Assembly: GCA_040285855.1 (NCBI GenBank)
Contig: JAUFOQ010000013.1
Coordinates: 1,364,001 to 1,428,000 of the forward strand
Direction of reading: 5' to 3'
Origin: Eukaryota sp. GEM-RC1
Lineage: Eukaryota
DNA: 64,000 bases
The notes under the pieces were generated by a model. That model made no database searches. It saw only the letters and a program-made list of their open reading frames with translations, and was not told the DNA's origin. Positions 1-64,000 of the stretch are shown one piece after another. The translations under genes were made by a program, and so were the position numbers. Numbering within the stretch: the first letter of the stretch is position 1; every line of letters starts with the position of its first letter.

Positions 1-1424
1 ACACTAAAATACAAAAAAATACAAATTTCTAACATAATTATATTTTGGTATTTGCATTTGTTGAAATATTAGAAATACCGCTCAATATCAACATTTAATG
101 TCACTTTCGGCTAATCCTGAGACATGATCAGATTCTACATTCTGATTTACCACTCACATTGAGTGTTTACATTTTGCAAAGCGTATCTGGAACTTTCATC
201 TCAAATTTGGTGTCGTTGATTACGTATTTTGATCACGTCTCAACTATAACACAATCTTAATTAATTAGTCCGTCTATTTTACGACCAATTCAAAGGTACT
301 GGGCACAACCAAAATGTGTTTTACAGAAGAATACTATGAATGTTGTGTTTGTTAAGTAGATTCATAACTTAATGTTACTGATTTATGGACTGATTAGTTG
401 TTCTGATAACTGAAACATGCAAATTCGTGGCATATGACCACTTGCATAGTCAAAATTGGCTTTCTGGAAAAAATACAAAAAATACAAAATTAACACTTAA
501 AACCGAATTCAAAAAATACAGAAAAATACAAAAAATACAAATAATACAAAAAGTGTATTTCCCAACTATGGTCGGAGATAGTTCCATTGAAAGGCGTTTC
601 ACACCTCTCATTGGATGAGGAGAAACAGGGCCTCTAGCGCAGTTCACTGACGGAAAGGGATTCATGAAACCAAGAATAGTCGGTGTCAGTAATGTGATTG
701 ATTTGTTCTTACTTTCCCCTCCATTGGATTCAGTTTCGTGATTTATAGTTCAATTTGATTTTGGAATGCAGTTTGTTTTCCTTCATACTAATACTACAGT
801 AAAACTTCTTCTAGTTCTTACACCCCTTTTCTTCTTGTTTTCTTCTTGTTATACCTTGTTGTACCTTGACTGTCTTTATAACTTTGTGTACTTTCAAGTA
901 CATTCTTGAAGCATCTGTCATAAATAAGCCACCTGCTGATGACTGAAACTACTATTAATGTCTACCAAACACTTTTTCTTATTCAAGTTGAAGATCTTCT
1001 CAATTCACTTGAACATATCTTCTCAAAATTAACAACCCTGGCCATTCGTCACTCTCGCTGCTTTCCATAAAATACAGACCAAAATTCCGTAATGTTCCTC
1101 CTGACTTCTCCTTCCGTTTCTTCTTCTTAGTTCATGTAGCTTATGTTTGAATCTCTTTCTCCCTCCGTGTTCACATCTCTTCCTCTCCTATAATATATAT
1201 AGTATAAAACACAGTAATTAGGTCTTTTTATTTCGAATCGTCCATAAACACTAAGCTAGAGGCATCTGATGTTCTGGTGGCGGTGAAATTTTTTGAACAC
1301 CAACTAGAAAACTAGAATGCAACCAAAATGAAAACCCCATGACATTTTTCTAGTTATTTTTCTTCTGTTCACATTGAAGTCATTTATCTCCTTTGATTCA
1401 CTTTTTCCACTATTCCATTAAATC

Positions 1425-3349
1425 ATGAATAAAAATGACGAAGTCGTTGCTTTTGAAACTGTTGTTGATGAACATCTTGATCTCGATCGTGTTGCCAGTG
1501 TAACTTCTCTCTTAATCTACATCTTATTCCTTTTTGTTTTCTGTATCGCTTTTTTCCTACAACGTCCTTCTGCCTCTTCCTATTTCTTCACTGATGGACT
1601 CCGTGACATCCTTCTAAAAACTGAAATTGATTTCAACCTCGAACCTCATCCAAAGGTTTTCTACGAACTCTACACTGTTACTGACATTTGGAACTACCTC
1701 AGGTCAGTCTTCGTCAATACTGTTTTCGTCGATACCTTTCCCAACGGCGATCCCTTACCACACAATAAAACTTACAGATATGTTCACAACTATAACAGAC
1801 TAATTGGCCCAGCCAGACTACGTACAATGCGAGTAGTTCCAGATTCTTGTCCCATTCCTAAACAATTCCACTCAATGTTCGACCATTGTTTTGATGATCT
1901 TCTGCCAGAAAATGAGGAGACTCAATGCTTCGGTCCAGAGTGTATGTGGACTTGGAATAGTACTCGTGAGCTCGATGGATATTCCTTTCTGGGGTTTCTA
2001 AATCGATATGGAGGAAGTGGATATAACATTGAGTTGCCGGCAAACCTAACCCAAGCTAAATCCACCCTGGATTTTCTCTTTGAAAACAATTTTATTGATT
2101 TTCAAACTCGTGTTCTTTTCCTTGATTTTACTGTGTATAACTCTGCTCTCAATCTGTTTGCCATCACACGATTGGCATTTGAGCTTGCTGCTAGTGGGAA
2201 AGTTTACACATCGGCTACCTTTCGAGTGCTCAAGTTGTTTGCATATCTACAATTCCTTGATTATGTAAAGCTGTTCTTTGAATGTCTAGTTGTCCTTTTC
2301 TGTATATGTTATACATTTGCTCTTGTTCGTGGAATTAAAAAACACGGAATATTTGAATATTTCGATTGTTTTTGGAAATTCTGGGAACTATTCACCTACA
2401 TTCTAATCTACATTGTTTTCTTCACTCGTCTCTTTTCAGTTCTTCACATTAGAGGCTATCGGGAAGATTCTGGTTATACCGAATCCTTTAGCTTCGCTGC
2501 TCAACGAATAGGATTCGTAATGAATCAAGAACTAAACGTTCTGTCTGTTCTTGCGTTTGTCATGTTTTTTGGATTATTTAAATTTTTGGAATTATCTGTT
2601 AGACTATCTCTATTAACACGTGTTTTGAAGAAAGCTGCTAAAGATTGTCTTGCCTTTTCAGTCATTTTGGCAGTCATTTTGTGCGGTTACGCATTTGGCG
2701 GTCGTTTGGCTTTTGGAATTGATCTATACGAATACAGGAGTCTTGAGCACTCGGTAATGGCGTTGTTTCGACTTGCGATTGGTGATTTCGATTATCAGGA
2801 GTTGTTTAAGGCAAATAGGGTGATTGGACCTCTGTTTGTGTTGTCGTTTTTGTTTTTGGTTTATTTGATTCTTTTGAATATGTTTTTGGCAATCATTAAT
2901 GATACGTTTAGTTTAGTTCGAGAAGAATCACGTTATGAGACTGAAGATGCGCTGTTAACTACAGTGGATTTAATGGCCCAATCATTTTCTAAAAATTTAA
3001 AAATTCACTTCCTTTCTCGGCTGCTCGGCAGAAGCCTGCTGTAGTCCGTGAAGGTGTTGATACCAGGGGGCTTTGTACTTATTTAAAAACTAGGGAAGTG
3101 GCAGCACGTAAAGTCTTTGGAAATCTCACTGCAACTGAAATTTTGGAAAAATTTGATTCGAATGGTGATGGTATTCTAACTTTGTCTGAATTTAATTTAA
3201 TTAACAGAGTTTTAGAAAATGAACATCATCGTGAAGTTCAATTATCGTGCTCTCGTGGGGGTCAGAATCAGGATTTGATTGGTAGAATGGTTACCATGGA
3301 ACAAACAATGTTGGAGATGAAATCATTGTTGGAAAAGAGGCTTTCATAG
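1425..3349 (+). CDS. PKD2: Polycystin-2 / PKD2-like TRP cation channel with C-terminal EF-hand
   Basis: Multi-TM ORF with TOP domain (RLRTMRV, GYNIEL, IDFQTRVLFLDF) and S6 motif LLNMFLAIINDTF. The EF-hand-like DSNGDGILTLSEF ORF joins by a 1-nt shift in the A-runs near 2992-3003. Confidence 0.9.
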
Positions 3350-4007
3350 AATGTTTACCATTTTTTGTCGTGTTCCATATTTACTTGTTGTATTTTTACT
3401 AGAAGTGTTTCGTTTATAGCTAGAACTGGGTTTATGTAGACTACTATGTACTAGTTTTTTATTTCAGTCTTTTGTGCTTTTTTTGTATCTAACGTTTTTG
3501 ATGTTTCTAAATTTTCCTCTCCATTTCCAATTTGTTCAGTGTTGCAGGTATTTTACATACTAGTACTGTATACCGCTACATTGTTCATATATGAACAAGC
3601 TTTCAAATCAACTACAGTCTAGCAATATAAGAATGATTAATGTGAACCGAATATCTGACATGCTAAGCATTTATGTCTCGAAGGTATTTTCTGCTAAACC
3701 AGTGAAGCATACTAGTAGTTCTCTTTAGAAGAAACTGTAGAACTACCAAGAAGTACAACATGACCACAACAACTATCATGAATTGAAGTTTGTTTTGTTG
3801 TGGCTCTGCTGTTTAATAAATAGAGTTCTGATCAAAAGTTCTCGATCGAAACTTTTCATTTGCATTTGAGTAACATAATCAAAGGCTACACGCATCAAAA
3901 CAACACTTAGATAAAGATTCTGAATGTTCAATAGTAAATACACTGTTGTTGCAAAGAATATACTGAATTAACCAAAATCCAACTTTTTTCTCTCAATCCC
4001 ATCTCAG

Positions 4008-4648
4008 ATGCAAACCTGGTCTGAAGAATCCTCCCGACTCTTCAGAGTTCGAAAAACTGTCTTTCAAATGCTTAAGGACCGTAAATATCGTGTCCTACCT
4101 GATGATCTTGAAGAAAACATTGACGACTTTCGAGCTAAATTTGGAGACATTCCCAAGTATGCTCCTTCTCACACCATAACTGTAGTCGAGAATCTCTTAC
4201 TTTACTTCAACGACATGCAGATGACCAGCGACAAGTTTTTGTTTTTTTCCCCAGCGAGTCAAAAGTAGGCCTGAAAACAGTAAGAGAATACGTAACTCGT
4301 ATGAAGTCTGAAGGTGTTGAACATGCTATTCTTGTAGTGAAGGAGTCGCTAACTCCTCCTGCAAGAAATGGTCTAGCACAACTAAATGTTCGTGTGGAGT
4401 GTTTTCAAGAATCACAGTTACTGGTTAACATTACAGAGCACGAGCTTGTGCCTGAACACATCCCTCTATCACAAGAGGAAAAGACAGAACTCCTTAAACG
4501 TTATAAGTTGAAAGATACACAATTACCTCGAATTGTAGTCGAGGATCCCGTTGCTCGTCATTTTGGTCTCGTGAGGGGAGATGTGGTCAAAATCATTAGA
4601 GATTCAGAGACAGCTGGCCGTTATGTAACCTATCGTCTGGCAGTATAG
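4008..4648 (+). CDS. RPB5: RNA polymerase I/II/III common subunit RPB5
   Basis: LLVNITEHELVPEH...DPVARHFG...SETAGRYVTYR. A 29-nt GT-AG intron at 4157-4185 joins the two ORFs in frame. Confidence 0.97.
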
Positions 4649-4795
4649 TTTGTTTTTATAGTATTTTTGTGGCATTTGATGATTAAGTTATATTTTGAAC
4701 AATGTTTATGTATCAGTAATTGCAGCAATAAATAGAGGTGGTTTATAGAAGAATACAAATGATTAAGTTAGGCTAAGTAGTATTGAAAAACACTC

Positions 4796-5095
4796 TTATA
4801 GATTCGATTCGGCTTCTACGATTTTAAGTCTAAATGAAAGATCTCCAATGAGTAGCTCCTGTTGTTGCACATAATGCCGTAGAGCTTCAACTTCATAAGT
4901 GAGATCGTGTATCGTTTCCTTCTGTTTATGCACTAGAGAGTGGAGTTGCTGATTTTCGAAGGACAAGACTTGTACATTCTCTGATAGGGTCGGTTCTTGC
5001 GAGCTTTGCGAAGATATTTCTGATTCAGATACAGCCTTGACTGGAACATAAGCACGAGGGATGTTAGAGTTACGATTCTCAAGATCAATAGACAT
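4796..5095 (-). CDS. Small coiled-coil hypothetical protein
   Basis: 99-aa ATG ORF with heptad-like pattern, divergent from CPSF4. Confidence 0.55.
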   Translation of the reverse strand: MSIDLENRNSNIPRAYVPVKAVSESEISSQSSQEPTLSENVQVLSFENQQLHSLVHKQKETIHDLTYEVEALRHYVQQQELLIGDLSFRLKIVEAESNL

Positions 5096-5250
5096 TTGGG
5101 GAATACGAAAATGTGTTCATCAAGTCAAAAGGGGCTGGAAAAACAAATTGAGATTGTCGTGTGAGAAATTTTTCTCGTGTTTCAGATCTTCTGTCTTACT
5201 TAGGAAACCCTCTCCACTTCACACTCTTAATTCTTTCTTATACACATAAT

Positions 5251-5990
5251 ATGGGCAATGAGCTTGAATTTTACGCTGAGAAAGTTTTCCTCGAGGAAGA
5301 ACTGAACGAAGGAAAAGATCCTGATACCAACTCTTGTCGACTCTTCTTGCGAGGTCACTGTATCAGAGGTAGAAACTGTCCATTCTCTCATTGGCGACCT
5401 CCTGAAAAAGCTACTGTCTGTAAGCATTGGATCAGGGGACTGTGCAAAAGGGCGATCTCTGTGAATACCTGCATCAACTCGATATGGATAAAATGCCAGA
5501 GTGCTATTTCTACACTACTTTTGGTGAATGTCAAAACCAAGAGTGCTATTTCAGACATATCAATCCTGAAGAAAAAATGAGTGACTGTCCGTGGTACGCT
5601 CGTGGCTTCTGCAAAAACGGTCCACGATGCCGTCATAAACATGTCCGTCATCAACCTTGCACTATGTATCTAGCAGGTTTCTGTCCGAAGGGATCTAGGT
5701 GCGAGTACGGTCATCCGAAGTTTGAAACTGTTTCTGAAATACCAGATCAACCACAACCAGACTTTGGAGCAGGAAGCATCAAACAGAAAGTTTCTTGTCA
5801 TATTTGTAGGGGTCAGCATAAAGCTCACCAATGTCCACAACGAGGAGAGTTGGAACGAAGTGGATCTATTATTTGCTTTAAGTGTGGTTCTAAAGATCAT
5901 AAGGCCAATGCATGTCCAAATCGAAGGAACTGGCATCAACAAGGTGGTGGAGGTGGAGGAGGAGATCGCTTTCAACGCCCTCGGTATTAA
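5251..5990 (+). CDS. CPSF4: Cleavage and polyadenylation specificity factor 30 kDa (CCCH fingers plus CCHC knuckles)
   Basis: VCKHWIRGLCK(K)GDLCEYLH, MPECYFY, CPWYARGFCKNGPRC, and two C-terminal zinc knuckles. One frameshift in an A-run near 5446. Confidence 0.95.
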
Positions 5991-6298
5991 TTATTTATTT
6001 AGGAAATATTACTTTGTTTGTGTTCTTGAATTTGGGTTTTTGTTATGATTTTGGTGGATTGTGTTTTGTTTGATCTGCATTGCATTGTATAGTTGTTTTG
6101 CGATTGCATTTCTATCTAGAGTTGTTGTTTTTGGATAAGGAATGTTTCTAAGTTGGCGGTATTGTGAAATTTATTGCAATAGTTATTGCACCAGAATACA
6201 GTAGTGATAAAACAAATTTTACTGTCGTTCTTGACAAGTGTGGAATTAGAAGCCGGATTTAAAATTTATCTACTCTCACATATGCCTAACTGCAACTA

Positions 6299-8877
6299 AT
6301 GTCAAACATAATCACTGGCAAATGTTTGGACATGTGTCCAGTGTCCGAAAGACGTAATCGTGAAGAGAATCATCAGCTTGATCCTCTTGAAATAACACCT
6401 GGGCAGGATCATCAAACAACTCCTCAACTTGCTGTCAAAGCCTTTCCTCGATCTGCAGCAGGAACACTACAGCAAGATCCTCAGCTTCTCCGACCTCTTC
6501 CCATACTCAAAAGAACCCTTTCCCATCTTGTATCTCTTCTATCTTCCTCTCAACAACCAGTTGTTGATACCTGTGCATTCATCTTCAACCGAGTTCGTTG
6601 TATTTTCCAAGACTTCACTGTTCAGGAACTCTTCATCCCTGATGCAATCCCCCTCTTAGAACAAATCACCTACACATACCTTCTCCTCGACTACCTCCTC
6701 ATGGATGAAGACCAACCCTCTTCTGCCACAGCTCTCCTCTACAACCAGCTTAACAACGTCCTTCACGCCCTGCTCAACATCTACGACTCTCTCGATGGTT
6801 CTTCTCCCAACGAGATGTACTTCCGCTCTATATCTCTCTTGTCCGGGGTAGGCAATACTGTCAGTCAGAAGATTCCCTCAGTTGCTCCTGATACCTTAGG
6901 TGAATGGGCGTCTTGGACTATTAGAACTGGGGACAGAATCAAATCTAATAGAGATCAATCAATTTTCGATTGGACCGTTAATGTAATGCGGTCTTTCCAT
7001 TCTCGAAATTATTTCCAATTTTTCAGTATTTTCAAGCAATCAAACTTTTTCCAAGCTGTTTTACTTCTTCGAACTGCACGAGTATTCAGACGTTGTACAC
7101 TCGACTGGTTTCACCAACGTTTGATTGGAACTCACAAGATATCAGTCGTTTCTGATTGGTTAGCAATCACTGAGCAATCGTTGATTGACCTTCTAGATAT
7201 TGTGAATATATCCGTAAACCAGGGTTGTTTTATACTACCTAGGCAACCACTACCTCCAAAACCCTGGCAATCACTCCACTTTCCTGAAATTTCTTCAGTT
7301 GTGAGTTCTATTCCAGGTGAAAGGCTCAGATTGATTGATTCAATGCTGGTACTTCCGTTCTTGAAAATGATTCAAGAGGATTGTGTCCTAACAGTCGGTG
7401 ACGTCCTTGATCCAAAATATCACTCTCAGCAAGTCGAAGCTTCCATTTCTGCTGTTATGCCAGTTCCTTCACCACAAGAATCTCTTAGAGTCCGACCAAC
7501 GAGGCCTAAACCTACAAGAGAAGAACGTTTTTTCCGTTCAGGGGGAGGAACAAGCCGAGTCACGGGTTCAAACCCCCGCTACGGCAAAAAGTCTATCCGT
7601 TGATTTGGTTCCTCCCCAGAAAGTTGTTAAAAAGCCTGTATCTCCCATTGGAGTTCCACTTCGCACCTTCTCTCCTGTTCAATTGACAACACTACCAGCT
7701 CCAAGTCTAGAAACCCATTTGGGAGAGAGAGGGACTGAGAGGGAAGCTCAGGAGGAAGAGGTGGTGGAAGAAGAATATGAAGAAACAGAAGAAGAGGAAC
7801 CAACAGTGGAGGAGAAATTGCAAGATTTAATTAAGTTATGGAAATTTCATGAATTGTTTTCTTTATTTCAATTTTGGCGACATACCGATGAGTTTATGAA
7901 ACAACGGTCACTCTTGAAAAAGCAGAATATATTACATAATGTTGATTTATTGAAGAAATCTTCATACCATCCTTCTTTATCGTTTAGTCGTTTTCTTGTG
8001 CCCAGAAGAGCCCAGATTGGTGACGTGATAACTGACTTGATTAGGAAGGTGCTTCCAATCAAGAAGTTTGATTTGTTCAATTTAATTGATCGGCTATTTG
8101 ATGTTCCGAGCAGGTGTAATGATAAAGGTGACTCTCTGCATTGTCGGAATATTTCCAAAATATTTGAAATTTGCTATTTCTGTGAAGATGTTCCAAGTCT
8201 GCATTTTTTGAAACATTTGTACAGAAATTTCCATTTTTGCCATTAAATCAATTCTCTGGATATATTATCGATGGAAACGGAAACGTCACTGTTTGTATTC
8301 TGATTATATTAGCCAATGAGTTCCAATCGATTTCTGTTAAAAAGAATGTTTTAAGGAACGTCACCAACATTGTGGCCGTAACGGTTGATGTCTTTACTGC
8401 AGCTACAAAATTGATTGAACCAAAACGATTAATCAATATTTCAAAAATTCAAACTTTTAATTTATATAATTTTTTGTCTCCTTCGATTAATGAATCTGCT
8501 AGAAAGTTTCAAAATTTACCTACGTTTTGCACACATTATTTGATGGATTTTTTAGAAATTGAGCTTGATTCAGATAATCTACTAATGTATCTTGAAGAAT
8601 TATTTGCAAGTTGTTCAATTGACCATTCTAATTTCCCTTTTGCCCTCTTTTGATAGATCAATCAGAATTGACTAAGGTTCATTTATTAAAATCATCGATA
8701 GTTGATTACTTAGCCAAGATCAAGAGCAGTACTTTTTCTTTTAGATATATTGGATTAAGTGAAGGATTTAATCCTTTAATTACACTAAGTCATTCTTCTT
8801 TATTCTGCTGTTGCAATGGTATCAAAGGACTTTCTGAAAGCAATCGCTCTCGAAAAAGAAGATTTCGGGTTTTTTGA
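6299..8877 (+). CDS. SAC3/GANP family mRNA export factor (frameshifted; 3' end uncertain)
   Basis: N-terminal GKCLDMCP.SER and AVKAFPRSAAG...LRPLPIL..TL, FIFNRVR.I.QDF motifs. Downstream ORFs overlap consecutively on the same strand. Confidence 0.8.
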
Positions 8878-9080
8878 ATCGCCAACACTTTTCTATTTTT
8901 TCTCTTTTTTGTATTATTTTTTGCACATTACTGTTTTCATTGTCTTTACAACTAGATTATTTGAAACCTCATGCCAGACGCAAACTGTTTGTTTATTCAC
9001 AATTTTGCTGAAAACATCTTTTTCATTTCAAAAATAAATGAAGAATTATTCTATTTTCAAATACAAATATAAAAACTAAC

Positions 9081-9953
9081 TTACAACTGTCTCCACTTCG
9101 CTAAATGAGGGATCCAGTTCTCAGGAACAGGCATCATCCAGATACAAATGCCCATGGGTTCATCAAACTGCATTATGTAGTCAAATCTGGCCTTGATTTC
9201 TTCATCAGAGTACGGCTTTCCAGTGTTTGGGTTGATCTGATATTAGTTGAAAGCTATATAGAAGAACATACGTGCATTAAACCCACACATAAACGATCAC
9301 CAAAGATATCAAGAGACTTGTGGAAGGCTTTCTTGAAGGATTCAAAGTTGCCTGCGTAGGTGCTCATTTCGGCAAAGAAGTCAACAGAAGTCTTGGCCAA
9401 CTCCTCATAGTTGAAGAACTGAGTCCATTGAGCAAGGTCAAGGGAAAGGATCTTGTTGTGACGGTGTAGGGCTTTAGCAAAGCGATCAACAAATTGAACA
9501 AGTCCTGGAGCAAGAGGAAAGGCTTCACGACCAGATGGCTCAAAGTCAATATTGAAACCAGTCTAAAATGAGAGAAGAAGAAGTAAGACACACATAATTG
9601 AACTTCAAAGCAAGTTGAACAGCTTCATTAATAAACTGATCCATGGATTCGGTTGACTCAAAAAGTTGAGTAAGTTTGGCAATGTTAACTGTGGTGATCA
9701 TGGGTTGGCGCCCGAGCTTAAGATCAGCAATGATGTCATTAACAGGGTAAAAGTCATTACGGATGATGTGGGCATTCCAATCAAGATCATATTCTTCAAA
9801 AGAAACATCGGATAAGATGTAACGAAGTCTGCGGATTTGTTCAAGATCACCTTTGATATCCTCATGAGTGCGTTCTAACCCCATCCAAGGCATAATGAGT
9901 TTAGCATTAGAGAGAACAAGTAAAGAAACAAATAAAACTAGAAGACAGTTCAT
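9081..9953 (-). CDS. Secreted glycoside hydrolase family 18-like protein
   Basis: Signal peptide. Removing introns 9563-9593 (31 nt) and 9237-9271 (35 nt) gives one ORF with GH18-type TGFNIDFEP motif, ending ICIWMMPVPENWIPHLAKWRQL. Confidence 0.75.
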
Positions 9954-10959
9954 GTTTGAAAGATGCACAAGACGAATTGCGTGGAGGAGATAAAAAGGAT
10001 CAACCCGGGTGTAGACTGGGTAGATAAATGAACTTCAACGAAATTTATGACCAGACAAGTTGTTATTGATTTAATACACTTGGGTACTGAAGAGAGAACA
10101 AATCAAAAGAGTTTTTTTCTGAGACTAACACATCAACCCAAAATCCATTAAAGTATGAGAAACCGTTTCAACAATACTACCAAAAAAAGAAGTACCAACA
10201 ATAATTGCTAAGAAACGATCGGACAGTGTAAACAATAGTAAAAGTTCTAAAAAACTGTTTGTAGATGAAGGGGACAAAAATTCACATCAATGTCCAGATT
10301 CTTATGTTGAAAAGGGAAATTCAGACGCAACGATTTATACATATATTTTACACTGCATCCTTGATTTTCCTATGCGACCGCATACTAGCATTCTTAATAA
10401 TTTACTTCTGAATTAGTATCAAGATCAATACTATACTGGTAGTTGCTATTAATCAATCAATCTAATGAAACAAAACCAGTAATTGTTGAAATAAACTGAG
10501 TTTACTCATGTTTAATGATATGTACTAGTATTTGTTGTATCGACTATCATCGTCATGAATTGGAATTACAATCCACTGTTTGATGTTCATTTTTAGTGTA
10601 TTTAAACAACTATACTTTTAGTGTTTTAAGAATCGGTCGCAGCGAATTTGATGAGTTCTAAGATTTAATCATCCTCTAACCTGTCCTACTGCTTTTTCAA
10701 CTGGTCAATCATTGGACTTGATACTTGCATAATACATTCTTTATTGAGAACACAGTTCGAGTGGTATGATAAAATCTTGATTTTTCATTCCCATTCAATC
10801 ACATACCATCCTTGAATATTGGTGTGTTTCTATTTTTGAAGAGTGTATAGTGTTCTTCAAATGTTTGAGCAAGAAACCACTTTCATCTACTAGGAAGGCT
10901 TTGAGGAGGCTCATGAGGACAGACTTCGATTAGGATTGAGTCGATAACTATTTGGAACA

Positions 10960-11160
10960 TGAACTTAACGATTTTGTGAAATTCGTAAAAAATAGAATGA
11001 ACAAACGTTTTGACAATAGAATCGTATCGTTTTTACTTTTTTTTAAAATAATTCACCTAATCATCTCCAAAACTTTACTTGCTGTGAGTTCCTTTTATGA
11101 GCACAAAGCAGTTGTAAGATTCGATAGCGACGGGTGTTGTTTTAATGATATCAAATTTAA
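10960..11160 (+). mobile_element. 3' fragment of non-LTR retrotransposon (CRE-like, family B)
   Basis: Similar to the reverse complements of 22808-23010 and 61085-61290. Peptide NDF.K.VKNRMNKRFD...AVVRFDSDGCCFNDIK is conserved with synonymous changes and resembles the C-terminus of the 58077-59006 element. Confidence 0.65.
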
Positions 11161-11236
11161 GTTTTTTTTAGTATTATTCCATTTATAAACATCGAAAAAC
11201 AAAAAAATTCTACAAAGAACTCAAAAGATAAACAAT

Positions 11237-13680
11237 CTACAGCAAATGTATTTTTACAAAACCATCTCCATCATTACTTCCACTAGTATTTACTGGATTT
11301 AATCCTGAATTAAAAGATCCAGCTCCATACGAGGGATATGTATTGTTGTACTGACAACTAGGGACTACACTACCCCCGGTATACCCTCCGGCCCCTCCTC
11401 CTTCTTCACCAGTTCCACCACCACCACCAAATCCACCATGAGCTGTTTTAGAATAAGTAGTACATGTATCACTTTGACCACCCATTCCTCCATTAAGAAA
11501 GGACTTACCTCCAGTACTATTACGATCACCATTCTGACCATCAAGAGTGAAGCCACCACCGCCACCGCCTCTACGTCCTATACCAACACCTTCAGTGAAA
11601 TCTACTCTACCATCAGGTCCGTTTGTTGTCCAATTATTGTCATTCTGCCCATTACCACCTCCTGCAACTATTAAAGGAGAAGAATCCAAAACAACAAAGG
11701 AACCACCCCCACCTCCTCCAGCATAACTACTGGCGCCTAGAGCATCACACCCAACCTGACCAACCAATATTTTAATAATTTGACCAGATTTCAATTCAAA
11801 CTCACCAATCATCAGTGCTCCTTTTCCAGGTTTAGTTGAAGTCGTGTTGTTAACTTTACCACCTCTAGCTCCAGCACATTCAATTCTATACATTCCAGTT
11901 GAAGGTACAGTCCAATGTTGAATTCCATCAACAACATTAAAATTTTCAATATTTTTAAAATATTCATGGTTATAAGAACCAATACAGTCCTCAAGAGAAG
12001 GTCCAGTTCTACCTGTTTTTCCTGCATTAGTAAAGGTAAAGGGGAGTCGAGTAAATAACTGAAACGATAATTGAGAATTACTTTGGTTCAAAGTGACGAC
12101 GTTTTTTCTAAATTTTGAACAAGACCTTCAAACTTAACCTGTTGAAATTTCAAAACATATAAAGCATTTTCTGCAAAATACTTTTGGAAGAATTGACACA
12201 GTTTTGAATCATTTTTTAATTCCGCAAATATTTCAAAAATAGCAACAGGATCTGTCACCTTCAAATCAAAACCATTCACACATTCATGAAATACGTTAAC
12301 ATCCCAATCAAAATTTCTCCAAGAATCAACAAGACTTTTGGCCAAAAACGTTGAATAATCAGCTGTAACTGATGGAGAAAGAAGTTTGAAAGCTAACGGT
12401 GATGGAGAAAATCCTTGATAACTATGTAGAAACTCAAAAGGAACAACTTTCATAAAATTGACAACAAAATATTCAAGATCAGATTTAGCTCTATCAGCAG
12501 CTTGAAAAGTCCATAAAAACCAATGAGGAGGAATTTTATCCAATTGTTTAACATTTGCAAAATTGTTAACAGACCATTGTAATAAAACAGATTCAAAAGA
12601 TTTTTCATCAAATAAAGGTTGAATTAAAGTGTACAGATTGTTGTAATCAAATTGATGAATATCAATCAGAATCAAAATAGAATTTAATTGTTCACTTGTT
12701 AATTCTTGATTTTTAAAACTTTCTAAAAGACATTGAATAAGCCACCAATTATCAACAATAGGAAACAACCTTTGAAGTATTTCAACAGACAATGGTATTG
12801 AATCGAGTTTGAGGGGTTGGGAAAGAGTTTTAAAAATATTTAAAATTTCTTCAACAAAATGAATTTGATAACGAACATTTGCTAAATTCAAAAGTGACAA
12901 AATTTCCAGATCAGTAAAAGTATTTGATAATAAGAACGTCTTACAAGCTTCCAAAAGCTCTGGAACTTGAAAATAAAAGGACAATTGATAAAAACTTAAA
13001 ACATTAGAAATATCGAGCTGAATTGAATCTGAATAGAACAAATTGAGAAATTGATCAAATATTTCTTCTTCTACTCCTTCAAATTCTGATTCATAAGAGA
13101 TTTTTCGATCATTTGAATCAATAAAACTAGTAGAGAATTGGTTCAGAAAAGTTGCCGACGTGGCAACTAAAATTAAGGAATTTGTTTGAATGTGTACTTC
13201 CTTGTAGGTAATTGACACGTCACTAGGAGCAAACTTTCTAAAATTAGAAACAATCACGTCATGATTTAATTGGAAAGTAAACGTTTCCTTCAGGTTCAAT
13301 TCAGAAGCAATAAGAACAGCAAGATAATCAGAAAGGTTAGTGTATTTCAAGAAAGTAGCTAGACCGCCAATATCATAGAGATCTTGAAAAGTGAACTTCA
13401 GAGGGAGACCATAGATAGAGTCCAAGATTTTGAATAAGAGAGAGGAATCGGGAAGTAGAGGGAAAATGGGATCGAGATCATTTACCTTGGAAGAAGAAAA
13501 CAGTTTGGTTTTAAGAAGTTCACTGAAGAGAGAAACAACGGCAGAATGACAAGGAAACTCGTCATCGTGAAGGGAAATGGATGAGTCAATGAGAACACCT
13601 TCTTTACGAAGATTACAAAGCTTTGCAGTGATTGTAGAAGGAGAAAAGGCGAAGGATTGGGTAGGAGATTCAGTTCCCAT
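11237..13680 (-). CDS. Tandem BTB/POZ protein with C-terminal ALK/LTK-type glycine-rich domain
   Basis: Two BTB-like segments (FPCHSAVVSLFS; NSLILVATSATF...YFQVPELLEAC). C-terminal FTFTNAG.TGRTGP, GIQHWTVPSTGMYRIECAGARGG, GGGGGSFV. The ORFs join by a 1-nt shift in the T-run near 12103. Confidence 0.8.
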
Positions 13681-15124
13681 GTAACAACAACCAGACCTAC
13701 AGTACAATAGAAGGAATTTTTAGTAAATTACTGCATAATATACAGTACTGTACTTGTAAAATACAAGAGTTTTCATTTGAAAAATACAAAAATACATAGA
13801 ATACACAAAATACGCTAAAATCGAAAGTATAATACAAACAAATCAGTCTGATGATCTTTTTAAACTAGCACTCAATGATAACGGTGCAGTAAAGATTGTA
13901 GTCGTTTCCACTTCCTGCAGGTGGTTACAACGATGGCGAACAAAAGTTCAAGGTTGATCTCCACTAACTCACTGATTCCAGCATCTGCATCATGCACCAT
14001 GTCCTCTTTCTTATGTTCCAAAAGTTACTTCTTGGATTGGTAGGATGAATTGAGGAACAGACTACATCATATAGAGGTTGATGAGCAAAATTTGGTCATT
14101 TTCACAGATTGAGTTTGATAAATGCAAGTAAATCGGAACCATATGGTATGGAATATCTGCAACAAAGGGTGACTGCATCTGGCAGAAGCACTTGATATCA
14201 TTGTAATGCACAAAAACGAGCTACAGAAGCACTTTCCAAGCATATTGGAAAAATACAGTAAAGTACAGTCTGTATTTAAAATCGGTAAAGTTTTTCAAGA
14301 GAAGAAAGAAATATATAAACTATCAAAATTTTTACCTCGTTTTCCAAAAATTTGATAGAATCAAAAAAATAGTTGCTAAACTGTATAACTTCATTACCAT
14401 ATGTATTTACAGCATTTTCTTTTCCGATCAAGAAACACTGATTCAATTTGATTTCCAAACCAATAGATACGCAAAGCTTAACAAAATTGTCAAGACTCGA
14501 TTAAAAACACACATACTAGTAGGTCCAAATCATATCTTTTCATTTTGAGTTTTTTAAGATATGCTTCGGTGTAAATTTAAAGAGTTCTAAATGAGTTTTG
14601 GTAATCTACTGATACATACTTCTTGTTTTCGTTCTCCAATTTGTCAATCATAGGACTAAACGTACGATACACTCTAAAAACAGAACACATATACGAACAG
14701 AGAATACAAAACATTGCTGTACATATGGACTTCTCAAACTCTCAATTAATCACGTATCAGCCAACTTGAATCAACCACGAATTTTGAGTGTAGTAATGAC
14801 ACTATAGACTATTCTCCAAGTGTTTAAGCAAGAAAACACTTTCGTCTTCTAATGATGAGGCTCATAAAGACAAAATTTCGATTAGAAATTCAAAAACAAA
14901 TTTAGAACTGAGTTGTATAATATGGTGATACTAATTTGGAACAACAAATAACTCTGATATAACAATTTATTCCACAGAACTTTACCGGAAAATAAATCTC
15001 GTACAATGAATGCTTTCAGAATTAAAAATTGAATAACTATCCGAATTTTTCCAAAAATAAATAAATCTACAACCAAGAGACGATCCTCAACAAAACATTT
15101 AAAAACTTAATTAATTAAAATTTC

Positions 15125-17211
15125 TTACCTCTGAGAAGATCTGCGTTGAACATTAAAAGATTGTGGCACTAACGCAGTCCCACTCAACAAATAGGAAACA
15201 CGTCCTTGATTGGGATCACTCGAAAACTGATTTGGTTGACCTACAATCGATTGTAAAGGTTTCCGCCTCCCATGGGAAAGTGACCTCAATGAAAATGATT
15301 GACCTAGAGTTGATTGTGACCTTGGCAGACCAGGATTTCCCGAAGGATTAACATGAGTACGTGACGGTGCAGGCTTAAACAATCTATAAACAAATTCTCT
15401 TACATTACAGCTCTTTAACAAGTTTTCTCGAACAACTCTGTCATACAACCTATTTCTCTCAGCACCTTCTTCAATGCTTCTTCCAATTAAATTATCCGTA
15501 AGTCTTTTGTCTGCTTGTGGAACCTCTAGAAAGATTGGCCATTGAGGTACTGGAGGTATCACTAGTAGAGACTCCGTAGAAGAATCTGAAGTGAGTGTGG
15601 GAGGGGAAAGAGATCGTATGGGGTCAGGAACAATCGACCGACGTGGTCTCAAGACTTCCTTTGACTGTTCTGACCTACTTGAAAGAGGAATTGGAATCTT
15701 CTTACGCTCCCGTCGTTCTCTCAACTCCTTCTCTCTCCGTTCTGCTTCCTCTCGCTCTTTCAGCTTCTTTTCCACGTTGGCTCTTCGCATTCTAGATGAA
15801 GTAGTTTCAGCTTGGGTTGTTGGAGGAAGGAACAAATCATTGAGATGGGAGAGGTTTTCGTGAGGATAAATGAGTGAATATCCACCAATGGAAGAGTGGA
15901 GATCGGAAGGATCGATGGAACGAAATTTCTTATCTTTTTGTCTGGTTTTTTGCCATAAAGACGTTCTTTTGATCTCTTCTTTTGTTGTTTCTTCCAAAGT
16001 CTTTTATCACTTTTCGAAAGTGACACAACAGTCAACGTATCTCTAATCAAATTTGATTTAACTTCCATATCCAGTGGTGAATCAGTCGAAAACGACGGTG
16101 AATGATTGACCTCCAACAGAATGGGTTTCCCCTTATGATCAATCAAAAAATCAAATCCTAATATTTCAAAACATAGCGAACATCCAGTATGAGAAGTTGA
16201 ACCCACAACAGTTCTATAAGTATGAGCTAAAGTTGGCTGAATCGCAATCAAAGTCTTGACAACTCCTTCCTTAACTAATTCCCACATTCGATCAGTATCG
16301 ATCCCTCCTTGTGACAAAACTCTAGAAATACCATTCAGCGACCATTTTGAACCTTCCGCGTCATCATTTAGGTCTTGATTTTGAACAAACTTCTCATGTG
16401 TCTTATTAATTGCATAATTAGTCAAATGAACATAGACATTATCCAAGTTCTTAGCTGAGGGTTCCACATATTCCTCTGTACAAAACCTAGCTAGTCCCTT
16501 ATCATAGTAATAAACAACCAACGGATCAACACTTAAAACCAAAGCGTACACCCTTAAATCAAACTTCGTGTTATTAATTAAAAATGGTTTCGATATATAC
16601 TCTTGAACAACACAATTGTCTTCATCTGTGATTTCATCTAGAGGATTCCGCGTTAGAAAGATTCCTTTCCCCTGACAACTAGCATCTGGCTTAGAAATGA
16701 ATGTAGTCCTTGTCTTCCTAGACTTAACATTGTTACGGAAGTCAAACAGCTCCTGAGGGATAACCCAAGTGAGAGGGAAGAAGTCGTACTGTTCTGGGTG
16801 ATTACGAGCCATTCGCGTGAGATTGCGGGCAAGGTTGTCTTTACGAGCAATCTCAGACATGCCTGGGAAGTGGTTGACTCGTTGGTAAGGGTTGAGTTTG
16901 AGAACACGTTCTAGAGCAACACTGCGATCCATCCAGTAGAGATTCCAGTCCTCGGATTCTTCCACTATCTTGTAACCTAGATCACGAACGGCATTAGCAA
17001 CGACTTCGTATTTGCAATAGTCGAGACAGACTAAGATATCTGAGACTTTGCGGCGTCTTCGTCGTCGAGCACTGGAGCGAGAACTGGAACTTATAGAGTG
17101 ACGTTGATAAGTGGGAGCGTCATAATAAGATTCTGATTCGCTTTGAAAGGAAAGAAAGTCTGGGTCTTGGTCAAATGTGGATGAGCAACGTGAAGATTCT
17201 TGTGTAGACAT
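15125..17211 (-). CDS. Tubulin polyglutamylase (TTLL6/13-like)
   Basis: NHFPGMSEIARK, CQGKGIFL, KFDLRVY, HLTNYAINK, FEILGFD, LLEVNHSPS. A frameshift near 15980 links to the C-terminal ORF. Confidence 0.93.
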
Positions 17212-17301
17212 TGGTTATGTAGGTAGAAAGGTTGATATGGGTGACTATAACTGTCCAAAAACGGAGATATCTTTTGTTCATCCTGAAAGCATCTACTTCA
17301 A

Positions 17302-18125
17302 ATGCAGTTCTCACAAACTTCTACTGTACTACCTCTTCTTGATGAACTTCGTTCTCTTATGTCAAAAAAACCTTGTCCGCTGAGTCAATGTGGAGATCTT
17401 TTATCTCAATTGAAACTGGCGGCTCTCATGTTTGAATCCACTATAACAGGTAACTCTGCAACTGCTGAAGAAGAAACTCTACTCTTTCAAGAAATACTTG
17501 AACGATCCTGCTTAATCGCTATTCATTCACAAGATCCCCAACTTTTCCTACGTAATTTCCATCAACTAGAAGGTGTCTATTCAAGTCCCCATCTAAAATC
17601 GTATGTATCCTTTTTTATTCACCCCAGCCAATCACCAAACCATAACCTACTCTTAGCTTGTTATCTCTTGTCCCTACTAGCTGAAAACAATCTCTCTGAG
17701 TTCCACATCAAGCTCGACATGCTCTCTCATGAAATCAAACAAGATCCTCTAGTCCACTTTGCTATCAAACTAGAACGTTCTCTCATGGAAGGAGCCTATT
17801 TCTTCCTCAATGAGTCCATGTCCAACCTCCCTACTCCAGAGTTCCAGCCCTTCATTGATCTAGTGATTTCAACAACCAGAGAAGACGTTGCTGAGTGTAT
17901 CGAAAGGTCTTTTGAAACTCTTCCCCTCAGTCAGGTTGCTCAGTTGCTGTCGTTGGGAGAGAAGGAAGCAGTGAGATTTGTAAAGGAACACGGATGGCAG
18001 GTAAAGGTGATCAGATGGTCACGTTTACAGAGGTCACGTTACCAAAGCAGATTTTCCCAGTTGTAGATATTCTGTATACAAATAATAAGTTTATTGAGAT
18101 GCTGGAAGAGAAAGTTGTTGAATAA
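17302..18125 (+). CDS. RPN12: 26S proteasome regulatory subunit Rpn12/PSMD8
   Basis: LLSLLAENNLSEFH...LERSLMEGAY, TTREDVAECIE. In-frame 27-nt intron at 17601-17627; frameshift near 18004. Confidence 0.9.
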
Positions 18126-19243
18126 ATGGTGTTGTGTTTATTTTTTGATTAATCTACTAGAAGATAGATTGTGTTCATGAGAAAAAAAAGAACAAATGCA
18201 ATGTACATATTCTCAGCAAGTAGTTGTTTTAATTTCGCGTACATCTTCCACAACATACATGTACCTGATGCTACAATAACACTGTATTGCAGTATTGCAA
18301 CCGGTTGGAATATTGCAGTACGGTATTGCAGTTATTGTAAGCAATACTCAGCCAATTACCGAAACCGTATTTTTGTTGTTTTTTATCATAATCTAGTAGT
18401 AGTGTGGTGTATTCAAAGCATAAATTATAAAAAAATTGGCGTGTGTTGTAAATACTAGAGATGGGAAAATACCCGAGTAGTACTCATCAACAAACATTTG
18501 TACTTGAATGTCAAGTATCGATATATAAACACACCAATGTATTTTCTATTCGTAGTAACAAGTTTTATTAATCAGATAATGAATATGACCCATAACATTC
18601 TTTGAGAAAATAACAAGCAATGAAATCCTTTTAAAGATACAGTCTTCTTCCGGTTTATGTTCACCTCTTGGATCGGACATAAACCGAGGGAAGACTGCAC
18701 CATAGTTGATCTTGAAAGACAATAAAGGATACATGTATGTAAGCAGTCTTTATAACCTTTGGAGATCACATGATGCTATAGCAATCGGCCAATTGGGAAT
18801 AATTCAATTAATCTTCTTGACTCACGAGACAAATCAAAGTCAGTCTGTGACAAGTATCTATATTTTAAAATACTTGGATTTTTCACCTAAAGCTAGACGG
18901 TGATGACACGAGTCGAGCAGTATTTATATGTCCTAAAACAGCATCAAATGAGCACCCACTTACTTCTCCGTATAAGAAACGCTTCTTGAATTCTTTGTCG
19001 CGTTGTATGTAATCGTTGATTACAAAGGAAAAAGATCTAAGTGAATACTTTTACTAGCCACTGTCTATTTTAGTTTTAGTCACTGGGCTATCGTTGTCGC
19101 AGTGATAAGTTGTCAACCGCAGATCTCTTCAGCGACTCAGAGTATCCTGTGTAAGTTGGAGATAGACATTGCGCATCAATCTACTTGGAAGTGTCAAAGA
19201 ATTTAAAGAAAGATGAAATTAAAATTCTCATTCTTTTGGTCCA

Positions 19244-20982
19244 ATGCTTCACTTGGATTGTTCGATTTGTGATACAATCTTTAAAGATGCTTGTACGCTG
19301 CCCTGTGGTCATTGCTTCTGTCTCGCGTGTATATCAGAGTGGCTCAGCCAAAACAACAGTTGTCCCAATTGTCGCAGTGAGACCACTCTGAACGATGTTG
19401 TTCCCTGTTACTCTCTCCGTGAAGCTGTGGAATCTTTTGTAAACAATCCTGCCTCTGTGCCTGAAATTTCATCGAATGACATCAGCTTTGACTTCAATGA
19501 TGAGTTGGGAAATGGTTTAGCTGCAACTGTTTATCCCTGTGATTGGGCTGGCACCTCTGTTGCTCTTAAACTAGTTCGGAAAACCGATCAGAACGAAGCA
19601 AAACTCTTACAAGAAGTGTCTCATATGACTTCCCTGTCTCATCCTTTTGTCCTTCGAGTGTTTGGTATAACTAGACTTCCGAGGCACATTGGTATCTTGA
19701 TGGAACTCGGCTCTGGACATTTGCAAGTTCCAACATCTCTTTCCGCCACCACTCTATCACAAGCCATTGACATATGCACTGCTGTCCAGCATCTACATTC
19801 AAAGAGCTTAGTTCACCATGACATTAAACCTCAAAATGTCATTTTGGTGAATTCTCAGGTTAAACTAACCGATTTTGGTTCATCTCGATCCGTTGACAAC
19901 TACACTTCCACTTTACAAGTCACCCCCAAATACACACCCCCAGAAGCTTTTAATAAGATTTATGGACCTGCATTTGATGTATACAGTCTGGGAATATTGT
20001 TTTATGAAATGTTTGCCAATAGACTTGCCTTCGAACACATGGGTCTTCTTCAAGTAGTTATGACTAAACAGACTCAGCATTCATTCAGTTTCCCCAATTG
20101 TTTTCCTCGACCAATTTCCACTCTAATTGACAAATGTCTTTCAGTAAATCCTAGGGAAAGACCTTCTGTTAATGATGTACTCAAAGAGTTGAAAGAAGTC
20201 AATCGAGTTGATCCGTCTCAGCTAGTGCAACAGGAACGCGTTCAACCTACTCAAATGAGGCTCTATATCAAAACACTTAGCGGTAAAACCATTACACTGG
20301 AAGTACAACCAATTACAGAAATCGAATTAATCAAGTATATGATCCAAGAAAAGAAGGTATTCCTCCTGATCAACAACGACTTATATGTGCTGGAAAACAG
20401 TTGGAAAATCATTATACTCTTCAAGACTACGGTATTTTAGAAACGTCTACTTTTCATTTGATTCTTCGACTTCGAGCTGGAGAAGGGTTTACTGTAATTA
20501 CAGAGGATGGACGAGGACTTTCAATCGCGTCTGGTTCAATTGCTGGTGTCAAGGATCAAATACGTAAAGAGATAGGAATAGCCACTTCATTATTACGCAT
20601 CAAAGACCGTAACGGTGTTGTACTTCATGATGATATCATAGTTAAACCGAAATTGGGCAGGGTGAGAAAAGAGGCAGGCGTCTGTTTTGTTGATATTTGT
20701 GGTCAGGAGCCTGTAGGTGATGCACTATACTTGGAGGTTTTGGATACCCCTAACGACCAAAAACCAACTTCGATAATTATCAAAACTCTCACTGTTAAAA
20801 CCTTTCCACTGAAATTACATGGAAATGAAACAGTTGAAGAAATCAAGGTGATGATCCAACGAAAAGAAGGTGTTCCTCCTGATCAACAACGACTGTATTG
20901 GAATGGATGCCGGTTGGAAAGTGGACGTCCTCTCCACTACTATGGCATTCAAACAGGTTCGATACTTTATGTAATGTTTTGA
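19244..20982 (+). CDS. RING finger - protein kinase - ubiquitin-like repeat fusion
   Basis: C3HC4 RING, kinase ([20 protein letters not shown]), Ub-like domains [13 protein letters not shown]...GIPPDQQRL...LRLRAG and [13 protein letters not shown]. Frameshift near 20350. Confidence 0.88.
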
Positions 20983-22099
20983 TTGGAACGGTTTGCTGTA
21001 GTTGCAGAGGGTGAACACAAAAATTGTACACATAAAACTATCCTCAACTAAATGTATTACACATATTAAATTCATGACATCAATTACAGTGTATGTCATT
21101 ATTACCATAGTTCTAAATCACAAAAATATTACTTTGTGATTTACTCGCATCACAGCAATCTCAACCATCGCATCACGTGTGATTTATGTCATAGCTTTCA
21201 TCACAAATATATGTAAAAGGTCCAAAGACAAAATTTTATGAACATACATATTACGAAAACTTCATTTCTTCTTTAGGAAGATCTAGTGTGCTAACCTCAT
21301 TCTCAACTAAAACAAAATATTTCTAATAGTCGAAGACTGACTTGGATGAACAGTGGTAAAATCAACAACTTCTTGGGAAGATAGCCATGGCCCAATGAAA
21401 TGACCGCACTTTTGAAAAGCTATATATATGCAGTGCTCCTCATAAATAAATATAAATTCTAGTAATTTCTATTTATATCTATTGTTGAGCCTTTTTGGCA
21501 ATCATGCAAATAAAACAAAATATAAATAAATATACATAAAATGTCGGAAAGTAAACTTCATTGATCTATATAATACATGAGTTAATTTAGTGCTCAAGGT
21601 TGTTGATTGACTTGAAACATGATGTGTGACATACTCAAGCTCAGACAAAAATTAAGGTTGAGACATTTTCTCTCAAACTTTGCAATTTCGATGTCGAACC
21701 TAACCAATACAGACGAGCCTTTATCTGTGTTCTAAGCCAATCCAACGACTATACCCGCACATATGATCATTGAACGACTCTCATGGTCGTTTACGATGCT
21801 TAATATTGAACTAATATTGAAGATCCACAGATGTCTATGGAATGACGACACAGTTAGAGCAATTATACGAAGCTGAAAGTCAACTAACCTATTTCGACAA
21901 GAAAGGGATGATCAAATGGATTGTGTATTCATGGGTAGTGACTCAGATTAGATGTATAATATAATATTTGGTTTTTAGTTGGGTTTTATTTTGTTTTAAT
22001 TATATGTATTTCACATTTATGTTTGGCACTGTTGTATGTTCAAATTATTTTAAATTATCATATGAGAGGGCCTGTATATATGAATGATTCTACATCAGA

Positions 22100-22739
22100 C
22101 TAATTAAAATTCCGGCTAATTAAATCGTTTACTGTACAATGCCAAATATCACCACCATCATCTTTCATTTTAAGAGACATAATACCTTCATCATCTTCGA
22201 CATGGCCGAATATGCCTCCAGTAGCTCTTGCCACAATTCGTTCAATTGAATCTATTTCTTGTTGAGACATAAATTTAGGACAATAGACATACGCGCAAGA
22301 TAAAACCACAGCACCTCTAACAATTATAGCAAAATCATCACGAATGTCTTGCTTAAAATGCTTTGCAAAAGCAATAACCTTACGGAATGCATCATGAATT
22401 CTTTCGAAAGCATCAGCCATCTTAGCACTGTTGAGCAATTTATTGATCTTCATATCATACTCATTACAATCTTCGTTAGTGGCGTTTTCGATATCTTTCG
22501 TTTCTAACGCTTCGCCTTCCAAAGCTTTAATCTTAGTACTCTCGAATAGAGATAATGCAGATACTTAAGATGTCGGGTAATTTAGAAAATTCACTAGGAT
22601 CGCTCTGAATCTTACTATTGATATCGATACTTACAAGTTCGATTCTACCAGCTGCTTTATGGATTTCGATAAGAATATCTCGCTTATGATTCAAGAAACC
22701 AGAAATGTTTAATAGCATACATTTGCAGATCGAGAGCAT
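22100..22739 (-). pseudogene. Degenerate orphan ORF of possibly foreign origin
   Basis: Two collinear minus-strand ORFs separated by a stop; no recognisable domain; next to retroelement fragments. Confidence 0.35.
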
Positions 22740-22807
22740 TTGTAGTCATCTTTTTTTATCAATATCGATACTTTATGTAATGGGAATCTAATAGACTAAA
22801 CAACTAA

Positions 22808-23010
22808 ATTTGACATCTTTTAAACAAAACCCGTCGCTATCATATATTACGACAGCATTGTCCTCATAAAATTACCTCACAGTTAGTAAAGCTTTGGAGA
22901 TGATTAGGAGAATTGTTCTAAAAATCGTAAAAGCGACACGATTCCACCATAACACATGATCAAATCGTTTGCGCATCCGATTTTTTACGCTTTTTGCGAC
23001 ATCGTTTAGA
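22808..23010 (-). mobile_element. CRE-like family B 3' fragment
   Basis: Directly similar to 61085-61290 (acccgtcgctatc...aaagctttggagatgattagg). Confidence 0.65.
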
Positions 23011-23170
23011 TAATTAAATTAAATTTCAGTGTGCCCAACACTACTGGAAGGGAAGACCACTCTCAGTACTGGCTTTACCACAGTGAAGTCATCAAACTCA
23101 TGAAATTGAACAGGTTTGGAAGAAATTCTCAAAAAATGATTCAGTTCTTAATAATTATTAAGCTTTATCC

Positions 23171-23398
23171 AAACTCATATTCCAAATTTCTGTTTCAACC
23201 TTTTGCTGTTTCTCTTTTTAGATCGATTAGTCCTGATGGTGATCAATTTTTAAAATATTGTGCAGCACTTTGTAAAGAACAGAAGCGTAAGTTTAGCATG
23301 GTCGAATATAAAAACCACATTGAGCTTCTCATATATCGGAATATGCCGTTCATTTTCTCTTGATTAGATGTGAAATTGTACAAGTTTGGTGTGAAGGG
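23171..23398 (+). mobile_element. CRE-like family A 3' fragment
   Basis: Highly similar to 58647-58872 (aactcatattccaaattt...ttgtacaagtttggtgtgaagg); encodes FQPFAVSLF...IYRNMPF. Confidence 0.8.
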
Positions 23399-23503
23399 TA
23401 CTGTTGAAATTGAAACCAGATGGCGATGAGACGTTTTACTTTTTCTTTCCCTCCAGTGATCTAATAAGGTTACAGTTATTTGACGTCTATAAGCTAATAG
23501 CTA

Positions 23504-23770
23504 ATGTCTGCACTTGCGAAACGTCAGCTCTATGTAAAAAGGTACTTCTCGGCTGGATTCCTTGTTCCTTCTCTTTGGATTCCAAACTTCTCTGTTCTAG
23601 TCAAGAGCAAAACACGAGATCCATCACTTCAACGTTACAGGAAGAAGTCTATCCTCTTCTTCTTGACTGTTATGGTCCTCTTCATTATCTGGATCTTTGT
23701 ATATCAAATCTGCCGTAGACGAAACCAACATTGGACACATTCTCTTCAGGTTTCCATTATTTCTCTGTAG
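23504..23770 (+). CDS. PSENEN: Gamma-secretase subunit PEN-2-like
   Basis: 88 aa; KRYFSAGFLVPSLWIPNF ... RY.KKS...TM...WIFVYQ matches the PEN-2 pattern (RKYY.GGF.FLPFLW.VN...W..IFQ). Confidence 0.7.
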   Translation: MSALAKRQLYVKRYFSAGFLVPSLWIPNFSVLVKSKTRDPSLQRYRKKSILFFLTVMVLFIIWIFVYQICRRRNQHWTHSLQVSIISL

Positions 23771-23820
23771 GGGCACTATTTCGAGATCATTATGGTCATT
23801 TGATTTCCTTTAATTCATTT

Positions 23821-23955
23821 GGCAAGCCATACTCTGATGAAGAAATCAAGGCCAGGTTTGACTGCATCATGCAGTTTGATGAACCCATGGGCATTTGTAT
23901 CTGGATGATGCCTGTTCCTGAGATCTGGATCCCTCATTTAGCGAAGTGGAGATAG
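23821..23955 (+). repeat. Duplicated last exon of the GH18 gene
   Basis: GKPYSDEEIKARFD.IMQFDEPMGICIWMMPVPE.WIPHLAKWR; near-identical to the reverse complement of about 9088-9222. Confidence 0.9.
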
Positions 23956-24167
23956 TGGAAATTATTCCAATAGATATGTCATTTGTCTTGTTTTCCGTTC
24001 CAATAACAGCCCATCAACTTAGTCAACTAAGCTCAGTGTGAACTATGTGTCATATGATCAGTTAAATTCGGTGGTCCAGTGTATATTCACAAATTGTTTT
24101 ACATCATATCAGTTTCTTTCATAAACAAAAATTCAAATTAAAACAAATTTATACATCAAAACAAAAA

Positions 24168-25418
24168 TTATAGACGGACGTTTCGAAAAGCCGTCTTGAG
24201 CATCTCAGTTGCTCCTACAGTTTCTTTCATGTTCCATTCTCCACAAAGCTCTTTTTCCTTTGGTGAGAATCTGTACTGCTCAAGAGAGATTCCTTGAAAG
24301 GATGCGAGTAAGAAACGAGGCATCAAGATCCATGAATCATTGAATTGCCCAGCAGAAATCATTCTGCTTGTTCTTTCGATACCAGCAAACACATCAATTG
24401 ATCTTATGTCAATGGTGTGGTAATCCAGAAGATACAGAATCAACGTGAATATCTGGCCACAGATCTGGTCTTGTTCAATCTCATTCAATGACTGAGGAAG
24501 ATGTTTGGATAGGATATACCCGTTCCAGAAGTACTTGAACCATTTAGGTTGATCATTTCCTAGTTGGAGTTTGAGCTTTTGGCAGAATTCTTGGATGAAA
24601 CCCTTAATCTTCATCTGATAAGCACCACGATTTTGACCAGAGTAGTTTTTTCTTCGGTACAATATCCAACTGGTGGAATGTTGAGCAACAAAGGTATTGC
24701 CTTGTCGTCTAATAATCAACATAGGTTCCTCCACCATCTCATGATGGGGATTCCAGTGTTTTGGGATGAGAAAGCATTTGAGCTTTTTTTTGTTGGCGAG
24801 ACTCCACATATTTCGAGTTTTTTCCACTTGTGCAATTTGATTCTTGGCACCAGCAAAGAGAAGTTGCCATAGTAGCACCCATACTCCTTGTCAAACAGGA
24901 ACTTGCCTTGACGTTGAAGCTCGGGATCGCTTCTGTTCAACACAGTTAGTACTGATTCCACATCACCAGCCGCTGGCCTCTGATGCTTGTCAGGAATAAC
25001 GATGGGATTGTTCCTGTGAGTGATAAAACAGGGGCGTTCTACGGTAGAGATCGGAGATAAAGGCAGTCCTCGATGGCGAGAACCATGCAATTCCACAGCA
25101 ACAGAGTTATTGGTGTTGTTTGGGCGTCGTGGATGAGACATGGGAGCTGGGGCGTCATCGAGACGTGGTCTAAGATGAGATTTGTTTGTGTGATGTATAC
25201 CTTCTTGCAGCTGGACCGCCTGGACCGACTCTTGGTCTTCTTTTACGATCGAGAACATCGGCCAATACTTGCTGAACACGTTCTTCTATCAAATCATTCA
25301 GCAGATTTGGTTGATGTCTCGGTCGGTTTTGGTTGTTCCGAGACGGGTTTCGATTGTGCTGTGGCCTATTATTAGGTCTACGAGGTAGAACTGATCTGTT
25401 AGAAGAAGGATTGGACAT
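24168..25418 (-). CDS. Orphan protein with Arg/Pro/Asn-rich N-terminus
   Basis: A 31-nt GTATAC...TTAG intron (25170-25200) joins AAR|RPRLDD. A frameshift in the A-run near 24790 joins the last ORF; about 400 aa in total. Confidence 0.65.
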
Positions 25419-26213
25419 GAGGAATGAAGTCGAAAAAATGGGTTGTTTAAATTTCAATTTCTGAATCTTGACAAAACACATTATCCTTCTTATCTTACAA
25501 TGAGGATTATTATAGAAGATAGCAATCTAACTGAGCTCTGTTGTTCATGTGATTCAACACCACTGCACACTGAGATTCTCTGTTCCTCTTTCTCTTGCAA
25601 TGTGATTGGATTGTCTCTATTATTGAAGAAGAATGAAAGACAAACAAGCTTTCTTATTGTGATATATCCTCCAGTACAGAGCAATATGTGTACTTCTCCC
25701 CCATCTTTTTCTTCACATTGTTGTTCAAAGTCATCTGAATCATTTGAGTTCGACTCGATGAGAATTGAGCTATGCTGATGGTATCCTATGTTGGCATTCT
25801 GTTGTGCTGGAGAAGAAATCAATTTCGTTTTTTCTGTCTACCTGACCAACAAGGATCCTTGTTAGATATCTGTATTAATGTTTTCTCAATTACGGATGTT
25901 GGAATCATCATTGGGTAACACGTACCAATAGAGTTTATCAATTCTGCAACCAAAATTACAATATATTTTTTGAGATACATGTACATGCACCATATACAGT
26001 CTACCCTCCCAATAAGTCCACCCTCCGAATAAGACTGGTCCGACACCTGGTCATATTGGTGAGGGTAGACTGTATGTATATGTGGCCTAGGTAACAACTT
26101 ATTAAACTTGATTGGAAGCACTTCTTTATTATAAGGATAATGCTAAGTAGTAAATAATACAAATAAATGAACATACGGAGAGAATTCAAAAATGGAGGAC
26201 TAATATAATACAA

Positions 26214-26471
26214 AAAACTCGAAATCTTCTTTTTCGAGAGCGATTGCTTTCAGAAAGTCCTTTGATACCATTGCAACAGCAGAATAAAGAAGAATGACTT
26301 AGTGTAATTAAAGGATTAAATCCTTCACTTAATCCAATATATCTAAAAGAAAAAGTACTGCTCTTGATCTTGGCTAAGTAATCAATTATCGATGATTTTA
26401 ATGGATAAACCTTAGTCAATTCTGATTGATCAATCAATAGAGGGTAAAAAGGAAAATTGGAATGGTCAATA
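26214..26471 (-). repeat. Duplicated 3' end of the SAC3/GANP gene
   Basis: Reverse complement of about 8617-8875; same peptide DQSELTKV..LKSSI.DYLAKIKSSTFSFRYIG. Confidence 0.92.
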
Positions 26472-26723
26472 AAAAAATTCAAACCACCACCAAGTTTGCA
26501 CAGGACGACAGTAAACGATTCAATAATAAATTAATTTAAATAAATGAAACTGCAAGTGCAACCTGAATTAATATAGATAAGCCACTATTATTGAGAAAAG
26601 GAATTTGGACTTGAAAAAACCCTTTTGGCTGAAAAGACGCAAATATACCAAAAAGATTTTCAATAGATCTTCATCTTTTCAAAATTGACAAAATCTCAAC
26701 AATTTAAAAAATCAAAATATTCC

Positions 26724-29164
26724 CTATATAGTTGGTGACCTCAACATTTGATTCCACCTATGAATCGTCTCAGCCAACTTAGGAGCAATAGCTCTCCTTG
26801 CCATATCAATCTCATCAAACACAACCCCCTGTGCTTCCTCTTCACTTAAATCTAACCTAAATTTCTCAGCCACTCTACTCACCACAGCTCTCCCTGCCTT
26901 CTCCACAGAAGTCATGCCAGACTCCCCAATCAAAGAGAACATTGCCAGGAAAAGATTAGCATGGCGGCGAAGTACAGAAAACACTAGACAACAATACTCC
27001 CGAAACTTAGCAAAGTATTCCTCACCCATAGCATAAACCCAACGCTCGTCCATTCTAATTGCTGTTTGGAACGGTTTAGGATCGATGTCAAGCATATACC
27101 CAAAGTCAATGTGGAAGAGTCGTCCTTCCTCGGAAAGGAGTAAGTTGTCTAAGTGACGATCTCTGATACCAAAGCAAAATGTAATGATTGAGTAGGCAGC
27201 ACATGAAATGGTGAAGTTGTTGATTCTAGAGGAGTATACCTTGGTTTGGCGAAGGAATGCGAATAGTTCTTCCTTGCTGTATTCTGATAATGCTTTGCAA
27301 TTGGGAATAAATTCAATAATTCCACATAAATGACCTATTGGAATAGCTCGGTAGGGTGTAAGTTTAGCATCAATTCCAGAGTTTTTCAATAACTTATCAG
27401 TTAATAAAATTAATTTAAGAATGAAATAATCCTGTCTGATATCGTCACCTCGCTTGAAGATGAAAGAAAACTCGTCATCATTCAAATCAAGAAAAGAAAA
27501 TCTTACTGGATAAAAATTAGAAGGGTAAACCTTCACACATTCAGATATATCACAAACTTCCTTATCATGCGTGGGTACATAGAGTTTAGCTTTCTCAGGT
27601 TGAGCTGAAGTGGATCCTAATAAGGAAAGTCGGTGGGTTTTAAATATAGACAACAGTTTCTCTCTTACAGTCATTCCAAAAGCCATTACATTGGTATTAC
27701 TCTTGTCAAATTTTGGATGAGAGATCTTGTCTGCGAGTTTAGTAACTTCATCTAGAAATCTGCTTTGCTTTGTCAACATTAATCGTTGAACTGATGACAT
27801 TTTAGTCTTGAGTGCCGATAGAATGAGATCTAAAAGCTGTTTGTACTTGATTGGACCGGGATACGTGAGTTCTGCACTCAGCAACCAGTAGAGCTCAAAC
27901 ATGATGAAGCTATTAACAACTGCCTCTTCAATGAGAAACATCGCTAGTGGTGGTAACGTTGAGAAAGTAAAACTAGGAGGAAAGTATCTAAATGATTGGA
28001 TTAAAGGGAAAAGGAACAGGTCAATAGTTGACGTGTTGATTTGGTTCAGAATACGTTCGATTAGGCTACCTTCCTGAAACAGAGCAGGAGATTTTAGACA
28101 CGGTTTGATAAAGAGTAAAGCATCAGAGATTGTTTTAGGAAGTTTCCAATTCGAATCTGAGAGACAAATCATAGCGTCATGTGATTGGGAAGGTGCATTC
28201 CAATCAATTGCTTCTAAAAATAGTAACAAACCACCATCTGCTGCACGCAGATAATCAGAATACCGTGCTCTCCAAATAAGTTGTTTCTCGGTCAACGACA
28301 GAGGTCTGATATTGAGATTCTGAGCAAGCAAAGAGTCAATCAAACTTACCGGGGGAGCAACGGCAGTGTTGTCGTCAGCATGGAGGGCAGAGAGAAGTTG
28401 ACAAAGAGGACGCTCGTCAAAGGATTGTTCATCAGCAAGGACTGACTTTGAAGTGACATAAGGAGTAGAGGAGATTGAGTTGGTGCGGAAGTTCTTGCTG
28501 CCAGGGGGAGAAGAAGCAGTGACAGAGAGAGTGACGTTGTTGTCTAAGTGGGGGTGTCTTCGACAATGATTGAGTGGAGAACAGGGAGATCCAGGTTGGC
28601 GATGTGCAGAGTAACGAGAGGCAGGTCTGATTCAGAAGTATCAGAGAAGTAGCGGTAGATAGAGCGAGTAGAGAGGACGTCAAGCCAGTCATGGTTAGAA
28701 TGTTTAGAGAAGTAAGCCAGAACATGCTCTCTAAACTCATTACGATGAAAGTCTTCGTCAATTGAGTAATGGAGGGGTTTGAGTTTGAATGTGTGCCAGC
28801 CAGATGAGTAACGACCTAGGGAATCGAAGAGGTTTAGAGTGTGAGTACCCAGAGGAGCCTCAAAGTCAGAGTTTGAGCTGAAAGTGGCAGTGAAAGTAAG
28901 TGTAGCGTCTATGGAGAGATCAGAGATAGTGAGAGGTAGGCGGAGACAGTCATCAGTAGAGATATGAACAGATTCGGATGGGAAAAGTAGAGATGAGAAC
29001 TGAAATAGATGGTGTTGGAGATTGATCCTCTTAGTTTGAATGGAGACTGATAAACTAATAAGGATGTTTTGAGAGCTAAGAGAAGACTTGCGAGACCATT
29101 CGAAATCAGAAAGCTTCAGAAGAATGTAGTTTTGGCATTGATGTGATGGTATGAACTCTATCAT
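26724..29164 (-). CDS. VPS34: Class III phosphatidylinositol 3-kinase
   Basis: C2-like N-terminus, LSLTEKQLIWRARY helical domain, IFKRGDDIRQD, GIRDRHLDN, FHIDFGY...DPKP. One frameshift in the C-run near 28552. Confidence 0.92.
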
Positions 29165-29949
29165 TGTGTGAAATCATAATAAGTGGGGGAAAGCAAGCAC
29201 CAGTGGGATGGAAATTTAGCCCCTAGACAGACTTAGGAGCTTTCTCCTCTCAAAACACTGCATGTTGTTGCCTCCATAGCTGCTCATTGACATCTTGGGA
29301 ACTAGTCGTTGAGAAAGAATCTTTTCTCTACATAACAACTGTCGTTTACTTCCACTGGGTCATAAATACCAACTTTAGCCTGAACAAGATGCGATCCGCA
29401 TTGTTCTATGTTCCATCTGCAAGTTCTTTCATCCTTATATCCAGACCCAATCGAAATTGCCGTGTAAAATCATCCTAAACGTTCCAGAAAATTTTGGTTA
29501 TACTCATACCTACAGAACTCTTCTTGATATTCTTCCCTATTGTTTCCCTCGTACAGCAGAGGAAGCTTCCATTTTTAGTCTTTTTCTCCCTGCAGATGTA
29601 GGAAATGAATGGGGAGAGTACCAAGATCCTGGGTGAGCTCTTTCTATTGTTGACAGCGTTCTTCTCTCAAAAAACGCAATCAGTTTTGATTGGTTGTAAC
29701 TTTTGTGGCGGGAGAAATTTCCTACACCTTTTTTCTTTCATCATATCATTTAGTGATTACAATCAAAAAATATTTGATTGGATTTTGCAATTTTGCAATT
29801 TTTTTTGGAGTATGGTAGATTAACCGATGCTCCTCAATTTTACCTCCAAATTTAATATTCTAATTTACTGAACAAACAACTTTCAAGAAGTTGTGTTCTT
29901 TAATTACAAATGAAGGGAAGAAGGAAACTGTCTATCAATTTTCTTTAAT

Positions 29950-30560
29950 TAATCGGAAACAGTCTAACGACATTCCATAGCAACAGCCATTCGAGATTCA
30001 TCATACATATTGATTGTACGTAATGAAGGTCCAACATTTTTGATCGTTTCATTAAAGTCCAATTGGATCTCATCACTTAGATGTATGTTTACCGCTAAAT
30101 CAGGGTAACCAAACCAAAACTCAGTGGCAATCCGAGATATGTTAGGTTCAATGTTGTTCTTGTACGCTCCATAATCAGAGACCGTGAAATAGATCTTGAA
30201 AGGTAGTTGAGCTCTTCCTCCATACTTTTGAAATAATATTAATTTTTAAACAACGAATGCCCATCCAGAACATGAACTTCATCAGTAACCAATGTGTATT
30301 CATGAGCGCTTAACGAACGAGAAATTAAATTAAAACAACATCATTCAGACCAATCAATAGCTTCTTTTAGACCCAGTCTTTGTAAATTCTGACATAATGT
30401 ATCCCTGGTTGTTAGTCATAAAGCATGCACATCCTCTAAAAACTGAAAACTGCAACAGATTTACCACAGTCTGGCTATCCACCGATAACAGCGAGTTTAG
30501 CGACAGTAAACTGATTCAAAGCAATGCCAATGGGCACGTTTACATGAAACTGAGATAGAC
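29950..30560 (-). pseudogene. Remnant of a DExH-box helicase-like gene
   Basis: Minus strand reads ...EYTLVTDEVHVLDG (DEVH at 30272-30283), flanked by stops. Confidence 0.3.
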
Positions 30561-31729
30561 TCACGACATTATTGAAATGATTGAGGGTATAATTGTCCAG
30601 TAGAGCACCGTAGGGATATACAACTGATTCCAATTTTTAAAATTTAATTTATTATAGTTTTATGTTATAAATTTAATTTATTAATTTAATTTAAGTTTAA
30701 GAAGACTGCTACATGATATTAGAATTACCACTCAGAGAGATAGTTGCTGAAAGTAAAGGAATGAAATAAACACAGATAGAATCTTGTTCTTTGATGAGGA
30801 GGGGGATTTCTTCACTGACCTGTCACTGATATCAATTTATTGGTATTGTAATAGTTTGTATTGATTACATTGTTTGTATTGATTCCATTGTTTGTTTATA
30901 AGCTAATGTATTGACATTACTTTTTCATGTAAAATGAAGCTACTTATTGAGGATTAATTGTTTAAAAATCTAAAAGGGACACCTTTTTCAAATTGACACC
31001 TAAAGAAAGTGACACAAACAACAACACACTTTGAATCAGCTGTTCCTTTATTTGTTTTAATGAGGGGAAATTCAACTCGCTGTTATTACTGAACTTTTTC
31101 GACATCAGCCAACTAAGATTGGTTGACTGTCAATCATTAGTGGGAGAACGACTATCGTGTATGAGACACAATAAAGAAGATCTCGTACAGATATGTAAAT
31201 GAAAAGAAGTGGCGAGTCAAATTTGTTCACTAATGAGAGGTGTCTGTTTGTGGTGATAAGGCAGACTGTAGCTTTAACCATCAATATCCTTAAAGTCCAA
31301 ATTTTGTATTTGGAAGTTTTCAGCTGCCATACTTTAATTCTGCCAAAAGATAGCAAAGTGTTAACAATTGAAGTTTAAATACCTTAAAACTAATGAGAGG
31401 TGATTTTCGGTATTTAGCAATTTGAAATATTTGACTCTACAAGGTTTTGAATCTGAAGATTTAAACTGGATTCCTTTATTTACTCTATAATAGCAGTCAT
31501 CGGCAAACCGTTAATTATAAGATGCGTATTTATGGAATTCACTGTGGCGCATTGTAAAATACAGTTTCCCGTATAAAAATACCGCTATATAATACCGAAA
31601 TTTTCCACGGCGAAACAATTCCGTAATATATACACTGTTTGAAACACTTCTTATTTAGAAATTTGTGAAGAAGACAAACAGGGTAAGAAAACAAAAAAAA
31701 GTAGCGCTTTACATACTCTTCTGAACAAA

Positions 31730-32341
31730 ATGTCCACAGGCCTCACAGAACGACTTGATACCATTGAGACTCTTTTAGATCAAACTGCTGGCAAGACCCT
31801 CTCAACTGCTCTCAAGTCTGGTCTCAACTCAAGTAGACTCATCCGTTGCCCATCTGATTACTACAACTGGCCATTATCCCAACGAGCAAACTTTCTCAAT
31901 GCTCGTTCCGAAAACCACCTTTGTAAAACTCTTCTAATGACCAACACTCGCTGTATCAATGACGACTGCAGTAACAAAAACAACTCCAAATACTACGCTG
32001 TTGTTGTCCAGTACACTGAAAAACTGAACTCTGCACTATTTCACGAGTTTCTCAAGTCCTTACCAGGGAACGAGGGACTATCCACAATTAAGCATTTCAA
32101 TCTACGCTTAATTTCTGATGAAGAAGCATATCAACTCACTGGTTACCAGTACAATGCAGTTGCTCCATTTGGTTTGACTTGTGGGTCCAGTGGTATCCCA
32201 GTAATTGTAGCTAAGAGTGTTATGGATCTTGTGGGGGAGGTTTTTGTAGGGGCAGGCGAAGTAGATGTAAAGCTGGGGTTGTTACCATACGACTTTGAAA
32301 AAATTGGAGTTTTGATTGCTGACATTACTCTTCCTAGATGA
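31730..32341 (+). CDS. YbaK/ProX aminoacyl-tRNA deacylase family protein
   Basis: LCKTLLMTN, YYAVVVQY, LTGYQYNAVAPFG, VGAGEVDVKLG. Confidence 0.85.
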   Translation: MSTGLTERLDTIETLLDQTAGKTLSTALKSGLNSSRLIRCPSDYYNWPLSQRANFLNARSENHLCKTLLMTNTRCINDDCSNKNNSKYYAVVVQYTEKLNSALFHEFLKSLPGNEGLSTIKHFNLRLISDEEAYQLTGYQYNAVAPFGLTCGSSGIPVIVAKSVMDLVGEVFVGAGEVDVKLGLLPYDFEKIGVLIADITLPR

Positions 32342-33509
32342 TGACGTGATGGTGGTGTTGTTTTGATAGGCTTTGAAGTTTGTTTATTGTTTTGGGTTTT
32401 GTTGTTATTTAATTTCTTTTTAGAAACGAAGACTAGAAGTAGTCTGCAATTGTTAGGTTCTGGTCAACTAAACACTGTCTCATGTCTGATTCTTTAAAAA
32501 TAATACTAAAGAATCAAATACATTATTTTTCTGATTAACCAGTAAGACTTAAGATGGTCGACAAGATCTACATTTGCCCATTCACTTCCAGTTAACGTAG
32601 GATAAGCACTGCCAAACGGGGTATGATTAATAGTATATGTCGTGACATACTTAGATATATGCAGTCCAAGTATTACAACAATTGGTCTGAACAAATATGC
32701 CAAGGAAAAAATTTACATTGATCTCATCAAATCTTGTTATGTTTTCATAAATGCTGTGTTATAACTAAATTAATGTTAAGGATGTAATTTATGAATTCTT
32801 AATATTATAAGCACCATCACACCATATTAAACTGTCGAAAATTGAAAAAAGGGATAAATATAAACCAAAAACAATATTATCTATGAAATTCTTCAAAAAC
32901 AATTCGTGGTCAACATAACCACGGATGTTTAGTGCAATTTAGTGATGATTGACTTCACAAATTTGAGCTGAAAACACAAGACTTAGTAAAATAGGGTAAA
33001 AAGAAATTGATCGAAAATGATATCAATCGTTTGTCTATAAATGGCAATTGTAATATACTCTAAAGGCTGACAAAACAAAGGAATCTGTTCTGAGAAACAC
33101 CGTTATATGTTGAGTAAACTCCTTCTATTACACGTACACGTAGTTTGGAACAATGATTTCTTTGTGCATTTATTTATTTAAAGCCTAATTCTGATTCTTG
33201 GATTAACACTTGATACCTCTCTCATTGCTTTAACACCCTTAGTTGAGCTCCCTTGTAGATAAACATTTGTCAGAGAAACATTGACTTTCAACGCATCTGC
33301 TAATGTTATAGCTGATTAAGCTCCAATAGAAGATCATATTTCAAATTTTTTACAATAACAATTGGTCCACTGTATTGATAATAAACCCCGTTTATGTAAT
33401 CATAATACTACAGTACAACACAATTAGCATCTTGCTTTTATGATAAAAACACAAGACTACATGTATTGTAGTACATTTTCATAGAGTTGCAACCCAAATT
33501 AAATTCATC

Positions 33510-36500
33510 TTATAAACCAGAAAGGTAAGCAGCATACGCCTGTTTCATTGTTGCAGTAATACTATCCAAGATCTTACTGTCATTCAAGTCTACTTTACTG
33601 ACCATATTGCCACGAGTCTTACCTTTGAGATACTCATACATTGGATCAAAGTGACTACCATTCTTGAGAGGACAAATAACAAGGCCAGTACCAAGTTCAG
33701 TAACTTTGGCAGCAATATCATCAAATCTAGATTCCCAAGTACGACCATTAGGGTCTTGTGGATGATTATCTTCACAACCACAGTTAAATCTCTTACCATG
33801 ATTAGGAGAATCGCCAATAACAAAGATAATTCGATGACCACCAGGCCATTTGGCTTTTAACATTTCATCTAATCCAGTACAGATATCTTCTGCAACGTCA
33901 TCACCTCCATCAGCAACAACTCCTCCAATGGCATTCGAGAGAGCTGTCGCATTACCAAAAGGAATAAGCTCAACGGGAACTGAATCTCCAATATCACGAT
34001 AGGCACAAACTAAGGTTAATTATAAAACAAAAAACATACATGAAAAAGAAACTGTTAATTTCTTGGTATCGTAACCCATTGCACTAACAGACCGGGAGAT
34101 ATACTCTTCTAAAACTTTTGCCATTTCTCTGATTTGATTTGAAGTTTGTTGAATATAAGTACTCATGGAACTAGTGGCATCGAAAACAAAAGCTGCAGAC
34201 AAAGATAGATCCGCACGTTGTTTGACATAATCAGCATCAGAAATTCTGGCGGAGAGCGAAAACGGAACCTTTGGTTTACTAAAAGTAGAAGACGAACTTG
34301 CCTTACTAGGAGTAGAAGAAACACTTGGTTTAAATCCATCTTCATAGTCCAAAGATACAGGGGGGAGCCACCACGGCGTCAGGACACTCGACCTTAGGAA
34401 CTCCAGAGGGATCATTGTCAGCAGGCCAATGGCCATACTTAGGGGAGATGCTTGGGAGAACCCATTCCTATGCAGTCGTGACGATTAACACACTTGTAAG
34501 GAATAAAAAGGGAATTTTCTCATGGTAGTAGTTGAAACGATGAACGGGATCGTCTAACTTGGTACAAGAGAGATCATGAGGACATGTTAGTAAGTTTAAA
34601 TGAACAAAGTGAGTTCGATGCACTGCAGCGGTGTCTTTGCAATGTTTGCCAAATCTACAGACATGGATAAACTGCCTCATATGAGCAACAGTTTTAGGAT
34701 TCGCAGACAAACTTCCGTCATAGTAGTGTTTACAAGTGAAAGGGTTTTGACAAACTTGTCGTCTGATTCCAAAGAATCCTTTTACTTTATCCAATGTACA
34801 CTTCTTCCCCTTAGGATGAATCACGTCACCAGACTTCTTATCAACAGGACAAGCCCAAACCTTTCTTGGAGTAATTCTTTCCTTAGAAGTGTTAAGCTCA
34901 ATGTGAGTGAAACTTGCATAGGAGGAACTACTACCACTTTCGAGTTGAACTTTGATTTGAGAAGTAGAGGTTCTGGAGTTTCGGAGGTTCTTGGAAATAA
35001 TAGAAATTTTATCAAATTGAAATTCTAACCCATGATCAATTCTTTCAATACAAATCTCACCAGTAGCCTTATTGATCTTAATTCCAAAACGAATATACTT
35101 ATCCGCCATTCTCTTTACAAAGTACATTCGAAGTGTTGCTAGAGTTGGAGTTCCAGGATTTGGATTCGCAGATTCATAAACAGAGACATAACCATTGTTG
35201 AAACCAAAAGTGATTGGGCATTCACCATTTACTAGACCAAAGATGAAGCTACCAGTAGAATTGACATCAAATTTAATACACAATTCACGTTCATAAGAGC
35301 ACGAGGACATTAAGTAAGCCCAACGATGATGTTCTTGAGGTGTTAAAAGTATGTTAAAGCCATATTCTAACTGCTCGTGGGCACAATAGCTAGCTTCAAT
35401 CATATTGTTTAGATAGTCACAAGAATCAACAGACTCTGTTAGAATTAAGAAGTTTTCTTTTCCTCTAGATAGTACTTCAAGGTCGTGTTGAGCTCGATTA
35501 CTTAGTGTAGTATAGACAGTTCTTGGCATGACAACGTGTTCGACATCACTAAAGGAAATCTTACTCGGAAGATGGCACTCGATAGTGAAGTGATTGTCTG
35601 GCATTAGAATTGATTGAACAAATATCTCCTCTGTAACTGAAGAGATATTAAACTTAGATAGATTCAATTTTGAATGTTCTTTCATGTGGTTGAGTGAGTG
35701 GCACATATCAAGAGCAACAGTTTCAGCTGCACCTTTTACACCAAAATTCTGAACTAAGCTGTAATAATTGTTCTTCTTTTCAGTTTCGTCAGCAGGAATT
35801 CTAATGTAAGGTCTGTGAGGAACTGCTCCATCATGAGTATAATACTTAGTAGCAGCAGTGACATGAAGAAAAGTAGAAGTATGCTTGGTAACAGAAGACT
35901 TAAAGATCACAGCAATCGGTCCATAGTGAGTGTTAGTATTAGGTCCTAGAATTGAAAAGACTGTACGATCTCCACGAAGATCTTTGTCAGCTTGAAAGCC
36001 GATACCTACCTTAGCTCCAGATTCATCAGGAGCACCAACTAAGTTATTCAAATCAAGAGCCGCTTGAGCAATGTTCTTAGCTAAACGACCGAGTTCAGAT
36101 CGTTCTTCCTTTGATAGATCGGTACATTCCATTAGAACACGCATACCATCTGGACAAGTCATTGACTTATTCAACAAACCATTCATTTCCATCTCAGTAG
36201 AGACAGCTAAGAAATCAGCAGCTTGTTCTTGGTTGGAGTAGTTTACTAATTGATAATGAGAGGCGGCAACGATCTGACGGACTTTAGCAGGGTCTGCAAG
36301 CTTGGTCTTCATCATATTAAGTGAGTAGAAAGCTCCATGAGTTAGACATGATTCAAAGGTTTCTGGTTTAATTCGATGAACTGGACGGAAACGCATTAAC
36401 AATTCTCCTAGAGCTTTTAGTTTTTTAGGTGTTGGAAATTTAGGAAGGAGTCCATGTAAACGACGCTGATTGCTGACGTAATCTAACTTATTTTCACAGG

Positions 36501-38509
36501 TAAACACTCCCAAATCAGGCATCAAATTTCCAAATATTTCAAATAACCTAATATTTCGATGAGAAAACATACGCACGTGATCCAAGTCTCCTCTGTTTTT
36601 ACAAGAAGCTCCACGACTACAAGGAGGACGGAAATCCAAAACACCTGAATGACTAAAGGTGTTCAAATGAATCTCGTCAACCGACTTACAACTGGTACCA
36701 TTAGGACATGGCTTCCGTTCTAAATGAACAAACTTCTCCATGTGACTTTTAGTTGTCATCTCCGTACATTGGAAGCCTCGAGGACAGACAATCTTGTCAG
36801 AACAAGAAGAATTGAAAGGATCATCAGCCAAATGGATTGGATGGGTGACGTCAGCTTGATGAAGGACAGTGAGATCAACACAGTTAGGATTAGGGCAACT
36901 CAAATGGTCATGATGTTTGAATTTAAGACAGTCTGCATCACTGCATTTAAGACCTTTTTCACAGATAGGACGATGCCAGAAGCTTTCTCGATGGTCAGGG
37001 GTTTGATCCTTGCAGAGACTTTCGTGATGACAGGCTGGTGCATGAGTAAAGCTCAAATCATGGCTGGAATCACGTTGATGTGATTGGCAAGTAGAGAAAT
37101 GATGGCACGTTTTAGACTTAATGACAGCAAATGGGTTTACAACAGTTCTACCAGGATTTGGAGCAACTGTTCTAGTTCTAAATTGAATAGCAGAATTAAC
37201 AGTCGTAGAAGAAGAAGAAGAATTAAAGTTAAAACTTGGTGATTCATTTGACGAACTGTGTAAGCGATTGTTTAAAAAGGAGATTTCATTCAGTAAACGG
37301 GTGATTGTTTGCTCCGTAGATTGTTTTTCTTTTTGGACAGTCTTTTCTAAATTTAAATATTTCTGTATCTTGTGTGATTGTTGGTGAATAATGTCATTCA
37401 AATATTCAATTTCATCGTTTAAAATCTTCTTTTGTGTTTCGAATTGATTACTCTGAGATTGTAATAGTAATATCTGGTCGCTTTGAGATTGGTTTTTTCT
37501 TTAAGAAACTCCAGTTCTTTTAGCAAAAAGAATGGTCAACTGGTTTTGGTTCAGCAAGATTTAAATTTTGCAAAATTTGAATTATTTCAATAATTCTAGG
37601 GCGAAGAGCTGAATCCACTGCTAAACATCTCTTAACTATATTAGCCAATTCAGTAGGTATAGACTTGTCAAAAGGTAAAGAAAGCCCCTTTTGTTTTGTC
37701 CCCATGACTCCAAAAATAGACATTCCTTCAAAAGCATGCCTATTATGGAACAATTCATATAAGACAATTCCAAGTGAGTATATATCGCTTTGGGGAGTGA
37801 CCTTGTTGTCGAATTGTTCAGGAGCAGCATATGCCAAAGTCATTGCATTAGATCTTGGAACAGTAGAAGTTAAAGCAATGTTGCGAGAAGTTCCGAAATC
37901 AGCAATTCTAATTCTATTATCAACAACCAACACATTTCCAGGTTTGAGGTCTCCATGTACAATAGATTTGCTATGGAGATAGCTTACACCTTGGCAGAGT
38001 TGTTTGGCGTACTCCACAGTGATAAAAGAGAAAGAGTTTGGACAAGGAAGAGATGAAGAAGCTCTTTCCATGACGATTCCAATCCGATCCTCCCAATAAG
38101 AAAGACCATAGACACGAAGGACAGCAGGGTGATTGAGTTGAAGAAGGAGGTTCATCTCCTTTTGTAGGTTGATTCTTCCCTCTTCAGTGAGGGATATAAG
38201 CTTGACCGCGACTGGTAGTTTGAACCATTCAGCAGCATACACAGCAGCAAAACCTCCTTCATCGATCTTTTCATGGAGTTCGACTTGGTCTGAAGGAATT
38301 TTGGGACAGAGATCGCCATCCTGAGCAGCTTGAAGAAGGTCTCGAAGTGCTAAATTGGGGCGTTTTTCTAAAGGAGAATGAGTACGGCAGAACGGACAGT
38401 TGTCTAAGGATAAAGCACACTGAGCACAACTAGTGTGAGCTTCTCTACAGAGAATCAGTGGAAGATGCCGTGAGAGGTTGAACGGCTGACAACAGAGAAT
38501 ACAATCCAT
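33510..38509 (-). CDS. RING-kinase-coiled coil-PBZ array-putative ADP-ribosyltransferase-PBZ array-VWA multidomain protein (copy 1, long)
   Basis: RING (CILC...C.EAH..C..C...CPFC), kinase (HGDLKPGN, DFG, YAAPE), about 11 Cx5C...H...[FY]xH fingers, VWA (FDATSSM, AYRD, GGDDVAED, IGDSPNHG). 30-nt intron at 34010-34039; several homopolymer frameshifts. Confidence 0.8.
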
Positions 38510-39687
38510 CAGATACGTACGTAGTAGTATGATATTACTGGAGGGATTTGAAGACGGAAACCGTTTATGCAGATTCTCGACTGAGTTCATCATCTGTAGA
38601 ATGAAAACTTTCCCACTCTACAACCGTTTTAGAAAAATAGAGATGCAGTATGGCAATTTTCGCAGAAATTTCCAGTTACATGAACGCAATCGTGGGTGGC
38701 AGCACATATATGGAATCAGTCCACATTGGTCTCTTCCTATAGATCATTTCTCATAGTGCTAAGGGGATAGGAATAATAGACTACATTTATGAACAGTAAT
38801 GTCGAACTAATGGCACTTTAATACACTTAATCATAGTTGAAGTGAATCGATGAACATTCTAAAAGACAAATTGCATGTATAAAGTACTAATGTTGGTATT
38901 GCTCATACCAATTTTAGATTTGCAGTAAGACTGTCAGCCACAGAGTCTATCACTAGTGCAACCCATAAGTTTGCATGTCAAATGCAAGATTATTTCAAAT
39001 CCTACCATGAAAAAGATTAACACACGCTACTTAGGCAAAAGAAATCTCGATTCAGAACTTATGTACAGTATCGTATCAGGAAAAATTGACATCACTACAG
39101 TCATTCACCAACTTGAATTTGTTCAAAAGACATTTTAAAAGTAAATTATATTCTACATCCCCACTATAGCGGATGTTAACGTTATGTTGTTTTAAACAAT
39201 GTAAAACGTACTTGGACTGATGTGACAGTACAACCTCTACATCAACTTAAATCCATGTCTCCAGCAAAAGAGAAGATTTAGAATCGAATTAAATATCTCC
39301 AACACTAAACCGAAATTTATTAGTTTGTATATGTCCTTTTGCAATTTCTATTTATGGACGACTTGGTAGAGATGCTCTTTGTTTTCTCTCTGATTTTGAG
39401 AAAGTGGTCAAAAAGAATGAACAAGAAATTTGATTTCAAATTTTGGTTGAATCGTATACAATATTTAAAAACATTCCTATCATGATTTCAAAAGCTCTAT
39501 TAGCTCTCAGTGTTTTTTATAAAGAAAAAAGCTGATGTGAGTTTTAATGGCAATGATTGTTGCTTTACTGATATTGAGTTCTAGTATTTGTGTTTATTAG
39601 TGTTTTTGTTCCATAAATTAACGTATCAAAAAAAGTTTGTGTATAAACGTCTAAACTAATTTAATTGAAATAATTTAATAACACCTT

Positions 39688-40359
39688 TCATTCTTTTTGA
39701 ATCGATGAATAGTTCCGTTCTCCAAAAATTGAACTTCCAACTCTAACATAATCAGATCCTCTCCTAATGGCTTCTTCAAAATCTCCAGACATACCCATTG
39801 AACACTTCAAAGGAACTCCAACAGACTCAGAGATCTCATCTGCCAAAGACTTCAATGAAGTAAAGGCGGAGACATCACCAATCCGTCCTATTGTCATTAA
39901 TCCAAGTAGTTGTAGGTTCATACAGTTTGAAACAATATGAGAACAAATGGCTAGAGTGCTATCAGATGATGTTCCACTCTTTGCATCATCTTCAGAGACA
40001 TTTACTTGAACAAAGACGGGAATAACTTTTGAAAGCTTCTGTGCTTCCTTGTTGAAAAGATCAGCAATTTTGATTCGATCTATAGTGTGAACAACAATGT
40101 TTATTTGAGCTAGAGATTTGACCTTGTTGCTTTGGACTGGACCAATGAAATGCCAGGTAATGTCCGTAGGAAGAGAGGATGCTTTAGAGACACATTCCTG
40201 AGCATAGTTTTCACCAAAGTCACGATGTCCATACTGATGTAGCTCCGATATTAGCTCCATGGGTTTTGTTTTAGAAACAGCAATAAGCGTTATTGGGCGA
40301 GAATTTGAGACATCACAGATACGCTGCTTGACATTGTTATAAGAGTCAAATAAAGACAT
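39688..40359 (-). CDS. PLPBP: PLP homeostasis protein (YggS/PROSC)
   Basis: LIAVSKTKP, FGENYAQE, WHFIGPVQSNK, SMGMSGDF, VRVGSSIFG. Confidence 0.96.
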   Translation of the reverse strand: MSLFDSYNNVKQRICDVSNSRPITLIAVSKTKPMELISELHQYGHRDFGENYAQECVSKASSLPTDITWHFIGPVQSNKVKSLAQINIVVHTIDRIKIADLFNKEAQKLSKVIPVFVQVNVSEDDAKSGTSSDSTLAICSHIVSNCMNLQLLGLMTIGRIGDVSAFTSLKSLADEISESVGVPLKCSMGMSGDFEEAIRRGSDYVRVGSSIFGERNYSSIQKE

Positions 40360-40442
40360 AAGACTCTGCAGGATATTGTTGTCAAGTCTACAAAGGCCAA
40401 TTTTTGCCTGAACACTTCACCATCACTTTTCTTCATCTTTAA

Positions 40443-41208
40443 ATGTCTTCTGCAGGTTACGATCGTCACATCACTGTCTTCTCCCCTGAAGGACGTCTCT
40501 TTCAAGTTGAGTATGCTTTTGATGCTGTAAAAAACGCCGGACTGACAAGTCTAGGAATGCGAGATTCCAACTCCTTTTGCTTAGTCTCACAGAAAAAAGT
40601 GCCAGTACGTTTCCGCTTCGTTTTTTTTATCATAGGATAAACTTGTTGATCCCTCCACTGTCAGCTCGATTCACAACATAACACCCACCATCGTCTGTTG
40701 TACAACAGGTCGCACATCTGACTCATATCTCTTTATCAACTTTGCTCGTGAAATTGCTGCCACTCACCACCACAAATGGGGATATCATATTCCTGTTGAT
40801 GTATTAGCTACAGAGCTGGGTAATAAGGCCCAGGTATATACACAATATGCTTGGATCCGTCCATTTGGCGTTATAGCTCTGATAGCCGGTTGTGATCCTG
40901 TTGAAGGTCCAAAAATCTACAGAGTTGATCCTGCTGGTCACGTTGCGGGATTTCACGGTATTGCTGCTGGATCTAAGGATCTCGAAGCACAAAATCTATT
41001 GGAAAAGAAAATCCGTGTAGAAGAAGACGCTCGAACGCAAGACTGGCCTAAGTTGTCTGCTCTAGAAATAATGACCAATCTACTGGGAGAAGGAGTGAGG
41101 GCCATGGATCTAGAAGTGGTTTCTGCATCTATGGATGACCCTACGGTGCGATGCTTATCAGACACAGATGTAGAACATTTATTGACTGTTATTGCTGAGC
41201 GAGATTAG
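40443..41208 (+). CDS. PSMA6: 20S proteasome subunit alpha type-6 (alpha1)
   Basis: [21 protein letters not shown]; 31-nt intron at 40605-40635 (KKVP|DKL); ends [10 protein letters not shown]. Confidence 0.96.
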
Positions 41209-41245
41209 TCTTGTACATAAAGAGCTTATACATGAGCTACTTACA

Positions 41246-41761
41246 TCATATACCAAGTTGCGCTGTATCAATAACTAAATTACTGAGAATTTGTACAAAA
41301 ATGGGATGCATATCATGATTTTGAGTTGCATCTGTGATATAAATAAGAATGTCAGTGTTGCTAGAGCCAAGTCTCCCAACACAAAGATATGTCTTCAGTA
41401 TCTTCCTGAAGTGCTTGTCTGTGGTAACATTGTGGTCCTCCATTGATCCTATACCCTCAATAATCTGAAATTGAGTTTGAGGATCTGAACAGCGGGGATA
41501 TTTGACTTCCTTAGTGAAGGAGGTGTGTTTCATATCATCTATACCATTACACTCAGCAAGGTCATTAAGATGAAATTCACACATGGTTTCTAGGGTAGTA
41601 GTTGAAGGAGTCTCCACAATGTCCACCACAAAAACAGACCCAGAAGGTTGATCTACAAAGATTTCTTGATTGTCCTGAATAGGTCTATCCAAAGAGAAAT
41701 CTCGCCAATGGGAGGGCAGGATTGTTACTAGTGCTCCTCCAAAGAGTTCAATTCGTTGCAT
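41246..41761 (-). CDS. MOG1: Ran guanine nucleotide release factor Mog1
   Basis: ELFGGA...LP...D.S..RPIQDNQEIF, FHLNDLA, RL...NTDILI. Confidence 0.88.
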   Translation of the reverse strand: MQRIELFGGALVTILPSHWRDFSLDRPIQDNQEIFVDQPSGSVFVVDIVETPSTTTLETMCEFHLNDLAECNGIDDMKHTSFTKEVKYPRCSDPQTQFQIIEGIGSMEDHNVTTDKHFRKILKTYLCVGRLGSSNTDILIYITDATQNHDMHPIFVQILSNLVIDTAQLGI

Positions 41762-42673
41762 GGAAACAAGAAATGGAATGATTTCTTAGTCACATGACTA
41801 CAATGTAGGTTCAGTCCGGTTCACCTTTTTTGAGCTAAACTGAACTGATCGTCTTTTCTATAGTTTATTATCGTTCTCGTTTTTCATAAATCAGTCAAAT
41901 GGATATGTGTTTCTCATTGACATTATAATCCCAGATCTTACAGATTTATCAATACTTGTAAATTTTCATTGACAAGCTTTATTGACAACAACACTACGGT
42001 GTACATACATCTAATAATCAATATCTTCAAAGTCCAGATTGCCTATCTGGAAATTCTCACCCACCTTATCCTCATAATGTAGAATCAGGGTGATCTGAAA
42101 GATGAGAAAGTAACGGTTCAACTTTGCCATAGGAACCATTCGCCTTAAATATTTCCAAACAAGTACATATCTCGAAGACTGTTGTGCAAAATTGAACGAC
42201 AATAAATGAACTTTGAACAATTGACCAAATGATGAAAGCTAGCCTTATGTTTGTATTTACAGATACACATGCTGTTCTGTAACAAATGAAGTGAAATTGA
42301 GGTAATTTATAAACATAGCTGCCCATGACGTCATGACAATCGTAACAGCGTCAAATCGATCAACAAGATAGTTTTTCAACGTTTTTGATATAAAATCTAC
42401 AGTAAAAGCGTACAATCTACACAGATGACTGAATAGCCAATTGATTTGGAATCCCACTTTTTAAGCAGTATCTGTTTTTATAAACCAAAATTGCCGTATT
42501 GCATGTCTATTTTTCTAAAACGGTTGTAGAGTGGGAAAGATTTCGACTTCATTCCACAGATGATGAACTCATTGTTTAGTCGAGAACGGTTTTGCAATAA
42601 CTTTAATTCCGATTTCTTTTTCGTTTCGTCTTCAAATCCCTCCAGTAACATCATACTACTACGTACGTATCTC

Positions 42674-45600
42674 ATGGATTGTATTCTCTGTTGTCAACCT
42701 TTCAACCTCTCACGGCATCTTCCACTGATTCTCTGTAGAGAAGCTCACACTAGTTGTGCTCAGTGTGCTTTATCCTTAGACCACTGTCCGTTCTGCCGCA
42801 CTCATTCTCCTTTAGAAAAACGCCCGAATTTAGCACTTCGAGACCTTCTTCAAGCTGCTCATGATGGAGATCTCTGTCCTAAAATTCCTTCAGACCAAGT
42901 GGAACTCCATGAAAAGATCGATGAAGGAGGTTTTGCTGCTGTGTATGCTGCTGAATGGTTCAAACTACCAGTCGCGGTCAAGCTTATATCTTTAACTGAA
43001 AAGGAAGAATCAACCTACAAAAGGAGATGAACCTCCTTGTTCAACTAAATCACCCTGCTGTCCTTCGTGTCTATGGTCTTTCTTATTGGGAGGATCGGAT
43101 TGGAATCGTCATGGAAAGAGCTTCTTCATCTCTTCCTTGTCCAAACTCTTTCTCTTTTATCACTGTGGAGTATGCCAAACAACTGTGTCAAGGTGTAAGC
43201 TATCTCCATAGCAAATCTATTGTACATGGAGACCTCAAACCTGGAAATGTGTTGGTTGTTGATAACAGAATTAGAATAGCTGATTTCGGAACTTCTCGCA
43301 ACATTGCTTTAACTTCTACTGTTCCAAGATCTAATGCAATGACTTTGGCCTATGCTGCTCCTGAACAATTCGATAACAAGGTCACTCCCCAAAGCGACAT
43401 CTACTCACTTGGAATTGTATTGTATGAATTGTTCCATAATAGGCATGCTTTTGAAGGAATGTCTATTTTTGGAGTCATGGGGACAAAACAAAAGGGACTT
43501 TCTTTACATTTTGACAAGTCTATACCTACTGAATTGGCTAATGTAATTAAGAGATGTTTAACAGTGGATCCAGCTCTTCGCCCTAGAATTATTGAATTAA
43601 TTCAAAATTTGCAAAATTTAAATCTTGCTGAACCAAAACCAGTTGACCATTCTGTTTTGCTTAAGGAATTGGAGTCTCTTAAAGAGAAAAACCAATCTCA
43701 AAGTGATCAGATATTACTTTTACAATCTCAGAGTAATCAATTCGAAACACAAAATAAGATGTTAAATGAAGAAATTGAATATTTGAATGACATTATTCAC
43801 CAACAATCACACAAGTTACAGAAATATTTAAATTTAGAAAACACTGTCCAAAAAGAAAAACAATCTACGGAGCAAACAATCACCCGTTTACTGAATGAAA
43901 TCTCCTTTTTAAACAATCGCTTACACAGTTCGTCAAATGAATCGCCAAGTTTTACCTTTTCTTCTTCTTCTTCTTCTGCGACTGTTAATTCTGCTATTCA
44001 ATTTAGAACTAGAACAGTTGCTCCAAATCCTGGTAGAACTGTTGTAAACCCATTTGCTGTCATTAAGTCCAAAACGTGCCATCATTTCTCTACTTGCCAA
44101 TTACATCAACGTGATTCCAGTCATGATTTGAGCTTTACTCATGCACCAGCCTGTCATCACGGAAGTCTCTGCAAGGACCAAACTCCTGACCATCGAGAAA
44201 GCTTCTGGCATCGTCCTATCTGTGAAAAAGGACATAAATGCCGTGATGCAGACTGTCTTAAATTCAAACATCATGACCATTTGAGTTGCCCTAATCCTAA
44301 CTGTGTTGACCTCACTGCCCTTCATCAAGCTGACGTCACCCATCCAATCCATTTGGCTGATGATCCTTTCAATTCTTCTTGTTCTGAAAAGGTTGTCTGT
44401 CCTCGAGGCTTCCAATGTACGGAGATGACAACTAAAAGTCACATGAAGAAGTTTGTTCATTTAGAACGTAAGCCATGTGCTGTTGGTTCCATTTGTAAGT
44501 CAGTTGACGAGATTCATTTGAACACCTTTAGTCATCCAGGTGTTTTGGATTTCCGTCCTCCTTGTAGTCATGGAGCTTCTTGTAGAAACAGAGGAAACTT
44601 GGATCACGTGCGTATGTTTTCTCATCGAAATATCCGATTATTTGAAATATTTGGAAATTTGATGCCTGATTTGGGAGTGTTTACCTGTGAAAATAAGTTA
44701 GATTACGTCAGCAATCAGCGCCGTTTACATGGACTCCTTCCCAAATTTCCAACACCTAGAAATCTAAAAGCTCTTGGAGAATTGTTAATGCGTTTCCGTC
44801 CAGTTCATCGAATTAAACCAGAAACCTTTGAATCTTGTCTAACTCATGGAGCTTTCTACTCACTTAATATGATGAAGACTAAGCTTGCAGACCCTGCTAA
44901 AGTCCGTCAGATGGTCGCCGCCTCTCATTATCAATTAGTAAACTACTCCAACCAAGAACAAGCTGCTGATTTCTTAGCTGTATCTACTGAGATGGAAATG
45001 AATGATGAATGCAATGACACAATGTTTTCCCCAAATATAGATCGTATGCATGTTCTAATGGAATGTACTGATCTCTCAAAGGAAGAACGCTCTGAACTCG
45101 GTCGTTTGGCTAGGAACATTGCTCAAGCAGCTCTTGATTTGAACAAGTTAGTTGGTGCTCCTGATGAATCTGGAGCTAAGGTAGGTATCGGATTCCAAGC
45201 TGATAAAGATCTTCGTACTGATCGTACAGTCTTTTCAATTCTAGGACCTAATACTAATACTCACTATGGACCGATTGCAGTTATCTTCAAGTCTTCTGTT
45301 ACCAAGCATACTTCTACTTTTCTTCATGTAACAGCTGCTACTAAGTATTATACTCATGATGGAGCGGTTCCTCACAGACCTTACATTAGAATTCCTGCTG
45401 ACCAAACTGAAAAGAAGAACAATTATTACAAATTAGTTCAGAATTTTGGTGTAAAAGGTGCAGCTGAAACTGTTGCTCTTGATATGTGCCATTCACTCAA
45501 CCACATGAAAGAACATTCAAAGCTGAATCTATCTAAGTTTAACATCTCTTCAGTTACAGAGGAGACATTTGTTCAATCAATTCTAATGCCAGACAATCAC

Positions 45601-46344
45601 TTCACTATTGAGTGCCATCTACCGAGTAAGATTTCCTTTAGTGATGTCGAACACGTTGTCATGCCAAGAGCTGTGTATGCAACACTAAGTAATCGAGCTC
45701 AACACGACCTTGAAGTACTATCTAGGGGAAAAGAAAACTTCTTAATTCTAACAGATTCTGTTGATTCTTGTGACCATCTAAACAAAATGATTGAAGCTAG
45801 CTATTGTACACATGAGCAGTTAGAATATGGCTTTAACATACTTCTTACACCTCAAGATCACCATCGTTGGGCTTACTTAATGTCCTCGTGCTCTTATGAA
45901 CGTGAATTGTGTATTAAATTTGATGTCAATGCTACAGGTAGCTTCATCTTTGGTCTAGTTAACGCAGAATGTCCAATCACTTTTGGTTTCAACAATGGTT
46001 ATGTCTCGGTTTACGAATCTGCTAATCCAAATCCTGGAACTCCAACTCTAGCAACACTTCGAATGTACTTTGTAAAGAGAATGGCCGATAAGTATATTCG
46101 TTTTGGAATTAAGATCAATAAGGCCACTGGTGAGATTTGTATTGAAAGAATTGATCATGGGTTAGAATTCAAATTTGACAAAATTTCTATTATTTCCAAG
46201 AAACTCCGCAACTCTAGAACCTCTACTTCCCAAATCAAAGTTCAACTCGAAAGTGGTAGTAGTTCCTCCCATGCAAGTTTCACTCACATTGAGCTTAACA
46301 CTTCTAAGGAAAGAATCACTCCAAGGAAGATCTGGACTTCTTGA
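42674..46344 (+). CDS. Inverted copy 2 of the RING-kinase-PBZ-ART gene, lacking C-terminal PBZ array and VWA
   Basis: Highly similar to the reverse complement of about 34857-38509; frameshift near 43000; stop after ITPRKIWTS. Confidence 0.85.
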
Positions 46345-47360
46345 TTAAGTCATCTGTTGATAATAAGTCTGGCGATGATAATCTTTTAAGAAAGAAAGGT
46401 TTACTTAAAAAGCGAAGGAATTTATGCGTATTGCTGCAGCCTGCTTACATTTCTAATATATGAGACTAACCTATAGTAATCAATCTAGTTTTTATCATTT
46501 TCTTTGAGTATACAGTCAAAACTGTTTATAGCGTGAAACTCTATATAGCGTAGTTTTATATAGTCATGTATTAATTTCTTGTATATAAATTTTTACATAT
46601 ATAAATGTCTGTGAATATCAGCAATGGACAGTATGTAGTCCAACAAGATGATTCGATTTTAAATAACCACACGTTTTCCAGTGGACATCTTGGAGGCTTT
46701 TGATTAACTCCTTCAAAACGGTACACTAAAGCAGCCTTCATTAATAACGGAAGAATTTGTTTTCGAGTTTTGCAATTTAAAGAAGAGTTCTTATTATAAA
46801 TGTACCACACCGTGTTATTTATGGTCGCGCAATTTGTCAAAAGATCTTCATTGTAGCTGGGGAAAACGATTCTCTTTCCTTATCTGTTAAGTTGTAATCA
46901 CAATTTAGTTGTTACGACAAAAACTGTAGATTAAACAAAGATTACAATTTGTTATTGTGTTTCATTTTCGTGACAGTATTTCTTCTAAATTGTATTTATT
47001 CTGTCCTCGATTTAGTAAGCACTGATGACCGGGATGATACACAGCACTAATCATAAAACGAGTGATGTCTGGCACAAAACGTATTCGTTGTGTTGTTAAA
47101 TAACTAATAGCTACAAGCGTATAGTGTCTCTATAGACCGGGTTGACTGTAAGACTCTCCTGGAAATGCAATCAATACTTATGTACAAAAGCAGTTTGACA
47201 TTGAATTGAATGCCTTCTCATCAAGATCACTCTTGTACTATTCCTTCCCAATCTAACCGTTCTTATGGCAACCTTTCCCTCATGCATTGAACATGTTGAT
47301 TGCCAAATTTCCAGAAGTCCTTGACAAGAGACAACTTGACAACTTCTACCAACCTTCTCT

Positions 47361-49327
47361 ATGTCCTCTGATGTTCTCTATCTGAGTGGTCATCTTCTAT
47401 CTCATGATGATCCTCCGGAATCCTCCAACAACATAATCCCTGGAATAACCAGCAGCATTCCCCAATCTGCATGTACATTTCCTATCTAATTCAAGCGATC
47501 CACCATCTTTAAAAGCTTTCTCCACTCTGCTCAACTCTACCACGATCGCCATTGCTTTGGTAAACGATCTGTTTCACCTGATGGCTCCGTCTCATTCAAC
47601 TGGATAACTTATTCTGAAGCCCTCAATCTCATTGAACACCTTTCCTCCTTCCTATCTTCACTTGACTTATCTCCTGGAGATCGAGTTGGCATCATGAGCT
47701 GTTCTAGAGTCGACTGGCAGTTATTTGACCTTGCCAATCACAGATCTGGATTAGTTACAGTTGGAGTCTACGAATCAGTAAGACCTGAAGATCAACTACA
47801 CATCTTCCAGGATTCCGATCCTTCTGTTCTCATTTATAGTTCTCAATGCCGCTCTTCCCTCCAGTACATTCTTAGTCATTTCTCTAAACCCCTCAAAGCC
47901 ATCATCTCCCTTGATGAAGCTGATGAGTTCTCTACTCACACTTACTCCTCCATCATTGACCTTCCTCTTCCCAAAGTTGAACCTGCCCAAGTCTCAGGAT
48001 CTGATCTAGCCACTCTCGTTTACTCAAGTGGTACCGCAGGAAGAAGTAAAGGAGCGATGTTGACTCATACCAATGTTCTAAGTGGTGCCCTCTCTTATAA
48101 CTTATCTATGCCACCATTCCCAACTCCTGATCACCAAGAAGTCACATTAGCTTATCTCCCGTTGAGTCACGTGTTTGAACGTGTTTTTGAAACTGCCGCT
48201 CTATTTCATGGTTCTAGGATTGCCTTCTTCAGTGGAGATACTTCTACTTTGGTTTCAGATATAGCGCTGGTCCAGCCCACGATCTTTACTGCAGTTCCAA
48301 GAGTTTTAGCCAAGATATACAATGGAATTGTCCGTAACCTGAACAATACTTCCTGTGTATCTAGGCTTGTCTTTAACACTTTCCTTCATCGTAAAATGAG
48401 ACGGCAACTTCGTAATCGTGATACACCCCTCATTACGTCATTTTTTAAAAATAAGATTGCTTCCAAAGTTTGGTGGGAAGCTACGTATCGTTTACTACGG
48501 CTCAGCTAAATGCGATGCCTCTGTTGTAGAGTTTCTTAACACTGTACTATGTGTTCCTGTATGTCAAGGTAAGGTTCTCTATTTGTCTAACTCTAGGATT
48601 TGGGATGAGTGAGACAGCAGCGGCAGGAACTGTCGTTGATTGGACCGACAGATCTTTTGACACGTGTGGGACACTTAAAGCTCCGAATACTGAGATTAGA
48701 ATCAGATCTATTCCTGAGCTCAATTATGACGTCAACAATGAAGAATCACTGGGTGAAGTTGAGATTAGCGGGGATGTCGTTTTCTCTGGCTACTGGAACA
48801 GTGAGCAGAAGAACCTTTCTCTATTCACTAAAGATGGTTTCTTTAGAACTGGAGATGTTGGTAGTATTCGAAACAACAAGCTGGTCATTGTGGAGAGAAT
48901 GTCTAGTACTTTCAAGTCTACTCATGGAGAGATGATCTCTGCGGATATGTTAGAAGCGGCTTATTCTGAGAGTAAGTATGTTGATGATATTGTAGTTACT
49001 GCTGGTGATGCCAAGCTTGTAGCAGTTGTTTTGCTGTGTCCAGACTTATTATCACGAGTAAACGATGATCGTGAAGGATTGTATATTGATGTTTTAAAGG
49101 ATTTGGATTCGATTGCCAGTAAGAAGCAATTCTGTTCTTATGAACGTATTGGGGCTATTCATGTTGAAACTACTGAGTGGAGTCAAGGTGATGGGTTTTT
49201 AAGTGCTTCAATGAAGAAGAAGAGAAAGGTGTTGTTGAGGCATTATGAGTCTGAGATTGAGGAGTTAGTTGTGTCGATGAAGCAAAAGTTAAATACTTTC
49301 AGTTTTAGCTGTAGAACTGAGGTTTAA
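47361..49327 (+). CDS. Long-chain fatty acyl-CoA synthetase
   Basis: YSSGTAGRSKG, YLPLSHVFER, QGFGMSET, DGFFRTGDVG. Introns at 47469-47495 (GC-AG) and 48569-48596; frameshift near 48450-48470. Confidence 0.9.
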
Positions 49328-49932
49328 TTGTGAATAATAAAGATTCATGTTTTTGAAAAAGGACAAAGTGTGAAATCATGTCATATTTGTCGTTCAAAAT
49401 ACGTTCAAAAATAATATTGTTGTTCATAACAAACGATCTTTTTGAAATCATGTATTAACCGTTAATAAAACTCTTCCAGACAACTTCTGTACTGGTCGGT
49501 TGATTCTGAATAATTGCGTTTTTTTAGATAATTGTATGTGTCCAGATGAAAACCTTAAATAACGCACATTTAATGAATGCTTTAGACGAAGCCTTTGATT
49601 GTTTTGAATCGAATGGATTTTACTGTTGTTGGAACAATTCCCCGTTTTGTTTCATTTTCATAGTTAAACTGTGAATGATTTCGTTCTATGAGATAAAGAC
49701 CTGGTAATATTTCATAGTAGTGGATGTTGTTTTCAATGATTCCAGATTTAGTTTTAATATTCATTACTTTTAATTTGTAAATCATCTAAATCATTTTAGA
49801 TTATACTTTAATGACTGGCAATACGCATCTGCTAGGAATCTCATAGAATTCAGTCAAGTAATGAATTTAAGAGAACTTCATTCGATAAACAATTTACTAA
49901 CAATAAACATACTAAAGTACAACACTAAAAAA

Positions 49933-51063
49933 CTACTCATTGATTTCAGCAGAAAGATACTTCTCTACTGGAACCCAAGGGATATCAAAAGCATCAGCAA
50001 CAGCTCTATAAACAACATCACCTTTAATCACATTCAAACCAGGAACGAATTCAGGATTTTCAAGTGCAGCCTGTCTCCAGCCCTTATCAGCAAGCTGAAT
50101 AACATAAGGAAGAGTAGCATTGGTCAAAGCTAGAGTTGAAGTGAAAGGTACACATCCAGGCATGTTGGCAACACAATAATGGAGAATATCATCAATGACA
50201 TAGACAGGATCAGCATGAGTGGTTGGTTTACATGTCTCAATACATCCACCTTGGTCAACAGCCACATCAACAACAACGGTTCCCTTTTGCATCAATTTAA
50301 GCATATCTCTGGTAATGAGATGAGGAGCTTTGGCACCAGGAATAAGGACAGCTCCAATAACAAGGTCAGCGTCTTTAATGACTTTTCTAATGTTATAATC
50401 ATTAGACATCATAGTTTTAACATTCTTAGGCATAACTTCAGCCAAGTATCTAAGCCTGGGAAGTGAGACATCCATAATGATGACGTCAGCACCAAGACCA
50501 GCAGCCATTAAAGCAGCGTTGTAACCAACACTTCCTCCACCAATAACGACAACACGCGCAGGCAAAACACCAGGGGTTCCAGCAAGTAAAATTCCCTTTC
50601 CACCTAGAGGCTTTTCCAAATAGTTGGCACCCTTTTGAGAAGCAAGGCGACCAGCAATTTCTGACATTGGAGCCAAAAGAGGGAGAGATTTATCGGTCTT
50701 TTCAACAGTCTCGTAGGCAACACAGATAGACTTAGATTTGATCATGGCCTCTGTTAATGGTAGATGAGAAGCGAAGTGGAAGAATGTGAAGAGGAGCTGA
50801 TCCTCCTTAATGAGCTCATATTCGGGCTCAATAGGCTCCTTGACCTTGACAATCATATCAACAGCGGCATATGTGTCCTCAATGGTAGGGAGAATATGAG
50901 CACCGGCTTCTTCATAGTCAGAATCAGGAAACCCGGAGTTTTCTCCAGCAGTATGTTGGACATAGACTGTATGGCCTCGTTTAGTAAGTTCGCGAACTCC
51001 AGCAGGAGTCAACCCAACTCTGTTCTCGTTGTTTTTGATTTCTTTAGGAACACCAATGATCAT
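49933..51063 (-). CDS. ald: Alanine dehydrogenase (bacterial type)
   Basis: MIIGVPKEIKNNENRVGLTP, VKVKEP, PMSEIAGR, GGGSVG, DVAVDQGGC, HYCVANMPG; intronless. Confidence 0.95.
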   Translation of the reverse strand: MIIGVPKEIKNNENRVGLTPAGVRELTKRGHTVYVQHTAGENSGFPDSDYEEAGAHILPTIEDTYAAVDMIVKVKEPIEPEYELIKEDQLLFTFFHFASHLPLTEAMIKSKSICVAYETVEKTDKSLPLLAPMSEIAGRLASQKGANYLEKPLGGKGILLAGTPGVLPARVVVIGGGSVGYNAALMAAGLGADVIIMDVSLPRLRYLAEVMPKNVKTMMSNDYNIRKVIKDADLVIGAVLIPGAKAPHLITRDMLKLMQKGTVVVDVAVDQGGCIETCKPTTHADPVYVIDDILHYCVANMPGCVPFTSTLALTNATLPYVIQLADKGWRQAALENPEFVPGLNVIKGDVVYRAVADAFDIPWVPVEKYLSAEINE

Positions 51064-51569
51064 TTGCGGTTGATGCGCTTGTGTAGAGACAAGGAAGACT
51101 GCTTTTAGGAGATTTCTTCCTATTTGAGGCCATGGGTCAAAATAAGGAGTCATATATCAAGTTGACGTTGTTAGACATACGTTAGCAGCATCACGTTCCA
51201 CATCCTGCCGTACAACAGTTATGTACAGTCTCTTGTGAGTATGTCAGTGATAAGGCCGTGATCCAGAATTCCTTATCTACCTGCAACAATCCAGTGAAAT
51301 GAGTTCGTTTATTACGGTCCTTACCCGGGTGCTAATCTTAACACATTCATCTGGATGGGTTGTAGCCTCATTGTTACTACATGAGGTAATGGTTTTCATG
51401 TACACCCGCAATTAATGTGACAATGAAAGGCCAAATATCATTTTGATTGCAATGTTTAACAAAGATCGTAACAACTATAATGGAATTATTTCAGTAGTGC
51501 AATATTGATTATCAATATTTGCAGAAAACCAGTCCAGTCAAACACTTAGAATTGAGCACAATATACACT

Positions 51570-51967
51570 TAAAGTAAAATATGAAATTGAAGCCCCGGGG
51601 CCTGTCCGTATAAGCCCCATCTTAAAATCGGCTACTATTACGTGGGGCTACTATTACGTGGTGGGGCTTCTCTCTATAAGCCCCTTACCAAATCATGTTC
51701 TGAAGTCTCAATTGTGTCGCATGTAGTGGATTCACTGTCAAAAACAATAAAAACAGTTACTCATCAACAACTTCCACATGTGACTCACCCAATTCTAACT
51801 CACACAATATGGCCAAATCCTCGAAGATCGATACTTCAAAATTCTTTATAACCAGGGGCTACTATTACGTGGTGAGGACTCTCCGTATAAGCCCCATCCA
51901 AAAATCGGCCACTATTGCGTGGGGGCCACTATTGCGTGGAGGGGCTTCAATTTCATATTTTACTTTA
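51570..51967. mobile_element. MITE-like element with 27-bp terminal inverted repeats
   Basis: taaagtaaaatatgaaattgaagcccc (51570-51596) and its exact reverse complement (51941-51967); internal repeats gg[c]tactatt[a/g]cgtgg. Confidence 0.8.
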
Positions 51968-52191
51968 TTTGGACTGAGATGTTGGTTGCTGTACGAGAAC
52001 CGGGCACACTGGGATCTATAAATAAATGTGGTCATCAATTAATGCCTTTTATGCTGACAAACACAAAACTATTTCAAACAAAAATACTCTCCGATTTTAA
52101 AATGAAAAGTATTTTTGGCTAAATTACCTTCAATACAAAAAGCAAAGCAACAGAAAGAATCAAAAGAAACAGAACAAGAACACACCAGTAG

Positions 52192-53458
52192 ATGGACTCA
52201 ACGTTCTTGCTCTTAACTGCAAGTTCTTCCACGATCTGTGGCACATAGATTTCAGCGACAAGCATGAGAACCCTTTAGATCTTTCCATTCTCCCTGTTTC
52301 CCGCTCTTCTCTCACCACGTTCTTCCGCTCGCTTTATGATCAAGATGCGGAGATTACCGGAGACAATGCATACGATCACTTCTATCTCTCTGACTACTTC
52401 AAATGTGATGATCTATCTTTCCAAATCACTTCGTCGCTCAACTCTGCCTTCGTAGATTCCCAATACTTGTCTAGCTTCATCTCAAAAGCCAACAAAGTGG
52501 ATGATCTTCGTGCACTTTTGTTTGCAGGTCCTTTCATTCAAAAAGTCTCTTCATTTACTCCTCTTTGTCTTTCCACTTCTTTTCTTGTTTTCTATTAACG
52601 AATTTTGTGGATCTAAGGAAAGTCTTGTTTGGTTTGTTAAAAGTCTAGTGAAGACAATTGAAGAAGATTCTTTTGATTGTTCAGAATTGGAAGGTGTTTT
52701 GAACTCGGTTAAAGTTGATTTGATTGGATGGAATGATTGGAATGAGTTGTTACTTGAAGCACTTGAAAAATTTGAAAATTGATGAAATTTCATAAAGAAC
52801 GTCTCCGAGTTCAGTTTTTGATAAACTTGTTACTCCAATTCAACAAATTCAAACGGTTAATGTTGAAATTGAACAGAAATTTGATTCTGTTCTGTTAAAT
52901 AATGAAGCTCTGTTGAATAAGATTAATCCATTAGAGAGAGAAAATGAGGTACTTAGAACCTCTTCCACTTCAATATCGTTTTCTCCTCAGCATAAACATT
53001 CTGATATTGTTATATCTAACTCTGGTAAGATGATTTCCTTCACTGGAATTGGTGGTAGACGTTCAATTCTAGGTGATAAACCCTTGGTGAAAGGAGGTGT
53101 TTATAAGTGGAAAGTTAAGCATCAGGGTAGTAGTGATTATGGTGTATGTATTGGAATTTCTCCACTTAGGACCTTTAATTCTTCATTAAATCCAAGTCAA
53201 ATGGCTAATTCAAAGTATATCTGGACTGGCGCTAAGGCAATCCTTTCAGGATCATTTTCTGATTGGAACGTTGGTGACGTGTTGGAGTTAACTGCTGACA
53301 TGATGAATAATACTTTCTCAATCAAGGAAATCAATTCTGGATATATCAACGTGATCACGAACTTTGATGACGTGGATGATGTTTATTATCCTTCTTTCTA
53401 TGTTTGTGACTCTTCACAGGTCATTGAAATCGTTGATTGGTTGTTGCTATATCTATAA
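52192..53458 (+). pseudogene. 5'-truncated BTB-coiled coil-SPRY-like gene
   Basis: BTB remnant VLALNCKFFHDLW...DYFKC; SPRY-like end (ISNSGK, GVYKWKVK, VCIGI, VGDVL, YYPSF); no clear start; frameshifts. Confidence 0.6.
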
Positions 53459-53550
53459 AGTACAGCCATAATGAGAAACGAATTTTAAAAGAACAAGAAA
53501 CTGAAGCTTAAGTAACTAAAAAATTCCAAAATTTTGAATAAAAGAAGTGG

Positions 53551-53810
53551 TAAAGTAAAATATGAAATTGAAGCGCTGGGCCCTGCCGTATAATCCCCGT
53601 CCAAAAATCGGCCACTATTACGTGGGGGCTACTATTTCGAGGTGGGGCTTCTCCCTATAAGCCCTTACCAAACCATGTTCCGAAGTCTCAGTTGTGTCTG
53701 TATCAGTTACATGTAATTTATTCAATAACAAGAACAATAAGGCACTTATTCATCAAAAACTTCAATGTCTGACTCACCCAGTTCTAACTGAGACAATAAG
53801 GCCACATCCT
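53551..53810 (+). mobile_element. Truncated second copy of the MITE
   Basis: Starts taaagtaaaatatgaaattgaagc and follows 51570-51820 with substitutions; right TIR absent. Confidence 0.75.
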
Positions 53811-54170
53811 CTTCCACTAGTAAAACATATTCCATTATTTCGTACAGGGTTCACAAAATTAGTCCACAATTCAAATATAAACTAAAATAAAGTGAGCTAC
53901 TTTAGTTTAAGAAAAGTTATATCCTCTTGTATGGTGGAAACTGAACGAAATCAGATTTCCTTGTCCTGTTAAAGTTGCAAAACTTTTTTAGCTGATCCTG
54001 CAACATCTGTAGCATCTCAACGATATTTTTCAATGGCAGGGTTCATTAAGAGAAAGTGAAGGGCTTCAATCAAAGATCAGACCTTAAGGTCCCGCTTGTG
54101 TTTAAAGGACTGGATTAGTTGAGGTGAAGAAAATTGTTCACACTGATAAGTCATTATACCTATGTCCGGT

Positions 54171-54514
54171 TCAACACGGTGTTGGAAAATGATCAACACG
54201 TGTTGAATAAAGTCTGAAAGGGAGAACAGAACAACTCACTTTAAGATCAACCAATGGAAACACACATCTATTTTTCACTAATGTTACAGCCGAACCAAGT
54301 TGATAAATTGGAACTGATTTTCAACGATTCCATGAAAACATGAAGAGCTCATCAATTATACAGTTAACTTTTGAGTAAACCTAAATTTTCTACCTTTTCT
54401 CAATATGATTCTATCAAGAACAGTAGAAATTTACCCAAATTCATTGAAGTGACAGAAGAGTGACATATCCAACACGTGTTGAACTTCTCGAAAACCGCAT
54501 TCAACACGTGTTGA
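54171..54514. repeat. Four copies of palindrome (T)CAACACGTGTTG(A)
   Basis: At 54171 (variant), 54193, 54470 and 54501, arranged as two pairs upstream of the transhydrogenase. Confidence 0.75.
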
Positions 54515-54565
54515 GGTGACTCCAATATTATACTGTGGCACTTTAGTGAAGCCTATCCTACTAGT

Positions 54566-56520
54566 ATGTCACTAATTCTCAATCACCTCCTCAGTCTCCC
54601 AAACCTCTTCAAAGAGTGTATCTTATCTACAATTCTTGTGTCTGCATTAATCGTTCTTTCCTTGTCATCCTTGAAGGCCATCAGCACCAGTAAGTCATCC
54701 ATATCTCTAGCCGGATCGGCATTGGTTTGATCTCTTCTGGATTCGTTTATTCTAGTTCCTCGCGGTTGCTTTCAATTCTTCTCATGTATCTAGCTCACTT
54801 CTTCTGGTGATCAAAATCGTTACCGTGCTCTCCATTGTCATCACAAGGCGTTTCCCTTTCCAAACGCTCCCTCAGATGGTCAGTGTTTATAATGGTCTAG
54901 GTGGACTCGCGTCTCCTTTGATCGCTTTTGCCTGGTTTTTTGCTTATGAAGTTCCAACATCTCTTATGCTGATCATCGTCCTTTCTGCAATCTTTGGAAC
55001 ACTTACTTGGTCAGGTAGTATTGTTGCTGCTTTGAAACTCCAAGGATGCATAAGAACCACATTATCATCGTCTCGATCAAGAACTCTGTCTCTTATTCTC
55101 TCCTCTGCTTTAACGATCTTTGTTGTTGTTCTATGTATTGCCAATACTGAAACTCGTGCTTTCTTCTGTCTTCTGTCAATTACCACAATCACATTCGTCA
55201 TTGGTGTAATAATGGTTTGTTATCAAATGGACCCTTCTTACTTTAGAGTCTTGCTGTTGGTGGTGCTGATTCCCCTGTTCTAATTAGTGTTCTCAACTCC
55301 CTCAGTGGATGGAGCGGTGCCTTCTGTGGTATGCTTACTGGAAGCAGTGTCTTAGTAATTGTTGGTATTCTCGTTGGATCCTCAGGAATCATTTTGAGTC
55401 AAGCCATGGCTGTTGCTATGAATCGTCCCCTGACTGCTGTTATTTTCGGTGGAAGATGAAAGTTGCCGCTAAACACGACTATGATGCTTCCCAAGTACAA
55501 ATCGCTTCTCCCAAGGATTTGGTTGATGCTTGCCTTGACGCCAAGAAAGTGTTGTTTGTTCCTGGATTTGGACTTGCTCAAAGTAGAGGAGGGCCAATTG
55601 TCGCTGAAATCATGAAAGATCTACAAAGCCGTGGTATTGTTGTTCACTTCTGCGTTGCTGGTCGTATGCCTGGTCATATGGCAGTCATTCTTGCTGAAAA
55701 CAGCATCCCTTATGAACTCATCTTTGATTTGGATGAGCTCAAGGGTCAATTTGAAACCTATGACGTTGCTATTGCCATTGGTTGCGCTGATACAATCAAT
55801 CCCATTGCTCAAGAATCCAAAGACTCCAACATCGCTGGAATGCCTATTTGTCCCGTCCATCATTGCAAGAAAGCTTATGTTCTCAAGCGTTCAAAGAGAC
55901 TCGACTCTGGATATTCAGGTGAACCACTTACTCTCTTGGTCAAGGAGAACTGTAGAACTGTATTAGGAGATGCACGTGAATCTCTTGGTGCTATTCAATC
56001 CAAACTCAATGACGTTCCCAAGTCTAATGTCTCTGCAAACACAGAAATGACTGTTTCAATTACTGTTGAAGCAAAAGCTTGTGATACACCTATTCAAGTT
56101 TCCGAGAAGTCCTTATCTCCTGTTAATGATATCGAATTTGTTGAAAAGAAGGAAGGAAAACAGGAATTGTTGGAGATGTTTCAAAATAATGATAGATTTC
56201 ATTTTGTTGTGGTAGCGTTGTTTTCAGTTTTGGTTGCAATACCAAAGAGTCTAATGATATTAGAAATGCTTTTAGTTCTTGTCCTCGCTTCCATTGTTGG
56301 ATTCTTCATCATTTGGTCCGTGCCTGCCAACCTTCATTCTCCTCTTATGTCTTTGAGTAATGGAATTTCTGGAATTGTCATTTTGGGAGCCATGAGTTTG
56401 GTTGGAAGTGACGTTGTAGTTGCTAATGTTTTGGCTATCATTGCCGCCTCCGCTGCTACTATCAACATCAGTGGTGGACTTACAGTAACTTATATGATGT
56501 TCCAAAAGATTACTGGTTCT
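54566..56520 (+). CDS. NAD(P) transhydrogenase, beta(dII)-dIII-alpha2 fusion lacking dI; reads through in frame to 57387
   Basis: GGADSPVLISVLNSLSGW, GSSGIILS, VAGRMPGH, LHSPLMSLSNGISG, NISGG. Introns at 54725-54755 and 55215-55246; frameshift near 55453. Confidence 0.88.
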
Positions 56521-57411
56521 ATGGGTCTAACCACTTGGGGAGTACGTAAATATGGTCGGTCACTATTTAAGCCTAAACAACAAACAGTATTTTCTGAGGA
56601 TCTGTATATAGACGTATTCAAAAAATGCATTAACAAATTCAACCAAAGAAATTCAGATTTTAATCATCCTCCGAAAACTAATAGTCAAAAGCCTTTTCAT
56701 ATTGAAGGACCAAAGGATCCCAAAACACAGGAAACTTTTAAACGAATGGGAAGTGATCCAAAATTAAAGAATGCATTAAAAGCTTGTTTAGGATTTGTCC
56801 GAACAATTAATCCCAATACGACAGTGGTTAGTCTTAGTGCTGCAGTTGCATCATTATATTCTAAAGGAAGTAATCGTCATGTGAGAGTGGCAGTAACAAG
56901 TGCCGTAACTGCAATTGGAACCACTATTCTCCAAAATAGTGGGTTATCATTAACTTCTATACGTAGGAATCCTAGTCGTGAGTCAGTAAGACTTAGAGCT
57001 AGTGACTTATCTGAAGAGGAAACTATGGGTGTATTATTACGAATGATTGGAGATACCGTTCAGCTGATTAATATTAATTATGCCACCGAGGCATTGGTTG
57101 ATGGAACTATAGACGGGAATCCTGATTATCTAATACCTAATCTAATAAGTGCGTTCGAAGTAACGAATTCTGAGAATCCCATTACCAATGTTCGTGATTC
57201 AGTAATTAATGGTGCTGTCAATGCTATAATAGATCATTCCGAATATCATATTAGAGCTTATCTTACTAGTGGTCGTGGTGCATTGTTAGATATATCAAAT
57301 ACTGCAATAATCCACCATGATCCAAAGTTTGCTAAAAACGACAACGTTAATGAATACGGAGAATATATTGATGTTGAACCTATCTAATTATTTTAAAAAA
57401 ACGATTCATTT

Positions 57412-58072
57412 TTATTGAGTTTTTACTCTACTCCATCCACATTTAGGATTAATACAGGTTTCTATAATGGTCTCAGCTTCATCACCAGCTCGAGTAGTTC
57501 TATATTTCGTCAATAATGATTCTTGTTTACATCTTGGGCATTTAACATATACCATATCTTCTCCTGTAATAAATTGAGATTCCTTAAATCTTGCATATAA
57601 TTCATTTAAATGAATTAACATGTTTGAATAATGCGAATCAATTTCTTCAATGAAATTAGATTCGAATTCAGTGGTTTTGATACCATTTAATTCATTGTAA
57701 AATTTTTCATATCCCTTCATTTCGATTTCCATTATGTGCATTTTCTCATTATATTTTTCAATGGTCTTAAACAATCCTTGTAATAATTTGAAATACAAAA
57801 TTTGATTCTTTGGTTCACAAAAATAGACAACGTGATTATTTTTTTAGCTTCTTTTACATTGATTACATTTTTTACATATGTTTGATCAACATCCCTCATT
57901 TCTTTTCAATTGTATATTCTGCCAATGATACATGTTCTTCATATGTTTCATTAAAAGATGATGTTAATTCATATTCATCTCGTAATGTAATTTTTCCCAA
58001 AAACTTTAGTCGATTTTCATAATCTTTAATTTTCTTTATCAATGAATCATGATCTTTTCTAATTTCAATCAT
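57412..58072 (-). CDS. TFIIS/RPO30-like transcription elongation factor (virus-like)
   Basis: C-terminal ribbon CPRCK...TTRAGDEAETIIETCINPKC (cf. QTRSADE). Extends upstream through A-run frameshifts to the ATG at 58072. Confidence 0.75.
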
Positions 58073-58076
58073 TTTT

Positions 58077-59006
58077 GGACTTTAATAATCGTATTAGCTT
58101 GGCTAAAACTAATAGTCCCGAGTTCGCTGCTTTTTTAATCGATCTTTGTAATAGTGGACCTTCTGGATTTATTTCTCAAATTCCAAAGGTGTATGGATTA
58201 CATCTATCTGATGAAGCTTGGATGATCAATATGCGTCTTCGTTTGGCTATTTGGCCTGCAAATTTATTAAACTATTCAACGTGCTCTTGTGGAGCTAATG
58301 GTGTTTTTCGTCATTTAATTAATTGTCGTTATTTTATTCATCTCCGTGCAGTAATTCATGATGGTGTACGTGATTCTTGTTATTCCATGTTTAAAGCACA
58401 TGGTTTTCACTCTAAAGTTGAACCAGTTTTGAATCATCTTTCAGAAAATGAATTTACTGATCAAAAACGAGGGGATCTACATACTCCGTGGCTTAAATCG
58501 AGTCAAGCATTAATGGATTTTACTACAGTAGATGTATGTAACAAATCTTGTGTTAGTAGGATATTAGATTCTTCTTTTAATCCATTAACAGCAGCTGAAA
58601 AGCTCAAACACACCAAGTATGACTCTCAAGTAGAAGAATTAAATAGAAACTCATATTCCAAATTTGTGTTTCAACCTTTTGCTGTTTCTCTTTTGGATCT
58701 ATTAGTCCTGCTGGTGATCAATTTTTCAAGGATTTCGAAGAATTGTGTAAAGAAAAGAAGCGTAAGTTTAGAATGGCTGAATGGAAAAACCGTATAGTGT
58801 TTTCCATATATCGGAATATGCCTTTCTATTTCTCTAGATTAATTGAGAAATTGTACAAGTTTGGTGTGAAGGTTCATGTAGATAAACGTAATCTTTTACC
58901 GGGTGGTGATGAAGTCGTTTGGATTTAATCTTAGTATTATTTGTTTGTTTTTACAATTTCATAGTTTGTAGAAAGGTTACCTTATTGGGTGCCGAATAAA
59001 CATCTC
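58077..59006 (+). mobile_element. 5'-truncated CRE-like non-LTR retrotransposon (family A; CCHC plus restriction-like endonuclease)
   Basis: CSCG...HLINC, IHD, KVEP, RGD, D, K..KY, FQPFAVS motifs. 3' end ggttaccttattgggtgccgaataaa. Apparent TSD TCATTTTT at 58069-58076 and 59007-59014. Confidence 0.85.
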
Positions 59007-59063
59007 TCATTTTTTTAAATAAATAAAATCATTTTTTTATATAAAAGATTTTTTATTGATAAA

Positions 59064-59405
59064 ATGTCAAAAAAACAACAATTGGCATTATATGGAAAGT
59101 TTTATACTGATGTTAATAACATTGTCAATTCAGACTTAGATTATTCAAGTAAAGTGATTAGAATCAAGAATGAATGTATTATTGGAGTGAATTATTCACT
59201 AACTTGTATTGATAAACCATCTGTAGATTTAAAAGTAATGACTTATGAATTATTTTACAAATATATATCAAATATAATTGATGCTAGTATTGATGATGAA
59301 AGTAAAATTAATGAATGTTTAAAAGTTATATGTGGTATTCCATTTACAATCGAATTACTAGATCAAGTGGCAATTAGAAGAAAAAGAACAAAGGAAATGA
59401 ATTAA
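59064..59405 (+). CDS. Hypothetical protein within the virus-like block
   Basis: 113-aa ORF with AAAATG start and AT-rich codons. Confidence 0.5.
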   Translation: MSKKQQLALYGKFYTDVNNIVNSDLDYSSKVIRIKNECIIGVNYSLTCIDKPSVDLKVMTYELFYKYISNIIDASIDDESKINECLKVICGIPFTIELLDQVAIRRKRTKEMN

Positions 59406-60650
59406 ATATTTAATTCTTGTAGTTCAAGGTGAATATCAAAAGTTCAAATAAATCATTTCTTTTTGTTTGTTTAATTGTTCGAAGTAATTTATCTTAATCT
59501 ATATCATCCATTGTCCATAAATCAACTTCTTCTAAATCATATATATCCTTATATACTGGTGCAACATAATCAGGAACTTCGGGTATTATTATTATTTTTA
59601 CTTTTATTTTTAATTTTGATACAATTTTATAAAAATGTTCTTAATCTATACCAACTTTTTCAAGTTCTTTTTAAAATCATCCCATATACGTTCCTTATAA
59701 TATAGATCATATTTATACAAAAATATAGCAATAACTGTCAACGCATAAGATTTTGCATATTCTGGTTTTGGATTTAATTGATTATAAATTTCATATAGTT
59801 CAGGATAAAATCCCATCAATTCAAAACCATATTCTCTACTAATATTTGATGCATAGGATAGGATAATACAAGATGTTTATTCGGCACCCAATAAGGTAAC
59901 CTTCCTACAAACTATGAAATTATAAAAACAAACAAATAATACTAAGATTAAATCCAAACGACTTCATCACCACCCGGTAAAAGATTACGTTTATCAACAT
60001 TAACCTAAATAGCTTAGGATTGTTTGATTCATTTCAATATTTGGATTAGGAATATCAATATCCAATGCTCGTTGTTGAATAATTTCATTACACCATTCAC
60101 AACATAAATCACCACCAACATCATATGTTGGGAAATCTTCAACCAAATTATGTTTACAATAAACTACAGTATATAATTTTTTAGATAAAATAAATTATCT
60201 TTTAATTTTATTTTTGGAAACTTTGCTAATGCTTTTTCTTCATCAACTTTTACGTAATCAACAAATTCACCTACCATTTTAAAATCATAGTCACTGTCAA
60301 TTTCTGGATAGTCAATCTTAACAGTACCAATTTCAAATTTTATTTGTTTTTGATCAGGATGTTTTGGATTTATTATCATTGGATTAATTTCTTTTTCTTT
60401 ATCAATGCAATTAACCAAAATTCTAAAATTAATTAGATACTTTAACAAAACATCAACATCATAATATAGCATTTGAAATTTAAATAAATCTTGATGAGAT
60501 TTTAATACATAATAACCAACTATTTTTACAAATTTACATTCGTGGACTATATAAGCATCAGGATTTTCTTGATTTAAATCACTTTCATTAATATATCGAT
60601 TGACATATATATAGCAAACATTAATATTAACAGTACATTTATAAATTCAT
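59400..60650 (-). pseudogene. Decayed ORF with CxH...CxxC motif, interrupted by a retroelement fragment
   Basis: ORF 60164-60472 continues by frameshift into VYCKH...CCEWCNEII; further broken frames extend to about 59400. Confidence 0.4.
59871..60006 (-). mobile_element. Short 3' end of CRE-like family A
   Basis: Reverse complement of about 58870-59005. Confidence 0.88.
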
Positions 60651-60969
60651 TAACATCATACTGTATGAAAGTGAAATTTATACGTCACACATTATTGAAT
60701 CCGATCATGGAAGGTTAGATCTGGAATTAAATCTATAAAATGGAAGAAAAATTGTCAATTCAAGGAAATATGGAATCAAAGACCTTAACATATAATGGAG
60801 GGAGGAAACCCTCTTATTTACTATATTAATGTTTAGATTGCTTATGGCGCATTGCGCCACCAGTACGAGTTCTTCGGAACCCCCTCGGTTATTTGGGAAC
60901 ATTATTTAAATAACGGAATGTCATTTTTGGCGGGGTTATTTAAATGTTATATAGTTTCTTTAATTAGAT

Positions 60970-61290
60970 TCTATTTATTATGCAGACAATCATCCTTCGG
61001 ACTGAGTCGTACATAATTGTATTTTTATATAAATAATTTTCTCTAAGATTTTGATTATAAATGTAATAGATCAAACAACTAGTATTTGATGTCATTAAAA
61101 CAACACCCGTCGCTATCAAACCTCACAACAGCTTTGTCCTCATAAAACGAACTCACTGCTTATAAAGCTTTGGAGATGATTAGGGGAACTGTTTTAAAAA
61201 CTGTAAAAACGATCTGATTCAACCATAACATATGATCAAAACGTTTGTTCATCCTATTTTTTACGATTTTTCCGAAATCGTTTAAAAAAT
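60970..61290 (-). mobile_element. CRE-like family B 3' fragment with putative 3' UTR
   Basis: Minus strand NDFGKIVKNRMNKRFDHMLWLNQIVF...DSDGCCFNDIK, then an AT-rich tail ending ...gtctgcataataaa. Confidence 0.65.
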
Positions 61291-61379
61291 TTAATGCACT
61301 TTTCCTAAACGTCCGTAGATTGAAACGGCAAAGGGCATAATTCGAAAAAATAAATAATTGTTATTTTTTTTAAAAAAAA

Positions 61380-61736
61380 ATGGATATATATTTTGATGAT
61401 TACTTACTAGTAGCAGAATATGGATAAGTATTACATGAGAATTACGTAATAGATGCGTCATTGAGATCACTTACAGCACAAATTTATACAAATGATGATT
61501 CACTAACATCTTGTTTTCCTGAAAGTACTGTACATAAATTAAAATCCCATCAGTGGGGCGATTATTACACAAATGATGTTAAGCATAATTCCAAAACCAT
61601 GTCATTAACTACATGTGATCCAATTGTTCGTATAAAACGACATTTAAATATTGAAAATATTGAAAAATATCCAAAACCATCCAAACAATTAGTAAAACCC
61701 TTAGATAAATATGCAATCATAAAAGAAAAGATATAA
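61380..61736 (+). pseudogene. Hypothetical ORF with one internal stop, in the virus-like block
   Basis: T-run/A-run-ATG start at 61380; in-frame TAA at codon 16. Confidence 0.4.
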
Positions 61737-61895
61737 ACAAAATGTATTTAATACAAGGCAACAATACCACAATTAATACATCTATTTATACAAATGAATC
61801 GTTATATAAAGATTATTTAAATCACATCAACACACAAAAAGTTTACACTGTTTAACAATCACGTCATCAAAACAACAATTCTTTATTGAGGAAAT

Positions 61896-64000
61896 CTACA
61901 ATTGTTTCATAGTACTAATCACAAGATTCATTGGTGTTTTCAATGAAGGAGCTAGAGTTTTCATAGCAGTACTAGCAGCCGCAAAGTTACCTTCAGCCAA
62001 TTTATCAACACAAGCATTAAATTTCTCAGCAAAATCAATTCGGACATTTCGGGAGTTTAACTCGTGTAATAGATCAACAACCTTCCCTACAGCAGTGTCT
62101 ATTCTGGATAGTTTCTGCTTGGGCAAAGGACGATCGGACCAAGAAGAAATGACTTGAATCAGCTTAGCAACTCCAGGACGGAAGTTGTCCAAAATATTGG
62201 AAACGTCAACTGATTGCATTGCGTCCCTTGGTTTAGAGTAAGCCTCGACTACCTTCGACTGGCTAGGGGGTGATTGGACCGGGGTATGCATCATAGGGGG
62301 CTGTACCTGGGTATGCATGGGGGTTTGTACCTGGGTGCGCATAGGGGGTTGCATTTGGGAGTGCATGGGAGGCATTTGGGGTTGAACGGGGGGCTGTACC
62401 TGGGTGTGGAGGAGGGGTTGTACCTGGGGTTGCACAAGGGGTGGCGTGGCATGATGTTTAGGGGGAAGTGAAACTTCTTGTTTTCCTGGTACCTCATACC
62501 CAAATCTCTTGAGAACTTCATAAACTTCATCAAAAACTGATCGAATAACGTCATCATTTTGAGCTGATGGCACAGCTAAGGACAACAGACAAATCCTGGC
62601 CAAAAGAGGTGCCATGTTTGAACCATTATACCGTTCTCTCCAAGATCTGACCAAGAGATCATAACTCTCAGAAATGATTAGTAGCAAATCATGAACGTTA
62701 GGTGAAAGAGTTTCTTCGAGATTCCGTGAAAGTAAAGAATTGGACAGATTAACAACATGTTCTTTCAATTCGGGTTCAGAAGCGAACTCTAGAAGGAATA
62801 ACAGACAATATTGCCAATTTTCTTCATCCACAACTGACTCAATCACATCGAACTCCCTAGTCAAAAATGCTCTGAGAAAAACGTCATCAATCTCATCAGA
62901 TCCGAGTTTTGATAGCAATCGTAGGTCGGGATTGAGACCATGGATATTCATGAAGAGGACACTTGCTTTCAATAGGAAACCGTTGTCAACTAGCAATTCA
63001 TAAGCAGACTCACGATCTCCTAATGCTAGAAATTTGATGAATTCCTGCTTGACTTCTAAGGAAATCTCAGTGGACAAATTCTCCTGTTCAATTTCCATCG
63101 ATTCAACAGATTTCACTGACAAATTCTCAAAGAAATCAGCATCGTCATCAATGGCCATCGGTGACGTATCTTCAGTCGTCTCAACTTCCTCTTCTGCGTC
63201 CTTTACAAATCCAAACACCTTAAGCAAAGCCTCTTTAGTACTAGACTTGGTTAATTCCTTTAAAAAGTCAGTAACAAGAGAATCACCGACTAATTGAGCC
63301 ACCTCATTAACGTTAGACTCCTTGAACAATCGTAGCAACGAGTCTAAGTCGGAAACTGATTGACTCGAAAGAGGAAGCCAGTGACGTGCGAATTGAGCTA
63401 CGGTACCTTGAACACTAACTGACATCGCGTCATCAAGTGCCACGTTGCAGTCTGATTGACCTCTATTACACGCAATCCAATCAGGAATCACAGTCATATT
63501 CTTAGCAGAGAGGCAAGCAGTCGTATAGAACTTAGACTCCGATCCAATAACAGCAGCTCCAGACAAACAAGGAGACAATGACAGAGAAGTGACACGTGTC
63601 GAGTCAGTGTTAGACTCCAAAGAGGCGGCCAATCCACAATCAGAAAGTGATTGCTGATTGGTGTAGAGTAGTCGCACGTTTCCACCAACGTCACCAGCGG
63701 CAATGAATCTATAGTCTTGAGGGAACCAAGCTACAGCAGAGACAGCATAGGGAAGTTCTTGGACGGCAATGGGGGCGGTACGGTTACGCATTGACCAGAG
63801 CTGGACGGAAGGAGAATCTCCAGCAAAGCCAACAGCCAGGAGGGTGGTGATTTCAGGAGACCAACAAAGAGTGGTGGGAGCGGAGGATCCGAGATCTAGC
63901 TTCATGATGATTTGGTTCTTACTGAGATCGAAGACGCATAAGAGATTCTTGTGTGATTGGGGATCAACACAAGCAAGTGCGGCGATTCGATTGACCTTGG
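61896..64000 (-). CDS. SEC31: COPII coat protein Sec31 (5' part outside the window)
   Basis: WD40 repeats (WSPE..T.L.V...SPSVQLWSMRN..AP), DDDADFFENL, Pro/Gln-rich region and helical C-terminal domain. Confidence 0.85.
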   Translation of the reverse strand, partial: KVNRIAALACVDPQSHKNLLCVFDLSKNQIIMKLDLGSSAPTTLCWSPEITTLLAVGFAGDSPSVQLWSMRNRTAPIAVQELPYAVSAVAWFPQDYRFIAAGDVGGNVRLLYTNQQSLSDCGLAASLESNTDSTRVTSLSLSPCLSGAAVIGSESKFYTTACLSAKNMTVIPDWIACNRGQSDCNVALDDAMSVSVQGTVAQFARHWLPLSSQSVSDLDSLLRLFKESNVNEVAQLVGDSLVTDFLKELTKSSTKEALLKVFGFVKDAEEEVETTEDTSPMAIDDDADFFENLSVKSVESMEIEQENLSTEISLEVKQEFIKFLALGDRESAYELLVDNGFLLKASVLFMNIHGLNPDLRLLSKLGSDEIDDVFLRAFLTREFDVIESVVDEENWQYCLLFLLEFASEPELKEHVVNLSNSLLSRNLEETLSPNVHDLLLIISESYDLLVRSWRERYNGSNMAPLLARICLLSLAVPSAQNDDVIRSVFDEVYEVLKRFGYEVPGKQEVSLPPKHHATPPLVQPQVQPLLHTQVQPPVQPQMPPMHSQMQPPMRTQVQTPMHTQVQPPMMHTPVQSPPSQSKVVEAYSKPRDAMQSVDVSNILDNFRPGVAKLIQVISSWSDRPLPKQKLSRIDTAVGKVVDLLHELNSRNVRIDFAEKFNACVDKLAEGNFAAASTAMKTLAPSLKTPMNLVISTMKQL

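Follow-up and report, generated by a model that had tools for sequence, protein, structure and literature searches.

The chemistry of OspC, CopC and SopF has been described for bacterial effectors that are injected into cells, and that of DarT, which transfers a single ADP-ribose, for toxin-antitoxin pairs. OspC requires calmodulin and SopF requires ARF. In OspC3, residue D231 is the base for the first reaction step and D177 acts on the ribose 2'-OH. According to the accessible portion of one report, PBZ zinc fingers bind two consecutive ADP-riboses (PMC4756826). According to that of another, PARG cleaves ADP-ribose chains and spares the protein-proximal ester (PMC4245714). The accessible text of the latter also mentions a bacterial-type PARG with PBZ repeats in the rotifer Adineta vaga, and mentions no transferase domain in that protein. 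Here we describe a gene of Eukaryota sp. GEM-RC1 in which a predicted ADP-ribosyltransferase (ART)-fold domain is set among PBZ-type fingers, and which belongs to a widespread and apparently undescribed eukaryotic family of likely writers of ADP-ribose signals.

The gene is located in the window, which is the whole 64,000-nucleotide stretch of DNA analysed (Table 1). A RING finger, a kinase, zinc fingers, a central domain and a VWA domain are all found on the minus strand in the order claimed by the initial annotation, which had read them as one polypeptide. The assembly contains no single ORF, but rather five one-base shifts (37525-29, 37493-98, 34505-09, 34442-45 and 34360-65), each within a homopolymer run, together with an intron of 30 nt. 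All of these breaks are read through in the nearby inverted paralog (copy 2) together with database paralogs P0005 and P0008, and the last four fingers are uninterrupted in P0004, P0005 and P0008. Similar homopolymer shifts occur elsewhere in the window in a CPSF30-like gene, a ubiquitin domain and an acyl-CoA synthetase. The five frameshifts are likely sequencing slips, and comparison with copy 2 suggests that the gaps at 37493..37529 are likely assembly errors. The NCBI model P0001, which crosses the first two shifts by losing approximately 43 residues and lacks the VWA domain, was rejected. The gene product is likely one protein of approximately 1650 residues, and the kinase, ART and VWA parts very probably form one chain. 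None of the paralogs seen has an uninterrupted record that spans both kinase and VWA, and the linkage of these two parts is deduced from overlapping paralogs.

Table 1. Features of the gene and its inverted paralog.
Feature	Position	Strand	Basis or remarks
Whole gene	38509-33510	minus	Start ATG at 38509, stop at 33510-33512
C3HC4-type RING finger with start ATG	38387..38509	minus	Cys/His spacing
Ser/Thr-type protein kinase	37577..38281	minus	Pfam PF00069 (Pkinase), E 7.4e-41
Two one-base gaps in homopolymer runs	37493..37529	minus	Exactly two one-base gaps relative to copy 2, which is open there
Probable coiled coil and Ser-rich linker	37110..37495	minus	Composition; weak matches to coiled-coil families
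Seven PBZ-type C2H2 fingers	36559..37107	minus	Pattern scan; 6 fit relaxed pattern, 1 degenerate
Predicted ART-fold domain, OspC/SopF/DarT type	35401..36480	minus	AlphaFold2, Foldseek, VIA-align, conservation
Conserved positions of the ART-fold domain	H61 (36378), D191 (35988), F201 (35958), Y212 (35925), E327 (35580), H329 (35574)	minus	Conservation
Conserved domain of ~170 aa	34855..35370	minus	Homologous across family, hhalign 96.6%
Four further PBZ-type fingers	34429..34752	minus	One with long loop; last spans shifts 34505-09 and 34442-45
VWA domain	33510..34200	minus	DxTxS MIDAS motif and downstream acidic motifs
Intron, 30 nt, within VWA domain	34010..34039	minus	GTATGT..AG ends; spliced reading agrees with paralog P0008
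Inverted paralog (copy 2)	42674..46344	plus	93.7% nucleotide identity over 3.9 kb

Copy 2 repeats the arrangement from the RING finger through the kinase, coil, seven fingers and ART-fold domain to the conserved domain of approximately 170 amino acids, and stops short of the last fingers and VWA. It has one homopolymer shift near 43005 and is a single 1114-aa ORF from the kinase to its end. The gene is under purifying selection, with a dN/dS of 0.19 overall relative to copy 2, and none of the compared blocks contains an in-frame stop. Values are 0.08-0.18 in the RING (0.08), kinase, ART and conserved unknown-function domains, and 0.51 in the coil and fingers, which form the least constrained stretch. 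At least 10 copies of the ART-fold domain are present among records of Eukaryota sp. GEM-RC1; word-based protein searches returned four paralogs only.

The central domain comprises 386 residues, numbered from 36558, with a helical insertion of approximately 100 amino acids. It had been proposed to have a DarT- or DUF3626-like ART fold, and the fold is supported by a template-free AlphaFold2 model with a pLDDT of 87.6 (32.6 for a single-sequence model). Foldseek gave two matches at E<=0.001, both to SopF (top E 1e-4, prob 1.0), with low TM-scores (0.35) and an rmsd of 13 Å over the full model. With VIA-align, Z>=8 was reached by eight of 48,161 chains, all of them OspC3 (13.2), CopC (12.7), SopF (12.4) or DarT (9.6-10.4 for four chains, one of which is a DarTG entry). 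Tpt1 came next at 7.8, unrelated folds scored no higher than 5.6, and the rmsd of the matches was 3.2-5.1 Å. PARP is absent from the 50 VIA-align matches listed, an absence that does not count against a PARP match. By this model, the central domain almost certainly adopts an ART fold, and its nearest solved folds are OspC3/CopC and SopF before DarT. It is quite probably an active NAD+ enzyme. Membership of DUF3626 by sequence was rejected: there is no Pfam match, a 77-sequence DUF3626 profile scored below 0 bits in hmmsearch on 7/7 paralogs, and hhalign gave 1.6-2.2%. Pfam yielded no match at E<=10 in any of four ART-fold domains, including to DUF3626, DarT/DUF4433 and PARP, and nothing relevant came up when PDB sequences were searched with the domain or with profiles built on it. 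Feature matches in the ESM Atlas, with recognition below threshold and serving as leads only, were to DUF3626 (0.91), DUF3841 (0.89), OspC (0.89) and a rotifer zf-CCHH cluster (0.83).

The family shares near-invariant H, D, F, YG and ExHLP elements in the order seen in the OspC active site. Counted among those rows of a 136-row alignment that have a residue at the position, conservation is 103/104 for H61, 132/135 for D191, 134/136 for F201, 129/133 for Y212, 118/123 for E327 and 116/124 for H329. The predicted model places H61 on strand 59-63, F201 on 200-204 and E327 on 327-330, in keeping with the split beta-sheet and the H-Y/F-E residues of the diphtheria-toxin-like ART class. The glutamate of the IECH sequence, singled out for mutation in the earlier reading, is E327, the predicted catalytic residue. 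Because profile comparisons are not significant (the hhalign values against DUF3626 given above and 2.6-4.2% against OspC), the residue equivalences rest on motif order, without residue-level superposition. By this order D191 stands where OspC3 has D177, and by motif spacing the place of D231 is occupied by Ala (123/131), with no conserved acidic residue evident. The pattern D-x-F..[FY]G..ExH[ILM]P fits 4/4 OspC ORFs, 93/136 family rows and 0/77 DUF3626 proteins, and is descriptive since it was written after both families were seen. The sequence E-x-[QH]-[IVL]-H is present in 75/77 DUF3626 proteins, whereas the ART-fold family has ExHLP instead.

Among known systems, OspC3 and CopC (PDB 7wr5, 7xn4; PF06128) are the best structural matches, with 225-238 residues aligned at an rmsd of 3.9-4.5 and the same motif order H..D-x9/10-F..[FY]G..ExH[IL]P. 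However, identity is 10-14%, and the domain described here is eukaryotic and set among zinc fingers, with no match to ankyrin repeats in the gene. SopF and DUF3626 proteins (PDB 7dn8, 7dn9; PF12294) likewise carry YG and then IExH motifs, but the central domain has neither RPKYGAL nor E-x-[QH]-I-H-G, carries its large helical insertion, and is not a stand-alone bacterial protein. DarT and DarT1 (7omv, 8baq, 7yk3, 7omu) resemble many family members in having an ADP-ribose-removing partner, but they align over a smaller core (160-177 residues) and have no sequence match to the domain.

Seven fingers precede the central domain and four follow it, which agrees with the approximate counts claimed initially. 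The 1010-aa ORF contains seven matches to Cx5Cx6-8Hx3[FY]xH, compared to a mean of 0.0005 and a maximum of 1 in 2000 shuffles, and the best PDB sequence match of fingers 5-7 is an APLF PBZ (E 0.039). The tandem arrangement and C-x5-C-x6/8-H-x3-[FY]-x-H spacing resemble the PBZ fingers of APLF and CHFR (PF10283). This supports the PBZ-type fold and spacing, but canonical PBZ status was rejected. The strict consensus, taken from the accessible portion of PMC4756826 and including [FY]G and basic PAR-contact residues, matched none of the gene's fingers, and in an HMM scan 0/10 passed the Pfam cut-off (best E 0.26). Unlike in APLF and CHFR, there are eleven copies, and the PAR-contact aromatic and Arg residues known from APLF are mostly missing or substituted: the aromatic at C+2 is found in 1/7 core fingers and Y-R after the second Cys in 0/7. 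Binding of ADP-ribose by the fingers is conceivable, at slightly under an even chance.

The kinase is intact as claimed, with AVK, HGDLKPGN, DFG, APE and DIYSLG motifs and a degenerate Gly-rich loop. Pfam RING models remained below cut-off on the RING segment (E 0.24-0.63). The domain of approximately 170 amino acids, overlooked in the earlier reading, lies between the ART-fold domain and the last fingers and is likely beta-rich; PF12248 is matched there by 7/58 family members and has no match to the gene's own 35370-34855 segment. The VWA domain carries DATSSM at 34181-34164, and VWA_4 matches intact paralogs with E 2e-6 and 7e-6, and the split pieces of this gene weakly.

The ART-fold family comprises 222 cluster representatives; its named members come from Kipferlia, Diphylleia and bdelloid rotifers. 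We read it as a new branch, in eukaryotes, of the OspC/SopF/DarT-type ARTs. Of 72 relatives scanned, 34 carry a microbial-type PARG fused to the ART-fold domain, so writer, putative readers and eraser are often in one chain. PBZ Pfam matches occur in 14/72, along with one fusion each to WWE, PARP and an arginine-ART, and an upstream finger is present in 62/71 members having >150 aa upstream of the domain. The gene described here is a lineage-specific variant with RING-kinase and without PARG, in which it also differs from the A. vaga PARG-PBZ protein as described in the accessible text of PMC4245714. That protein may be of the same kind as P0156 (A. vaga, 2297 aa), which combines PARG, PBZ and the ART-fold domain. 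Finger-less members are polyvalent-type proteins with an InPase domain matching phage proteins; a phage tblastn with P0262 gave InPase-region matches only among the best 20 of 471. Pattern scans of metagenome contigs and viral contigs found no relatives. One genome pattern match, antisense to an unrelated ORF, and two plasmid tblastn matches were judged to be chance.

We favour an NAD+-dependent ADP-ribosyltransferase with docking fingers and a RING-kinase relay, an explanation to which, taken whole, we give an even chance. H61, F201 and Y212 would bind NAD+, with E327 as the catalytic residue, and ADP-ribose would be passed to nearby acceptors. The finger arrays might bind ADP-ribose chains by avidity and dock the protein on ADP-ribose marks, while RING and kinase would pass the signal on through ubiquitination and phosphorylation, and the VWA and ~170-aa domains could recruit partners. 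In many relatives the fused PARG would reset the mark; the copy described here might be a relay or 'on-only' version for which paralogs with a PARG do the resetting. The whole would most likely serve in stress or immunity, which is the weakest step of the explanation, and a self-amplifying defence system, as put forward initially, is a candidate reading.

Other readings share much of this evidence. The domain could be a PARP-independent writer of ribose-linked oligo- or poly(ADP-ribose) chains, with its own PBZ fingers as readers of the product and the fused PARG as the enzyme that cuts it. The two usual partners are each specific for chains, 30 proteins retain an intact PARG signature GGG-x6-8-QEE, and invariant D191 is at the place of the OspC3 residue acting on the 2'-OH. 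However, the relatives with the nearest solved structures transfer one ADP-ribose only, chains made by ordinary PARPs could be the target of readers and eraser, and the fingers are degenerate in this gene, and we regard such a writer as unlikely. The same grade applies to its extension into a widespread eukaryotic, PARP-free poly(ADP-ribose) switch in protist and rotifer immunity or stress, with RING-kinase, Roco, GBP and WWE as swapped inputs and outputs. The degenerate contact residues would suit another ligand, as in a one-chain DarTG-like system in which own or foreign DNA or RNA is ADP-ribosylated, the fingers bind nucleic acid and the macrodomain PARG is the antitoxin. The four DarT chains and the phage-matching, finger-less members are consistent with this, but OspC3, CopC and SopF score 2-3 Z units above DarT and have the ExH and YG/FG motifs in common with the domain. 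The copy described here has no PARG, so this reading needs an antitoxin in trans and is quite unlikely.

The top Z-scores of OspC3 and CopC, with the post hoc pattern shared with OspC ORFs, would also fit a eukaryotic arginine ADP-riboxanase of the OspC kind, or a related chemistry in two steps; Ala in place of D231, and a PARG partner that would be unsuited to riboxanated arginine, make this most improbable. Finally, five frameshifts, and the ends of P0001 before the VWA and of copy 2 before the last fingers, might indicate a recent pseudogene, two or three adjacent genes, or a non-catalytic NAD+/ADP-ribose-binding ART-fold module. This is very unlikely given shifts confined to homopolymers, as in nearby housekeeping genes, the open reading and low dN/dS of the compared blocks, and the retention of the catalytic-position Glu.

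If the preferred reading of an NAD+-dependent transferase is correct, the family would add an unannotated class of writer, often fused to readers and eraser, to eukaryotic ADP-ribosylation. It would also account for the bacterial-type PARGs of rotifers and protists that lie within PBZ proteins of 1300-2800 residues. With a domain of 386 residues and an invariant Glu in it, the question can be tested directly, and A. vaga offers a cultured animal host.

The gene belongs to GEM-RC1, which we take to be a free-living anaerobic metamonad and which is unclassified among the eukaryotes in the NCBI taxonomy. On the minus strand it reads by frame as a 365-residue RING-kinase ORF, a 1010-residue ORF, a pair of short hops and a VWA in two pieces. 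The frame is broken by five one-base shifts, every one inside a homopolymer run, and there is a 30-nt intron with the ends GTATGT..AG. Where the kinase meets the coil, copy 2, a paralog 93.7% identical to the gene, departs from it by exactly two one-base gaps, and its frame stays open from the kinase through the end of the conserved domain that follows the central domain. This copy is placed divergently and inverted to the gene, from which three unrelated genes separate it, and is without the last four fingers and VWA. The database paralogs P0005 and P0008 (87-89% identical) span the fingers, central domain, last fingers and VWA, and carry the residues expected there if the three later shifts are corrected and the intron is spliced out. 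The breaks in the single polypeptide proposed by the initial annotation are thus read through in overlapping paralogs. The simplest reading of these sequences is one protein of about 1656 residues in an assembly carrying homopolymer errors, and from the overlap we infer a kinase-to-VWA link in one chain, which no single record spans. Between the gene and copy 2, dN/dS is 0.08 for the RING, 0.18 for the kinase, 0.51 for the coil and fingers, 0.09 and 0.14 for the central domain, 0.11 for the next domain and 0.19 overall. It is highly improbable that the gene is a pseudogene or its central domain a dead enzyme.

No Pfam match was found for the central domain. Its AlphaFold2 model, computed template-free from a 58-sequence family alignment, has a pLDDT of 87.6 and a pTM of 0.87. 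With this model, both Foldseek matches at E<=0.001 are SopF, and OspC3 and CopC come next. In a VIA-align comparison with 48,161 chains, the top four, tied to about 1 Z, are OspC3 (Z 13.2, rmsd 3.9, 225 aligned; a second OspC3, Z 12.2), CopC (Z 12.7, rmsd 4.5, 238 aligned) and SopF (Z 12.4, rmsd 5.1, 228 aligned), followed by four DarT chains (Z 9.6-10.4), Tpt1 (7.8) and unrelated helical bundles (<=5.6). Viral predicted structures also match, among them a DUF3626 phage protein, and a DUF3626 protein matches SopF at E 8e-4. The earlier proposal of a DarT/DUF3626-like ADP-ribosyltransferase (ART) fold is right at the fold level, because DUF3626 is the SopF domain (PMC6682159) and SopF an ART with the triad I-Y-E (PMC10333799). 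Comparison by sequence ruled out DUF3626 membership. Mutual detection is absent between DUF3626 and OspC too (0.24%). DUF3626 proteins of several Trichoderma fungi (P0071, P0078, P0081, P0110) provide another case of the SopF-type fold in eukaryotes, and one bacterial genome (G668) holds three divergent DUF3626/SopF-like genes (L004, L006, L008), two of them adjacent.

Among 1.84 billion representatives, an HMM picked out 222 family members at E<=0.001 (101 at E<=1e-10), the best 150 of which were listed. An organism is named for 12 of 20 members looked up, in every case a eukaryote: three 'Eukaryota sp.' isolates, Kipferlia bialata, Diphylleia rotans, Rotaria, Adineta vaga and Didymodactylos. 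In an alignment of 136 rows (the query and 135 of the 150, envelopes outside 200-520 residues being dropped), conservation, counted over the rows that have a residue at the position, is H61 103/104, S79 104/114, D191 132/135, F201 134/136, G205 136/136, Y212 129/133, H323 122/124, E327 118/123, H329 116/124 and P331 118/124. A full-text search, with most subscription papers and supplements outside its scope, returned no account of the domain or the whole architecture, either of which domain surveys in supplements could list; the nearest mention is an Adineta vaga poly(ADP-ribose) (PAR)-removing enzyme, PARG, with PAR-binding zinc finger (PBZ) repeats, the accessible text mentioning no transferase (PMC4245714). 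We judge the feature to be real and the central domain to form a new branch, in eukaryotes, of an already known enzyme fold.

CopC has H137-F183-E325 with a second aromatic residue, F207, and OspC3 requires E326 and H328 (PMC9239266). An OspC whose numbering matches those published residues has the order H143, D177-x10-F188, F211-G, D231, E326-x-H328-I-P; the window domain has H61, D191-x9-F201, Y212-G, E327-x-H329-L-P. A joint pattern written post hoc from OspC and the family, which describes residue equivalence and is no proof of it, fits 4/4 OspC ORFs, 93/136 family rows, 0/77 DUF3626 proteins and no shuffle. Riboxanation proceeds in two steps, which D231 and D177 serve (PMC11598138). In the family, no acidic residue is evident at the D231 place of OspC3, so that a riboxanase is highly improbable and plain ADP-ribose transfer is the default chemistry predicted for the domain. 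That it builds ADP-ribose chains itself is unlikely, although this reading gains from PBZ (PMC4756826) and PARG (PMC4245714) both acting on chains; modification of DNA or RNA is quite unlikely.

The fingers had been assigned to PBZ, with which their spacing, far above chance expectation, and their best PDB sequence match, the APLF tandem PBZ (E 0.039), agree. Against it, the published consensus (PMC4756826) is matched by no finger, and most of the Tyr and Arg residues through which APLF makes contact (PMC6264785) are replaced; Tyr or Phe stands at C+2 in 98/367 family fingers. PAR binding by these putative readers is plausible from context and avidity.

Elsewhere in the window, whose assembly appears error-prone, shifts of this kind also interrupt an acyl-CoA synthetase, a CPSF30-like gene and a ubiquitin domain; inspection by eye took in 10 junctions, of which two were on the wrong strand, and gives no rate. 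The alanine dehydrogenase looks bacterial, possibly by lateral transfer. The reading frame of the transhydrogenase fusion continues through some 290 residues unrelated to it, possibly at an insertion or misassembly boundary. The AT-rich stretch is possibly a mobile or viral insertion; among its ORFs are presumably a TFIIS-like zinc-ribbon ORF and a retroelement-like one, the latter with no Pfam match, and others are unassigned.

Features of the window
Feature	Position	Strand	Remarks
The gene	38509-33510	-
Central domain	36480-35401	-	residues numbered from 36558
Next domain	35370-34855	-	conserved, ~170 residues
Copy 2	42674-46344	+	inverted paralog
RING-kinase cassette	19244-20982	+	fused across homopolymer shift to ubiquitin-like repeats
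BTB domain(s), then across a shift ALK/LTK glycine-rich domain	11237-13719	-
Alanine dehydrogenase	49933-51156	-	intron-free; Pfam E 2e-83 and 3e-48
NAD(P) transhydrogenase beta subunit + alpha 4TM region fusion	54756-57387	+
AT-rich stretch	57400-62000		GC 0.28
Dispersed repeats	8618/26208, 9086/23820, 22785/61060/10967, 23171/58647, 58870/59871		130-260 bp, 75-97% identity, several inverted
Homopolymer frame shift	5445		CPSF30-like gene
Homopolymer frame shift	7540		SAC3 gene
Homopolymer frame shift	12100		BTB gene
Homopolymer frame shift	20350		ubiquitin gene
Homopolymer frame shift	28500		PI3-kinase gene
Homopolymer frame shift	48465		acyl-CoA synthetase gene

Pfam scans covered 72 of 148 new matches (37 top-scoring, 35 chosen mostly for length), a sample biased toward complete proteins, and found microbial-type PARG in 34, PBZ in 14, kinase in 4 and VWA in 3, with single fusions to RING, arginine-ART, PARP, WWE, Roco/LRR, GBP, EF-hand and InPase. 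A finger lies upstream in 62 of the 71 members having >150 residues before the central domain. A FastTree phylogeny built from 104 domains puts that of the window in a clade of 14 members that includes Kipferlia (support 0.995), where it is nested among PARG-bearing proteins from its own and related isolates; five finger-less members, one with a phage-type InPase domain, form a separate clade (support 1.0). The finger-less members P0262, P0233 and P0276 lie within polyvalent-type proteins, and P0262 has an InPase domain and, by eye, an apparent second, small ART domain.

The likeness of the gene to PARG-bearing paralogs begins at the first finger. Because P0143 joins kinase, PARG and central domain, and P0003 starts with a kinase tail, the gene may have arisen either by swapping in of a RING-kinase cassette or by PARG loss from a kinase-PARG form. 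Elsewhere in the window the cassette recurs with other cargo at its C-terminal end, and we regard the gene as a lineage-specific RING-kinase variant of the family. With about an even chance of being correct, our proposed mechanism is that the fingers would keep the protein docked at ADP-ribose marks, the predicted ART domain would attach ADP-ribose from NAD+, the RING and kinase would relay the signal, and PARG-bearing paralogs would reset it. To judge from its expansion, and from the way its domains are shuffled with Roco, GBP and kinase modules, the family may function in immunity or stress signalling.
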